DNA of 62,636 bases, counting the filler, from Asterionella formosa (lineage: Eukaryota), in NCBI GenBank assembly GCA_002256025.1. It is 17 parts of 17 records of this genome, joined end to end, with 100 filler letters (N's around TTAATTAATTAA, not from the genome) between each part and the next. Parts side by side here need not be neighbours in the genome. Positions count along the whole stretch, not along the records: positions 59,065 to 62,636 come from NKIB01014045.1; 16 more parts are not named here. One strand, written 5' to 3'. The translations under genes and the position numbers were made by a program. The notes under the pieces are model-generated. The model saw only the letters and a list, made by a program, of their open reading frames with translations, searched no databases and was not told the origin of the DNA. Shown here piece by piece: positions 1-62,636 of the stretch; position 1 is the stretch's first letter, and each line of letters starts with the position of its first letter.

Positions 1-2140
1 TAGGATTCCAAAAATGATAATGCAACTGCTGCAATTAACAAAAAGCTCTGTTGTTCCGCTTCTATATCAAGATTGTCAATGAAATCCCAACTGTCTGGTC
101 CTTCCGGTCTATTTGTCATTGTCGTTACAGTAATGATAATGGTAAAAATATTTTTGCTGAGTCTGATGCACATGTTTGCAGAGACTTAAAGATAACGGCT
201 AAATGTTTTGCCATTACAGAGATATATTTGTGAAATGAATCTCTGTAAAGATTCATTTTTTCAGAAGATACAACAAAAAATAATTTGCATCTCTGTTAAG
301 ATTGGCCCTTAGAAAAATTCTCAACTTTCCTCCCTCTGGTAGCCACAGAATCATGTTTAAAAATTGCCTATTACATCTGTACTACCCGGCTCTACTCCGC
401 CTCAAAGGATCAACTGGTACACGTAGCACAACAAATTTAAGGTTCATAATTACCACCTGACATTTTCAGTTTCGCCAACAAACAGGAAACCCCTAACCCT
501 TATCTTCGGATGCTACCTTGGAGGAGTCTGGGGTTAAGGTTGCTTATGGGGACGGAATGTCGAAATAGGCAAAGGGACGAAATATTATTTTCCTAAAAAT
601 AAAGATTAATTGCTGACAATGCGATGACAGCTGACGAATATACGGTAATTTACAATGAAGTACATAAAAAAGTGTACCTGTATAGTTGGTAGATACTTCG
701 AATCTGTAGCTCTCAAGCAGTAAAAGTTTCCAGAAAAAATGTTTCTACACAATTGGTTTGTCTTACTTTGTTTGCTAATAGTTGCTTTTATAAAAGAGTG
801 AGCTTGATGTCAATGTAAATTTGAATGTATAATTTTAAAACTTCCAAGCTCGTGCATGTTTCAAAACCAGTTGATCTTCGGAGGCAAGGTTCATTTGTGT
901 TCCCAATTTGAACTGAGAATAAACTACATCCTATTCCTAAATACACATATGTCTCATCTTGACCTATCTCAACTTAGGCCAGATGCTGTTTGATCAAAGA
1001 CTGCTTACAGAATGATCCTGTTAATCATAACTAGATCATATCAAGTTTGGTGTTTCTTTATCAAGGAACATATCTGTAGTTGTATAATCAATCATTTATT
1101 GATTTGGCCTCTACTTGGTCTCATCGCCTTCTAGAGTCCATTTAAAAGATTAGAGAGAACTTCTCCGGAAATTTCCTCGCTTAATTGTGGCATTTTATAC
1201 ACAATATTTAACCACGTGTCCTTGAATCAATCATCTAGTAGATTGTGGTGCATTTTCCTAATCAGGTCACTAGAGACGGAAAAATATTGACAATATCATA
1301 ACCTGATCTGGAATCAGGAATCACTATGTGTTTCAACTCCGGTATACTTTGTACAATATTTAATCATCGTTTGTTATTATAAAAGTATAGTTGGATAAGC
1401 ATGATTTGCGATTCACATTCTGTGGAAGTTTTTGTAAAGGACAAAGGTTCTTGCTATGAAAGGAAAACCGAGCGAATGTATGTACTATACTACAATGGCT
1501 TATACCGAACGATTTGACTATACACCACTGGCAAATACAAATATTTATGATATTAAAAGAGGACAATATTTAAATTTTATTGCACTCTTTAACTGAAGAA
1601 CTTAACATACAATTGTGGACATTCTGAAGCTGCTGCACTGTGGTCCAGGAGGCCTTATAGGCCTGCACATTGTCGGCCTCACTCATTACATATACAAGGC
1701 AGGCAGAACGTGCAGGAATCAACCTGCGACCTCAGTGGGCACACTAACCACTTCTCCTAAATATATAGTTTATATATGATGAATTATTGGACTAGAAGTC
1801 GTATAAACATATATAGGAAGCCAACACTAGCTAATAGTTCGAAATCGACGAAAATACAATTCCCTGCAAGCTACGACTGACCAATATTCATCCTCAACCT
1901 AGAATGACATGTGCTAACTTGAAAAAGTATCATGTAGTCATAAAAAAGCTATAGCTATACCACGACAAGTAAATATACTTATAAATTTTGTCAGCTAGTA
2001 CCAGGTACCTATTGAACCACAATTAGATTCAAGATACATGCTGTACACATGCATAAAATGTGCGTGTACCCAAAGTAACACTAACGGTAGTCAACTCCAC
2101 TCTCACTATCTCAAAGTTGAAATATTGAGAAAGCGGGCGT

Positions 2141-3196
2141 TTAACACTCTTCCTCTTGATCGTCAACCATGTCCACATCTAAGTGACCATTTGTGAATCC
2201 GGACGCTTGAGAAGACCTATGCTGTAGTACATCATTTCTAACTTGCAGCAACATATCTTCCATTGCTTCTCCGATGTCCTCGCTTTGATTTCCATCTGAA
2301 ACGTTCGATTGGGCTAGCTCAAGCGTCCCCTCTTCTAATCTAGTTTGCAGTCCCATCGCTGCATCCATATCGTTTTCATTGTGACTTATTACATCTTTGT
2401 CATCCACCGACTGAGATGGGACAAAATAATTTCGACAAATTGGACATCGTTTCTTGCCCTTGCTAAGCCAGACAAGAATGCAGTCAGCGTGAAAGGCATG
2501 CGGACAAGACTTTCGGGTCGACCAGACGACTTTATCTCCAATTTCATACTCCATGATACAAATGATGCATTCAACGTCGACAGTCCGTGACTTGCCATGT
2601 TTGTCTTTAATTGGTAGACATAGTAGGACAGGTGTTGGGTGCGTAATTGCAAGTTCTTCAATATCTGCATCCACTCGGGACTCATCGTCATCGGCATTGG
2701 AAAAAGTCCTTTCGGTGCCGGCGACAGATACGTCAGTTTTCTTCAAGTTGTCAGTTCCCATGCATTTCTCCTTCCACAGTCCCTGTGGTTCGTCCACGTC
2801 GATTTCTCCCGAGGAGCTCGAATTTACCCCTCTAATGTCTTGACCAGTAATAAAATCATTTTCCTCTACCACCATGGTGTATGGTTTCAAGAACTTTTGA
2901 TATTTTATCTTCCTTTGTTCCCGCTGTTGCAACAATAGCCGATTCCTTTCTTCCTTTTCCGCCTCTGCCTCCGCTGCGCGACGTTCGACTTCCAACCTTT
3001 GCTGCACATATTGATATATTAACGATTGAGGCGATTCAAAAGCGAGCATATTCTCTATACGATTTTGTAGGCAACACAGGCACATTACAAAGAAACATAG
3101 AATACCAAGGAGAATCACGACAAGGTAAGAAACCCCCGGCTCTGTGGATTGGGAAAATTCGAGCGTCCTATCGTTGACAACGTGATAATCTGACAT
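2141..3196 (-). CDS. Membrane-anchored RING-H2 E3 ubiquitin ligase (ATL/RNF-like), 351 aa
   Basis: Intact single-exon ORF. N-terminal hydrophobic helix YLVVILLGILCFFVMCLCCL, a coiled region, then a C3H2C3 RING: CIIC...CPHAFHADC...W...CPIC. Confidence 0.9.
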   Translation of the reverse strand: MSDYHVVNDRTLEFSQSTEPGVSYLVVILLGILCFFVMCLCCLQNRIENMLAFESPQSLIYQYVQQRLEVERRAAEAEAEKEERNRLLLQQREQRKIKYQKFLKPYTMVVEENDFITGQDIRGVNSSSSGEIDVDEPQGLWKEKCMGTDNLKKTDVSVAGTERTFSNADDDESRVDADIEELAITHPTPVLLCLPIKDKHGKSRTVDVECIICIMEYEIGDKVVWSTRKSCPHAFHADCILVWLSKGKKRCPICRNYFVPSQSVDDKDVISHNENDMDAAMGLQTRLEEGTLELAQSNVSDGNQSEDIGEAMEDMLLQVRNDVLQHRSSQASGFTNGHLDVDMVDDQEEEC

Positions 3197-3483
3197 TTGA
3201 TGACGTAAAAGGGGGTCTCTTTATTCTCTTATGTGTAATGGACCCAACATAGAATATTTTGATTGATAGCGAGGGGTGTAATGAAACCTTGTTCTCCTTC
3301 TTTTCATACTGCACTTCGCATCAAATACCAGATCGTGTGGACTATCATGTGCCGGAAAGACTAACATTATAATATATGATATTTTATTACACACATTTTG
3401 TACCAGGAAATACAATCAGTATTCTTGGCGCGAAGTGTGGCAGCAAAGGTGTTACTTTCTTCTCGTGTGTTACTGTTGTATGA

Positions 3484-3511
3484 TACTCCCTCTGTTCCGG
3501 TAACGTTGCAA
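3484..3511 (+). mobile_element. Stowaway/mariner-type terminal inverted repeat (isolated end)
   Basis: TA+CTCCCTCTGTT...GTTGCA. The same end recurs at 12049-12077 (+) and in reverse orientation at about 59102-59130 (TGCAAC...ACAGAGGGAG). A related right end lies at about 61717-61762. Confidence 0.55.
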
Positions 3512-3609
3512 CACGTCAGCTAATTGTAGACTACGGTAGGGTCCACCAGGTACTCAGAACATATATTATTCACACCATTGTGGCTGGATGCATTATGAAA
3601 CTACATTGG

Positions 3610-3709
3610 NNNNNNNNNNNNNNNNNNNNNNNNNNNNNNNNNNNNNNNNNNNNTTAATTAATTAANNNNNNNNNNNNNNNNNNNNNNNNNNNNNNNNNNN
3701 NNNNNNNNN
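3610..3709. other. Artificial contig-joining linker (N44-TTAATTAATTAA-N44), one of 16
   Basis: Identical 100-bp linkers start at 3610, 7319, 11022, 14725, 18426, 22123, 25819, 29514, 33205, 36892, 40577, 44261, 47941, 51617, 55291 and 58965. The core has stop codons in all six frames. Confidence 0.99.
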
Positions 3710-4314
3710 AGATAAAATGGGAGCAAACTAACAGAATTAATGGTAGTCAGAGTGAAGAATATTTGTGAACGGAAATGTTGCGAATTGTCGAGAAAAGTAC
3801 CGTATTATAGAGATTATTACTGAACAAATTTTTCTTCGTGTCGCCAGAAAATATTGTCAGTTGGCCCCAAAAATTATGTGGGTTTCTAAAATAATTATGG
3901 AAGTTGTCGAAACTATTTAAGTTCACTCCGTCCATATATATTGTATGATGCATCATATTTTTTTGTGATGTCATACCCTTAAATTATGTACGTAGCTAAA
4001 TTCGTCATATTGGGCCACCCAAATAATTAATTTGGGTGATCATATTTGACTAGCGTTTTTTTTGTGGCGGCTGTACCAGTAATCGGCGTTGTAGATGTAG
4101 TACATGCATAGTGAAACTAATACATCACTACCGGGATAACCTCTTTTCGCCCGAGATGGTAACAAGCAACCAACCGTTTTTTCGGCGACGCGCTCTTGAG
4201 AAGGAACTCAAGGTATGTAAATTATGTGTGTAATCCCTTGTATACACCGGTGATTCATTGTACCTGGTGCCAAATTTGTACTGGTGATTTGTTGTGCATA
4301 CTATGGACTAACTC

Positions 4315-5229
4315 ATGTGCGTCTTTTTCTACATGGCTCCTCGTATATCTATCACAAAGAACCGACGCAAGCTAGGGCTAACATACAAGGCAGGGCACAA
4401 GAAGGGAGACTGTTTTGGTAAAGGCTATGCTACAAGACTATGTGTCGACCTAGCAACAGCTGCAGGCACGGATAATGCTGCTTGTTGCACTGCCCATGGG
4501 AGGAGGAAGAGTATGATCCTTTCCCTTGTCAACTCTATTGTTTCCTTATCTACAAAAATAATTCTCGACAAATACAGGCATGGATCAGCTGAAATCAATG
4601 CCAGATACCAGCTGCCATCAAAGGAAATGCAGCATCAAGCAAGTCTAGCAGTTTTTGAAAAATTTGAAGACAATGAGGACCAGCATAAAATTCCCGAGAA
4701 ATATTTTTCTGACCTTGCAGTTGTTCCTCCTGATGTCAAGAAATCGGCTGCAATTTCCATTCCCATTGACGATCCTATTGTTGATTGTAAAGTTGTTTTG
4801 TTGCCCTCCTCTACCAACCCAACTCCTCATGCTCATCCTCCAGGAGCTCCCATCCACTACTACTCCCACCATCTGCTTCAAACTCCTCAGCACATATACA
4901 GTTCTGGTCCGCCGCCTCCAGCACAACATGCAATCTACCATCCCGGCCCCCCTCCCCCACCGAACAATGTTGTTTATTCCTATCAGCAGCCATATTTTCA
5001 TCCTCCACCGGCACCACCACAACAACAAATGTACTACTCCCATGCTCCTCCTCCTGTTCCTCCTCCTCATGGATACTATCATATGCCGCCTCCGGCCAGC
5101 AGTCAACCAGCACCAGTCTACTACCACCACCAGCCAACTCCAACTCCATCACCAGCATCCACCCATTCACCACAACATCACCAACTTCCAGCGGCAAATA
5201 CAATTACCCCAGCTCCTCCTCCGTATTGA
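4315..5229 (+). mobile_element. Tyrosine recombinase C-terminal half (Crypton-like) with a long Pro/His/Tyr/Gln-rich tail; 5'-truncated
   Basis: YR catalytic motifs in the correct order: CTAHGRR (HxxR), YRHGS (H) and INARYQ (Tyr nucleophile). The N-terminal catalytic Arg region is not visible. Confidence 0.7.
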
Positions 5230-5551
5230 AAAATTCATTTTCTGCCTGTGATGACATGACGGAAAAACTGAGTGTAAGTTTTTTGTGACATTGAAGTTAA
5301 ACATATTTTTTGTTGACGATCTTCTCACCCAATCTCCTATATTCCTTTCCTTCTCTTTCTTTGCTCTCTCCCTACTTCAATAATCATCTTGTTGCTTACC
5401 TTTGTTGTTGATGAATCATACTTTGATTGCCAAAAAAATGATGCGCAATTTTTGACATCCGCATGTCACAATCATTTTTGTGTGATTTTTTCAATGGTCC
5501 GAAATTTTCTCTTCTCCATGGTGTTCTTTGACCAATTGAAAAAACCAGCAT

Positions 5552-5718
5552 TTACCGTTATTCTGGTTGTCATGCTAAAATCGGCAATTTATTGCCGAAA
5601 CATTCGATGTGCCCCATACTGCCCTTAAATAAAAATTACTTAAGAAATTACTTAGAGCCTAAAAATTACTTAGAAGTACCCGAATGGCAAGACGATAGCT
5701 GGAGCGGGAATTGCTGGT
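5552..5718 (+). repeat. ~170-bp element end shared with 14209-14382
   Basis: Near-identical sequence ending CGAATGGCAAGACGATAGCTGGA(G/C)CGGGAATTGCTGGT in both places. The flanks diverge immediately afterwards. Confidence 0.9.
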
Positions 5719-6255
5719 CAAGAAGGTGATTGTGCGACAATTCCAACGAGAACCTGCACGATCGCCATAGATCCTGATGGCGCGACTCCGAATATCTTTT
5801 TCCCTCTCATCAACTTCGCTTATCGAGACTTTGACGATGATGGAGATGGAACTGCCTGTCCTCCTCTTGAGGCCAAATTGATCCAGCTGTAGTGAATTCA
5901 TTAAGCGTGCAGAAGGCGAATTACATCAAGAGGCCGTATGCGAAACTCAAGGGCTGTCCCATGACCATCGATTATATTGTTAACGCCAATCTTTATTACT
6001 TAAAGAGCTGTCCAAATAAGAAGGCTGCCTGCTGTGATGGCTGTGATAATCTAGTTTGGGAGGACTGCAAGGGTGTTGATATATACCCTAGCTAGCTATG
6101 GCTACTATGTAATGTCCAACACTGGCAAATGGCGTCCCGGAGAAACACGCGTTTATGAATTTGGTGCCAACATCGAATTCGACAGTGAGCCTTTCTGTCC
6201 ATCTGTGTATATACTAAAGGCGGTGAAGAAGGTTAGGGAGCAGAACTCCAGTTGA
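5719..6255 (+). pseudogene. 3' remnant of a Cys-containing unknown host gene, frameshifted and cut at the element end
   Basis: Protein-like segments in three successive frames (QEGDCATIPTRTC..., NSLSVQKANY...CCDGCDNLVWEDC, YGYYVMSNTGKWRPGETRVYEFG...). They start right at the repeat boundary. Confidence 0.45.
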
Positions 6256-8059
6256 TACCGCCACCTGTTTGACATTGTATGTTGTTATTTTTCCATCTGT
6301 ATATTGCGTGATGGTCCTAACTGTTGGAGAAAATATTTTAGGAAAGAAAATCCCGGTATAAATTACCTACTACATATTGAATCGAATGAATCAAGAAAGA
6401 ATATGGTACCAGAGAATTCGAAAACAATCTACGCCAACAGTAAAAACCCATAATTCTATTACAACTCTTAGGAACGATTACAATCGATTACGGATACATC
6501 GTTGTTCATATCTACAGCCTATTTGGTCCCTGACGTGTCCTTACAGGATACAAGAAAGCATAGAGTGCTTCGGGACGCAATTTCAGCACTAACCAAGCTA
6601 TTCCGGTGACTCTTGTACTTTTACAAGGAGTTCATTCCATTTGCGTTTCATGTTTCTTTCCATGCATTCAGCACAAATGAAGAAGACATTCGGATTATTT
6701 GAAGTATTGTAGCACTGGCAGAGCAATTCTATACATATCATGGTACTCCGAGTACCTTTAATATTTGTTCTTCGCTTGCTCTACCATGTAACATATCATG
6801 AGTGTACTTGGGGCTACTATGCCTTGTGATACAGGATACTTGATCTCGAGTGCAAAGGAGCTACACATGCAAAAACAGGAATTCAATTAATAATTTTACT
6901 AACACTAGATATCTAAATAATTCATCCCTCCCATGAAGTGAGTGGATGCAAACCCACTGGATTCCCATAAAACGTGTGGTTAGCATTTGCGATTGCAGGT
7001 GTTTAGTTGGAACCCTGAAAATTCCTCTGCATTCAACATGCACAGAGACAAGTTTGCTGTGCATCAATGTTTTTAGGTGCCATGAGGTAATTCTTGTGGG
7101 CCCAATAAGCAAATTCAACAGTTAACTTCCAGTCAAGTAGTCGTCTTAATAGTCTTTTTCCCTTCCTTGACTCTTACTTAACCTGGAAATCTTCGGTCAT
7201 GCAAATTTTTATCACAAATTTGCGTAAAATGAACGTATTATACTTTCCAATGGAGCCGTCTAATCAAAAATGATGTTTCCGCCTATTTTACATCACTTCT
7301 CTGCTTGTTTCTGGCCCTNNNNNNNNNNNNNNNNNNNNNNNNNNNNNNNNNNNNNNNNNNNNTTAATTAATTAANNNNNNNNNNNNNNNNNNNNNNNNNN
7401 NNNNNNNNNNNNNNNNNNCCACTCTCAATGGTCTCTTGTCGAACCATCAACCTGCAAGATTGGATGCTAACTCTTTAGCTTCCTTGGTATTTGAAAACGT
7501 TGTGTAACATGCTTTCATGCTGGGTGAACTCTTCAGCCTTCCTTGAAGATTATTTTATTTGAAACCCTGTGGCTGGGTGCAAATTTTGAGGACATTTGAG
7601 GACATCGGGTAGGACAACGGATAACCCTAACCCTTCTAAAATTTATGATTGCGCGCAAAAAAGCTTGCTGTTTTGTGTCCACAATGGCCATCATTGACCG
7701 TCGTTTTTTTTATTACCACATTGCGATCTCGCGGATCCAACTCCGGTTCGAGATTCACAATCGTCTTTACTAATAGAATGAGTCGATGGATCCGCAAGGG
7801 CACTACTAATTCTCATTTAATTTTGAGCTATTTTAATATTATCTGTTCAGAAAGTTCTTCCTACCAACTGAAATGGATTCCAATCGAGCTTCTATGTGAC
7901 CACATGCACCTGAGATTCAATGTTGAAGTTGACATGAAGTTCACCAAGACTATGTTGACAAGAACGATTTTTAAAATTCATGGAAAGACAGGAAGTGAGG
8001 CAAATAAAGTGGTTCTGGCGGAAAATCTTCTGGTTGACATGTATTGGCATGGTCATTGT

Positions 8060-8996
8060 GAGAAAGGAAGTGGTAGGTGTGAGTTTGAGTATGGAGGGAG
8101 TAAGGAGGGATACTGGAATTATGCACACATGGTGTGTCAGTTCGAAGATTGTGTAGATGTCCTCAAGATACTACAACCCACTTACCATTTTGTATTCCTC
8201 TTCGACCAATCATCTGGTCACTAAAAGCAACGCCCTGATGGTCTTAATTCAACCCGAATGAACAAGTCATTTTGGAGGAAGGAACACGTTGATGAGAGAA
8301 ACGAAAATAGAAACAGTACAAGGAAACCTGGGAACTTACAATTCAATTCTACATCCAGGCAATACTCAATGCCTTACTTTTCTACAATCAGATCAGGATC
8401 CATTTTGGCTCACCCCTACTCAAGCTGAATTATGTCGCCATAATGTTGTGATTGGAACAAAAAATACTGACCGAAATCGGCTGTCATTGACAATGGACCT
8501 GCTAAGCAAAGGAGTTAACACAAAAGGGAAAAGCAAAAGAGAGTTAGTCAAACTATGTACAAAGAATGCCATTGAAACCAAAGAACTAGTTGAAAGAAGG
8601 AAAGAAGGTTGGGTGGGTAAGTCGAAGGGTTTGTTACAGGTGTTATGGGATGGAGGATTCATTGATGAGATGATCATTGAAAAATACAAACTTACTGGAA
8701 AGAACGACGATTTCGGAATCCTTGACAATTCTACAAGCTTAAGACACATGATGACCATGTGCTCCGACTTCCTTCATGAGCAAGGAATGATGGAATTCAT
8801 TGGACGAAAGGTTGGAGTGGAAGTTATTCTAACTCCAAAATGCCATGCAGAACTTGCAGGCAAAGGAGTTGAGTACATGTGGGCATGCTCCAAGAACCAC
8901 TATCGAAATCTATCCCTGACGGAAAAGAAAGGGAAAGACAAATTTACAGAAGCAGTTAGAAAATGTTTGTCGGTCGATGTGATTACATTGATGTGA
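8060..8996 (+). mobile_element. Degenerate IS630/Tc1/mariner-related DDE transposase
   Basis: EGYWNYAHMVCQFEDCVDVLK...FVFLFDQSSGH (second D), WVGKSKGLLQVLWDGG, and ILTPKCHAELAGKGVEYMW (PxxxxELxxxE-type motif). In-frame stop at 8222-8224 and a frameshift near 8275. Confidence 0.75.
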
Positions 8997-11900
8997 GTAA
9001 GAAAATTTGCAAAACCGGTCACCATATGCATAGCAAACAACGCAGCAGACAAAATGTAACCACAATATCCATCAGATGGTGCCATACTCACATGTGTTAA
9101 CGGCCATCACAGAGATCAAAGGTGTGTGTGTGTGGGGGGGGGGTGTACAGAAGTTACTCCTGTTGCGCAAATCCTACGGTAGAATTAACAATTTACCCAT
9201 AGTAAACCACGCCATAGTACCCCTCTCACACAAACAATCATCAAGCGGCCAACAATCACGCTACGCTTCCTTGGGAGTGCTACCAGGGTACCAGGGCTCG
9301 TACGCATACACCGTACCATCACCCAGAATTGAGTCCTCACTACATAACTTCGAACACAATACATGGACGAGTTTTCGAGCCTCAAAGGCGCGACTAGAAA
9401 TTTAGCCTGCCTTTGATTACTGGATGTTGATGTTGCTATAGGTATCGGTGATTTCAGGGGGACAAGTCTCAAATGATGAGTTCTTGTCTCACTGGATGTT
9501 GTTTCTCAGTCCCAAGTCATCAAATTGGTACAATGAATCAGTATCTACTTATGTTGAACATTCACATCCCTTAATTCCTTCCTTCTGTAGCAATAATTAT
9601 TCAATTCCTTCCGCCTGTAGCAATACTAAGCAATTTAGTAGTTGCTGCTTCTTTCCTCTGCCTCCATTTCTAGTTGTTCTTCTCTAGTTTTGTGAGTTCC
9701 GTTCTTCTCCTACACTAGTCATCATAGTACTTGTACTGGTGGAATGAAAAGTAGTAAGTAGAGCAAGTTCTTAATCTCATGTTCGAGGTGAAGTACTACT
9801 AGGTGTTGTCACAGCCCTGTGATCATCACGAAAATGTTGATCATTACAACCCCAATTTCCACTCCTTCTCAGCTGCTTCTTTATTGGGATACATTTCTCC
9901 TCTCATTCAGATGAATTCACATAATTAAGTAGCGTATTAATCGCTATTACTGCATTTTATGTAACATAGATGTAATCTTGTCTACTTTTGCTCTTCGTTT
10001 GATACTCATGTTGGAATACCATGATCACCCTCTTGCCTCTAGAAATTTCGAAATAATTGGTTTCCAAAATATTGTTTGGAAACAACTTTTTTAACTAACC
10101 TATCAATCTAAAAGTATTGAATTGTGTATGATCATCATAACAGTACTTTTCATGAAGATATTCCCTGAATTGACCAACCGGCATAATCCAAGCATTATGT
10201 ATGGCAAGGTCACTGATAGCGGCCAAAACTGATATTGCTATTATTTTTAAAACATCCGGTTAAAAGTGACTCCCCAGAAGCATTTCCCTTGTGACATAAT
10301 GAACATTTCTAAAAGCCTTTGGGGAATCACTTTTGCGCAAGAAACGACAGAGAGCTTGAGTAACATGGTGAGCCGATTGAAGCAAATAAAATGGCGTGAT
10401 GTTTAGTAGCTACACCTATAGGGATAAAGATAATATTTTGTACCAGATCTACGTGGGCTACTATAATTATGTTTTTGATGCAACTAGCCATATCAATGTA
10501 TCTCTTTTGTAAAATTGCCATGGTATATATAGGTACTCCACAAGGTACCTGGCATCTGGTAGCTACTAAACAGAGGGAAAAGTTCACAACTCTTCAAATA
10601 TGATAGGACCAAAGATAAAAGAGCAGTTAGATAAATCTTTTCAAGGCAATACAGAAATAAAAGGTCACAATTCTTGATGCATAAAAACAGGTTAACTACC
10701 ATAGAGGAGCGAAGCATTCCTTCATTTCTCAACACAATGAAACAAGATAAGCCATAAGCCAAAGAAGGCGAAATTCCAAAGTGGTGAATATAAAGTGCAT
10801 CAACCTGAATTAGATTTGAGCAGATTTCAAGTAAAATCAGTATTGCTTGATAAATGATTCAACATCAATGCATGTCAGAAAAACCTCTATTTTTAGGTAC
10901 TGCCTGGTGTTGACGTCCAGATCATGAGATACAATTCACATCAAAGTATGAATGAAAACAGCTGATATCATAGAAGATTCATGCAAGTGTGGTAGGTTTG
11001 CATGATAGAGCAGAAACAAGANNNNNNNNNNNNNNNNNNNNNNNNNNNNNNNNNNNNNNNNNNNNTTAATTAATTAANNNNNNNNNNNNNNNNNNNNNNN
11101 NNNNNNNNNNNNNNNNNNNNNCAAGCGGAAGTGTAAGAAGAAGTGTATAGAGGATCTTGCATGTCTGTGTTGACTCATGGCAAATCAAGAATTAAGCAGG
11201 TATGTCAGCTATATATTCCATACTGCTACATAATACGCGTAGTTTTCCTACATGGTTTTAGTAATGGAAAATTATCGAACTAGTCTGGAGGGAAGCCTGG
11301 AGGGATATGCACATGATTGTAGCCAGCCCGTAACCGTTGAATTTTCGTGATACTTTTTGGGTGATACAATTTCATTTTTATTTTAGTGGAGAATGGATTT
11401 TTTCGGTTTAAATCGAGTAGCCGTTACATGATACTTTTTCAAAAAAAATGATACCAAATCGAAAATGATAAGAACGACCCTAAGCATGGTGTGGCATGAA
11501 TTGAGAATTGCTTCAACAACAGTTAATTCCTATGTAAAAACTTGAAACCATTAGCATATAGTGCGTATGATTCATTTATCTAACACAACCAATCATTTTA
11601 CATGATTGCAGCCTAAAATTATAGGTGAAAAATAAATAGACAATGGAGCAAAACATCATCTTTGCATATTTCTGCTTCAATGGTTTTGTTTGACTAGTCC
11701 TCACCATAGAGAGATGACTGTCGCTATTTCTTTCTTCAGCGTTTTTTTGTCAAAGTGGAGCCAGCCTGAAAAAAAGATTGGGATTGTGATACCGAAAACA
11801 ACAGACATGGAAGTCATCACTGCGTGCTGATTGATGAACTAGAACGAAGAAGACATACTTCCACTATCAGCTACCACACCTTGGCAACTAGAGAATCATA

Positions 11901-12614
11901 GCATCTGAGGCTGGACTAACAGAATTGAACAATTACTTGTTCTACTTCTCAAATTTAGTAGATAGAATCTCCAAATTAGATATGTCAAGTTAATCGAAAT
12001 CATCAATAGAGCCAGGCATGTGGAATTGCAAGTATCCATGTTTGTTAATACTCCCTCTGTTCAACTATAGTTGCAATCAAACTTTAGGTCACTGCCTCTC
12101 ATGAAGTGGAACCTCAAATAATTCTCCGGCTAACAGCCCCTGTTCTAAGTTGTATAGAACTAGGTGAATCTAACCTTGATTTGTGGCGAGTTTTTGAAGA
12201 ATTGTGCCCTGTTAAAGGAAGTTTGCCCCCCTTTCTCACTGACCCTTGATTAGTCAATATACTCAAGAAGAAGAAGGATCTAACACCAGAACAGCTACAA
12301 AACATAGCCGAAAGCTGGTTTCGCAGCCTCAAAAGGGAGGCTGATGCGACTGTTGACATGGATGGACAGCTCATCATAAGTCCGGGCGTGCACAATACTT
12401 TAGACATATTATTCGAGCTCTATAGAACGAAATAGCCATTTTTTTCCAGAAATGCATGGTCGTTACCGGTAATTTATTTAGCAGCTAAGTCTCTTTGATA
12501 CTGGTAGCAGTACCATAGCCGATATGACACACGAATGGTCACGTCAGTAAAGAACTGAAAAACAATGCTGCGAATCTATTTGTTTTTTGAAGGCATATCT
12601 AGTAAGTAGGTATA

Positions 12615-13541
12615 TACTGAAGGTAATAAACGACCGAGGGTGGAGACTGCCTGCAAGTATTCTTTTGTTCGAGGCTTGGGAGGCGCGAGTAGGTTGACCT
12701 TCTTGCAGCATTGGCCGAGTAAACAAGATTACGAGCAGGCAGACTCTTCCCAAGTAGGGTTTTACCTAGGCAATTCTTAAACTAGCTATCAGCGCGCGTT
12801 TCGCCACTACATTGCCCTTTAAGTTAACATTGAAACCTATTTTAGATAGTTTGTATGTTGGATGCGAACTAGCCGATTGGCCATCACATAAAACAAATAT
12901 TGTATATTTCATATATACACTTTTTTGATTACTCAATCCTGCAATTGCCCATCATATAAAACATATTTTGTATATTTCATATGCTCCGTTTTTCGACTGC
13001 CAAACTACCTTCAATATTTTCAATAGCCCCTAGATTTTATTGCCGAAATCGACTGCCGTTTATTTAAGGGAATTTGATTACTGATATCTATGGCCCCTCA
13101 ATTGACTGCAGTTTTCTTAAGGAAAATCTACTGCCGAAATTGGACGAGAGTAGGAGGAGCAACATGAAGGCACAAAATGATGGTTTTCTTTAAAGTATCG
13201 ACAGCAATTCCACTATTTACATCCCTGCTATCTTCCAGTATGCTCCGATGTATACAAAATCTGGTCATTGATGTCTCAAACATCGACTCTTCATCAAATG
13301 AATCTGGCTGGTTGTTGGATAATTCGACTTCTCATATGATTCATATCGTTGCATCGTACTTGCTTCATCATTTGTGCCGCCAAAATTTCGGTTCCTCTTT
13401 CTGTTGATTTCCGATAGCCTTTCCGGTCAAATCCTTCGCTAGATTTTATATGTAGTGACGAATAAATTATTGATTGTTCAAAAGCGACATCAATCAGTCG
13501 TTGGGTATCAAAACTCAAAAAGTTATGGTAGGTCAAAGTTA
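12615..13541 (+). repeat. ~930-bp dispersed repeat (TE-derived), second copy at about 51995-52922
   Basis: Collinear similarity throughout, from GAAGGTAA...GAGACTGCCTGC through GGTAGGTC(A/G)AAGTTAG. The + strand ORFs 13177 and 52555 translate alike (MMVFFKVSTAIPLFTSLLSSSML vs MMVFCKVLMAIPLFTSLLSSSML). Confidence 0.9.
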
Positions 13542-13588
13542 GGCTTCGATCTCGTCATTGAACCGGTATTTTCTTGTGTGACTATTGA

Positions 13589-13692
13589 TTGTATTTGTTG
13601 ATTTGTATAGTCGTTTACAATGATGTCAATATTGCCGCCAAGCAATGCTTTTCTTGTACTAACGCGCTTTGCTACATTTCTACTACGAGTTC
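13589..13692 (+). repeat. ~100-bp dispersed repeat, second copy at 56821-56924
   Basis: TTGTATTTGTTGATTTGTATAGTC...CCAAGCAATGCTTTTCTTGTACTAA...TCTACTACGAGTT is present in both places. Confidence 0.9.
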
Positions 13693-15352
13693 TTATCAGA
13701 AGCTACATGAATACTCAGCTAGAGAGAGTCAAAAGTGCTGGAGCTGCATGGCAATCACGCTTGCTCAGAATGGAATGATCAGGATTGCTTGTTTGATGGG
13801 CAGAGAGGAATGACTGTGGCGGAAATACTGCAACTTGTGTCAGACTACTACAGCGATGCGCATGGTTGCAGCAAGCAGACCATTTACGCTACATAACAAT
13901 GCAGGTCTACATTGGGTTGAGCTTTTTTCTTCTTCTTTTGGTCTTCGATTGTATGGTGATGGAAAGTCAATGTTACCTGTGTAAGTACTACAATGATTCA
14001 CAATGCATACATCTCCATTGGAACTCTTATTTTTTATTTCATTTCTAACCCAAAACAATTTTTTCTATTTCTCATTTGATGCTACTTATTACATCGCATT
14101 TCATACTTCGGTTGCTCCAAACATCATGTTCAATTTTCATTGATGTTGCATGTTACAATCATTCTCGTGTGTATTACGCTTGTTGTACCAGTATCATCTC
14201 TATGCATATTACCGTTATTCTTGTTGTCATGCTAAGATCTAAAAGCGGCAATTTTATTCCCGAAAAATTCGATGTGCCCCATATTGCCCTTTATAAAAAT
14301 TACTTAAGAAAGTACTTAGAGCCTAAAATTTTCTTAGAAGTACCCGAATGGCAAGACGATAGCTGGACCGGGAATTGCTGGTACAATGTATGTTCAGATT
14401 TTCCATGTAAAACAAACTAAATCGGCATGCATTTTTGCAACGACAGGCAAAGCAATTGCTGATGATGATGGGGTTATAACCCGGTTTGATGTGTGTGTAC
14501 CGGTAGTAATTATACTATGTGCTGATGTACCGGTGTACTGCGGAATATTACACAATACCTGCTACCCGTACCAGGTACCGGTAGTAACATGAAGGTTATC
14601 TTCTTGGCAAGGAAAGCCAATCGTTTTTGTCCCATGGCTGATGTTGACGATAATGTCAAACATTCTACTTTGCCGCACCCCCTGATTCATTATAGTTTAC
14701 CATTACATGAGATCTTGTTCTCCCNNNNNNNNNNNNNNNNNNNNNNNNNNNNNNNNNNNNNNNNNNNNTTAATTAATTAANNNNNNNNNNNNNNNNNNNN
14801 NNNNNNNNNNNNNNNNNNNNNNNNGATGGGGGTTTGTTCTTCCGAAATTTGTAGTTACACAGATAACACCATTGCAATGTGCGCAAAGACATTGCAAATT
14901 GCAAATGATGAACAAGTCAGGATATGAAAAGGATAGAATGAAAATGAATTATTATATAATAATAATTTGAGCGTCTCTTTCAACATGCTGTGCTGGAAAA
15001 TACAGAGTCGTGAAATTATCACTCCACCATAGTAGTAAAAATGGAGGTATACCGCTACATGTAGTACAGGCGGCACTAATAGTAATAGTAGTATAGAGCA
15101 GAATCAATGTTTTCCTATCATCTATGATATGGCTTGCATCGTAGAATTCTCACACTAACTATAATTATTATGTAACTATTAAGTATGCATTGGATTCTAT
15201 TAGATCCATTCAAAATCAACATTGTCATCAATGTCCCGTTGATTAATGCGGTCATTATAATCAATATTATTTTCAGGAACATTTGGTTGAAGTGATTCAA
15301 CAAATTGATGCATATCCTCTTAACTTACGTCGGGAAATGAGAAGTATGAGTT

Positions 15353-15941
15353 TGGGTAGATGATATTTGTGGTGGGAGTAGCAATTCCACTAGGATTCCT
15401 TCCATATTCAGATCGATTATTTTGTGAAAGTCCAGTGTAGATTTGCTTAAAATAAACGAGTAAATCATCAGTCCATTGATCAGTGAGACCATTTGAAACT
15501 GAACTTTCTTCCCTCACACTTTTTTAATAAGTGATTTCCCACCAATGTCGACAAAATCGGTAGAATGACGAATATCGCTTGTTCTCTGAAATGTCATGGG
15601 TATCTGGATTGAAACCCAAATATTTTTGTTGCAATCGGAGTGTGGGTAGATGATATTTGTTATGGAAGCAGCAAATCCACTAGAATTCCTTCCATATTCA
15701 GATCGATTCTTTTGTGAAAGTCCAGTGTAGATTTGCTTATAATAATCGAGTATTTCAATATCATCAGTCCATTGATCAGTGAGACCATTTGAAACTGAAC
15801 TTTCTTCCCTTGCTCACACTTTTTGATAAGTGGTTTCCCACCAATGTCCACAAAATCAGTAGAATGACGAATATCGTTGCTTCACTGAAATTTCCTGCGT
15901 ATCTGGATTGAAACCCAAATATTTTTGTTGCAATCGGAGTT
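15353..15941. repeat. Tandem duplication of ~290-300 bp (2 copies)
   Basis: Both units start TGGGTAGATGATATTTGT (15353, 15643) and end TTGTTGCAATCGGAGT. Confidence 0.9.
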
Positions 15942-15949
15942 TTCCTTTC

Positions 15950-17358
15950 AGCACCAAGAAGCAAAATGCTTCTGTACTGGCATTGATCAGCGAACCAACA
16001 AAACGTGTTTGCAATTCACACTGTGCCCAGAGACTTAGTTGAAATTTGGCGTGGTCACACCAGATTTGTCTCCTGTTAAAAATGGTTCTCCACGGCTTGT
16101 CCTGCCTATAAAATACACCGGAGCAAGAACATCACGCCAGACTTGGTATCCATGGCTTCCCCTGTCAATGTCCTTTGACTGCGCAAAACGATAAAGCGTG
16201 AACGCCCACCTAATAAAGTCATCAATAGCTATCCATAGTCTGGAAGTTATATTCTGTTAGACCAGCTGGTGTGTCATGAATTATGTTAGCATTTTTAAAT
16301 TGAAACATATTTGATAAGAATATAATCACCGACTCAAAACATCATGCTTTCGTAGCATCTCCCTGCAAGAACATACCTAAGATTCCTTTAAATTGATTAT
16401 TCAATACATTCTGACATTCTCTCAACTTTTTAATGCACATGTCACCAAATTTTAATTTGATGTAATCTAAACGTGCCTTGTTGGTACATTCAATGGTCTG
16501 ATTCATTGGAAGTAGTAGTGCATCAGAACCATTCCATGTGAAATCGGCAAGCTCTGGGTCACTCTCCACTTCGGTTTCACTGTGTATAGCCGAGTTAGGC
16601 AAAATTCGGCAAACCAATCCTGTTTGTGATTGGAAATGCCTTTCATACTACGTGGACCAGGTAAAATTCACGAACTATAACATCAAACTTACATGTTCAC
16701 AGCAAAACTTCTTGGTCTTGAAAATAAAACTCACAACCTTTGTGACAATTGATGGTTCAATTTTAGCTAAGCGAGAACAACGTTCTGATAAGGCTGCTGA
16801 AATTGAAGATTCTTGATAACCTCGTATGGACGAGTTTTGAACCGAATTACGACCTTTCTAGTGATTTAGTTCATTGAACAATTGATAATATCCTTTGGCA
16901 AGTGCAAAGTGTTTTTCCCTCAGTTTGTCATTTACTTGTTGGTCCGTGCGATTAGAAAATATATGATATGGTACCATGTCGTCCATCTGCATCTGGGAGT
17001 TATTAATGGTATCATCGACAGGAGCCATTTTTCTTGTATCAACAACTGAAAAAGAAACGTCATCATCGCTTTCAGTATCAATTACGGGAGCCTTTGTACT
17101 AGTAGCTGATGGTGTCCCCATCGACGATGGGGTATTACCCCCAACGTTTCCCAATCGCCGATTGGGTTGCTTTGGATAATTGCCTATTCTTTTTTTCTTT
17201 GTAAACTCATTTTGGAACTTGCTTTTTTTCCATACCGGCAGTATTTGCCACATGTCGCTTGTTTCCATGAACCTCTTTATGGTTTCTTGAAGACATTGTA
17301 CTACTTGATAACTGTTGTCGTTGTCTTGTTCCTTACAGTTCGATGATCTTGAATTCAT
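15950..17358 (-). pseudogene. Degenerate long ORF of unknown family
   Basis: ORF pieces 16858-17358 and 16342-16617 plus a further open stretch near 16040-16245 (RLWIAIDDFIRWAFTLYRF...). They are separated by stops and frameshifts, and no domain was recognised. Confidence 0.35.
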
Positions 17359-17618
17359 TTACTGTCCCGCTGCAGTAGCAGCAGTCAAAGACATATGGTG
17401 TTCTGTTGCTTGCTTATTACTCCGACTATTGGTTTTTAGTTTTACGATCATGTGATCCTAAAACTATGATGATTTACTGTCCCACTGCAGTAGCAACAGT
17501 CCTGAACATATGGTGTTCTATTGCTTTTTAGTTTTACGATCATACGATCCTAAAACTATGATGATTTACTGTCCCACTGCAGTAGCAACAGTCCTGAACA
17601 TATGGTGTTCTGTTGCTA
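17357..17618. repeat. Three-copy tandem repeat (~92-115 bp) with internal hairpins
   Basis: ATTTACTGTCCC(G/A)CTGCAGTAGCA...ACATATGGTGTTCT occurs three times. The spacers contain the inverted repeat TAGTTTTACGATC-N4-GATCCTAAAACTA. Confidence 0.9.
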
Positions 17619-20600
17619 GGTTACCACTCTGACTACCCCCAGTATATCACTTACTACCTACTACTGGTACTCTGTATATATATATGATATATTGTTATTG
17701 TCATATGATGTACCGGTGCACATGAAGAGCTCCCGCCCAAAAAAGGTGCTTAAACAATTTGCTACCAAAACCCTTACGGTTATGACTTACACCAATTGAA
17801 TGGTCTAAATAAATAGTTTCAACGGACGTAGAAAATATCGATGCAAACAAATTTCAGAAATAATACCGGTACACATAGTCGTGGAAAACAATGGATCATT
17901 CCTTCTCATTGTTACTGTAACTGCATGCATAGGAAAATAAAACCAATCAAACGGAATAGCCGGCGAGCTCACAATGACACTAACAGCAGGGATAGAGACA
18001 CAACATTAGTAAGGCATTGCTTCGCACAAGATTCAGAAAAGAGGAAGAAAAGGGTGAGACAGGAACAATATACGTTGAGCCGAGTAGAGCGAGAGAGAAA
18101 CGTTGGGTTGCTGGCATGTAGATTAATAGATAGCATTGCTTAATGTGATAGTTAAATTACGATCCATTTCAATCTATTTTGAACAATGCAAGTGATTAGA
18201 ATTATGATCATGTTCACAATAGATTTACGATGAAACAATTCACATGATAGCATAGAGTTGAGCTGGTTTTAGGATATGTTGTAGTTATAATTTACATTGG
18301 GCGATCACGAGAAGTGAAAATAATATGAGAAGGTTTATGATATTGATGGGATTTGTTGTTGATCAGTTTATATACATTGTGTGATGATAATGTTCTTATT
18401 ATCATTATACTTCAAGGTCGGTAAANNNNNNNNNNNNNNNNNNNNNNNNNNNNNNNNNNNNNNNNNNNNTTAATTAATTAANNNNNNNNNNNNNNNNNNN
18501 NNNNNNNNNNNNNNNNNNNNNNNNNTTTTTCTAAAATGATTTGTTCTTTGTTTCTCAGAGTTGAGGTTCCTCATTTATCCTTCAGGTGAAGCAAACTAGA
18601 GTTCATCTCCTTCTTTGTCACATGTATATCCATCTAGCCTGGGTAGTTTCTACTAAGGCCTACATCTCACTGGAATAAATACGTATTTCAGGTAGATTAA
18701 TGGGATGCATTGCTTATTCCTCAATCTTGCTTGTCAACGTGACTGTTTAGACTCTTCAGTCGCTCACAGTGTTTTTCTTGGTTAGGTGAACCTGTTAGGT
18801 GAACCAAGGACAACCCTGTCAGCATCTAATCTAATAGTTGCTATCAGTAATCTCTATTTGCTTCATCGATTTCACCCTTCGAAATTGTGCTTAAGAAATA
18901 CCTTAAGGTTAACTGATTAAGCTATAGGATATGCTATTTTCACATTCTAATGACCTATTCAAGAATCAGGAATCTCCTTTGCGTTTTACCTACTACAGAA
19001 ACATGATTTAATTTTTATTGGTCTGCCTAATACCAATAGCTACTTTTGAGATACCATTACCGGTAGACTACATATTAATATACAGATGAGATACATATAT
19101 ATAATGGCAGCATGATAGACTACCAGTACTGTTTATATATTAGTTTTGATGATAGTAAGGTGAATATTGTATATATATATATATATGAATATATGGTATT
19201 TGCTTATACTTGTAGGATATTTAATGCTCCTTTGAAATAGGTTATTGACATTCATAGATGTAAATAACACATAAATTTTGAAGAATTGGAAATTTTGATA
19301 AATGATTGTGAAATTGAAGTACATCTATTTCACACAACCTGATGATGAAGTGAAGATCGACAGCCTTCTATCTAACTAACCTGAAAGCTCAGGCAAGAAT
19401 GAGGATTGATACCCTGTCACCTATCAATCAACCATGAAAGGAGATGTAAGCTATATGCTCTTTGCATCTATCATTAATGATAGATGTGTACTCCAAATGA
19501 ATTCGACATTCTTAATAATATCTCTCGTCCCTAGTACATGCAGATGCGAGAATGAGGATTGATGCCCGGGAAGTGTAAATCCTACTAGGTGAAGTTGAAG
19601 GGCATCCAGCAGGATTCTAATGAGAACACTGACATTATTTTCTGCATTGAGATGACCCAACAAATAAGTGAAGTGTGCGTGTTGTCCCCTGACACACCTA
19701 AAGTTCCGGAAGGTTGAAGCCACTGTAGTAACAGGAGCCGAAAATCAAAGCTCTAGAAGTAGTGTTTGCTATTCCCATATGCGATCGAAAAGTGCCAGTA
19801 TCATAGGCTTTTTGAAGTTGGAGGCACTTGTCTCTTGTGAATGCAAGGGGACAGTCGATGGCAGGATGTCACATTGCGCTGAAGGCTGTATAGACTGCTG
19901 TGCGTGTTGAAGGGGATTTAGCAATATTTGTTGCCCATAGTGCATGTGATGATGGATGTCCACCCCAAACGTAGTAAGGAAAAGCACCAAATATGCAATG
20001 AAAAGTGCAACATCTCTACAGAATAGAGTAATAATTGGATCATTAGAACATCGAATGCTCACTTTAGTACTTAATTATCTGGTGGTTTACAACTGAGAAA
20101 ACCAATCCGTGTGAACATTCTTCTGACCCTGTTGTCTCATTGGCACAGTTGGAGATAATCGACACAAAGTAAAATAATTGCGAAGAGTCTATGTACAATA
20201 TACCACATGCAACAATGCCTGTTGTCAAAAAAATTCCAGTGTTTCACGTTCTTTATTAACTAAAACTTGTCTTGCTAGTTTCCCTGAGTTTTTTGAGAGG
20301 CTTGTGAATAAAACCCTACAGTACTTTTAAGACGACTAGTATGTAGTAATCATCAGTCAACATTGATTTGATACCCCTAAAAATCAATTGACATGGCAAA
20401 GCTAGTGACTCTCAAACGACCATTGCGGTAACTTTTTTCAAGACCATTACAAATCTAAAAACAACCTTTTGAGGCAACAGGCCTGTGTATTTGGTTTCAT
20501 TGGAGACTTGGTATGAATGTTACAGTAAACAGTTGAATTTGTCTATAAAAAATAGGAACCGTACTGTTGGACCAGAATTTACTAGCTTCGTTGCATATTT

Positions 20601-20767
20601 TCATGAATCATGGGTATGATGGTATGTCAAATTGGGTAAAGCTGTACTATGATGCATATCTATTCGAAAATCAATCAATTGAATCAAATCGCCATTGAAG
20701 CTATAACGTAAAGGAGCAGTATTATGCTAATAATGAATTTCTTAATGAAGTCATAGATGCAATTATC

Positions 20768-21066
20768 ATTATACCTTATGTTGATTCTTGGCAGTGAGAT
20801 CTTCTGGTACCATTGTGCTTGTGGGTTGTTGTGGGCGCTTGCTTGCGTGTTGTGAAAACAGTCTTATTCTTGATTTAGTAGATGCCATTGCTGTTGCGGC
20901 TCTCATTATGCCTTGTGCTGGTTCTTGGCAGTGAGATCTTCCAATATCATTGTCACTACTACAGTGCTTGCGTGATTGTTGGTTGTTGTTTGTTGTGGGC
21001 GCTTGTGTGTGCGTACTGAAAATAGTCTTGTTCTTGATTTTGTAGACGTCATTTGTTGCTGTTGAG
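20768..21066. repeat. Diverged two-copy tandem duplication (~135-160 bp)
   Basis: TTCTTGGCAGTGAGATCTTC...TTGTTGTGGGCGCTTG...TGAAAA(C/T)AGTCTT...TTGCTGTTG occurs twice. Confidence 0.8.
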
Positions 21067-21370
21067 ATGATTGATTTATGATAGTATTTGATGCTTTGGG
21101 TGACATTTCCAATGAGGCAAAATAGTAGCACTCAGCCATGGCAAAACATTGATGTACTTCGAGGTCAACAGCACTGTGGGAAAGCGGAGCAAAACATCCC
21201 AGTTGACAGTAGAGTAATTGCCATTTGAATCAAGGTCATCATTGTGACAATCCATTGCATATTTGTAGCTTGATTGTGAAGAAACCACTTTACATGCTTT
21301 TTCTACGTCAAAACATACCAGATCTAAAAGTCCGAAAAAATATATATTGTTACTTCATGATTTTCAACAT

Positions 21371-21475
21371 CTTCATCTCTCAGCCAATCCTAGTAGTCAC
21401 ATTTCAGACTTAAGCTTGCCACATATACAATAGCTTGAGTTTGAAATGTGACCAGGATTGGCCGGGAAATGAAGG
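21371..21475 (+). repeat. Long imperfect inverted repeat (hairpin)
   Basis: CTTCAT...GCCAATCCT(AGTA)GTCACATTTCAGACTTAAGCT pairs with AGCTTGAGTTTGAAATGTGACCAGGATTGGC...ATGAAG around a ~15-nt loop. Confidence 0.85.
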
Positions 21476-22222
21476 AAATCGATTCCCAATCAACCCCTCA
21501 TTTCCTTTGTCTCGATTAATATTAATTTAGCTTTAAACAATGAAAAGGATTTAGAATTCTTTTTACCACCAAAATCAATTGCCCTTTTAGTCGCATCTAC
21601 CTTTTGAAAGCAAAACATGTTGCATATGACTGGTACAGCAAACATGTATCTATGACGTAGACCAACCTGGTTGACTTCTCTGGTCACCTTCAGGTACCGG
21701 TATTCATCTATTTGTAGTCTACGAACCGGTATGATAGGGACATGGTAATATTGCAACATTGATAATAATATGGTCAATGCGTACAGAGCTAGTACCAGGT
21801 ACCTATAATCAGCCTTCCATGGGCCCTTGCACCAAAACACATTTTACCAATACTCTGCACGATCGAACATTATATTTGTATAGTTCTAACACTCCGGGTA
21901 CAACACTGTGCGACACAGTACTATTTATAGGGAGACCTGAGGTAGAGAAAAGGATAAGCAATTACATGTAGGTTTGTTTACCCCGTGAAATCAATCAATA
22001 GACTACTCTAGAATGGCAAGCCCCGCCAAGGACGCATCTCCCAAAACCGCCGTCAAAACTCCTTTTGTACCAATCCATACCAATACAGCTCCTGTCATTT
22101 GGGTCACCCATGGTTGTGCGTTNNNNNNNNNNNNNNNNNNNNNNNNNNNNNNNNNNNNNNNNNNNNTTAATTAATTAANNNNNNNNNNNNNNNNNNNNNN
22201 NNNNNNNNNNNNNNNNNNNNNN

Positions 22223-23640
22223 CATTAATGGCTAGGTAATTTTTAAACTTGGGAAAGTTTTCAAGCACAAGATCAAAAAATTTACAGACTTGCAGGGATG
22301 TGATTTCTTCTCTCTGGAGTGCTACTGTCGTGACTTGACTGAACTTTATCATGTGCTGGAATGCCATTTGCAACTCCCTCACTTCCACACAAGATAGCAT
22401 GTGAGAAGCAAGTGCCTCTAGTACCCTGTCAAAGTGTAACATTATCTCAATGAAACATTTGAGCATGTTATACTGGGATGACCATTTTTTCACTTTTTGG
22501 CCGTGTACACAGGCGAGTCTAAGAAAGACTACTACAGTACTACAGCGCTGATCACAGAAGATAAGTGGTACGTAAGCAAGCTACAGGGACCTCCAGGTCC
22601 AGATAGCTAATAAATCCTAAAAACGATCGATTCACCATGACGAAAGGCGCTAGCCAAGCGGCCAACCAGGCAAAGAAAGAACAACTCATAGATGTGGGAC
22701 AGAACCATAAGATAGTAATGAAATCCGACAGAAAGAGATTCAGAAAAAGGAGGAGATGGAAAAGCAAACAAAGATTAACGCAGGAGCGGTGAAACCACCA
22801 AATGCATGGATGTCGAAATGGCGTTTTCTACAAAGAACACTACTCACAGTTGGGGAATTCACAGCAATGGAATCAACACAACGCAAACAGAAGAAGAACC
22901 AGCAAAGACAGTAGAAAAAGAAAAAAAGAAGAAGTTTAACACCTTTTTCACTATAGTGAGTGCTATTACAGCAGTGCAAGAAACAGAAGAATACAAGAAT
23001 GGCGTTATGCCAAACATAAACAAGAATAAAGAAGAAGACAGAGAAATGAAGAAGTCACTGATGAAGAAATTGCGCTAGAGCTGGATGCACTGCTCAAAGC
23101 AATAATTTTTGTGATAACGACGACAAAGACAAAAAAATGAGTTGGAAGCCCTGGAATCACCAATTATTGTGGAGACTTCAAATTGAATCACCAGAAATGG
23201 GACCAAAATGGAGATCTTTAACTCAATCCACAGACATCATCCCATTCTCCGGCTGACACGAGAAGTGCACTCATAGAGAACTGAACCAAGAACAAAGCTA
23301 CCACATTTTTAACTACTTCCATATGAGGAAGTGACTACCCACCAAACATTTCCACAACCCCACCTTATATGGGCCATGGAGCGCAATGACGGCAACTCTA
23401 GAAATAGAATAGTAAGAATGCGCTATAAAAATGATTAATAAATGGGATGACCATCTTGTCACGTATTCTGTGATGGTCACAAGTGGAGTGTATTGTCTTG
23501 GAGCAGCAGAGTTTTTGAGTGTTCCTGTATTCTTCATAAAAATTCTTAGAATCATAATAAATCAAAGAAGATGGGGTTGTTCCATCACCCAATTCTTGAT
23601 TGCTAGGTTAAGCTTGTGCAAACAACACACATTGGTAGCA
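22223..23640 (-). mobile_element. Degenerate hAT transposase interrupted by a 957-bp insertion
   Basis: CCLHKLNLAI (CxxH motif) and TLKNSAAPRQYTPL...VTRWSS at about 23443-23630. The reading resumes at 22485 with WSSQYNML...FSQVTTVALQ...FFDLVLENFP...YL. Confidence 0.75.
22486..23442 (+). mobile_element. 957-bp insertion with a 12-bp target-site duplication; probable non-autonomous non-LTR retroelement
   Basis: TGGGATGACCAT at 22474-22485 and 23443-23454. No TIRs or LTRs. A-rich + strand with a decayed Lys/Glu-rich ORF starting MTKGASQAANQAKKEQ, ending in ATTAATAAA. Confidence 0.7.
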
Positions 23641-23719
23641 GAGTCAGAACACTGTTCAAAAATGACATGATATCATTGATCCTAAATTTCTGGCCAAAAC
23701 TCAGCAGGTTAAGGTGGGC

Positions 23720-24645
23720 TCTTATTACTTTGTTGCATGGACGATTTATTGCCATTTGCTGATAATGACTGAGAGACACCAGATGCAATACCCTGCTGTA
23801 TCTGTCGTTCTTGCTGGAGTCGGCGACATTCTAGCCTGCTCCTCATCTTCTGATTGTAACTCACTGTCTTTCCTGCTGGAGTCGGCGACATTCTAGCAGC
23901 CTTGGAGAATTTGTGACATCCTTACCGATTGCTCTCCTTTGACTGGAAGAGTATAAAGACATTGTCGCAATCTAAAACAGTTGACAATATATGTACATAT
24001 ATATACCCAGGAGGCTGAAACTCAGATGTTCATGGAGCAACTCTTCTCAGTACTTGCGCCAAATTCACATGCCAAAAAGACATCACATTAGCGTATGGAT
24101 TGCAACATAGATGAGCAAGGCCATTAATTTGGTATTCCTCTCTCCTCCGACTCCTCCTCCATGGAGGCCTGGCTTGCTATATACAAAGTCGGGAAACACC
24201 GTCTACTCTTACTACTTTGTTGCCAGGACCATCGCCGCCAGGGTACCATTTGCCAATTTCTCAGTACATAACAATGCTCCTTGATGAATAACTTCCCCCA
24301 TCTAGTTTCCTCATTCATACAGGTTCGACCCAAAGAACTCCACAATAGTTGAGGCTCATAAATGTGTACTTTAAAATTTTATTACCAACTATACCCTGGA
24401 GGCTGATGCATATCTGTATATGCTTACCTATTTTGAGAAGAGCAAGCCATTTTGAGTATGAGCAAGCAAGTCATGAAATATTCTGGGAAATTATGTGAAG
24501 TCGTACATGAATAAACATATTTTTATATATTGCACAGTCACTTCTAACTGTAAAATTGTCAACACAAATTTGGGTTTATGAGTACAACAATTTGTTATAC
24601 TAATAAAAATGCAATATTATTTTTTTAATTTCGAAGCACACCCAT
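23720..24645 (-). mobile_element. 5' end of a DNA-transposon family also present at about 30970-31573 and 31708-31800
   Basis: Shared terminus on the minus strand, TGGG(C/T)G...CTTC(G/A)AAATTAAAAAA. 24425-24645 aligns with 31357-31573. Homologous ORF starts read SPRLLECRRLQQE and SPRLRERRRLEQE. Superfamily not determined. Confidence 0.7.
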
Positions 24646-24862
24646 TATGCAATACATATACTATGAATATCACAGTACTCCCACTATTCACAAATAGGGT
24701 CCTTCTCCTAGGACTGTAGGATTGAAACAACCTACAACTCAAAACTGTTCAACAAAAAAAAACCATTATGATCAACATTCCCTGGCTCAGGAGATAGTGA
24801 CTTGCCTAGTCTTGCAAGGACCACATGGATGACAGTGCAATATTAGTTTGAAACGCCATCAG

Positions 24863-25816
24863 TCATTTCAGTTCCAATAGATCACGAATCTTTTGTTTCA
24901 GTTTACCTCCACCAATAGTATCATTCATGGAATAATATTCTTCAATTGTGACCATTCCATTTGCTAGTATGGGTTCTGCCATGACTTCTTTGTAGGCTGT
25001 TTCATTTGCTTCTAAATAGCGAACTCGCTCCAAGGCTAGCTCAGGTTGTGCAACATGATAGTAAATGAAGGACTTGGCATTAAAGATCTTAAAAACATCC
25101 AAAGTGCCCCAATAGATGGGAATGCATCCACCTAAAAAAGCCATTTGAATCTTTTCCGACACATACCCATTCATTTTTGTATTTTCCAAAACAAGGCAAA
25201 ATCTGTAGTGTTTGAATGCCTTAAAATTATATAGAAATCCATCACGTTTGCCTAAAGTATCAACCTTGGTAACATTGGCATATTTTTTAGTGGGACATTT
25301 TCCGCCTTGATGTACTGGCTTTATTTTGGACAATTGGAGGAAGGCCTTGTCGCGATGGGGATGACAATTGTTTGCAACATATATTAAGAAATGCTCCTTC
25401 GTTGAAACGGCTTTCAACTTGGGATCCAATATCGTTTCTCGTACTCCATTGTCATAATATACCATATATAACAATCGAGAAATGGGAAACAGCTGCATCT
25501 GATGTGGTTTCGAAAGGTTCTCGCTGATAACGAGTTGATAGGTTGTTTCGCTGGCAAGATCAATTGAGTCGGGCTCCCCAGTAGCATAGAGAATTTTGCC
25601 TGGAAAGTTACGTTCAGTACCGTTTTTGCATGGGCCATGAACAGAGTGGATCAATAAATCACCCGAGGTTGGGGTTGACACACTCCAGTTCAACTCTTGC
25701 TTGTGACCATACTCCGGAAAAACATGCCCTTCCCAACCAGAAGGATTCCAACCACAAAAATAAAGAGTTCTCTTGCCTTCAACCTGCTTCTCCTTCTTGG
25801 TTTCAGTGTACTTCCA
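24863..25816 (-). CDS. Alpha-1,3/4-fucosyltransferase (GT10), 5'-truncated at the contig edge
   Basis: GT10 signature YRFCLVLENTKMNGYVSEKIQMAFLGGCIPIYWG. The frame stays open from the stop up to the contig end at 25818. Confidence 0.92.
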   Translation of the reverse strand, partial: WKYTETKKEKQVEGKRTLYFCGWNPSGWEGHVFPEYGHKQELNWSVSTPTSGDLLIHSVHGPCKNGTERNFPGKILYATGEPDSIDLASETTYQLVISENLSKPHQMQLFPISRLLYMVYYDNGVRETILDPKLKAVSTKEHFLIYVANNCHPHRDKAFLQLSKIKPVHQGGKCPTKKYANVTKVDTLGKRDGFLYNFKAFKHYRFCLVLENTKMNGYVSEKIQMAFLGGCIPIYWGTLDVFKIFNAKSFIYYHVAQPELALERVRYLEANETAYKEVMAEPILANGMVTIEEYYSMNDTIGGGKLKQKIRDLLELK

Positions 25817-25918
25817 AANNNNNNNNNNNNNNNNNNNNNNNNNNNNNNNNNNNNNNNNNNNNTTAATTAATTAANNNNNNNNNNNNNNNNNNNNNNNNNN
25901 NNNNNNNNNNNNNNNNNN

Positions 25919-28900
25919 CAGCTTCTTGCACTTCAGCTTTTGATAAATGAGTCTTCATTGCAATCAGAATCATCGCAATTCCTCCTGCATCAGCAATCAT
26001 CACCCTGTTTTTGTCATTATTGTAAGACAAGACAAAAATTGTTCCGCAACAAACTTCTTGCACAAAAAAGATGGATGAATGAGTCATCATTGCAGACAGA
26101 ATCAAAGTTATACCTCCTTCTTCATCACAAACACAATTGTACTGTCACCTCCTGCTGCAGCAATCATCACCTTGTTGTTTTCATTATTATCAGCCAAGTT
26201 CGAAAGTGCTGCACAACAAAGGTATTGAACATTAGAATTGAATGAATGAGTTTTCATCGCAGACAGAATTGTAGTGATACCTTCTGCTTTAGCAATTGTC
26301 ACCTTGTTGTTGTCATTATTGTAAGACAAGACAATAAGTGCTCTACAACCAGCTTCTTGCACAACAAAATTTTGGATGAATGAGTCTTCATCGCAGACAG
26401 AATCAAAGTTATACCTCCCTCTTCAGTAATCGTTACCCTGTTCTTGTCATTATTAACAGCCAAGTTGCTAAGTGTACCACAACCATACTCTTGCACATCA
26501 TCATTGGGGGAATGAGTCTTCATTGCAAACAGAATCGTAGTGATACCTCTTGCTTCAGCAATTGCCACCCTGTTCTTTTCATTCAAAGCCAAGTTCTGAA
26601 GTGCTGCACATCCATAGTGTTGCATATTGATATTATATGGATGACTTTCCATCCGAGACACAATCATAGCAGTACCTCCTTCATCATTAATCATCACCTG
26701 GTTGTTGTCATTCTCAGCCAATTTCCAAAGTGCTGCACAACCATACTCTTGCACATCCGCCCTGGAGGAATGAGTTATCATAGCTTCAAGAATTGTAGTG
26801 ATACCTCCTGCTTTGGCAATCGCCATCCTGTTCTTGTCATAATTCACAGCCAAATTCTGAAGTGTTGCACAACCATTTTGTTGCACATCGGCATTACTCG
26901 GATGAGTCTTCATAGCAGAAAGAATCATTGCGATACCTCCTGCATCAGCAATTGCCACGCCAACGTCCTGAAGTTTACTAATGATATCCGCCCAACAACG
27001 ATGGCGCTCTTCTGGATTTCTCTTCAGCAATCTTATAAGCAGAGGTTTCATGGGATTCCAGTCATTGTTGTCCCGCACAAAGGTATCGACCTTTTTAACA
27101 CAATCTTCGTCACTCCAATTTACTATTTTCTTTAGCTCGTCCAGCGATGATACTTCTTCACGAATTGTCACAAGAAAAAGTTGACCACCAGTGCAGAGAT
27201 AATAAAGAAGGACTCCAAAGCACCACATGTCATATTGGGAACTGACTTTAACTCTATCTGTAGCAACCTGACCTATGTGCTTATTGTACTCAACAGCAGC
27301 CTGTTCGGGAGGCAAGTATCCAGAGCTTGTTTGCTTCTGACCAGCCTCTTCCAAGCCAATTAATGCCGCATTGTCAAGATCGATTGCAGCATATCCAACA
27401 CCCTCACCACAAGACACAAAATTTGGAGCCTTCACATCTCCGTGCATAACATTACACTCTTCATTAAGAAACTTAAGGCACTTGGCAATTTGGATTGCAA
27501 TGTAACGCACTGCATGCACGTCCTTGCCTGCAATGTTTTGACGTGATATAACATCACTGAGGTCATTCTTATTCCCACAATCCATGACTAGGAGATGATT
27601 GAATTCAATGTCTCCTTGTTTCCATTCGATTGTCTGGTTACATTCAAACTTAGTATGCGGATAAGCAGATGTATTCAGCCCTTTCTTGCTGTCTGTATAT
27701 GCAGCTCTCACAGCAATTACAAATTGGGTTGCACCAACTTTGCTCCTGATCTTGTACCGCTTATCCAATTCACGCAGGAAGGCGGAACTGTCTGTAAAGA
27801 ACTTGAGAGCTACATTGGTTTCTTTTGTGTTTTCAGATTTATCATTAAATTCTGTTCCAAAATAAACTACACAGCTATCTGACAAATGCTTCTTCTCCTG
27901 TATTTGATATTTTCCTAGAAACCTTCCGTATTTATCACCCCACTCTTTGAGCTTGACAAGCTTGGACAACTTTGCCCTATCAGCAACCTTTTGCCATGTC
28001 TCTTTTTTAACTTGAGCAATGGACTGAAACGACGCTACTTTCGTTGCGCTATGTTTACAGATTGAGATTTCCAGCTGATCCTGTTCTTTGGACCCTCTCA
28101 GCTGTTCCTCTATCTGGAATAATATATTGGCCGCATCACCAGTTCCAAGATCCACCAAGATTTCCAAAACGGTCCAGTTAGTTACTGGTTCGTGATTCAA
28201 ATCGAGGAGTGGGAGAGTCCTGCTTCGATCAAATTCATTGATGGCGAGCACCCAAAAGAAAAAGCCCAGCGGCCCTGGAATGGAAGAAAAGCTCCACCTC
28301 TCTGGAACTTTCTTAGCTTGGGGTGTGTATAGCATGCACAATTGCTTGAGGTTGTCAACGTCATTTAGGGATGCACACAAACACCGCAAAACCTTATACC
28401 AAATTTCAATAGGACTGGACAGTTTATTTTGCAACATGTACTGTTCGATAGACAGATTGCCATCTCCAAAATCAAGGGTTGCATATTTCTTTATCGATTG
28501 AAGGAGCCTGGAAACACAATATTTAAATGGACTTAAACTCGTTTCATTATCAAGAGTGTTCGTCGCATCTGGGTGTTTCTTAATCAAAATACAGACCACC
28601 TCAAAATCAGGATAATCTCCTTGTTGCAAAGCGAGAAGAAGAGGTGACTGCAGGTTTGGAGTGCCATAGTTTGCAACTGAATCTGGGTATTTTATTATGA
28701 TCTGCTCGATCTCTGGAGCTTTCTCACCTCGAAAAATTGCCAAATGAAGTGGAATAAAGGGCATTTTCATGGAGTTAATGGCATTGGGATATTTGTCCAC
28801 AATAGCTTGGATGGATTCAAGTGATACTAGCTTTTCCTCTCCTAGACCACGGTCAAGAGGAGTCTCACCATCGTTGGATTTTCTTGTCACCGCTTCAGGG

Positions 28901-29511
28901 CAAGCTTCCAAAAGGGCATTTATAATTTCCACTGGTGCCCGGACTTTCATGCCAAGGTGCAGTGGAGTGTTACCCTTGTCATCTTTCATTGTTGTGACAT
29001 CAGGACAGGCATCCAAAAGGGCCTTGATAACCACCACATTGGCCCCTTCTTCTATTCCAAGGTGCAACAGAGTGTTTCCATGGCAGTCTTGCACCTTTGC
29101 AGCTTCAGGACAAGCTTTCAACTGGGCTTCAATATTATCCACCCTGATCAGGGTTGTTTCCTCTAAGATCAGGGCTGCTGCTACATACCTGTAACATTGA
29201 AAAACATTATCATCAAAGTTCTCCGAGTTGAGAAAGTCCTTGCTTCTTATCTGAACTGCTCTTTGGATTTTATTAAGTAAGCTATCACCAATTGAATTAC
29301 TGTTGAGATCAAGTTCAGTCAAGACAGTATTGACCTTGAGAGCCTCTGCAATGGCCTTGGCTCCGTCATCACCAATTGAATTATCATAGAGATTAAGTGT
29401 AGTCAAGACAGTATTGACCTTGAGAGCCTCTGCAATGGACTTGGCTCCGTCAACACCAATTGAATTACTCATGAGATTAAGTGTAGTCAAGAAAGGATTG
29501 ACCTTGAGAGC
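25919..29511 (-). CDS. Multidomain LRR - ankyrin - protein kinase - armadillo repeat protein; partial at both ends, distal ARM repeats frameshifted
   Basis: 28-aa RI-type LRRs (LTTLNLYDNSIGDDGAKAIAEALKVN), ankyrin repeats (GNTLLHLG, GNTPLHLG, GETPLD), a kinase (VALKF, VMHGDVKAPN, IDLD, GYLPPE, DMWCFGVLLY) and ~43-aa ARM repeats (GGITTILSAMKTH...VQEYGC.AL.NLA). The main ORF is 26299-29511; ARM repeats continue in other frames to 25919. Confidence 0.9.
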
Positions 29512-32500
29512 CTNNNNNNNNNNNNNNNNNNNNNNNNNNNNNNNNNNNNNNNNNNNNTTAATTAATTAANNNNNNNNNNNNNNNNNNNNNNNNNNNNNNN
29601 NNNNNNNNNNNNNGGGCAAGTAAATTTTTCTTCTCTGCACCATTGCTTGCCAACTGTTGGCAATGAGCTGGATGATGTGGATCAACAATCAACAACACCA
29701 GTCCGAACCGCTCTTCAGAAAAACGAAGAATTAAGGTGGTTCATAGACTTGTAGCATAATACCACAATTCTGCCAAATGGATATGTGTTCCCACCATGTG
29801 TGGAGTCTGCGCCACCTCTGTTGGCGTACTGCACTGGAAACCTTGCTTGAGTCGCGAGCTCCCCGGGTAGTGTTTACTGTTTGTTCCATCCTGCTTAGCA
29901 TGTGGCCTGTACAGATGTTCGAGTCACACCATAAGCAAGTTATGCTCAAGGTGAAGCAGAAATACCACTGTAAACTGCTACTCAATAGTCCAATGGATAC
30001 TACAATACCCGGTACATAGGTACTCTCTTGCAGTGGCGCATATGAAAAATCTGCGTTGATATTTTGCATTTCAGGAAAATGAAAGACTGCACGGTGTAAA
30101 TGTTTTACGCGATATCTCCTCATTTATGATCAAAACATTGACCGGTATACTAAAGTTATTATCATTCACTCTGGACGATCATATAAAAATACGCTGTTCC
30201 TCTGACGTCAATCCCACAAACATTTTCATACATACATAGACTGATAAAGCTAATTATGATGGTTTAGTCGAATGATTCAAATGAGCGGGACGAAGAAGTG
30301 CGTGGTGGCCGGTCATGACAAAACAGTTCTTTTTTAGTGGAAGAGTAAAGTGTTTTGTACGTACAGTTATACAAAATAATGCATGGAGTAATATTATTGC
30401 ATGCATTTGCTTATTTTAGGAGGAGAAGTAAATGCATGCAACCCAACCCAACCCAACGCAACGCAGCTTGCAGTTAAGTCTGGTGTCCCTCTACATATTA
30501 ACTACTCCAGTACCAGCAAGTTGCAGTCATTTTGCTTAAAAAAACAATTTAATAACTTCCAGGTAGCAGGTATATTATCATCCTTGAACACATCCTCACA
30601 TGATGCACTGCTGGCATGGACTAGAAGACAAGTCGTGGATCCTTTATGATTCTTCAGATCATTTTCGGCTTAACTCATGGTTCCTTGAGTATTTGGTTGC
30701 GGTTCTCCAGGCGGATGATTGTCAAAGTGCTTCCGACTAATGAAGATGTCATTGTTGGACTACCTACTGCAGCCAAACCACTTTAATTGCATCCATGATT
30801 CATAAGAAGTACCCTTTGATAAACAATTGTTGGAGAGCAATGGATTGTCTGAAACTCACATTCATGTCATCCAATTGGAAGATGTGTCAGAACAGTGTCC
30901 AACGTTCAACCTAAACCAATGCCCCCGACTCTGTAGGTTGCGGCGGGCCTTTCGAATTGTTGGTGGTTGATTTCACCTGCTATTGATACCCACAGTTGTC
31001 CTTTTTGTAACTCTTTGTACGGTTTCACTTGCATTGTGACGCGACGAATTACTGCCATTGTTCCTTGATGAAAGATGAGAGACACCAATCAGAGAGCCAC
31101 CAGAGGCATCAGCCCGGCTGCCTTCATCGGCATCGTCTTCTTTCTCTTCCTCATCTTGGGATTGCAACTCTTGTTCCTGCTCGAGACGGCGACGTTCTCG
31201 CAGCCTTGGGGAAGAACAAGGGACACCCTCTCTGGCTGGTCTCCCTTGACCGCTGGAAGAGGATGATGACATCGTCGCAATGATCTGAAACAGAGTATGA
31301 CAACGATGTAAAAAAGGCTGATTGATGTGAACATATAGATGCATATTACCATCAGGTACCTATTTTGGCGAGAGCAAGCCATTTCGGGTATGAGCACGCA
31401 ACACGTCATGAAATATTCCGGGAAATCATATGTATTCATACATGGATAGTAGACATATTTCTAACTGTAAAAAATTTGTTCAACACAAACAAAAAATTTG
31501 GTGTAATGAGCACAGTAATTTATGTAATAATACACGTTGTATAATAATATTTTTTAATTTTGAAGTGCGCCCAGCATACCATGCATGATAATTTCTTCGC
31601 TAAAAGTTTGAAAAAATTTAGTTTTTGCTGATATCAGGTCTAAAATAATTTGCTCTGACAACGATTCTATATCGAGGTGGTTGCGAACCGGAGTTACCAA
31701 ATTTGGGCAACACAAACACAAATTTTGGGGTAATGAGTACAGTAATTTATGTTATAATACACATGATATAATTTTTTTTAATTTCGAAGCGCAGCGCCCA
31801 TTAATTTATTTTAAATTATTATCTGTTTCTTAGCCCATTCCTACTCCCCTTTTTCAAGGCAAGTATTATTGTGCTGCCTGCCAACAAGACCTGTGCTTCC
31901 TTACTAGTTTCGTTAGCATAGGTGAGTCCCCAACCACCTTTCACAACAGGTGGTCGTCTTATCAAGCTATTGTTCTTTGTCATTGCGTCCAATTGTGGGT
32001 TTCTGATTTTACTGTTTTAGCTATATCTAAACAAATGTAGTGGCTACAATTAAAATCGTTTACAATACGCTAGCGACTATTCGATTCTGTCTATTTGACT
32101 AGTATACAATAACAAATGAGGGAGAGATGACATGATCACTGTCATCAAATCATCAGCAATTTGTATCAAAATGCAGATGCATGAGGAGGACCCGCCCATT
32201 ATTCTTCGAACCATCTATTCTCTACATACATACGAAGTGGGATACCAGGTGTAACAGTAGAACAACGGCAACTTGAATTCAATTATATGGAATGCGCAAC
32301 CACGAAAGTGGTGATGATGGGACGGAAGAAAACGACGGTATGCTCGTTTTGATGAAATCACCGTTAAATATCAGGAGATTTCGTCCATGTAGGTGCAACA
32401 ACTGTAGAAAGTATACCGAACTACAGTTATTCTATTCCAGTTATAATTATGATAGTGACAAGTTGTGTTCGGTTTCCCGCAAATATTTGGGTGGCCGGCC

Positions 32501-33045
32501 GATGTAAACCGGCATTTGGCGATATGTGCATGTTGGGAATAGAATATATATATATGTTGAATTGGGTTCGAATAGTTTAATCTAATGCTAATAATTTATT
32601 TACAGAAACAGTGTATATGTTCACGTGTATGTAACTAATAACGAATGCATTTTTCGAGTAAGCCTATCCTAACGTAGAATGATCGTATGTTAGCAACGTA
32701 ATCAGTCATAAGCGAACAGCAAAGACGCTAGTGGTGCCGGCGATTTGATGCAATTATTTTCAACCAAAGGGAGGAGTAAGTAGAACGGCAATGACGACTA
32801 AATATTTGCTGCTCCTGGCTGCTATCATTTTCTTTTTTCACGCACTGCAGGAATAATTCTTAAACGCTATTCATGGTCTAGTAATATTTTATCTACAACA
32901 CTATATCCGTCGTGACGCGCGTAAATAAATCCCGGTAAAGAACATATTTTCATTTATTCTACATATGCGACTATGACAATGAATGCCATATTGTTTTCCG
33001 GACTCACATGGCATGTGCTATAAGAATAGTGTATCACTACTACCG

Positions 33046-33109
33046 GTATCATCCTCAAATCATTAACAACACCATAAGTATCATCCTCAAATCATTAACA
33101 ACACCATAA
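33046..33109. repeat. Perfect 32-bp tandem duplication just upstream of a gene start
   Basis: GTATCATCCTCAAATCATTAACAACACCATAA occurs twice. ATG at 33170 begins MKLVGMFLFVL (signal-peptide-like), which is cut by the contig end. Confidence 0.85.
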
Positions 33110-33908
33110 AAAGAATACAAAACTTCCACAAAGTTGATTTCATTGCTACTTCTTTCAGTCGATATCAACATGAAGCTTGTGGGGATGTTTCTTTTCGTTC
33201 TCGTNNNNNNNNNNNNNNNNNNNNNNNNNNNNNNNNNNNNNNNNNNNNTTAATTAATTAANNNNNNNNNNNNNNNNNNNNNNNNNNNNNNNNNNNNNNNN
33301 NNNNGGTGTATGCTCATATGTATGCGAAAGCGGTTTTCAAAACAGTTTTCCAGTGCAGGAATTCTTATGCATGGTAAAAGTTAGAAAGTACAACTACCGT
33401 AAGGATCAGGACCAACAAACAAATCTTGCTGTTCGGCAGTTGGTTAGCCACTAAGTAGGGACAAAGATTAAAAATCGTTGAAATAATAATGTCTCGTTAG
33501 TAAAGACTTGAAATATTACTTCCCATTTACAATGATATGGACGACTGCCTATCGAACATGCTGCCATTGTCGCTCTAGCCTAAAGGGACATTTCCAGTAA
33601 ATCTTAACCGGCCATCTGAAATCGATTTTTGATACCAGTATTCCTGTAAGTCCTACCGTGCTTTTATGCTGAAATAGGATGCTATTGATGGACGAGACAT
33701 TTTCCTCGTCGTGACTGAACAATGACGCAACAGTCACTAGAAATCCTTCAACTTTATTCGTACAACTAAACGAAGGACCGAAAACGAGAATGCCTCTTAT
33801 ATGGTAGGGACTCGTGTGTGCTTGTTCTTTTGGTTAGTTCCATCAAGATGAGGATCATAAAATTCCAAAGAGGACAACAAACGGTAGTCTTCCATATCAA
33901 ACAAGACA

Positions 33909-34382
33909 ATGAATGATTATAATTCCAAATTTCGCGAGCAACAACTGGAGAATTGCAATCCTCAGAATTCTACCGAGATGAGGAAGGATTTGATGCAATC
34001 GCTCAGTTTTCAAGCATCAAAAATGATTGAGATGCACCGATCAAATTCACCCATGCCATTGGTTTCGATAGAAACTGCGATGCTCGCTGATAGACAGAAA
34101 CGAGTTCGGTTCCGCCTTCCCGGAGGCCTGGATGCATCATTACTCGTATTGAAAATTTCAGATACTGATTCTGAAACGTACACACCGCCTCCAAAGAGAC
34201 GGCGCTTTGAGCGACGCAACTCACAAACAGCAGCGATGCTTTCAATGATACAGCAAGATTTCAATTCTAGCATCTCCTCCCTTGATGATTCATTGAATGA
34301 TAGCGATTCCTGGGGCGCATCAACAGACTCTACCATTTTTTTGGCAGAGAATATTGTTCAAAACTTTACGAAACAGCGTTAA
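33909..34382 (+). CDS. Hypothetical 157-aa low-complexity protein with a basic NLS-like motif
   Basis: Intact ORF with a good start context (ACAATG). Contains PPPKRRRFERRNSQTAAML, an RRxxRRNS-type motif I recall from diatom hypothetical proteins. Confidence 0.65.
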   Translation: MNDYNSKFREQQLENCNPQNSTEMRKDLMQSLSFQASKMIEMHRSNSPMPLVSIETAMLADRQKRVRFRLPGGLDASLLVLKISDTDSETYTPPPKRRRFERRNSQTAAMLSMIQQDFNSSISSLDDSLNDSDSWGASTDSTIFLAENIVQNFTKQR

Positions 34383-34661
34383 CGAAGGAGCTTGTCTTGT
34401 GAATGATTCGCAAAACATTGGACCAAGCCGAATGAATATATAAATATATAATAGTTAATTTTATAATCAAGTTCATTTCATTTTTATAATCGTTTACATG
34501 TTGGAATGACACCAAAGACCTCGGATAACGTATCATGACTTCTAAAGGGAATCACTAATGTAAAAGAATACATTGGCAAGGAACAATGTGGTGCATGTAC
34601 GATCGATCTGGTAGGGACGAAGCGATGGATGTAACAAGGGAGAGTGATGCAAAGCGAAAAT

Positions 34662-36217
34662 CGGTGGTACCAGTCAAAAACTGCTTAAGACCATTATGAA
34701 CTGCTTAGAACACCATAACGGGGTAATCTTACATTTTGAACTGCAAACTTTTCAATTTTAACAATACTGCAATATTTACTATCAACAAGTCATTTGTTTC
34801 ACGCATCTACATATAAGATGTCTCAACGCCCGATCGATGTTGCGAAGAAGTACCAAACCTCGAGCAAGTACATAGTTATTTGAAAGTCTCTAGATAAGGA
34901 TTTAGTAAAGCTTGTTCTAAACAACAATGTCAGAGAAGTAGACGCTAGAAAGGCTAACGGTGGAGGAGTTGTTTTACCAAGTTTTGCTATTGCTAGCTAA
35001 ATTATTATTTGCAGACAAAGTTGACACAGTAACGTGGCTAACAAAAGATATGGTGAAGTACTCTTTGAAGAAATTGAATAATGACAATAAAGATCTAGTA
35101 GTAGGGGGTTTGAATTCTATAGTGCTATTGGATTGTTCCCCAACAGAACGAATCGAAACTAGCAGTACACTTACCTTTGGAACCAGAGCCACCACTACTG
35201 CATCGTCCACTTTGACACCAGTTACATGTGATGCAGATAAACACAGCAGTGTGAGAAACAATAATCTAGCCGATAGACCGGAACAGCATGAGACTCAACA
35301 ACAAACACAACTTTCCGGTGAAAAGGGGGGAGGACAAATACAAACGAAAAAAGAGTTCCATTGAGACCATGAAACTTGCTTCAGCACCACAAGCATGTGG
35401 TCGGCATCAATCTTGATCGGATGGCTTGCCAGTTAGCGCTATTGGCGATCGCGCAAAATAAAAGGTATATGGCAGGACTTCATGTGGCGGCTGGACGCTT
35501 TAAACTGGGAACGGAAGCACTGGACGATATGAGTAGGAGAAAAGAAGAGCAGAGTAGAAGGAGAGTGAGAAAGCGAATAAGAAAGTTATGGATTATAAAG
35601 TAACATTGAACGAGGTGCAAGCGATCAGAGCACTCAACAAACGGCCACACAAATGGACGGCGGCGCAAACAAAAACAATCGTGTTGGGGTACAAACGAAT
35701 TGGCGATGCACCATGCATAACCTGCAACGAAACAACCACTGCTTACCGAGTATGTTGATACAATCAGAGGTGGCGATGCACCAGTCCCAGTTGCCGTAGC
35801 AATACTGCCACCATCGGCCTCAGCTGCAGAGGATGACGAGGATGCAGTTGTGATTATGGAGTGACTTCTGTGTTGTTTGCACAATGAATCGACGTCAGTT
35901 GACACCAGATATTTGAGAAAATATGGAAAACGAGGTAATATTTTCTAACCGTTTACCATCAAAAATACTAATACATGAAGAAATATATATGAATGGCTTT
36001 AGACCACTAAAATGCAAAATAAAATCAACGACTTAAAATGTTCGATATCGCAAGATATATCCTTCCAATTGTTGAAGATTCATTTATCTAGTACTTGCAT
36101 GCATTAGTTGACCTCTATTCAAAGGGTTTTAAATGGGGTCGGCTGAACATTTTTCTAATTTTAGTCCCAAAACGGGGTAATATGGTGGTCTTAAGCAGTT
36201 TTTGACTGGAACCACTG
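34662..36217. mobile_element. 1.56-kb non-autonomous TIR DNA transposon
   Basis: Left end CGGTGGTACCAGTCAAAAACTGCTTAAGACCA (34662-34693). Reverse complement of the right end CAGTGGTTCCAGTCAAAAACTGCTTAAGACCA (36186-36217). 30 of 32 bases match. No transposase motif and no clear TSD. Confidence 0.85.
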
Positions 36218-36289
36218 GTACTGTGTGCTTGTCATCAACATACCGGTAGCTATGACTAACAGTCGACTCAGCAGATGATTTCATTCTGC

Positions 36290-36558
36290 TATAATGAGCT
36301 GGACAGTATAGACCATTTGGAAGACCAATGGTTTGAATCGAATGATCAATGGTTATAGACTTATGATCAATAAGTGTGAGATAGACATGGGTCTATCTAT
36401 GAATTTATGTTCTGGTGACAAATGCAAACTCAAACTGAACAAACCTAACTAGTTTGCTTAGTAACTCACAATAAGAATCTAGAAACAAAATAATGTCTTG
36501 TTCTATAGTATTCTTTGTCTAACGATAGATCTATCAACTAAAAGGTAATACTTTAACA
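36290..36558 (+). mobile_element. Partial solo/3' LTR of the Copia family at 61900-62636
   Basis: Collinear with 62020-62320 and ends AAAGGTAATACTTTAACA. It is not followed by the palindrome or by gag. Confidence 0.85.
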
Positions 36559-36607
36559 CCATGGAGTATATTAGAGGTTGTGTGGATGAGGTATACCAGG
36601 TAGCTCT

Positions 36608-36891
36608 GTGGGTATTCGCTTCTTCTCTCATATGATGAATGATCAGGATGGATCAAAAAACTACAAGCCCAGACATGTGTATACAAATCCTGAGGATTTT
36701 GATGTGTGTCCAATCACTGCTTTGTTTGAGTACATGTGTGTCAACCCAGATATTATCCAAAACCCTGATGGGCCACTCTTGCTTTCCAGGTGCAAATCAA
36801 GAGGATCGCTTTAGAAAGATTCTCAAGCAACTTTTCAAGAAGCATGAGGGGAATCTATATGGGTATGATATTGATGAACTAGGCACCCACA
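36608..36891 (+). mobile_element. CryptonS-type tyrosine recombinase fragment (frameshifted, cut by the contig end)
   Basis: FSHMMNDQDGSK...PRHVYTNP...CPITAL...(frameshift)FPGANQEDRF...ELGTH, which leads into the HxxR motif. This matches the stramenopile Crypton YR pattern as I recall it. Confidence 0.8.
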
Positions 36892-37373
36892 NNNNNNNNN
36901 NNNNNNNNNNNNNNNNNNNNNNNNNNNNNNNNNNNTTAATTAATTAANNNNNNNNNNNNNNNNNNNNNNNNNNNNNNNNNNNNNNNNNNNNTGTATGACC
37001 ACCAGTGTGATGATCAGCAGATATCCTCAATTGATTGGCAATCTAATCTGTGGCACTGTTCTATCTGGAATATATACCTCATACATTTTGTCAATTTGCA
37101 ATGTGGCAGTGAAAAAAACGCAGCTCAAAGTAGGGCAGTCATCATATCCCACACAACGCTTTGCCAAGCAACAATACTCTACCTTTCTTACTATATCCTG
37201 CTCAACCCTTTTAAAATTTTCAGCAACCTTACAAACCTAATTCCAACTTTTTGCATTCCTACCACAGAACAAATAGTTTTTGGTGTAACAGATGGTTCCT
37301 ACATTGCTACTTTTCTCGCAAATCATAGAAATCAAGAAAGATGGAGATTAAGGCTATGCTGGATGGTGTGGTT

Positions 37374-37737
37374 GCAAGAAAGGTTGCTCAATACATTTCC
37401 GACAATGAAGACAGAAGGCAAGTTTGTAAGAAAGATATCAGTGTGAATGCTATTGTAAAAGCAATGTCACACGTTGTACTAGAAAGTACAAAGTCGTCAA
37501 TCTGTTCTTACCCTGTACAAATTATGAAGTCCCCTCGTCTGAGTGAGAATCCAGCCGACATTTTGCCAGCGAAAGTATTCAAGCTGACATGGCTGCCGAC
37601 TGTCTAACTGCATCCCTACTATGCACCTGGAGACGGATTGGTACCTCAAGTGAAAGCAAGAAAGGTTGCTCAATACATTTCCGACAATGAAGACAGAAGG
37701 CAAGTGTGTATAGCATTAGGAACATAGCATTAGGAAC
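37374..37737 (+). repeat. 50-bp perfect direct repeat (37374-37423, 37656-37705) plus a 14-bp tandem duplication at the gag breakpoint
   Basis: GCAAGAAAGGTTGCTCAATACATTTCCGACAATGAAGACAGAAGGCAAGT occurs twice. ATAGCATTAGGAAC occurs twice at 37710-37737. Confidence 0.9.
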
Positions 37738-38488
37738 ATAGCGAGCCTTGAGGTAGGTCCAAGCAAGGAATGCATCGCCGTCTTGATGATTCTTTGTCTT
37801 TGCTTGGTTAACCAAACCAAACGCAATCCCAGTGCAACTCATAATCAGGAGCTGGATTGCGCGATCGTTCATCTCGTAGATCTTCTCAACATCGTCGTTG
37901 TCTGTAGTTTCGTAGACAGCATCGCTGCATGGATTGGTATCCTTCATGTAGGCATTCTTGAATCCTCTTGTCTTGGCTAGTGCAAGTGTCTTCACACTCC
38001 AATCATGCCAATTGGCGTCCTAGCCATCAAACTTCACAAGGCGAATGGTCTCACCTTTGTCTTCAGTCATGTTGCAAAACGAAGTTGATCCGCTTGCAAG
38101 CGTGTTAAATTCTTCTGCAGTCTGACTGCAATGCTAGCTCTTTCTAGGCAAGCTCAGTGTATTAAAACCTTCTGTTCTAATCCCACCTTATTGTGAGCTT
38201 ATTTGATCTATCTTGTAATCTTTCATATGAACAATTATTAAGGTTCTCTTCCCAAATTTGTATATAGATATTCAATGTGTTGTTAGACATTCAATTCTCA
38301 ACTGACAACTCAACTCCACTCACTTAGTAGAACAATCGTGAATATTCAATGCCATCTGCATTGCATGTATACCTTTCCTTCATTGAAATATTGATTACTT
38401 AGAACATTCTCCATTCGAATATTTACCTTGGTTTGCTGATATAGTTCTTGGCAATCAATGCTGTTCAAATTCTCACAGCATTTCAATA
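37724..38488 (-). mobile_element. Truncated Ty1/Copia 5' end: LTR (~38103-38488), 12-bp palindrome (38091-38102) and gag N-terminus from 38070
   Basis: MTEDKGETIRLVKFDG*DANWHDWSVKTLALAK...QLLIMSCTGIAFGLVNQAKT...DAFLAW..LKARY (Copia gag/UBN2-like). The LTR ends ...TTTAACA and shares CTCACAATAAG with the 61900 LTR. The LTR 5' boundary is approximate. Confidence 0.85.
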
Positions 38489-38845
38489 CGGGATTTTGGC
38501 TGGAATATTATTCAAGATTGATTAGTTCGACTGAACTATCGGTACCGGTACCTGTACCAGTAGTTCGAAGTTCATCAAAATCTGGGTATAGCCAGAGTTA
38601 GGTATTTTTAATCTGGGTGCCGATATGGTGACGACTCGTCCATAAACACGCTTTTCTACAAATCTCTGCGACATAAAATAATCACACATGTTACATGTAC
38701 TGTTATTGGTACCTGGTACCAGGGTGGTACATGCAAAAAATTCAACCCCCAGTGCAACCTTTTAAGACCGTAGTGAAAGCTAGTGTACTAGCAGTCAACT
38801 AGCACTGTGTACAAAGGTAAACTACAAAAAACCCTGGTACCGGTA

Positions 38846-39078
38846 TTAAAAGGCATGACCAAATTCATGAAACAACGTTTCGACTTCAATATGGCTCAAC
38901 AGTGCAGCATAACCAGTTTGAGGCGCTTGCAAGTTGCAAACAAGTGCCACAACTGGGAGTTGATATTCTTTGGAATTCAAGCCTAATGAACAACCACATC
39001 GAATCGCAAAATGTGCTGCGTGACTATACTTTCCAGGCCTTGGATGAAGATCCAAATACACGGAACCCAAGGGTTTTT
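38846..39078 (-). pseudogene. Isolated fragment of an M3 metallopeptidase (mitochondrial intermediate peptidase-like)
   Basis: LGSVYLDLHPRPGKYSHAAHFAIRCG...YQLPVVALVCN...LLSHIEVETLFHEFGHA (HExxH), followed immediately by F and a stop. No flanking exons visible. Confidence 0.85.
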
Positions 39079-41099
39079 GCATGTACCACCCTGTTATTGG
39101 TAAAATTCAACCCAAGTTGTATTTTTCTGTAGACCCCTGGTATTGTCCTACTCGGGACATGATGGTACCTTGACATTATTGACGAAATTCTACCAAAGTA
39201 GTATTTTTCTGTAGGGCTCCGGTAGTGTTCTACTCTGGACAGGTCAATACTGTCCGTGATGCACGTACAAAGCATGCACTGTGTATGAGTGGGGGTGCCA
39301 CGGTGCTGGTACCAGGTACCAGGGTACCAGTGTTACCAGGGGCGATGCTGTTACAATGCATGAAGTACCTGGTACCCTGGTACCGGTACCTGGTACTACG
39401 GTATGTACCAGGTACCAGCACCTGGTGTTGCCGGATTTTGCTAGCTTCGTTGTGTCTAATCCTGATTCAACTGGTCTGGTATTTATACCGGGTAAGAAGC
39501 AGGCAATGAAATAACAAGGTACAGTACATTGAAAATGAAATTTGAATTTCATTTAGTAAGTATTTATTTTGTTATTTAGTAGTATACGCATTTATCTAGC
39601 TTAACACGGCTGTAGTTGTGGATGCCCACCACTGCAACCTTTCAACATTTGGTTGACGAGAATGTAAGTAATAATCTTATCCAAACCATATGTCTCATAG
39701 ATTTAATACAGGGCTAGATGTGCCATCTACCCACTCAAACTAGCTAGAGTCGCCACTGCATCCCAGACAACCTTGCGCCTGCTGATAGTAGATGCATATT
39801 TCCTCATCCTCCCTGCCCTGCTGCTTGTAAAAAGTAGCCTTTCTGGTTTTTTGTTTGGTGATTCCAACTTCCCATTCTTACCAAAGAACAAATATAGTTT
39901 TGGTGCCTTGGAAGGTTTCTTTCATTATCAGGATCCACATCCATGTTTGCTTGTTTGTCCGCAATACCTGCTTGATTGTTGGTTTGTTGGTTCCTAGAGC
40001 AAGCTGTGTGACATGGACCTATGGTACATTGCTTGGCTGGGTAGCGTACACATAAGGCTATTTAAATAGTTACAACAAACATAGCAAATGTTGACTATTC
40101 CAAAAGCTCTACTAAAGTAGAACTTTAGCTAGCTCAAGAATGGATCTGACCTATAGGGATAGCTAGTGTGGCTATGTAAACCAACCCCAGATATATGATT
40201 CATCAGCTATAGACATGTTCTACTAGCATTTAGCCTAGTAAAAGGCATAACCACACATTTCAGAACACTTACTACAATGTTTGATTTCGAAGGAGGATAT
40301 CATACAGTGATTTCCTTAGTATGGTTAAACGGTCACCTCTACAAAGAAAGTAGAACTTATACTCTAGTAACCAGGAGTTCATGAGTAATATATACTTAGT
40401 CAGTCTCAAAGTCAGCATTGAACTTGAAATAAATAAACTAAGAGTGGACTATAATCCCCGATGTCTTGCACATCATGGGTACTCTGAATAGGTGACTAGA
40501 AAGGTTCACAATGACATACAGGGCTCACATAATCATTTTTTCAAGCCCAGCTCAACCAGGCGATCGAAAATAGATTNNNNNNNNNNNNNNNNNNNNNNNN
40601 NNNNNNNNNNNNNNNNNNNNTTAATTAATTAANNNNNNNNNNNNNNNNNNNNNNNNNNNNNNNNNNNNNNNNNNNNTTCTAAAAGAAAAGATATTCAAGA
40701 AAAAGTCCGAGCTAGATCAAGACCTCGAATTCAAGAAGATCAATGCAGACAGAGATGTGATGCTGGCTAAGGCAGCCCAGTTGATGCACTGAGTCGGGAA
40801 AGAAGTTTGAAGAAAAAATTGAATCTTTTCCAAATCATGCATGGAAGAAAAAAATTTCTCTGTAAAATCATCGAGAACAATCCCGAAGGCAGCTACTTTT
40901 GTGAAGAGTCAGCATGTGAAATGTGTAGAGTTGTTATGCCAAAGCAAACTGCATTTTCCTTGAGTTTGCCGAAATCGTATGGACAACTAAAATTGTGGAA
41001 AGAGTTGTACACACGTACGCACCCCACAAGAAATATGCAATTACGACTCTGTATTTTATGGAGTCAAAGGTATTATCAAAAAATCATCTTCAGATTTTA

Positions 41100-41789
41100 A
41101 AGATCTTGCATATTGGGACCTTGAAACAATTACCTCTATGATCCATTATAGAATTCATGAAATTCATCCAAGTGATGTAAAGGTTATACTATATTTGATC
41201 TGGATGACAACCCAGCCAGAAAAGCGTAATAACAAACCGCAGCTATATATACCAAGGTGATTTTCATCCACTTCATCATGACAGTAAGTATGTGCTAATT
41301 GTGTATTGCAAAAGATCAGATGAGGAGGAAAAAAACCGTTTTGTGCATTATCTTTTTGCTATAAATGATGGATTATGTCAAGTCTGTGATCCAGGAAAAG
41401 ATGCAAGCTTAGATGAACATTATGATCAAGTATTTCACCTTGCCCATAAGTACGCACGGCACTGCATCATCCCTGGATGCACGAAACAATTGCAATTGTT
41501 ATGCACCAATACCGGATATCTTCCACAAGAATACCATACACCTGAAGAAATTAGTTTATTGGAATCTTTCTATACTGGCACCAAAGCACCATTGCAGATC
41601 ATTGTGGCCACTGAACATGATTCCATGTTATTTCAACCAGAAGATTATAGTGGATGGTCATGTGGACCATTTACAATTGTAAAAGTATTGGAAACTCTTT
41701 TGCAACTAGAAAGGAATGGCAAAACCAAATTTCTTGGCAACCGGGCTCAATTCCGTTTGGAGACGGAGTCCTGGAAAGTTTTAAAATGA
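41100..41789 (+). pseudogene. Degenerate ORF with a Ulp1/C48-like protease motif, probably TE cargo
   Basis: HYLFAI...CD and FQPEDYSGWSCGPF resemble the His/Asp and QxxxxxCG catalytic motifs. Upstream frames are broken. Confidence 0.4.
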
Positions 41790-42730
41790 TGTCAGGCAGG
41801 TGGTAGCAACTGATTGAACAGACGATTTGTTATCTGTTACATCTGACCCACCAACCAAGTCAACATACTTTCATCTTGGAACAGTTTGGCCTCAAGTGAC
41901 AACGACAAACATTCATGAGGATATGGTGTTTCAGTTGGAAATAGCTAACTGTTCTTCAATTTTGAATTGACAAAATTTTGAGCTCCTATTCAGATTTAAA
42001 AATGTTGAAATGAAGTAATTGGACGACTTCCTTTCAATAGTGAATGTTGATTGATTGAGCACTCACTGATGTTGTTGTATGGCTGGAATCATGCGCAGAG
42101 TAGGTCTACCGGTAAATAAACAGTACTCTGGAGCACCTGGTACCAGGGTCGTAGTATNNNNNNNNNNNNNNNNNNNNNNNNNNNNNNNNNNNNNNNNNNN
42201 NNNNNNNNNNNNNNNNNNNNNNNNNNNNNNNNNNNNNNNNNNNNNNNNNNNNNNNNNNNNNNNNNNNNNNNNNNNNNNNNNNNNNNNNNNNNNNNNNNNN
42301 NNNNNNNNNNNNNNNNNNNNNNNNNNNNNNNNNNNNNNNNNNNNNNNNNNNNNNNNNNNNNNNNNNNNNNNNNNNNNNNNNNNNNNNNNNNNNNNNNNNN
42401 NNNNNNNNNNNNNNNNNNNNNNNNNNNNNNNNNNNNNNNNNNNNNNNNNNNNNNNNNNNNNNNNNNNNNNNNNNNNNNNNNNNNNNNNNNNNNNNNNNNN
42501 NNNNNNNNNNNNNNNNNNNNNNNNNNNNNNNNNNNNNNNNNNNNNNNNNNNNNNNNNNNNNNNNNNNNNNNNNNNNNNNNNNNNNNNNNNNNNNNNNNNN
42601 NNNNNNNNNNNNNNNNNNNNNNNNNNNNNNNNNNNNNNNNNNNNNNNNNNNNNNNNNNNNNNNNNNNNNNNNNNNNNNNNNNNNNNNNNNNNNNNNNNNN
42701 NNNNNNNNNNNNNNNNNNNNNNNNNNNNNN

Positions 42731-43214
42731 ATCGTGGTTTTTGCCTTCCTGAGCCAATGCTCCGCTTGGTCGTCGCACTACACAACAAGCAGCTTTCGTC
42801 CGGCGCTTAGATCTCCGAAATTTATGAGTTCTGATCAAATGGTTCCTGGTGAAATGGATATGCCAGGATCCGCAGAATTGAACGATAGTCCGTGTTGGCA
42901 AGATATCTACGATGATGATTGTTCCATGAGCAATATTTATGCAGCAAATTTTATAGCAAGCAAGTGGATTAAGAGCATGCCTTGTGGTGCTGGTATCGAG
43001 GTAATAATTCAATTTTTGCTGCAGTATATAGAAAAATCCTCACATGTCCTAACGAGTCCATTCTTTCTAGGATTGTGATATGCCGGCTGAGTTGCATGTT
43101 CCTTCCGCCCACCAAGATCGTGGGATCGAGAAGACTGACGTAATGGCCTTCCTTGGACTGAAACGCGCAGCATCAGTGGATGCGCCCACGGAAGGTAAAG
43201 GGGACGTCTCTTGA
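42731..43214 (+). CDS. Small plastid-targeted hypothetical protein; 2 exons (<42731-43000, 43071-43214), start lies in the gap
   Basis: Signal peptide ...VVFAFLSQCSA-W followed by a Ser/Arg-rich transit-like stretch. GT-AG intron 43001-43070 with a CTAAC branch site. The spliced frame is open: ...PCWQDIYDDDCSM...MPCGAGIE/DCDMPAEL...GDVS*. Confidence 0.85.
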
Positions 43215-43443
43215 AGCTTCAGCTGCATCAGTCGCTGCGTCATGAATGCATGGATCAATAGAAAAGAGTTGGTGGCTTATAAAACAAACCATACAAGGAT
43301 GGTATGGTGACAGCGATGGTGGATCCCAAACGAGCTATCAGTGATATTATTTATTTGGATTGAATTTCATATTTTTTGATCTAGCGCTTTCTTTTAAGAA
43401 TAATTGTCTGATAATCAATACACGAATGAACTTTGTGCGAGGA

Positions 43444-43940
43444 CTAGATTGTATTAATTGCACATTTCCCGGCGGGAATTGACATTTGGCAAGCCTTCAC
43501 TTTGCGGCCATTCATGGTGATCATGCAGGTTCCGCAATCACCTTGTTTACAATTGTAAGCAATTTTTACACGAGCCGCAGCTGCAACAACGCTGACCTTC
43601 TGACCGACAACAGCTTTCACTGACTTTCCGTTTATGGTGACATCTTCGTTGTATTTCGGGCCCTAAAGACGTAACGGAAGGTGAAAACGTTCGTAAGGCT
43701 CAGGGTGTAGTAATATAAAATGAATGATGTATTTCACTTGCTTACATTTTTGAGGCCAGCGTTTTCCTTCTTTCCCAAGCTTTCATCGTTTTTGAACGCA
43801 TCACCCAAGTTTCCGAACATATTGAGAGTTGTTCTCGGACTGCTAGACACGACGCCTTGTGGCCGTAGAACTCCAAATGCGGTCGATGGAGCAACAGTGC
43901 AAATTAACAAAAACGCGACGAGCAGAGGACAGCGAGACAT
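43444..43940 (-). CDS. Plastid-targeted 2Fe-2S ferredoxin-like protein; 2 exons (43940-43746, 43662-43444)
   Basis: Signal peptide ending STA-F. GTAAG...TTTAG intron 43745-43663. Exon 2 encodes YNCKQGDCGTC...KVKAC (Cx4Cx2C...C). Confidence 0.92.
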
Positions 43941-44834
43941 GATCCAGTTATCTATGGGTACAACGTGAAGCCTGCTTACAACGCAAGCGTACAATCAGGA
44001 GCAGTAGTCCTAAACTTGGATGACGTGATGTACGAAATACAGTCGTAACAGATACTCCAAGTAGCATATTCTTGCTGATCAAAACAGAAGGTATAAAATA
44101 AAGAGTCCACATATTTTACATGAGCACCGGTACGATAGTCTACCGGGAAGTAGTACCTGGTGCCTGTGTGGTAGGTGGTACCTGGAACGTACCGGTACTC
44201 CACTTGGTATACCCGGTATACTCATGACAACAAAGGATTGACGGCAGTGGTACGTATACGNNNNNNNNNNNNNNNNNNNNNNNNNNNNNNNNNNNNNNNN
44301 NNNNTTAATTAATTAANNNNNNNNNNNNNNNNNNNNNNNNNNNNNNNNNNNNNNNNNNNNTTGTCAGCTACTCATCCTCTGGTTCTTTTTCTATATTGTA
44401 CTTGCTAGAGTTATCGCTGTAGACTATTTGTAGCTGCTCCGAGACGGAGAAGGCCATTGTGGCACATCTCAATTTCGATTCACTACGGAGACATGCAATG
44501 CTCAACGATGTTCAACAAGTACCAACGGTGCTTTATTTCCAATCTGGCAGGCTATTGTAATCTCTACAATCAACAATGACTTAATTATGTGTCTATAACA
44601 TCAACTACTACTACGTGTGCTGAATTCTACAGTGTGAATCTTCCTCTTGCATGTGTTATTCTTTGCCAGTTCAGATCAAAGAAATATGTCGGAGCGGAAA
44701 AAATAATAAGTGAATCGGAATTGGCGACTCTTTCGTTCATTATATGGTGAAAGCAGCATAATATTGCGGCAGAGCAGCATAATTTCGCTTTTAAACTGTT
44801 GCGATGGCTAGTTGGTCAACATATATTGTCACGA

Positions 44835-45045
44835 ACACACATAATTATTGGTGTGATCACATAATTATTCGATAAGTGAAATAAATTTTTGTTTAACCCG
44901 AATAAATTAGGGAAAAAGTAGCATAATATTTCAAAAAAGTAACATAATATTTTAGAAAAGTAACATAATATTTTAAAAAAGTAGCATAAATACGTCACTT
45001 TACACATAAATTCGAAAAAGTGCCGTAAACGGCGTCTTAGATGTA
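44835..45045 (-). mobile_element. DNA-transposon terminus with subterminal repeats, related to 50042-50420
   Basis: Both ends begin ACATCTAAG and contain CACATAATTATT motifs. ~21-bp tandem units AAAAGTA(G/A)CATAATATTT at 44914-44990. Confidence 0.5.
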
Positions 45046-45588
45046 AGTAGGTAGCTGTCTGAATCATAGGGTGGTGCAATTCGGCCAGCTGGCGACACAG
45101 TAGTGGACATGCCAATGCCTATTGTAGCTCCAGACGAAATCGTGGTGTAGGAGTATAGTAGCGGGGATGTGTCCAGCACTCGGACGGCGGTACCACCTCG
45201 ATGGGCACCAGTTTGATGGGTCCCACATGAGATGCGCCTGCGGACACTGGATCCGCTCAAAGAATTTTCTACAACATTCAAGAATGTCCTGATTTCACCT
45301 TGCTTGCATGAGAGTGACTCCCTTATCCAGGTACCAAATCATTTTCAAGCGTTTGGGCTTGGGAACATAAAAATGCTGGTGTTGCTGATCTCCAGGGTCT
45401 GCCACACACAACAAGGCTAGTACCAATTATAGTGACGATACCCAGAGTAACCATATGAGTGCTTCCGTAGATGCGCAAATATAACTTGACACAAAATTGA
45501 TGTAGGTTGGCCCACAGAGAATGAATTGACATAACTACCGATAGCTAAGTAGGCTATTTATATCGGTCATCACTCCCCATCCACTTCC

Positions 45589-46861
45589 CTAGCCACTCAC
45601 AGATGTCTCATCTTCCCCCTGGTTGGAGTCTTCATCATCATCGCGCCCTTCCATGATACTGGCCAGAGCGTTCGATAGGGAAATGGCATCAATGGCTTTC
45701 CCCTGTGGTTTCTTGGCACCTTTAGTAACAGTAGGAGTAGTTGCTACATTGAGGTTGCACTCCTTGGCGGAATGCATTGTCCACGATGCATGGTTGGTGC
45801 ACCAATGATACTCCTTGGTGTCCACTGTCTTGGTCTTCGCATCATTCTCCTTTGGCGGCACTAATTTCCAGGCCCATTTCTTAGCCAGTTTAGCCTTGCG
45901 AGCACGTTCCTTTTTGTCATTCTTGTTGTCCTTGTTCACAGGCTTGTTGGTCTTGAAATATTCCAGTTTCGCTGTGAGTGCGACAATCTGTGCCTCCAGC
46001 TTAGCATCTTTAGCAGATGGTAAATTCCACTTCTTAGACTCCACGAGCATCTTATATTTATTTAGGGCCAGGTCCATCAGCGAATCCACATCAAAATCCA
46101 CCCGTCCATCGTGATACTGATCCTGCTGACCAATCATGTAATCATGGAACACTTTATCCTCCACAGCCTCGTATGCTGTAAACAGATTTGTCAGTAGGTC
46201 AGAAGAAGTTTCCCCATGAGACATAAGCGCGTCACGTTGCACACGGACATGGAGGTTAAACTTCTCAATGTTGCAGTCCACTGATAACATGTATTCATCC
46301 AACACGCTGAGGGTATGGCGAATAGTAGCCACCGTGGATCGTGGATCGACCGTGCATCTCGTAATGAGAAGTTTCAAGAATGCAGCACCACTTGCCACCA
46401 CGTGTGTAGGGGCTGTAGGTGACGTAAGACGATAGGCAGGTGAGTCTGTAGAAACCTTGAGCAGGGCCTCCATGGAAAGCGAGTCGTAAATGCACGTAAA
46501 CAACTGCGCACTGTTCTGTGCGTCACGCGTCTGGGAATGAACATGTGTGGCTGCATGAGCAACCACGCACAATTGCCATGGTGACCCTTCCATATTCGGT
46601 GATTAGGTTTCGCCCAACGTTGTGGTCATCAGGGACCGTGAGGATGGAGGCCCATCCAAATGCGTCGTCTCGTTGCTGCAAGGCTTGAAGGAAAAGGTGG
46701 AGGCCTCCAGTTTCACCATCGAAGGGATGATTGAGTTTTTCGGTTGCAGACTTGTACAATTTCATCCCTTCATTTGAGTTGTAATCAACGGGATCAGGAT
46801 TTGCGAGAGCTGGGGTTAGAGCAAAGACGAAAGCCGCATGGGCGTCTGGAGCTTGAGCCAT
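45589..46861 (-). mobile_element. CoDi-type Copia gag with one frameshift (~46565) and no adjoining pol
   Basis: FALTPALAN...DYNSNEGMKLYKSATEKL...FGW..IL...NLITEYG, then RDAQNSAQLFTCIYDSL...NIEKFNLHV...LFTAY and the knuckle YHWCTNHASWTMHSAKEC. A possible LTR/PBS junction ...GTCA|TTGGGTATTCAAA lies near 47402. Confidence 0.85.
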
Positions 46862-47730
46862 GTTAGGTTCTAGACCACGAAGTCGAGAGGATCGACGAAG
46901 AATGATAGACGATAGTCTACAATATGACGGTTGTCGTGTTGCGCAGGGGAAGTGTAAGGGAAACCAGCAAATATTCAGACGAATGAATGCAGTTTGACAA
47001 TAACCAAAGTAAGATGCAAATCAATAACAGATTTGTCTAGTTTCAATTATATGTCTCATAATCATTAGGCATGGTCAGCAATAGCGCGCTAGCCTGTCCA
47101 ACATGCACCAAACAGCAGCAAGACGAGAAGACCTTCATCATTCAGATATACCTGACTGTGGAATGAACACATCGCCCAAAAACCCTTATTATGCCAATAG
47201 AAGAATCGCTACACCACAGCATGACTTGCCATCAATCAACTGCCAAAAGAGACCCAACCACATCCGCTTGGACCCAATCCGGCAGCAAGTTACAAATCGA
47301 ATCGTCAATACAAAAATGAAAAAGGGGGGACCCGGAAACCCATCAGATGCTTTTATACAACAGCCTTACCATCACACGTACGTCAAACATTTGAATACCC
47401 AATGACACTGCACCCCTGGCACCAGGGAGCAAGGGCACATGAGAAATGCATAATTCTCACAGTGGTGCGTAATGGTGTCTTCGCTATTTTGACACCAAAT
47501 CAAATTCAAGATTATTTGGACGAAGCCAATTAATTACCAGTATTGTTGAAAGTTAGGAACTGCAGAGTACCGGTAAGACAAAACGAAAATAAATAACACC
47601 ATTAATACTACCGGTATGCACCTGATATAGAGTAATCAAAGGACGTTTACATAATAAAGAAAAATACAGGTATGGACTTTGTTAATCAAGCAACACAAAA
47701 TTGGAACAGTCAGTCGCTCATGTATTGTAT

Positions 47731-47940
47731 CTAACGTTCCATAATGGACAATACACCACATGCAATGCGTGTACCAGCTCCATCATGAAAGACAACTGCA
47801 TGTCTATAATTGAGGTCGATGCCATAGCCATCATCCAAATGAAAGTACCTATCAGCATGTCCAACGGCATCCGAATTGTAGTAAGATCCATTGACAACAG
47901 TCCAAGGATCAACAGTACCATAGTTCGAAGGGTTCCAATA
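47731..47940 (-). CDS. C-terminus of a Cu/Zn superoxide dismutase-like domain protein (missing from the ORF track, 5'-truncated)
   Basis: Hand translation from the contig edge: YWNPSNYGTVDPWTVVNGSYYNSDAVGHADRYFHLDDGYGIDLNYRHAVVFHDGAGTRIACGVLSIMER*. AVVFH...RIACGVL matches the SOD_Cu C-terminus. Confidence 0.75.
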   Translation of the reverse strand, partial: YWNPSNYGTVDPWTVVNGSYYNSDAVGHADRYFHLDDGYGIDLNYRHAVVFHDGAGTRIACGVLSIMER

Positions 47941-48040
47941 NNNNNNNNNNNNNNNNNNNNNNNNNNNNNNNNNNNNNNNNNNNNTTAATTAATTAANNNN
48001 NNNNNNNNNNNNNNNNNNNNNNNNNNNNNNNNNNNNNNNN

Positions 48041-50041
48041 TTGATGAATGGCATAAGCAATATCTGGGCGGGTATTTGCAGTCAGGTACATCAGCATGCC
48101 AATGATTGAATTGTATTGCCAGGTTTCAGTGAACGGATCTCCATCGAAATCATTTTCTGAGGGAGTATTAGTCAATGGTGTATCCACTCCATTACAATCA
48201 GACATGCCAGTTGCTGCAAGGACTTTGTGTCAATTAGTCCGGTTTGAGTGAGATTATATTCCTGCAGTCAAGTTTTTTATATTTGAATTCCAAGAAAGGC
48301 ACCAACTTCTCCTTCATTTCTAAGTGCAAAAGTGTGACGCTGTTCCTTTTCATGGACGCCAAGGCTTTGGATTTTTGCTTCAAGAACAAGTGAGTCCGCT
48401 CCAGCAAATATGGTGTCATCGATATAGCAGACACAAATAATTCCTTGTTTCATGAACAAGCATGGATCAATTTGAGATTGAGTGTACCCATGTTCCAAAA
48501 GTCCCTCCCGAAGTTTCTCAAAGAAGGTGCAAGGAGCTTGACGAAGTCCATATAGATTTTTTAGCAGTCGCAACACTTTATTGGTGCCGGACTTGGGTCC
48601 AAAATGCGAGGGTATTCCAGATATACTTATTCTTTGAGATTGGCTTGAGCAAATGCGTTGGTGTAGTTGACTTGACGGGTTGACCAGCCCTCAGTGAGAA
48701 CAGTTAACAATAGCAAGCGAATGGTAGACAAAAGTAAAACAGGTGCATAGGTCTCGAAGAAGTCAATGCCCTCCTTTTGGAGATCTCCTTGTGCACAAAC
48801 GCGTGCTTAGAAGCGATAGCTAAGGTGTGCCACCTGGGAGCCGTTTCAGTTTGAATACCCATGTTCCTTTTAATACATTGAGGTTTGCAGTTCTTGGCAC
48901 AGATTCCCAGGTACGTTGAAGAATGAGAGTTGCAATCTCTATTTGCATGGCTTTAATGTACTCTTCTGAATTTTCGCCATGGATAGCCTGATGAAACGTT
49001 GGAGAATCAGGGTCATCTTTGCGGCGTGTTTTGGATGCATACACTCGAGGGTCAGTAATGTTGTGAACAACTGTCAAAACAGGTAAGTAATTCTGCTGAA
49101 TATGCCAGTTGTTTCTTGTAGAAATTGTCATGCTTGGTTTGATCCAGCATGGTCAACTATACTTCGTCAATATATTTTGTACAATTATTCTGACCGTCGA
49201 ACTGCTGGCACTGGTGGTGAAGAGTGAGGTGAACTTGCAATAGAATCTGGTATGTGTTTTGTGTGTGCACTATCAGTGCTGAGTGGAATAGGTGCTTTAG
49301 GAGGAGGTATTGGAGCAGATGCTCCCTCTAAAATGCCGATATCTTCTGCTGGTGTTGATGGTCCTTCAGGTGGTAAAGCTGCCGTAATGAAGTGTGTGGG
49401 GTTAAATGTGGTACGAATCCGCTGTTGTCGATGAAGCTCCCTCTGTTTTTGTGCTTGTTCATCTGAAGTGAGCCAGTCGTCTTGAAGATGCATTGGTGTT
49501 TCAGTGTTTGAATCGTTCGGTATGTAGATTGTATTTTCCAGACACAAACCGTCCCAGTATTCAGGAGGGTCTTCATCTTTTCCAATTGACGCCACCGTGG
49601 AGAAACTGTCGTCAAAAACCACAAGATATTGAGTGGTAATACTCCCAGTTAGCAAATTAAGGACCAAGGGGACTTCACTGGAGTGAATGGAGCTCAATCC
49701 AAGGAACACACCTCGTCGTGATCGTGGTTGATATCTAGGCAATTTCTTCCCAGATTGAAGAGTTGGGTCAAGAAATCATTGGACATCCCCAAGTGTGAAG
49801 ATCTCGCAGATAATGTCTGGGAATTGTGCTTCCAGTGTAGAGATCAGCTGGGCAAAAGGAATGATTATTTGGTGTATGATTGTAAAGGTGCACAGTGTAA
49901 GTAACTGCTATAGGCTAAAGTGTGCTGTCGATCCCTCCTTTTCAATGACTGGAAGCATGGAGAATCATTGAGCGTGCCATGTCAGATACTGTTCTAATAG
50001 CCTGTTCTGCTACACCATTTTGATGGTGTGCATTTGTTCCA
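48041..50041 (-). mobile_element. Degenerate Ty1/Copia (CoDi) pol: integrase C-half followed by reverse transcriptase
   Basis: AHHQNGVAEQAIRT, WGCP, PRSRRGVFLG, VVFDDSFSTV (integrase). TWVFKLKR, ETYAPV, KNLYGLRQAP, DPCLF, YIDD, MYLTANTRPDIAYA (RT). IN precedes RT; many stops and frameshifts. Confidence 0.95.
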
Positions 50042-50420
50042 CACATCTAAGCCGCGTATTACGTGAAGTGACCATCACATAAATAAGCCTAGTTAATTTT
50101 GAATGCATCACATGAATTAGTTGAAAACATCAAAATACGTAGTTGAATATATCTATATATTATCTGAATGCATCACGTTAAATATTTGATCAAAGTATCA
50201 TGCATGCATTCCTGATCATCACTATATTATGTGATCACCTTCACATAATTATTTGAAATACTTCACATAATTATTTGAAATACTTCACATAATTATTTGA
50301 AAATACTTCACATAATTATTTGAAATACTTCACGTAATTCTGTAATTTCGTTCACATAATTCTAGAATAAAGTTCACTTAATATGTAACACATTTGTTTA
50401 CGTAATTTTCTGGAGTTCAT
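50042..50420 (+). mobile_element. DNA-transposon terminus that truncates the Copia pol, with a 22-bp subterminal tandem array
   Basis: Starts CACATCTAAG exactly where the integrase reading ends. CTTCACATAATTATTTGAAATA occurs four times plus degenerate copies at 50239-50360. Confidence 0.6.
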
Positions 50421-50480
50421 TCAACTAAATTAAAGAGTTTCATTAATGAAATAAAGCCTGCTCATTCGGAACGGCATGCA

Positions 50481-50936
50481 AATGCTCCTGCACTGAAAGG
50501 GTTTGCTGCAATGGCAATTGAATGTAGAGGAAGATCAGTGTGAGTTATCAGTAGCGTTGCTCATATAGCCGTCAAAATAGCGCAGTAATCTTACCAGAAC
50601 AACGTTCATTCCGAACCTCATTGTCCCTGCCTGTTGTCAACAACAATGCGTGAGCTGACAAGCCATACTAGCATTTAGGTACACAACAAGAACACACTCA
50701 CCATTCAACTGTATTGCAGAGTGCTTTTGGATTTCATCCGAATGCTCCTGAATTGAAAGGGTTTGCTGCAATGTCAATTGAATGTAGAGGAAGATCAGTG
50801 TGAGTTATCAGTAGCGTTGCGCATATAGCCGTCAAAATAGCGCAGTAATCTTACCAGAACAACTTCCATTCCGGACCTCATTGTCCCTGCCTGTTGTCAA
50901 CAACAATGCGTGAGCTGACAAGCCATACTAGCATTT
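50481..50936. repeat. Two ~196-bp direct repeats (50481-50676, 50741-50936) separated by 64 bp
   Basis: AATGCTCCTG...GCCATACTAGCATTT occurs twice with only a few substitutions; period 260 bp. Confidence 0.92.
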
Positions 50937-51019
50937 TTCGCCGACTTTTCCGTTGTTTTGATTGGTTTTATGGTCCTATGCAGTTACAGAAACAATGAGA
51001 AGGAATGATTTGTTAGCTA

Positions 51020-51616
51020 GTAGTCATGTTACATTGAAACAATGACACGCAATTCCATCGTATCCTCTTGCTTCACTTACCACAAATCAATGCAACTGAT
51101 GCATAAGTCTGTTATAGTAACTTGTCAGTAAGCCAAATTCTTGAATAAGTAATTTTCGGGTATCCAATGTTGTCGAATAAAACTTACCGGTTCATTTTTG
51201 TCATCTTAACTTTGAGAGAAGGTAAACGTTTTGTCAGTTTTGTTCCAACAGAAGTGAATAGGTCCAACGAGTGACAAGAGCACTTACGCAATTTGGTTTT
51301 GTTTAACATTGGTGCTCCCCAACAAGCGAAATGAGCTGTTGAATCAACTGAGAAAAAAGGAAATGTGGCTGCATTTAGTTAACAATTTGTTGTTGTGCTG
51401 CCTGTCTCCCAACGATTGTCATCCAAGTACCACATTGATAACTTCATTACCTTAAACATTCTCCATCCTTCAAAGGCGCAATGTGTCGAAGTCACAATGT
51501 TTTTCGTTATGTATTGCAAAAAATTTCTTTTCTTGTCATGTGCTTTACTACGACGTATCTTTTCATGAAGCAGCAGGCATTGTTTGTTAACATGACAGAA
51601 CGATTTGAAAAATATA
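51020..51616 (-). pseudogene. Decayed Ulp1/C48-like protease relic
   Basis: LKDGECL..EVINV near 51430-51475 and VKQEDT/WNC.V near 51045-51078 are in the order expected for C48. Frameshifts are needed to join them. Confidence 0.4.
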
Positions 51617-53789
51617 NNNNNNNNNNNNNNNNNNNNNNNNNNNNNNNNNNNNNNNNNNNNTTAATTAATTAANNNNNNNNNNNNNNNNNNNNNNNNNNNN
51701 NNNNNNNNNNNNNNNNATGACAATGTCAAGTCAATACCTTTCTATGCTGAACAGGACAATGTGCACAAGCAATATCTGGGCCCAAATGATAGGGACAGTG
51801 ATGACCAAATGAGAACCAGTAGAAGGGTAATAACTGGTACTCCTGGACTGGTACTCCGTACCAGGTACTCTAGCTTAAGTCTGCTACTCTTGGTACCCTG
51901 GTATGCCAAAGGACCGATAATCACACATAGTGAAAGGTCCAGTGATTTGATACGCGCGTTGCTTTGTTTTTCCACTTTTCCCCTCCCCACCATATACTGC
52001 TGAAGGTAAGACATGACCAAGGGTGAAGACTGCCTGCGAGTTTTCTTGTGTTTGAGGCTTGGGAGGCATGATTAGGTTGACCGAATGAGTGGCACTGGAT
52101 CCTCTCGAGTAGGTTCTTAACTAGGCAATTCACAAACCTAGCTATCAGCGCGCTTTTCGCCACTACATTGCCCTTTCAAATAACATTGAAAAACCTATTT
52201 TAGATAGTTTGTAAATTTTAGGGCGTTGTAAATTTTAGGCGAACTAGCCAATTTCCCTTAAAATAAAACATATAATGTATAGTTCTTATGTTCAGTTTTT
52301 GGAATTCGCAATCCTGCAATTGCACTTCATAGAAACACAATTTTACAATTCACGAAAATATGCTCCATTTTGGGACTGCCAAACTCCCTTCAATATTTTC
52401 AATAGCCCATAGATTTGCCTGCCAAAATGGACTTCCGTTTATTTAAGGGAAATGAATTCCTGTTATCTATTGCCCCCTGTGGACTGCCATTTACTTAAGG
52501 AAAATGGATTGCCGAAATTGTAAGAGAGTAGGATGAGCTACGAAAAGGCACAAAATGATGGTTTTCTGTAAAGTGTTGATGGCAATTCCACTATTTACAT
52601 CCCTGCTATCTTCCAGCATGCTACAATTTATACAAACTCTGTTCATTGATGTCTCAAGTAGTACCAATGCTTCATCAAGTGGATCTGGCTGGTTGTCGGA
52701 TAATTTGACTTCTTATGGGATTCATATTGTCGCATTGTGCTTGCTTTGTCACAGTGGCGCCAAAATTTCGGTTCTCCTTTCTGTTGAATTACAAAAGCCT
52801 TTCCGGTCAACTCCTTCTCTAGATTTGATATGTAGTGATTAATCAATTAATGACTGTTCAAAACCGACCTTGATCAGTCATTGGGTATCAAAAATCAAAA
52901 TGTCATGGTAGGTCGAAGTTAGTCCACCATACCAGGGGTACCTTGCCAGCGCCACACACACAATAAATATTCATTTTTACTGGTTGTTTTTATTGGTCCG
53001 TGCGTCTCATCGTATATTTCCATCAAGCACACTGTGTTGTTCTGTGGTTTTTTGGTTTGGGTGTTTCTGTGGTTTGGTTTATGTAACGTACGCCGGCCTT
53101 TCTCCTCACAGTCACACTGACATGCGATACACTACACCAGTTCGGAGTACCACAGGAACCTCCAAGTTGCGGTAATTTTGCTGAAAGTGCTACGTACGTC
53201 GTCGTCCCGGCAATATGGTGATTCCACTTGCAAGTTGATACATGTGTATCTCTTTGACGGCCCTTTGATTAATCAACCGGCCGGCTTGTTGTTCCGAATT
53301 ATATTTAGATTAATCTTATTTTAAGCCTAAATATTGAGACCAATCTGTTTTGCTTATTATGCCATTTGCTTCCATTGATTTTGCTTAAAGTAGTTTTGAT
53401 TTAAGTAGAAATTTTGCTTAATGTGTGATGTCACCATTTCAACCCTTCACTGCCATCAGGGTCAATCTTAACAGAGATAAAAAAAAATGTTGCTTGGCCC
53501 AATTTTTTGCATCTCCCATATTCGGGTGATATGTTGCTTTCAGCAACACATTTTTTGTTGCTCCGAAATGTGTATTTGTGTGTATCGCTGCAGATACAGC
53601 GTTAAGCAACACTAATTTTATAAATTTAACAAATGTCATGTATTTAAATTAATCAAGAAAGACACCATATTTATCTCTAACGCCAACAACAGAAATGAAT
53701 TTTGGGAGGAGGTATTCTCAGCAGCAATTATTATTATCACTAGCTACTCATGGAATAGTGCTTTTCATCACCTGCAAACGACTTGCGCA

Positions 53790-55290
53790 ATGGCATCATT
53801 TGAATCTTCGGACAATGTAACTTACTCTGCAGCAAGTAAACAGGATGACCAGTGGGTTGCAAGTATCACTCCTGCTGATTTCTTCATTGACAAGGAAGGG
53901 TCTTTGACAACGATAAAGACATGATCATTCAACAGATATCGCTACAACAACTTCGTTGTATTTGCGTTCACTTTAAAATCGCCGGATACAGAAACAAAAC
54001 AAAGATGATAACAATCACACTCATTAAGAATTGGTTAAAGACTCTTGATATTCGAGATGTGATGGGGTACAACAAAAAGAAGTCATCAAAAGAACCAAAG
54101 AAGTATCTGAAAAGAAACAGCGCTCCCTTTACTCCTGAATCATCAACAAGGAAGTCTCCTCGCCTACTACTATCAAAGCAACTTTCTACTACCAGAGAAT
54201 ATATTGCCAATGACTCAAGTACAGATTCCGAATTATCTCCTTCCCAATTGTCTGCATTTACATCTCCAGTTCCTGCTGATATTTTATTGGATGACGATTC
54301 TGAAAGATCCCACCAGATTATTAAGAAAGAGGGACAACTTCCCAAGAATCAGAGGAAAAGAAATGCTGCAACTGCTCCCAAATATATTAAGAAGCATGGC
54401 ACATACTATCGAGTAATTAATGTCTTCTTCGATGAGAAACATCGGCAAAATGTTTTGTGTCTAGGCAATACACCAAGGAAATTTCCCCATAAAGCAGTTT
54501 GGGACAAGTTATTGGATACCTACATAGACATAGACGATGATACAGTTGGATCGATGGCATTCAAACACACGCAGTTTGAATACCACGGAATTTATGATAA
54601 CTATCCCCTCACTTTTGATATGTTGGATAGCAAACAATTTTCAGAGGTTATGGATTTTCGACATGCGCATTAAAAGATCTGTTTCAATAATAACAAAGTT
54701 TCTGGTCAACACAATAACTTTGACAATTTCACTCAAAACCGGCCTTATTGTTTGTACTATCATTTATGGCTTCAACAGATGCCACATTTCTGTGCCTATG
54801 CAGTACCAACAAGTTTAAGTGATGGTGTTGCTATGGACAGTCTTATTCACATTCCTGCAGAGGATGATGTTGCCAAGCTACCTGTTCAACGAAAAAAAGG
54901 TAGAAAATATGGCAGCAACGAGTTTGAAAACACACCCAAACAAGTGGTCAATGCGCTTATAGAACTTTCAAAAGCAAATGAGCGCCATACACAAATGACA
55001 CTTGCCTTTCAAAGTTCCAATGCAGAATTTTCTCGAGCAACTTTTCTTGTAAAACGAGAGAAGGAACTAATGGATGTTGTAAGTATGTACCGCGAAAAAT
55101 TAAAGGAAGCTCGAACTGAAGTAGCAAGCAATGAAGTGTCACAAAAATGTGATGGTTAAAGAGGAGTATCAAGAGAATGTCAGTTTTGTTGAATTTTTTG
55201 AAGCCAAAATTTTTGAAGCTATGGATGCACTGAACAAGAATTCTGTAGCTCTCATACAAACAGCTGAAGAAAATACATCTGATCATAATT
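53790..55290 (+). pseudogene. Degenerate transposon-associated ORF, possibly a PIF/Harbinger-type accessory protein
   Basis: Long near-continuous reading with one stop (54671-54673) and frameshifts. Motifs YYRVINVFF and SGQHNNFDNF...YCLYYHLWL...P recall stramenopile TE accessory ORFs (from memory, unverified). Confidence 0.4.
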
Positions 55291-57249
55291 NNNNNNNNNN
55301 NNNNNNNNNNNNNNNNNNNNNNNNNNNNNNNNNNTTAATTAATTAANNNNNNNNNNNNNNNNNNNNNNNNNNNNNNNNNNNNNNNNNNNNGCCAAAACCA
55401 TAAGCAAGGATCACAATCCAACCGTTGATACTACCACCATCAGGTACTACGTACCGTGCTACATTCGTTGGTAGTCTCTACCGTGATGATTCGGCTGTGA
55501 GGAATCACATCCTTTTTCCTTCTGGTACTTGACGATGATTGGCGCTTAAATATTATTCCCCATTTTGGCAGCTTGTGAGTGTAACCTCGTGTTTTATGTA
55601 CATGATACGAACATGTATATATTGCAATATCTATCCTATGTTCATATCTGAGTACATGCGATATACTGTGTGTGGTAAACGGAGTATCGCTCCCTTACGA
55701 CCGCCGTCAAAATTAATGTAATTACATATTTTGGAGTAGGTACCTGGTACTATTTACGAAATGTACCATCATCATGCATGAACGGAGTAGAAGCTGTTTT
55801 TATAAATATATAAATACTATTGAGCCAAGAATAAATCATATAGCGGTATGGCTGTTTACGACGATTTTTATTTACATGTGTGCTCGGAGTATGATATGCT
55901 AGTACATAGTTTTTATCATATTTGGACCATCATCACATTTAGGCTACTAAACGAATATAGAGATGAATACCGGTACTTTAAACCAGTAAGTAGGCAGGTG
56001 CGCCAAAGACTGGACTTGAGTCACTCCACACACAGACAGAGACAAACACACCCACAACCCTAAATGCACAACAACATGAATTCCTTGTGTAAAGGAAGTT
56101 GCAGCTCCACCCCATAGTTACAAATTAAGAGGTCTGTTTTTTTCCAAAACATATTTATGATGTACCTCAATCAACATATTACATACAACTAAATAAAAGA
56201 GTAAAGAGCATAATTAGCTTTCACCAACAATACTACAACCAGTCATTGGTTGAGCAACTTAGGGGTAGTAGGTTCTATCTTCAGATATGGTAAGAACCGC
56301 ATTTCTGGAGAGAAAGTGCAGATATGTATTGTAGATTCATAACTATCCCAGAAATAGTCAAAAAAGGGGCCATCAAGCTTTAAAAATATCAACAATACAT
56401 AACTGTATCGTTCACATATTGATTGATTTTACATACCACCGTATGCCCAATTTCGTCCTCACAACTACAATTCTCACTCTATCCTGTCTGCCGTTGCTCT
56501 ATTCGGGCTTGCAATAGGTAACGTTTGTCTTTCTTTCTTCCCATATTTTGCTGCTTGTTATGCTAGTTGAAGTGGACTGGTGAGTACAACACACAGTGAA
56601 ACACTGAATGTGGATTGTAGATCCTATTTATCGATGTTCCGATTTGATTGGTGCTTCCATGGTCCATTTTGATCGCTTCCATCGTTTTTTGTCATTCCCT
56701 TCTGTCGTTTTGTTTCGATTGTATCTATCTACGACATGTGAATCAATGTATTTATCAATGACTACTCTTTGAAGATGTGGTAGTATTGTGCCGCAAGATG
56801 TGGTATTGTGCCGTTGTTAATTGTATTTGTTGATTTGTATAGTCATTGACCATGATGTCAATGTTGCTGCCAAGCAATGCTTTTCTTGTACTAATGCGCT
56901 TTGCTACTTTTCTACTACGAGTTTGTATCGGGTCACATCATGGTCACTGCTCCTGGGACTGTAGATGATGTTGATACAACTGAGCTGTATGCCCTTGAAA
57001 ATTACTTCTAGATCATTTTCGATGGTGATCCAGACACCTTTTACTATGATGAAGGCGATTATTTACTTGAGGAGGCAGCAGAAGGTGAAGTGATGCCTTC
57101 AGAGCTTCTCAAACTTGGAAAGTGTGCGTACTACTGGCTGGCGCAGTTCTTGACACTGACAACATTGCCATCCCAGCTAGATTTGTTGATATTGGTGTTG
57201 ACAATGCCCCAGCATCTGAAAAGGTTTTTTCACAATGAAGTTGCAAAAA

Positions 57250-57810
57250 ATTTGTTTCACAATGAGTGGGATATGTCAGGAATTTGCAACAGGAGCCATT
57301 TGAATGAATCAAAGGCAGAGCATCCAATATATTCATCATTTCCAATTCATTTGAAGTCGACTGCCTTCCAGTTATTTTATTTAATCTATCCTTCGGAGCT
57401 CTGGAATGATTCAATTATGTTTATCATTGATCAAAAGGTTGAGGGCAAACCTGCAACACTCAGATGGATTGAAAAAATTATGGAATGAGAATGGTGGAGG
57501 GGAAAGTGTGCGCGGATCATGAATAACAGAAAAAAATAAGATTTACAGTGGTTTTCTACAACCACTATAAATTTTGGCATGCTGTGATTTGACAATCATA
57601 ATGCAATGAGCAAGGCATTCCCCAATAAGTTTGGAAGTGGAATGGGCGACAAAATGGTGTTCAAATAGAGTGTTATAATTTCTCCTTTCAGTCATGGCAG
57701 AAGATGCCATGCTTGCATATAAACAATTCTATAAGGAGGGAGGTTGATTGCATGCTCTGTTTTTGCAAGCTTGTTGCAGAGGCAATGGTATGTTATCATT
57801 ATAACAACGA
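57250..57810 (+). mobile_element. Internally deleted piggyBac-like transposase relic
   Basis: EWDMSGICNR...AFQLFYLIYP (N-terminal part) joined to FDNHN...PISLEVEWATKWCSNRV..FLLSV...AMLAYKQF (C-terminal catalytic region). Confidence 0.55.
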
Positions 57811-58902
57811 AGAAGACAAACAATCGCCTAGAAGGTCGTCAAGATTGACTAAAAAGGTTTAGCACATAGTTTTCCAACTACCCAGAGGAAAGAAATTTTT
57901 CGGGACAGAGGTTGTGGTTCTGACAGCTCCCAACCACCTCCAAAGTACATGTGTGGACTGGAAAATGATGACTTGGACATGTTGTATATGGTCAATGGGT
58001 ATGCTTCGATGTGTTGATTGTTGTTTACATCATTCCCTTCAAGTAGCATTGATTCCTTCCAGTCCAGACTGATCTGTGTCTGCAGAGTTCTTCATGTTGT
58101 GACTGACACATGACTAAATATTAGTAGTTCAAATTCCAATTCTTTGTCTTCAACATGTATAGCCCTTTTAATAAGGAGAAAAAGTACTATCCAACGATGT
58201 ATCAAAAGTTCGAGGAAAGTAATCATAAGGTTTTCAAATTGAGCCTCAAAGATAGGCTGAAATCATCCTAATGAGCCGGAAAGATTCCGATAAGATTTGA
58301 TTGATAATATTTTATGTTGAACAACCTATGGATTTTTACCGGATAGCCAACAGCTACCTGGTTGGTACAAGCCAGCAATAAAACCAACAGGGTGTGGAAT
58401 TAATTATGTAACACACATTAGTAGAATTGCCTGGTAAACATTTGGTCAACGTTTTTCTGTATCCGGCAACAATTGGGTTTGTCGTGATTTGCAATACAGT
58501 TGTTCATACCGTGTTTTCACTTTCCTTAACTACAAAGGAAAAACAGACTAATGCACCCCGGAAAATGCAAACGTTTGACTACAGCGAAGGTTGCATGTGC
58601 GTACACCTTGGTACTGGTAACATTCTTTGTGGTTCAGACTCAATCCGTACGAGCTACAGACGACCACGTACTTTAACATTATTCGACAGAGATATCGCCA
58701 TGATGATTACCACCACTGCCATCAGCAGCCGTTCAGCTCAGCCATCCGTGCATAGTACCTATGTATTAACAATTATACCGGTAGCATTGTGTATTTAGTC
58801 AAAAACTATAGGTATATCTGATGATTCATGTTATATTGAGTGGATAAAATACATTGGCTTTCATTGACGTCGTCTGCCTCAACATTGACTCAACAAATCC
58901 TC

Positions 58903-58964
58903 ATGATGTTCGCTGCTTCTTTCTGTCTCTCCCTCGCCGTCTCGGTTTCTGCCTTTACTTCCCC
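58903..58964 (+). CDS. 5' start of a plastid-targeted protein (cut by the contig end)
   Basis: MMFAASFCLSLAVSVSA-FTSP: a signal peptide with an ASAF-type cleavage motif. Confidence 0.7.
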
Positions 58965-61899
58965 NNNNNNNNNNNNNNNNNNNNNNNNNNNNNNNNNNNN
59001 NNNNNNNNTTAATTAATTAANNNNNNNNNNNNNNNNNNNNNNNNNNNNNNNNNNNNNNNNNNNNGGATTCCAAAAGGCCCCGGATAAATTTGAATTATCG
59101 ATGCAACTTATTAATATTGGACAGAGGGAGGCAGTAGGTCTAGTTGGAAGAGATTTCCGGTATAAAACAAATGTAGCAGTACCTACCGGTACGTACCGGT
59201 ATATTATCCGGACCGTAGATAGTACTACCGGTATACTCAATATAGTAGCCAGTAAAAATTGCGTTGTTCATTCTCCAGAAACAGACAACGTGGCACCGGA
59301 CAGGCGCAAAAATTTTCATGTGTACCAAAAAACGGCTTAAATTCAGCACGACTTGGCGATCTCCCAAACCGCAAATAAAACGACAAAGCAGCAAATGTCC
59401 ATACCGTAAAACATGGTGTCTCATATGCCTCTAGTTACCAATGACACAACAACTAATGGTTGCTTTGTTGTGCGTGGTTTCTAACAAGCCCTGTTCCACG
59501 AAGGATTCATATTTCTGTTCCATTTTAATGTGGTAGGCACTATTGCTATGAAGGTAAGTTGCAAAGTCATAAACAGTTTCTTAACAGAAATTTTCGACAA
59601 ATCTATGAACACACTTTTTTCAAAACACATTTTCCTGCAGTAATGTCAACAATGAGGGATAAATGAAGACTTGATTTTTCTCTGTTGAAAAGCTGGTTCG
59701 ATGGTGGATGTGATTGTTGTGGGAAGAGTTTCTTTCATTGTAGAAAACCAACAATTCTGTTTTTCCTTGTTGATTCTATTCCGACATCTCTTACCACCAA
59801 CTCCAGTTTCTTCTTTAAGAAAAACACCACTGGAGCACAGCATGTTGCTGTTGTTGATGCTATTGATGTGTTAAAATAAAGCACAGCAACGTTTAAAAAA
59901 GAATATAAAATCAAGTTGAATACATGCCACCTCAATTCTAAAAATACTTAACATGAATGAAAATAGTAAGTAAACTCATCGCTACTAGATTTCAATCGTT
60001 TGGAAGTTGGTTTGAAACCAGTGTACACTTCCTTTGGGTCCTTCTTTTCCAAGAGGGATCAAACCCCCTTCAAACAACAGTCAGGAACTTCGATTTGAAC
60101 GCCTTCTTTGCCAATGCTCAACCGAAAAATCTGATCAAAAACTTGAAAAGAAGTTTGCGGTCTCTTGATGGCGCAATATCTTGATCGTTCATTCTTGAGT
60201 CGACTTCATCCTATCAGCACTGACATTCAGAGCAACAAAAATCACAGCATTCACAGACTTCCGACTCTACAATTAACCGGTCTTGGTCTGTAGGACTACT
60301 ATTAGTATGACTGTTCTTGAATTTGGCCATCGCCGTTGTCATCATGATGATGTGACATTTCTCTATAATGTTTGTTTTTCGTTTCTTAATCATCAACCAA
60401 TGTTTGCCATGCTGTCGATCGTACTATTTAGAATCTATAAATTTCGCGATGAAGAATTTGTATAGTATACATATTTAGCAAATCAGAAGGAATGAGTCTT
60501 CATATTCTTGTCAATTTCGACGGGTTTAAATATTTCAAACGGAATCATGTCATTCAAAAATTATCTCTTAAAATTTCAAATCCCTAGGCAAAAATCAATG
60601 CATTGCTTAGGGTTGCCGAAAATCCCTGGAACTGTGAAAGTTTATGTACTAATTATGAATAACAATGATGCCATTTGAAATATTTGAATCAGTGGACGTT
60701 TGTGCCTACATACATAGTTTCCTTCTCGAATTCGCTATATATACATAAATAAATTCTTCATCACTCGAAGTATCTATAACCTTTACTCATATGAACAAAC
60801 ATGTCTACTATATGACATGGTGGCTCCGCAAATATTTGTTGATGATCCTGTAGAATACCCAAAAGACACAACACGACGGCCAATTCATCTACCGGTACAA
60901 GCACCGTTACCTTGTAGTATCCAGGTACTCCAGTACCAGGTACAGTACAGTGATAATACAAGATACAGCATGGTACTCCGAGTATAGGTGAACACGAGAG
61001 GAAATGTTACATGTGTATCCAATGTGGCAGGTGTGAGGTTGCAGGGCATCGCAAACCGGGCAAATCAAATAGACTAAGTAATTCACATTTGACCATTCAA
61101 AATATGTATAATTAAACTGGCAATCACGGTGGAATTTGTTGTACAGGAGATTTTACGACCAAAAATTGAATCACACAACTCCTATTCGGATAATGACTTT
61201 TCGTCACTAAGTGATTCTGATTCCGATACTTTGGCGACGGTTGAAAATGGCGATTTTGCTGATTTTTTGGAAGATGATTGCTCAACATTGGATGCGTCTA
61301 AAGGATAAATAAATACTTAGTTCAAATCTGGTCTATAGAGTCAGAAGTAAACTTCTGGCGAGAAGTGCAGAACGAAACTTTGTTTTTTAAACTGTGCCAA
61401 ATACTGCAAAACAAGGATACCAGTATTTTTTTCTTCCTATCATTGCCACTTTCATAGCTCCGTAGAGCAAAATCGAACAAAGTTGAAGGTCCTCTAATGC
61501 TAGTTTCTTCTTCATATGCTTGATGAGAAAAGCTGGTGGCAAGAAAAATAGGTGGCAAAAATGAAAATCGAAAAAACACCATAAAAATTTCAAACAAATT
61601 TGCCGACATTTAATCTTTTAAATCTTTCTATATGTATTGCAACTTGGAAATGTATCTTTGCGCAAGGCGCACATAAGGAAATCAACCCGGGGAAAATTGT
61701 GAGAGTCGAAATTGTCCTGGATAAATTTGAATTATCGATGTAAGCATTATTGGACCAAGGGACGAGGACCAGTATAAGTTACTCCGTACTCCGTGAACCA
61801 GCTACCACCGGTAATCTACCAGTGAATAGTTGCCTATTTCGGCTATGAATTATACCGTTACCGGTTCTCTTGTATCAGAAGCTAGTACATGCATATATA

Positions 61900-62320
61900 T
61901 GTTAAAGTGAGCTCATCTACGTAGTTAGGACTCGGAGTCAAACGAGTCAAACGATTCGAATGAGTCCACTTTGATGTACCAAGCTCTCATCAACCACACA
62001 TTATACTTTGCTACTCCGACTATAATGAGCCGGACAACATAAGCTATTTCGGAAGACCGATAGTTTGAAATGAATGATCATGGTTAAATACCTATGATCA
62101 GTAAGTGTGAGATAGACATGGGTCTATCTATGATTGTATGTTCCTAGAAATGCAAACAGCATTTGGAGAATAGTTCGTTTGTTTTGTTCAAACAGAACAA
62201 CCTAAACTAGATTAGTAAACTCACAATAAGAATATAGAAACGGAAAGAGAAACGAACGTCTCTATCTATAGTCTTCTTTGTCTAACGATATAGATCTATA
62301 CAAAAGGTAATACTTTAACA
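61900..62320 (+). mobile_element. Complete 421-bp 5' LTR of a Copia element
   Basis: TGTTAAAGT...ACTTTAACA (9-bp perfect inverted termini, TG...CA). Homologous to the LTR piece at 36290-36558. Confidence 0.9.
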
Positions 62321-62349
62321 CGTTTATAAACGGACTTAAGTGTTTTAAC

Positions 62350-62636
62350 ATGTCTACAGAAATGTCTGAAGAGAGCATGAGGCTCATCAAGTTTGATGGC
62401 AACGAAACGAACTGGTACCAGTGGAGCGTTAAAACGCTCGCTCTGGCGAAGGCAAGAGGATTCCGAACGATGTACTCCAAGAACCACAACCCGTGTTCTG
62501 ACGAAGAGTACGAAGTCGAGACAGACAAAGGAGTCAGGGCTATCTACGAGGCCAACGACAAGGCGTACCAGTTGCTCATCATGAGCTGCACCGGAATCGC
62601 CTTCGGACTCGTAAACCAAGCCAAAACGAAAACGTT
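62350..62636 (+). mobile_element. Copia gag N-terminus, open to the window end
   Basis: MSTEMSEESMRLIKFDGNETNWYQWSVKTLALAKARGF...YEANDKAYQLLIMSCTGIAFGLVNQAKTKT. Clear homologue of the 38070 gag, with no stops. Confidence 0.9.

Follow-up and report, generated by a model that had tools for sequence, protein, structure and literature searches.

A covarying palindrome at the primer-binding position of a Copia retrotransposon family

To our knowledge almost all retroviruses and LTR retrotransposons prime reverse transcription from a host tRNA, and the known exceptions are the Tf1-type elements and the site found in fungal GalEa elements. In Tf1, roughly the first 11 nt of the transcript are complementary to a non-palindromic primer binding site (PBS), and RNase H releases the primer. 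The elements copia and Ty5 have a half-tRNA PBS, a type of site that can pair with the anticodon-arm region of tRNA-iMet or tRNA-Ile and does not vary within a lineage. The HIV-1 dimer-initiation site SL1 and the PAL sequences of Ty1 are 6-nt loops or separate palindromes that lie alongside a tRNA PBS. In the sections of PMC6317226 on which we draw, Tf1-type self-priming is given for Tf1, Tf2, Maggy and Skippy, among others, and is predicted for plant Tcn1 and the Ty1/copia TAR lineage, with Osser, Bryco, Gymco-II and Bianca named as half-tRNA users. Several PAL palindromes act together in Ty1, as outlined in PMC6844567.

A palindromic site at the LTR junction of Copia elements is already known from fungi, and the family described below is a further variant of that known oddity. 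According to the account of Donnart (2017; PMC5445492), the fungal GalEa Copia elements have no PBS and carry a palindromic Conserved Hairpin Site at the 5′ LTR junction. The 9-nt CHSeq1 of this site is palindromic when the last A of the LTR is included; supplementary file 3 of that paper gives it as CTGATCAGT in 25 rows and as CTAATTAGT in 14. CHSeq2, which is usually present, is an inverse-complementary copy lying 2–41 nt downstream with a fixed A/A mismatch; 5 of the 45 families in the same file lack it. As far as that account goes, its authors found neither a complement in U5 nor a model that fits (PMC5445492). The main text of the paper of Maumus (2009) on diatom Copia elements does not treat priming; it mentions no tRNA, PPT or palindrome, and has PBS only as the name of a buffer. 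A full-text search of the literature for a site of this kind in Copia elements, from diatoms or elsewhere, with most subscription journals outside its scope, returned only the fungal GalEa paper and a study of TRIM elements in bivalves in which that paper is cited.

We have analysed a stretch of 62,636 nucleotides (the window) from the Asterionella formosa assembly GCA_002256025.1. The window is eukaryotic nuclear DNA, with ORFs that contain RING, fucosyltransferase and LRR/ankyrin/kinase/ARM domains, and it gave no matches to Rfam. Two copies of the element that retain gag are present, and a tblastn search of the window found no others; their gag sequences are 66% identical over 92 aa. Copy A lies on the plus strand. 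Its 5′ LTR occupies positions 61900–62320 (421 nt, TGTTAAAG...CTTTAACA), with limits taken from the window sequence, from the polypurine tract (PPT) junction of a metagenome relative (L002) and from loose contig ends. The PBS position directly following is taken by a perfect 12-nt palindrome, CGTTTATAAACG, at 62321–62332, such that the junction reads ...GGTAATACTTTAACA-CGTTTATAAACG-GA over positions 62306–62334. A leader of 17 nt that contains no TGG (62333–62349) leads to the start of the gag-pol ORF at 62350–62636. This begins with the ATG at 62350, is open for 95 aa and then leaves the window; in L002 the gag frame of the same lineage is open over 305 aa.

Copy B lies on the minus strand and is a decayed copy. 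Its LTR (38103–38509) ends ...GAATTTAACA at 38103 and is 98.3% identical over 407 nt to the LTR of a second metagenome relative, L003, compared with which it lacks the first ~28 nt. The junction, read on the minus strand, is ...GAATTTAACA-CGCTTGCAAGCG-GA. The perfect 12-nt palindrome CGCTTGCAAGCG is therefore again at the PBS position (38091–38102, reading from 38102 to 38091), and the gag ATG is at 38070. The gag fragment that follows (37726–38070, minus strand) is interrupted by an in-frame TAG at codon 17 and breaks off near 37730.

A preliminary description of this DNA had placed a palindrome immediately after the 5′ LTR in both copies, and its placement is correct to the base. It had also noted that the two sites have four differences forming two compensatory pairs, and this we confirm: CGTTTATAAACG and CGCTTGCAAGCG differ at positions 3, 6, 7 and 10, which make up two mirrored pairs (3/10 and 6/7), and all four changes between A and B are transitions. 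It had stated further that an LTR ending at 36558 lacks the palindrome, and this is equally the case. That LTR is a solo LTR related to lineage A on the plus strand (36070–36558, the 5′ limit at TGTTGAAG being deduced), with 73% identity to the L002 LTR over 36289–36558. It ends ...GGTAATACTTTAACA at 36558, and what follows is the unrelated sequence CCATGGAG with no palindrome. The sequences CCAAT and CCATG flank the solo LTR and agree at three of the five positions of a candidate 5-bp target-site duplication; the 3′ end of copy A lies beyond the window. We considered the LTR ending at 36558 as a 3′ LTR beside a PPT and rejected this, the preceding sequence not being purine-rich.

Relatives of the two copies were sought more widely. 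Ten gag N-termini were aligned, and the alignment was used to scan metagenome contigs, where nine loci encoding a relative were found among 196 stretches matching a peptide pattern. DNA preceding gag is present in eight of the nine, the exception being L009. Together with the two copies in the window this gives a set of 10 copies, falling into five distinct lineages. A search of genome contigs with the gag alignment gave no relatives. The sole match in viral contigs (L001), a repeat-rich protein, has the peptide YEANDKAYQ in common with the query but no gag, and was discarded.

In all ten copies the site begins at the first base past the ...AACA that terminates the LTR, with no spacer. L002 belongs to lineage A (TTTAACA-CGTTTATAAACG-GA), and its site and gag N-terminus are the same as those of copy A. 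L003 belongs to lineage B (TTTAACA-CGCTTGCAAGCG-GA), and L004 represents B2, a relative of B with an LTR that is 75–78% identical (TTGAACA-TACTTGCAAGCG-GA). Loci L005 to L008 are a single lineage, C (TTTAACA-CGTTTTAAAACG-AA), and L010 is lineage D (TTTAACA-CGTTTATAAACA-GA). L004 and L003 stand in tandem with LTRs just 75–78% alike, and metagenome contigs may be chimeric at this larger scale. Between lineages gag is 50–67% identical, and the LTRs align in short islands only, namely their last 7–11 bases and a CTCACAAT motif. The latter is kept in lineages A–D at 94–116 nt upstream of the palindrome (in copy A as CTCACAATAA at 62220–62229, plus strand), and may be a start or poly(A) signal.

On its sequence the element is a Ty1/copia LTR retrotransposon, the assignment made in the preliminary description. 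A search with the 95-aa gag start of copy A gave 14 longer proteins at E ≤ 0.001 among 86 candidates, and four of these, full-length relatives of 1392–1509 aa, contain Retrotran_gag_2, zf-CCHC, rve and RVT_2 domains (Pfam set PF14223, PF00098, PF22936, PF00665, PF25597 and PF07727). In protein P0002 the zinc knuckle CX2CX4HX4C at 236 is followed by the protease DTGA at 418, the HH motif of the integrase at 610 and KARLVV of the reverse transcriptase at 1129, which is the Copia order of gag zinc knuckle, then protease, integrase and reverse transcriptase. The contigs of L002, L003, L005 and L010 each contain in series the 3′ end of pol, a polypurine tract, an LTR with TG...CA ends, the palindrome and gag.

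These junctions fix the limits of the LTR. That of lineage A in L002 reads PPT GGAACAAGGAGAG-TGTTAAAG...TTTAACA, and that of lineage B reads GGAACAGGGAGGA-TGTCAAGA. Contigs of four sequencing runs were aligned to positions 61850–62636. Loose contig ends before 61900 carry the end of pol and the PPT (runs X5, X9 and X8), and those past 62320/62321 run into several unrelated flanks (X9 and X16). The loose ends represent independent insertions, and the LTR limits are thus confirmed, with a one-base ambiguity at the 3′ end. Among the matches listed for the contigs of the four runs no differing letters were found at 62273–62429, where it should be borne in mind that contigs drop rare variants. Two contigs from RNA libraries (X8 record 21 and X16 record 5) bridge LTR, palindrome and gag, which is not proof of transcription. 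The runs that contain this DNA are mostly freshwater and algal samples.

The palindrome is perfect in three of the five lineages, as CGTTTATAAACG, CGCTTGCAAGCG and CGTTTTAAAACG, with half-sites CGTTTA, CGCTTG and CGTTTT, respectively. The third variant differs from the lineage A site by a central AT to TA change, that is, by a mirrored pair of transversions. The flanking CG and GA or AA are conserved. The two remaining lineages have imperfect sites. In L010 a change of the last G to A, within a CpG, has cost one pair, and a stop ends the reading frame after 48 codons. The site of L004 departs at its first two bases, which leaves one mismatched pair and one wobble (U-G at pair 1/12), and its frame is open over 927 codons with the ATG lost. 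L002, L003 and L006, all with perfect palindromes, have frames that meet no stop within the locus (305, 927 and 927 codons). Since L004 combines an open frame of 927 codons with an imperfect site, a perfect palindrome is not strictly tied to an open frame.

We aligned the sites with one row per lineage. Standard base pairs occupy 28 of the 30 pair cells (93.3%). Pair 3/10 is U-A in three rows and C-G in two, and pair 6/7 is A-U in two, G-C in two and U-A in one, so that both pairs covary across the five lineages. In registers shifted by 1–3 columns just 30–50% of cells are paired. The observed pairing was matched by 5 of 500 shuffles and the covariation score by 4 of 500, and the number of pairs changed on both sides (two) was reached by 256 of 500; the five rows are few and related, and these shuffle figures describe the pattern and are not probabilities. 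The preliminary description had been based on two copies, where there are now ten copies from five lineages. It had cautioned that all changes were transitions, which no longer holds given the transversion pair at the center of the lineage C site. Its central claim, that self-complementarity rather than sequence is preserved, is reinforced by the third perfect variant. As judged from the aligned sites, what the family conserves is self-complementarity and not a particular sequence.

Palindromes of this length are not rare in the window, and thus one palindrome alone means little. There are 59 perfect 12-nt palindromes in the 62.6 kb, compared with 19.3 ± 5.0 in 50 shuffles, a density of ~1 per kb; part of this total falls within simple repeats or next to masked runs of N. 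A near-palindrome that follows TTTTAACA at 34764, for example, has no gag or LTR context and was put down to chance. A second perfect palindrome, TATAGATCTATA, is found within the LTR of copy A itself (62289–62300, plus strand), in the presumed U5 at 21–32 nt before the LTR end; its equivalent in the solo LTR is GATAGATCTATC (36524–36535), where the outer pair is changed on both sides. As a control we took 115 chance matches to AATTTAACACGNTTNNAA in prokaryote genomes, none of which has gag nearby. Just one of the 115 is a perfect 12-nt palindrome, and 18, 29, 32 and 22 of them are complementary at pairs 1/12, 2/11, 3/10 and 6/7, respectively. The occurrence of the palindrome at the same position in every recovered member of the family is not due to chance.

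Each of the known types of primer site that can be tested was looked for in the family. A PBS for a tRNA 3′ end begins with TGG, and this is found in none of the ten copies, all of which begin with CG or TA after ...AACA. The leader up to the gag ATG measures 17–40 nt. TGG is absent from the leaders of A and B, and in C and D it occurs only within the ATGG start context. No other candidate for a PBS was found between the LTR and the gag ATG. No tRNA genes were found in the window or in the nine metagenome loci. The longest complements within the LTR to the first 20 nt, as would be required for Tf1-type priming, are 5, 5, 6 and 7 nt for lineages A, B, C and D, and fractions of 1.0, 0.97, 0.94 and 0.56 of shuffled sequences (n = 500) have an LTR complement at least as long; likewise, the palindrome pairs with the LTR, according to RNAduplex, at energies not below those of shuffles. 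The earlier observation that the motif has no complement in the LTR therefore stands. In each lineage the 5′ half of the palindrome can form 5–8 bp with the bases just before CTCACAAT, which we set aside as too short and at the level of chance; a very short Tf1-like primer may nevertheless exist. A downstream second complementary copy equivalent to CHSeq2 was also sought, and in all four lineages the best duplex within the next 250 nt is no better than in 300 shuffles (fractions 0.26–0.77). With no spacer after the LTR and with neither a 3′-tRNA-type nor a Tf1-type PBS, the view that the palindrome stands in place of a PBS has held up. The family, on the evidence of its junctions, lacks a conventional PBS.

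The predicted folding of the RNA points to pairing between molecules. As isolated 12-mers the sites have hairpin energies of 0 to −2.5 kcal/mol, compared with −10.6 to −21.1 kcal/mol for the homodimers. In the minimum-energy folds of four of four lineages the end of U5 and the leader form a longer hairpin that has the site at its tip, with a stem symmetric around the site (distances of 4/4, 3/3, 8/8 and 8/8 nt). This flanking stem is stronger than that of shuffles in B (0/1000) and C (5/1000), and not in A (0.51) or D (0.25). In predicted homodimers of a 72-nt segment, palindrome pairs with palindrome and flank with flank. Dimerisation has a ΔΔG between −11.6 and −16.1 kcal/mol, whereas with the palindrome alone scrambled the means lie between −5.4 and −9.1 kcal/mol; the gain is modest, with the observed value being reached by 2 to 10 of 60 scrambles. 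A hairpin loop requires at least three bases, and the central pair cannot form in a hairpin. Covariation of the central 6/7 pair therefore implies a continuous duplex of two strands. Because the site can pair with itself from end to end, the two central bases included, it has its natural partner in its counterpart on a second genomic RNA, which is also the only RNA known to be complementary to it.

We have before us the position of the site, its conservation and covariation, the absence of the testable types of PBS and a predicted homodimer. It is very probable that in this family the tRNA PBS has given way to a self-complementary element under selection. The fuller reading, in which the palindrome is a functional replacement of the PBS and an RNA dimer anchors tRNA-independent priming of the minus strand, is the one we prefer, and we give it a probability of about 0.4; in this reading we infer the formation of the dimer in vivo, the cut, the priming and the mirroring of mutations. 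In the genomic RNA the palindrome lies directly after U5, and in some lineages it is predicted to be displayed between a paired U5 strand and leader strand. Two co-packaged RNAs would form a 12-bp duplex at the palindrome, which would constitute the dimer linkage. The RNase H of the element would then cut on the 3′ side of the palindrome, as in Tf1 but in trans, and synthesis would proceed from the 3′-OH of one RNA along the other, across U5 and R, to give minus-strand strong-stop DNA with no involvement of a tRNA. In this way the packaged RNAs might prime each other, as the preliminary description supposed. When the plus strand copied the palindrome of the primer, a mutation in one half-site would reappear, mirrored, in the other in the course of one replication cycle. 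Such mirroring would keep the palindrome perfect while its sequence changed, transversions included. Because any RNA cut 3′ of the palindrome would lose the site from its body, the scheme needs one template RNA to remain uncut, or extra assumptions. That it amounts to a third mode of initiating reverse transcription among LTR elements, in which genomic RNAs are paired, one primes on the other and the cycle mirrors mutations, is a tentative suggestion that we would not ourselves expect to prove correct.

It is possible, if on the unlikely side, that the site is a signal for dimerisation or packaging only, of the kind of a retroviral dimer-initiation site or a Ty1 PAL, and that the primer is another molecule such as a host small RNA pairing with part of the site. 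The palindrome, the predicted homodimer and the display between paired flanks in B and C would all fit such a role, as would the second palindrome before the LTR end, given the cooperation of several palindromes in Ty1 outlined in PMC6844567. Yet the known dimer-initiation sites, as they are presented in PMC5445492, adjoin a separate PBS; there is none in the 17–40 nt leader here, and the site abuts the LTR directly in all ten copies. The position of the site at the tip of a hairpin in the predicted folds of all four lineages, together with the hairpin action proposed for the fungal GalEa site (in the account of PMC5445492), might alternatively suggest that the RNA folds back on itself and self-primes within one molecule after a cut 3′ of the palindrome, helped by the U5/leader stem. 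We consider this improbable. The hairpin of the 12-mer alone reaches just 0 to −2.5 kcal/mol, the covarying central pair cannot form in a hairpin, and the 250 nt downstream hold no equivalent of CHSeq2 in any of the four lineages.

Mirrored half-sites would also appear compensatory if the palindrome were the DNA or RNA binding site of a protein with two-fold symmetry (Gag, integrase or a host factor) with which the half-site co-evolves, and the conserved flanking CG and GA/AA might be read in the same way. However, the protein would have had to co-evolve repeatedly to accommodate three different half-sites in a single family, and a host factor would not tolerate them. Moreover, the changes at two of the pairs are transitions for which a G-U wobble can serve as intermediate, as is expected for RNA pairing, and L004 has a U-G at pair 1/12; a protein site thus seems to us unlikely. 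An ordinary half-tRNA PBS of the copia, Ty5, Osser or Bianca type that is palindromic by accident is very unlikely. Half-tRNA priming is indeed restricted to Ty1/copia lineages in plants, on the description in PMC6317226, but each of the three variants would call for a tRNA of its own that contains a perfect 12-nt palindrome without a loop, and no site in our family starts with TGG. From cloverleaf geometry, the arms of tRNA have loops of at least 7 nt with an odd center, into which the even, covarying register would not be expected to fit as an anticodon arm. Finally, the density of ~1 perfect 12-nt palindrome per kb leaves room for an AT-rich ancestral palindrome with no function, retained by chance or hitch-hiking. 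This we disfavor as scarcely credible, since the site and the last seven bases of the LTR have been kept, with changes that are mirrored, in a family where gag is only 50–67% identical and LTRs align just in short islands, and since a single control match in 115 is a perfect palindrome.

A palindrome at the same position in a second group of Copia elements, from a eukaryote that is not a fungus, means that this solution is not a fungal curiosity. The covarying central pair provides the first argument at the level of sequence for a duplex of two strands rather than a hairpin. A simple model that can be tested is the result, and the three mirrored variants are a natural set of compensatory mutants for asking how such elements prime and whether priming is coupled to dimerisation. 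If the suggested third mode of initiation is true, the same principle would explain the palindromic site of fungal GalEa. These Copia lineages would then also be immune to host defences that are aimed at a tRNA-type PBS. Host small RNAs derived from tRNA 3′ ends target such a PBS, in the part of PMC7472051 that concerns us, and independence from tRNA would remove their target.

The family can be compared with each of the known systems. With Tf1 it would share independence from tRNA and the use of its own RNA as the proposed primer, made by RNase H, with primer and PBS co-evolving by copying. It differs in that the best complement in the LTR is 5–7 nt, at chance level, and in that the proposed pairing is between two RNAs and not within one. 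With HIV-1 SL1 and the Ty1 PAL sequences it shares a self-complementary sequence in the 5′ leader able to pair two genomic RNAs, with paired flanks in lineages B and C. Unlike in those systems, the palindrome here occupies the position of the PBS and there is no separate PBS. Like the elements with a half-tRNA PBS it belongs to Ty1/copia and has a site directly after the LTR that does not start with TGG, whereas here the sequence of the site varies and self-complementarity alone is kept.

The likeness to GalEa extends further. Both are Copia elements that lack a tRNA-type PBS and have a short conserved palindrome at the 5′ LTR junction, with TGT...CA ends of the LTR. Both show variants that differ by mirrored pairs (CTGATCAGT and CTAATTAGT in GalEa), and in neither is there a complement in U5. 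There are also clear differences. The site here is 12 nt lying wholly inside the element, where that of fungi is 10 nt including the last A of the LTR, and the sequences differ. There is no downstream copy like CHSeq2, there are three variants, one of them with a central transversion pair, and the host is not a fungus. The protein motifs are KARLVV, HVDD/YVDD and C2C4H4C, compared with KSRLVI, QTDD and C2C4C4H in fungi as listed in PMC5445492. P0002 and P0003 both have CX2CX4HX4C, KARLVV and HVDD/YVDD, and lack the CQPEA motif of the fungal GalEa clade. Because the principle is common to both while the motifs are not those of the fungal clade, we conclude that the family is a parallel or distantly related case to fungal GalEa.

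The LTR of the window element (copy A, plus strand) contains a second perfect 12-nt palindrome, TATAGATCTATA, in addition to that lying directly after the 5' LTR at the primer-binding-site position (62321-62332). It occupies 62289-62300, 21-32 nt upstream of the LTR end. The solo LTR, which is related to that of copy A, has a corresponding perfect 12-nt palindrome at 36524-36535, GATAGATCTATC, and comparison of the two sequences reveals that the outer pair differs on both sides. Inverted repeats are found in a similar place within the LTRs of lineage B (TGCAGTC-A-GACTGCA), lineage C (AGATCTTA-AAAG-TAAGATCT) and lineage D (GTACA-AACG-TGTAC).

The LTRs of four lineages also retain the motif (A/G)CTCACAATA, while being diverged elsewhere. 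This lies at 62220-62229 in the window and at the homologous place in the metagenome-contig loci L003, L005 and L010, 94-116 nt upstream of the palindrome that follows the LTR. The motif could mark the start of transcription or act as a poly(A) signal.

The contigs bearing L002, L003, L005, L007, L008 and L010 share a common order, in which the 3' end of pol is followed by the polypurine tract, a single LTR, the palindrome and then gag. This single-LTR layout may correspond to a tandem array, to a one-LTR circle, or to two LTRs that were collapsed in assembly. One contig carries L004 and L003 in tandem, and because their LTRs are only 75-78% identical this suggests a chimeric assembly.

Other repeats and genes are present in the window. 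A piece of another Copia reverse transcriptase, distinct from the palindrome family, lies on the minus strand at 48286-49041; it matches RVT_2 (E = 2.6e-13), and is 30-35% identical to P0002, a full-length Copia gag-pol protein related to copy A. A dispersed repeat family relates 12617-13697 to 52000-52922 and 56806-56929, with two copies 76-88% identical across ~1 kb, and a Pfam search of the ORFs near these repeats gave no match. On the minus strand at 24863-29565 a fucosyltransferase-like ORF adjoins a long ORF of ~1070 amino acids with LRR, ankyrin, protein kinase and ARM repeats, inside which units of 129-132 nt and of 84 nt are repeated in tandem. Paired masked runs of 44 N occur throughout the window with a spacing of ~3.7 kb, together with a single run of 573 N at 42158-42730, and the window count of 12-nt palindromes includes some located between masked runs.

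Six metatranscriptome runs (X8 and X16-X20) of freshwater and estuary origin each contain 50% or more of the words sampled from the LTR-gag stretch. DNA carry-over may be the source of the family sequence in these runs. In X8 and X16 the LTR, palindrome and gag are joined on single contigs, and the occurrence of the family in these metatranscriptomes hints that it is expressed in nature.
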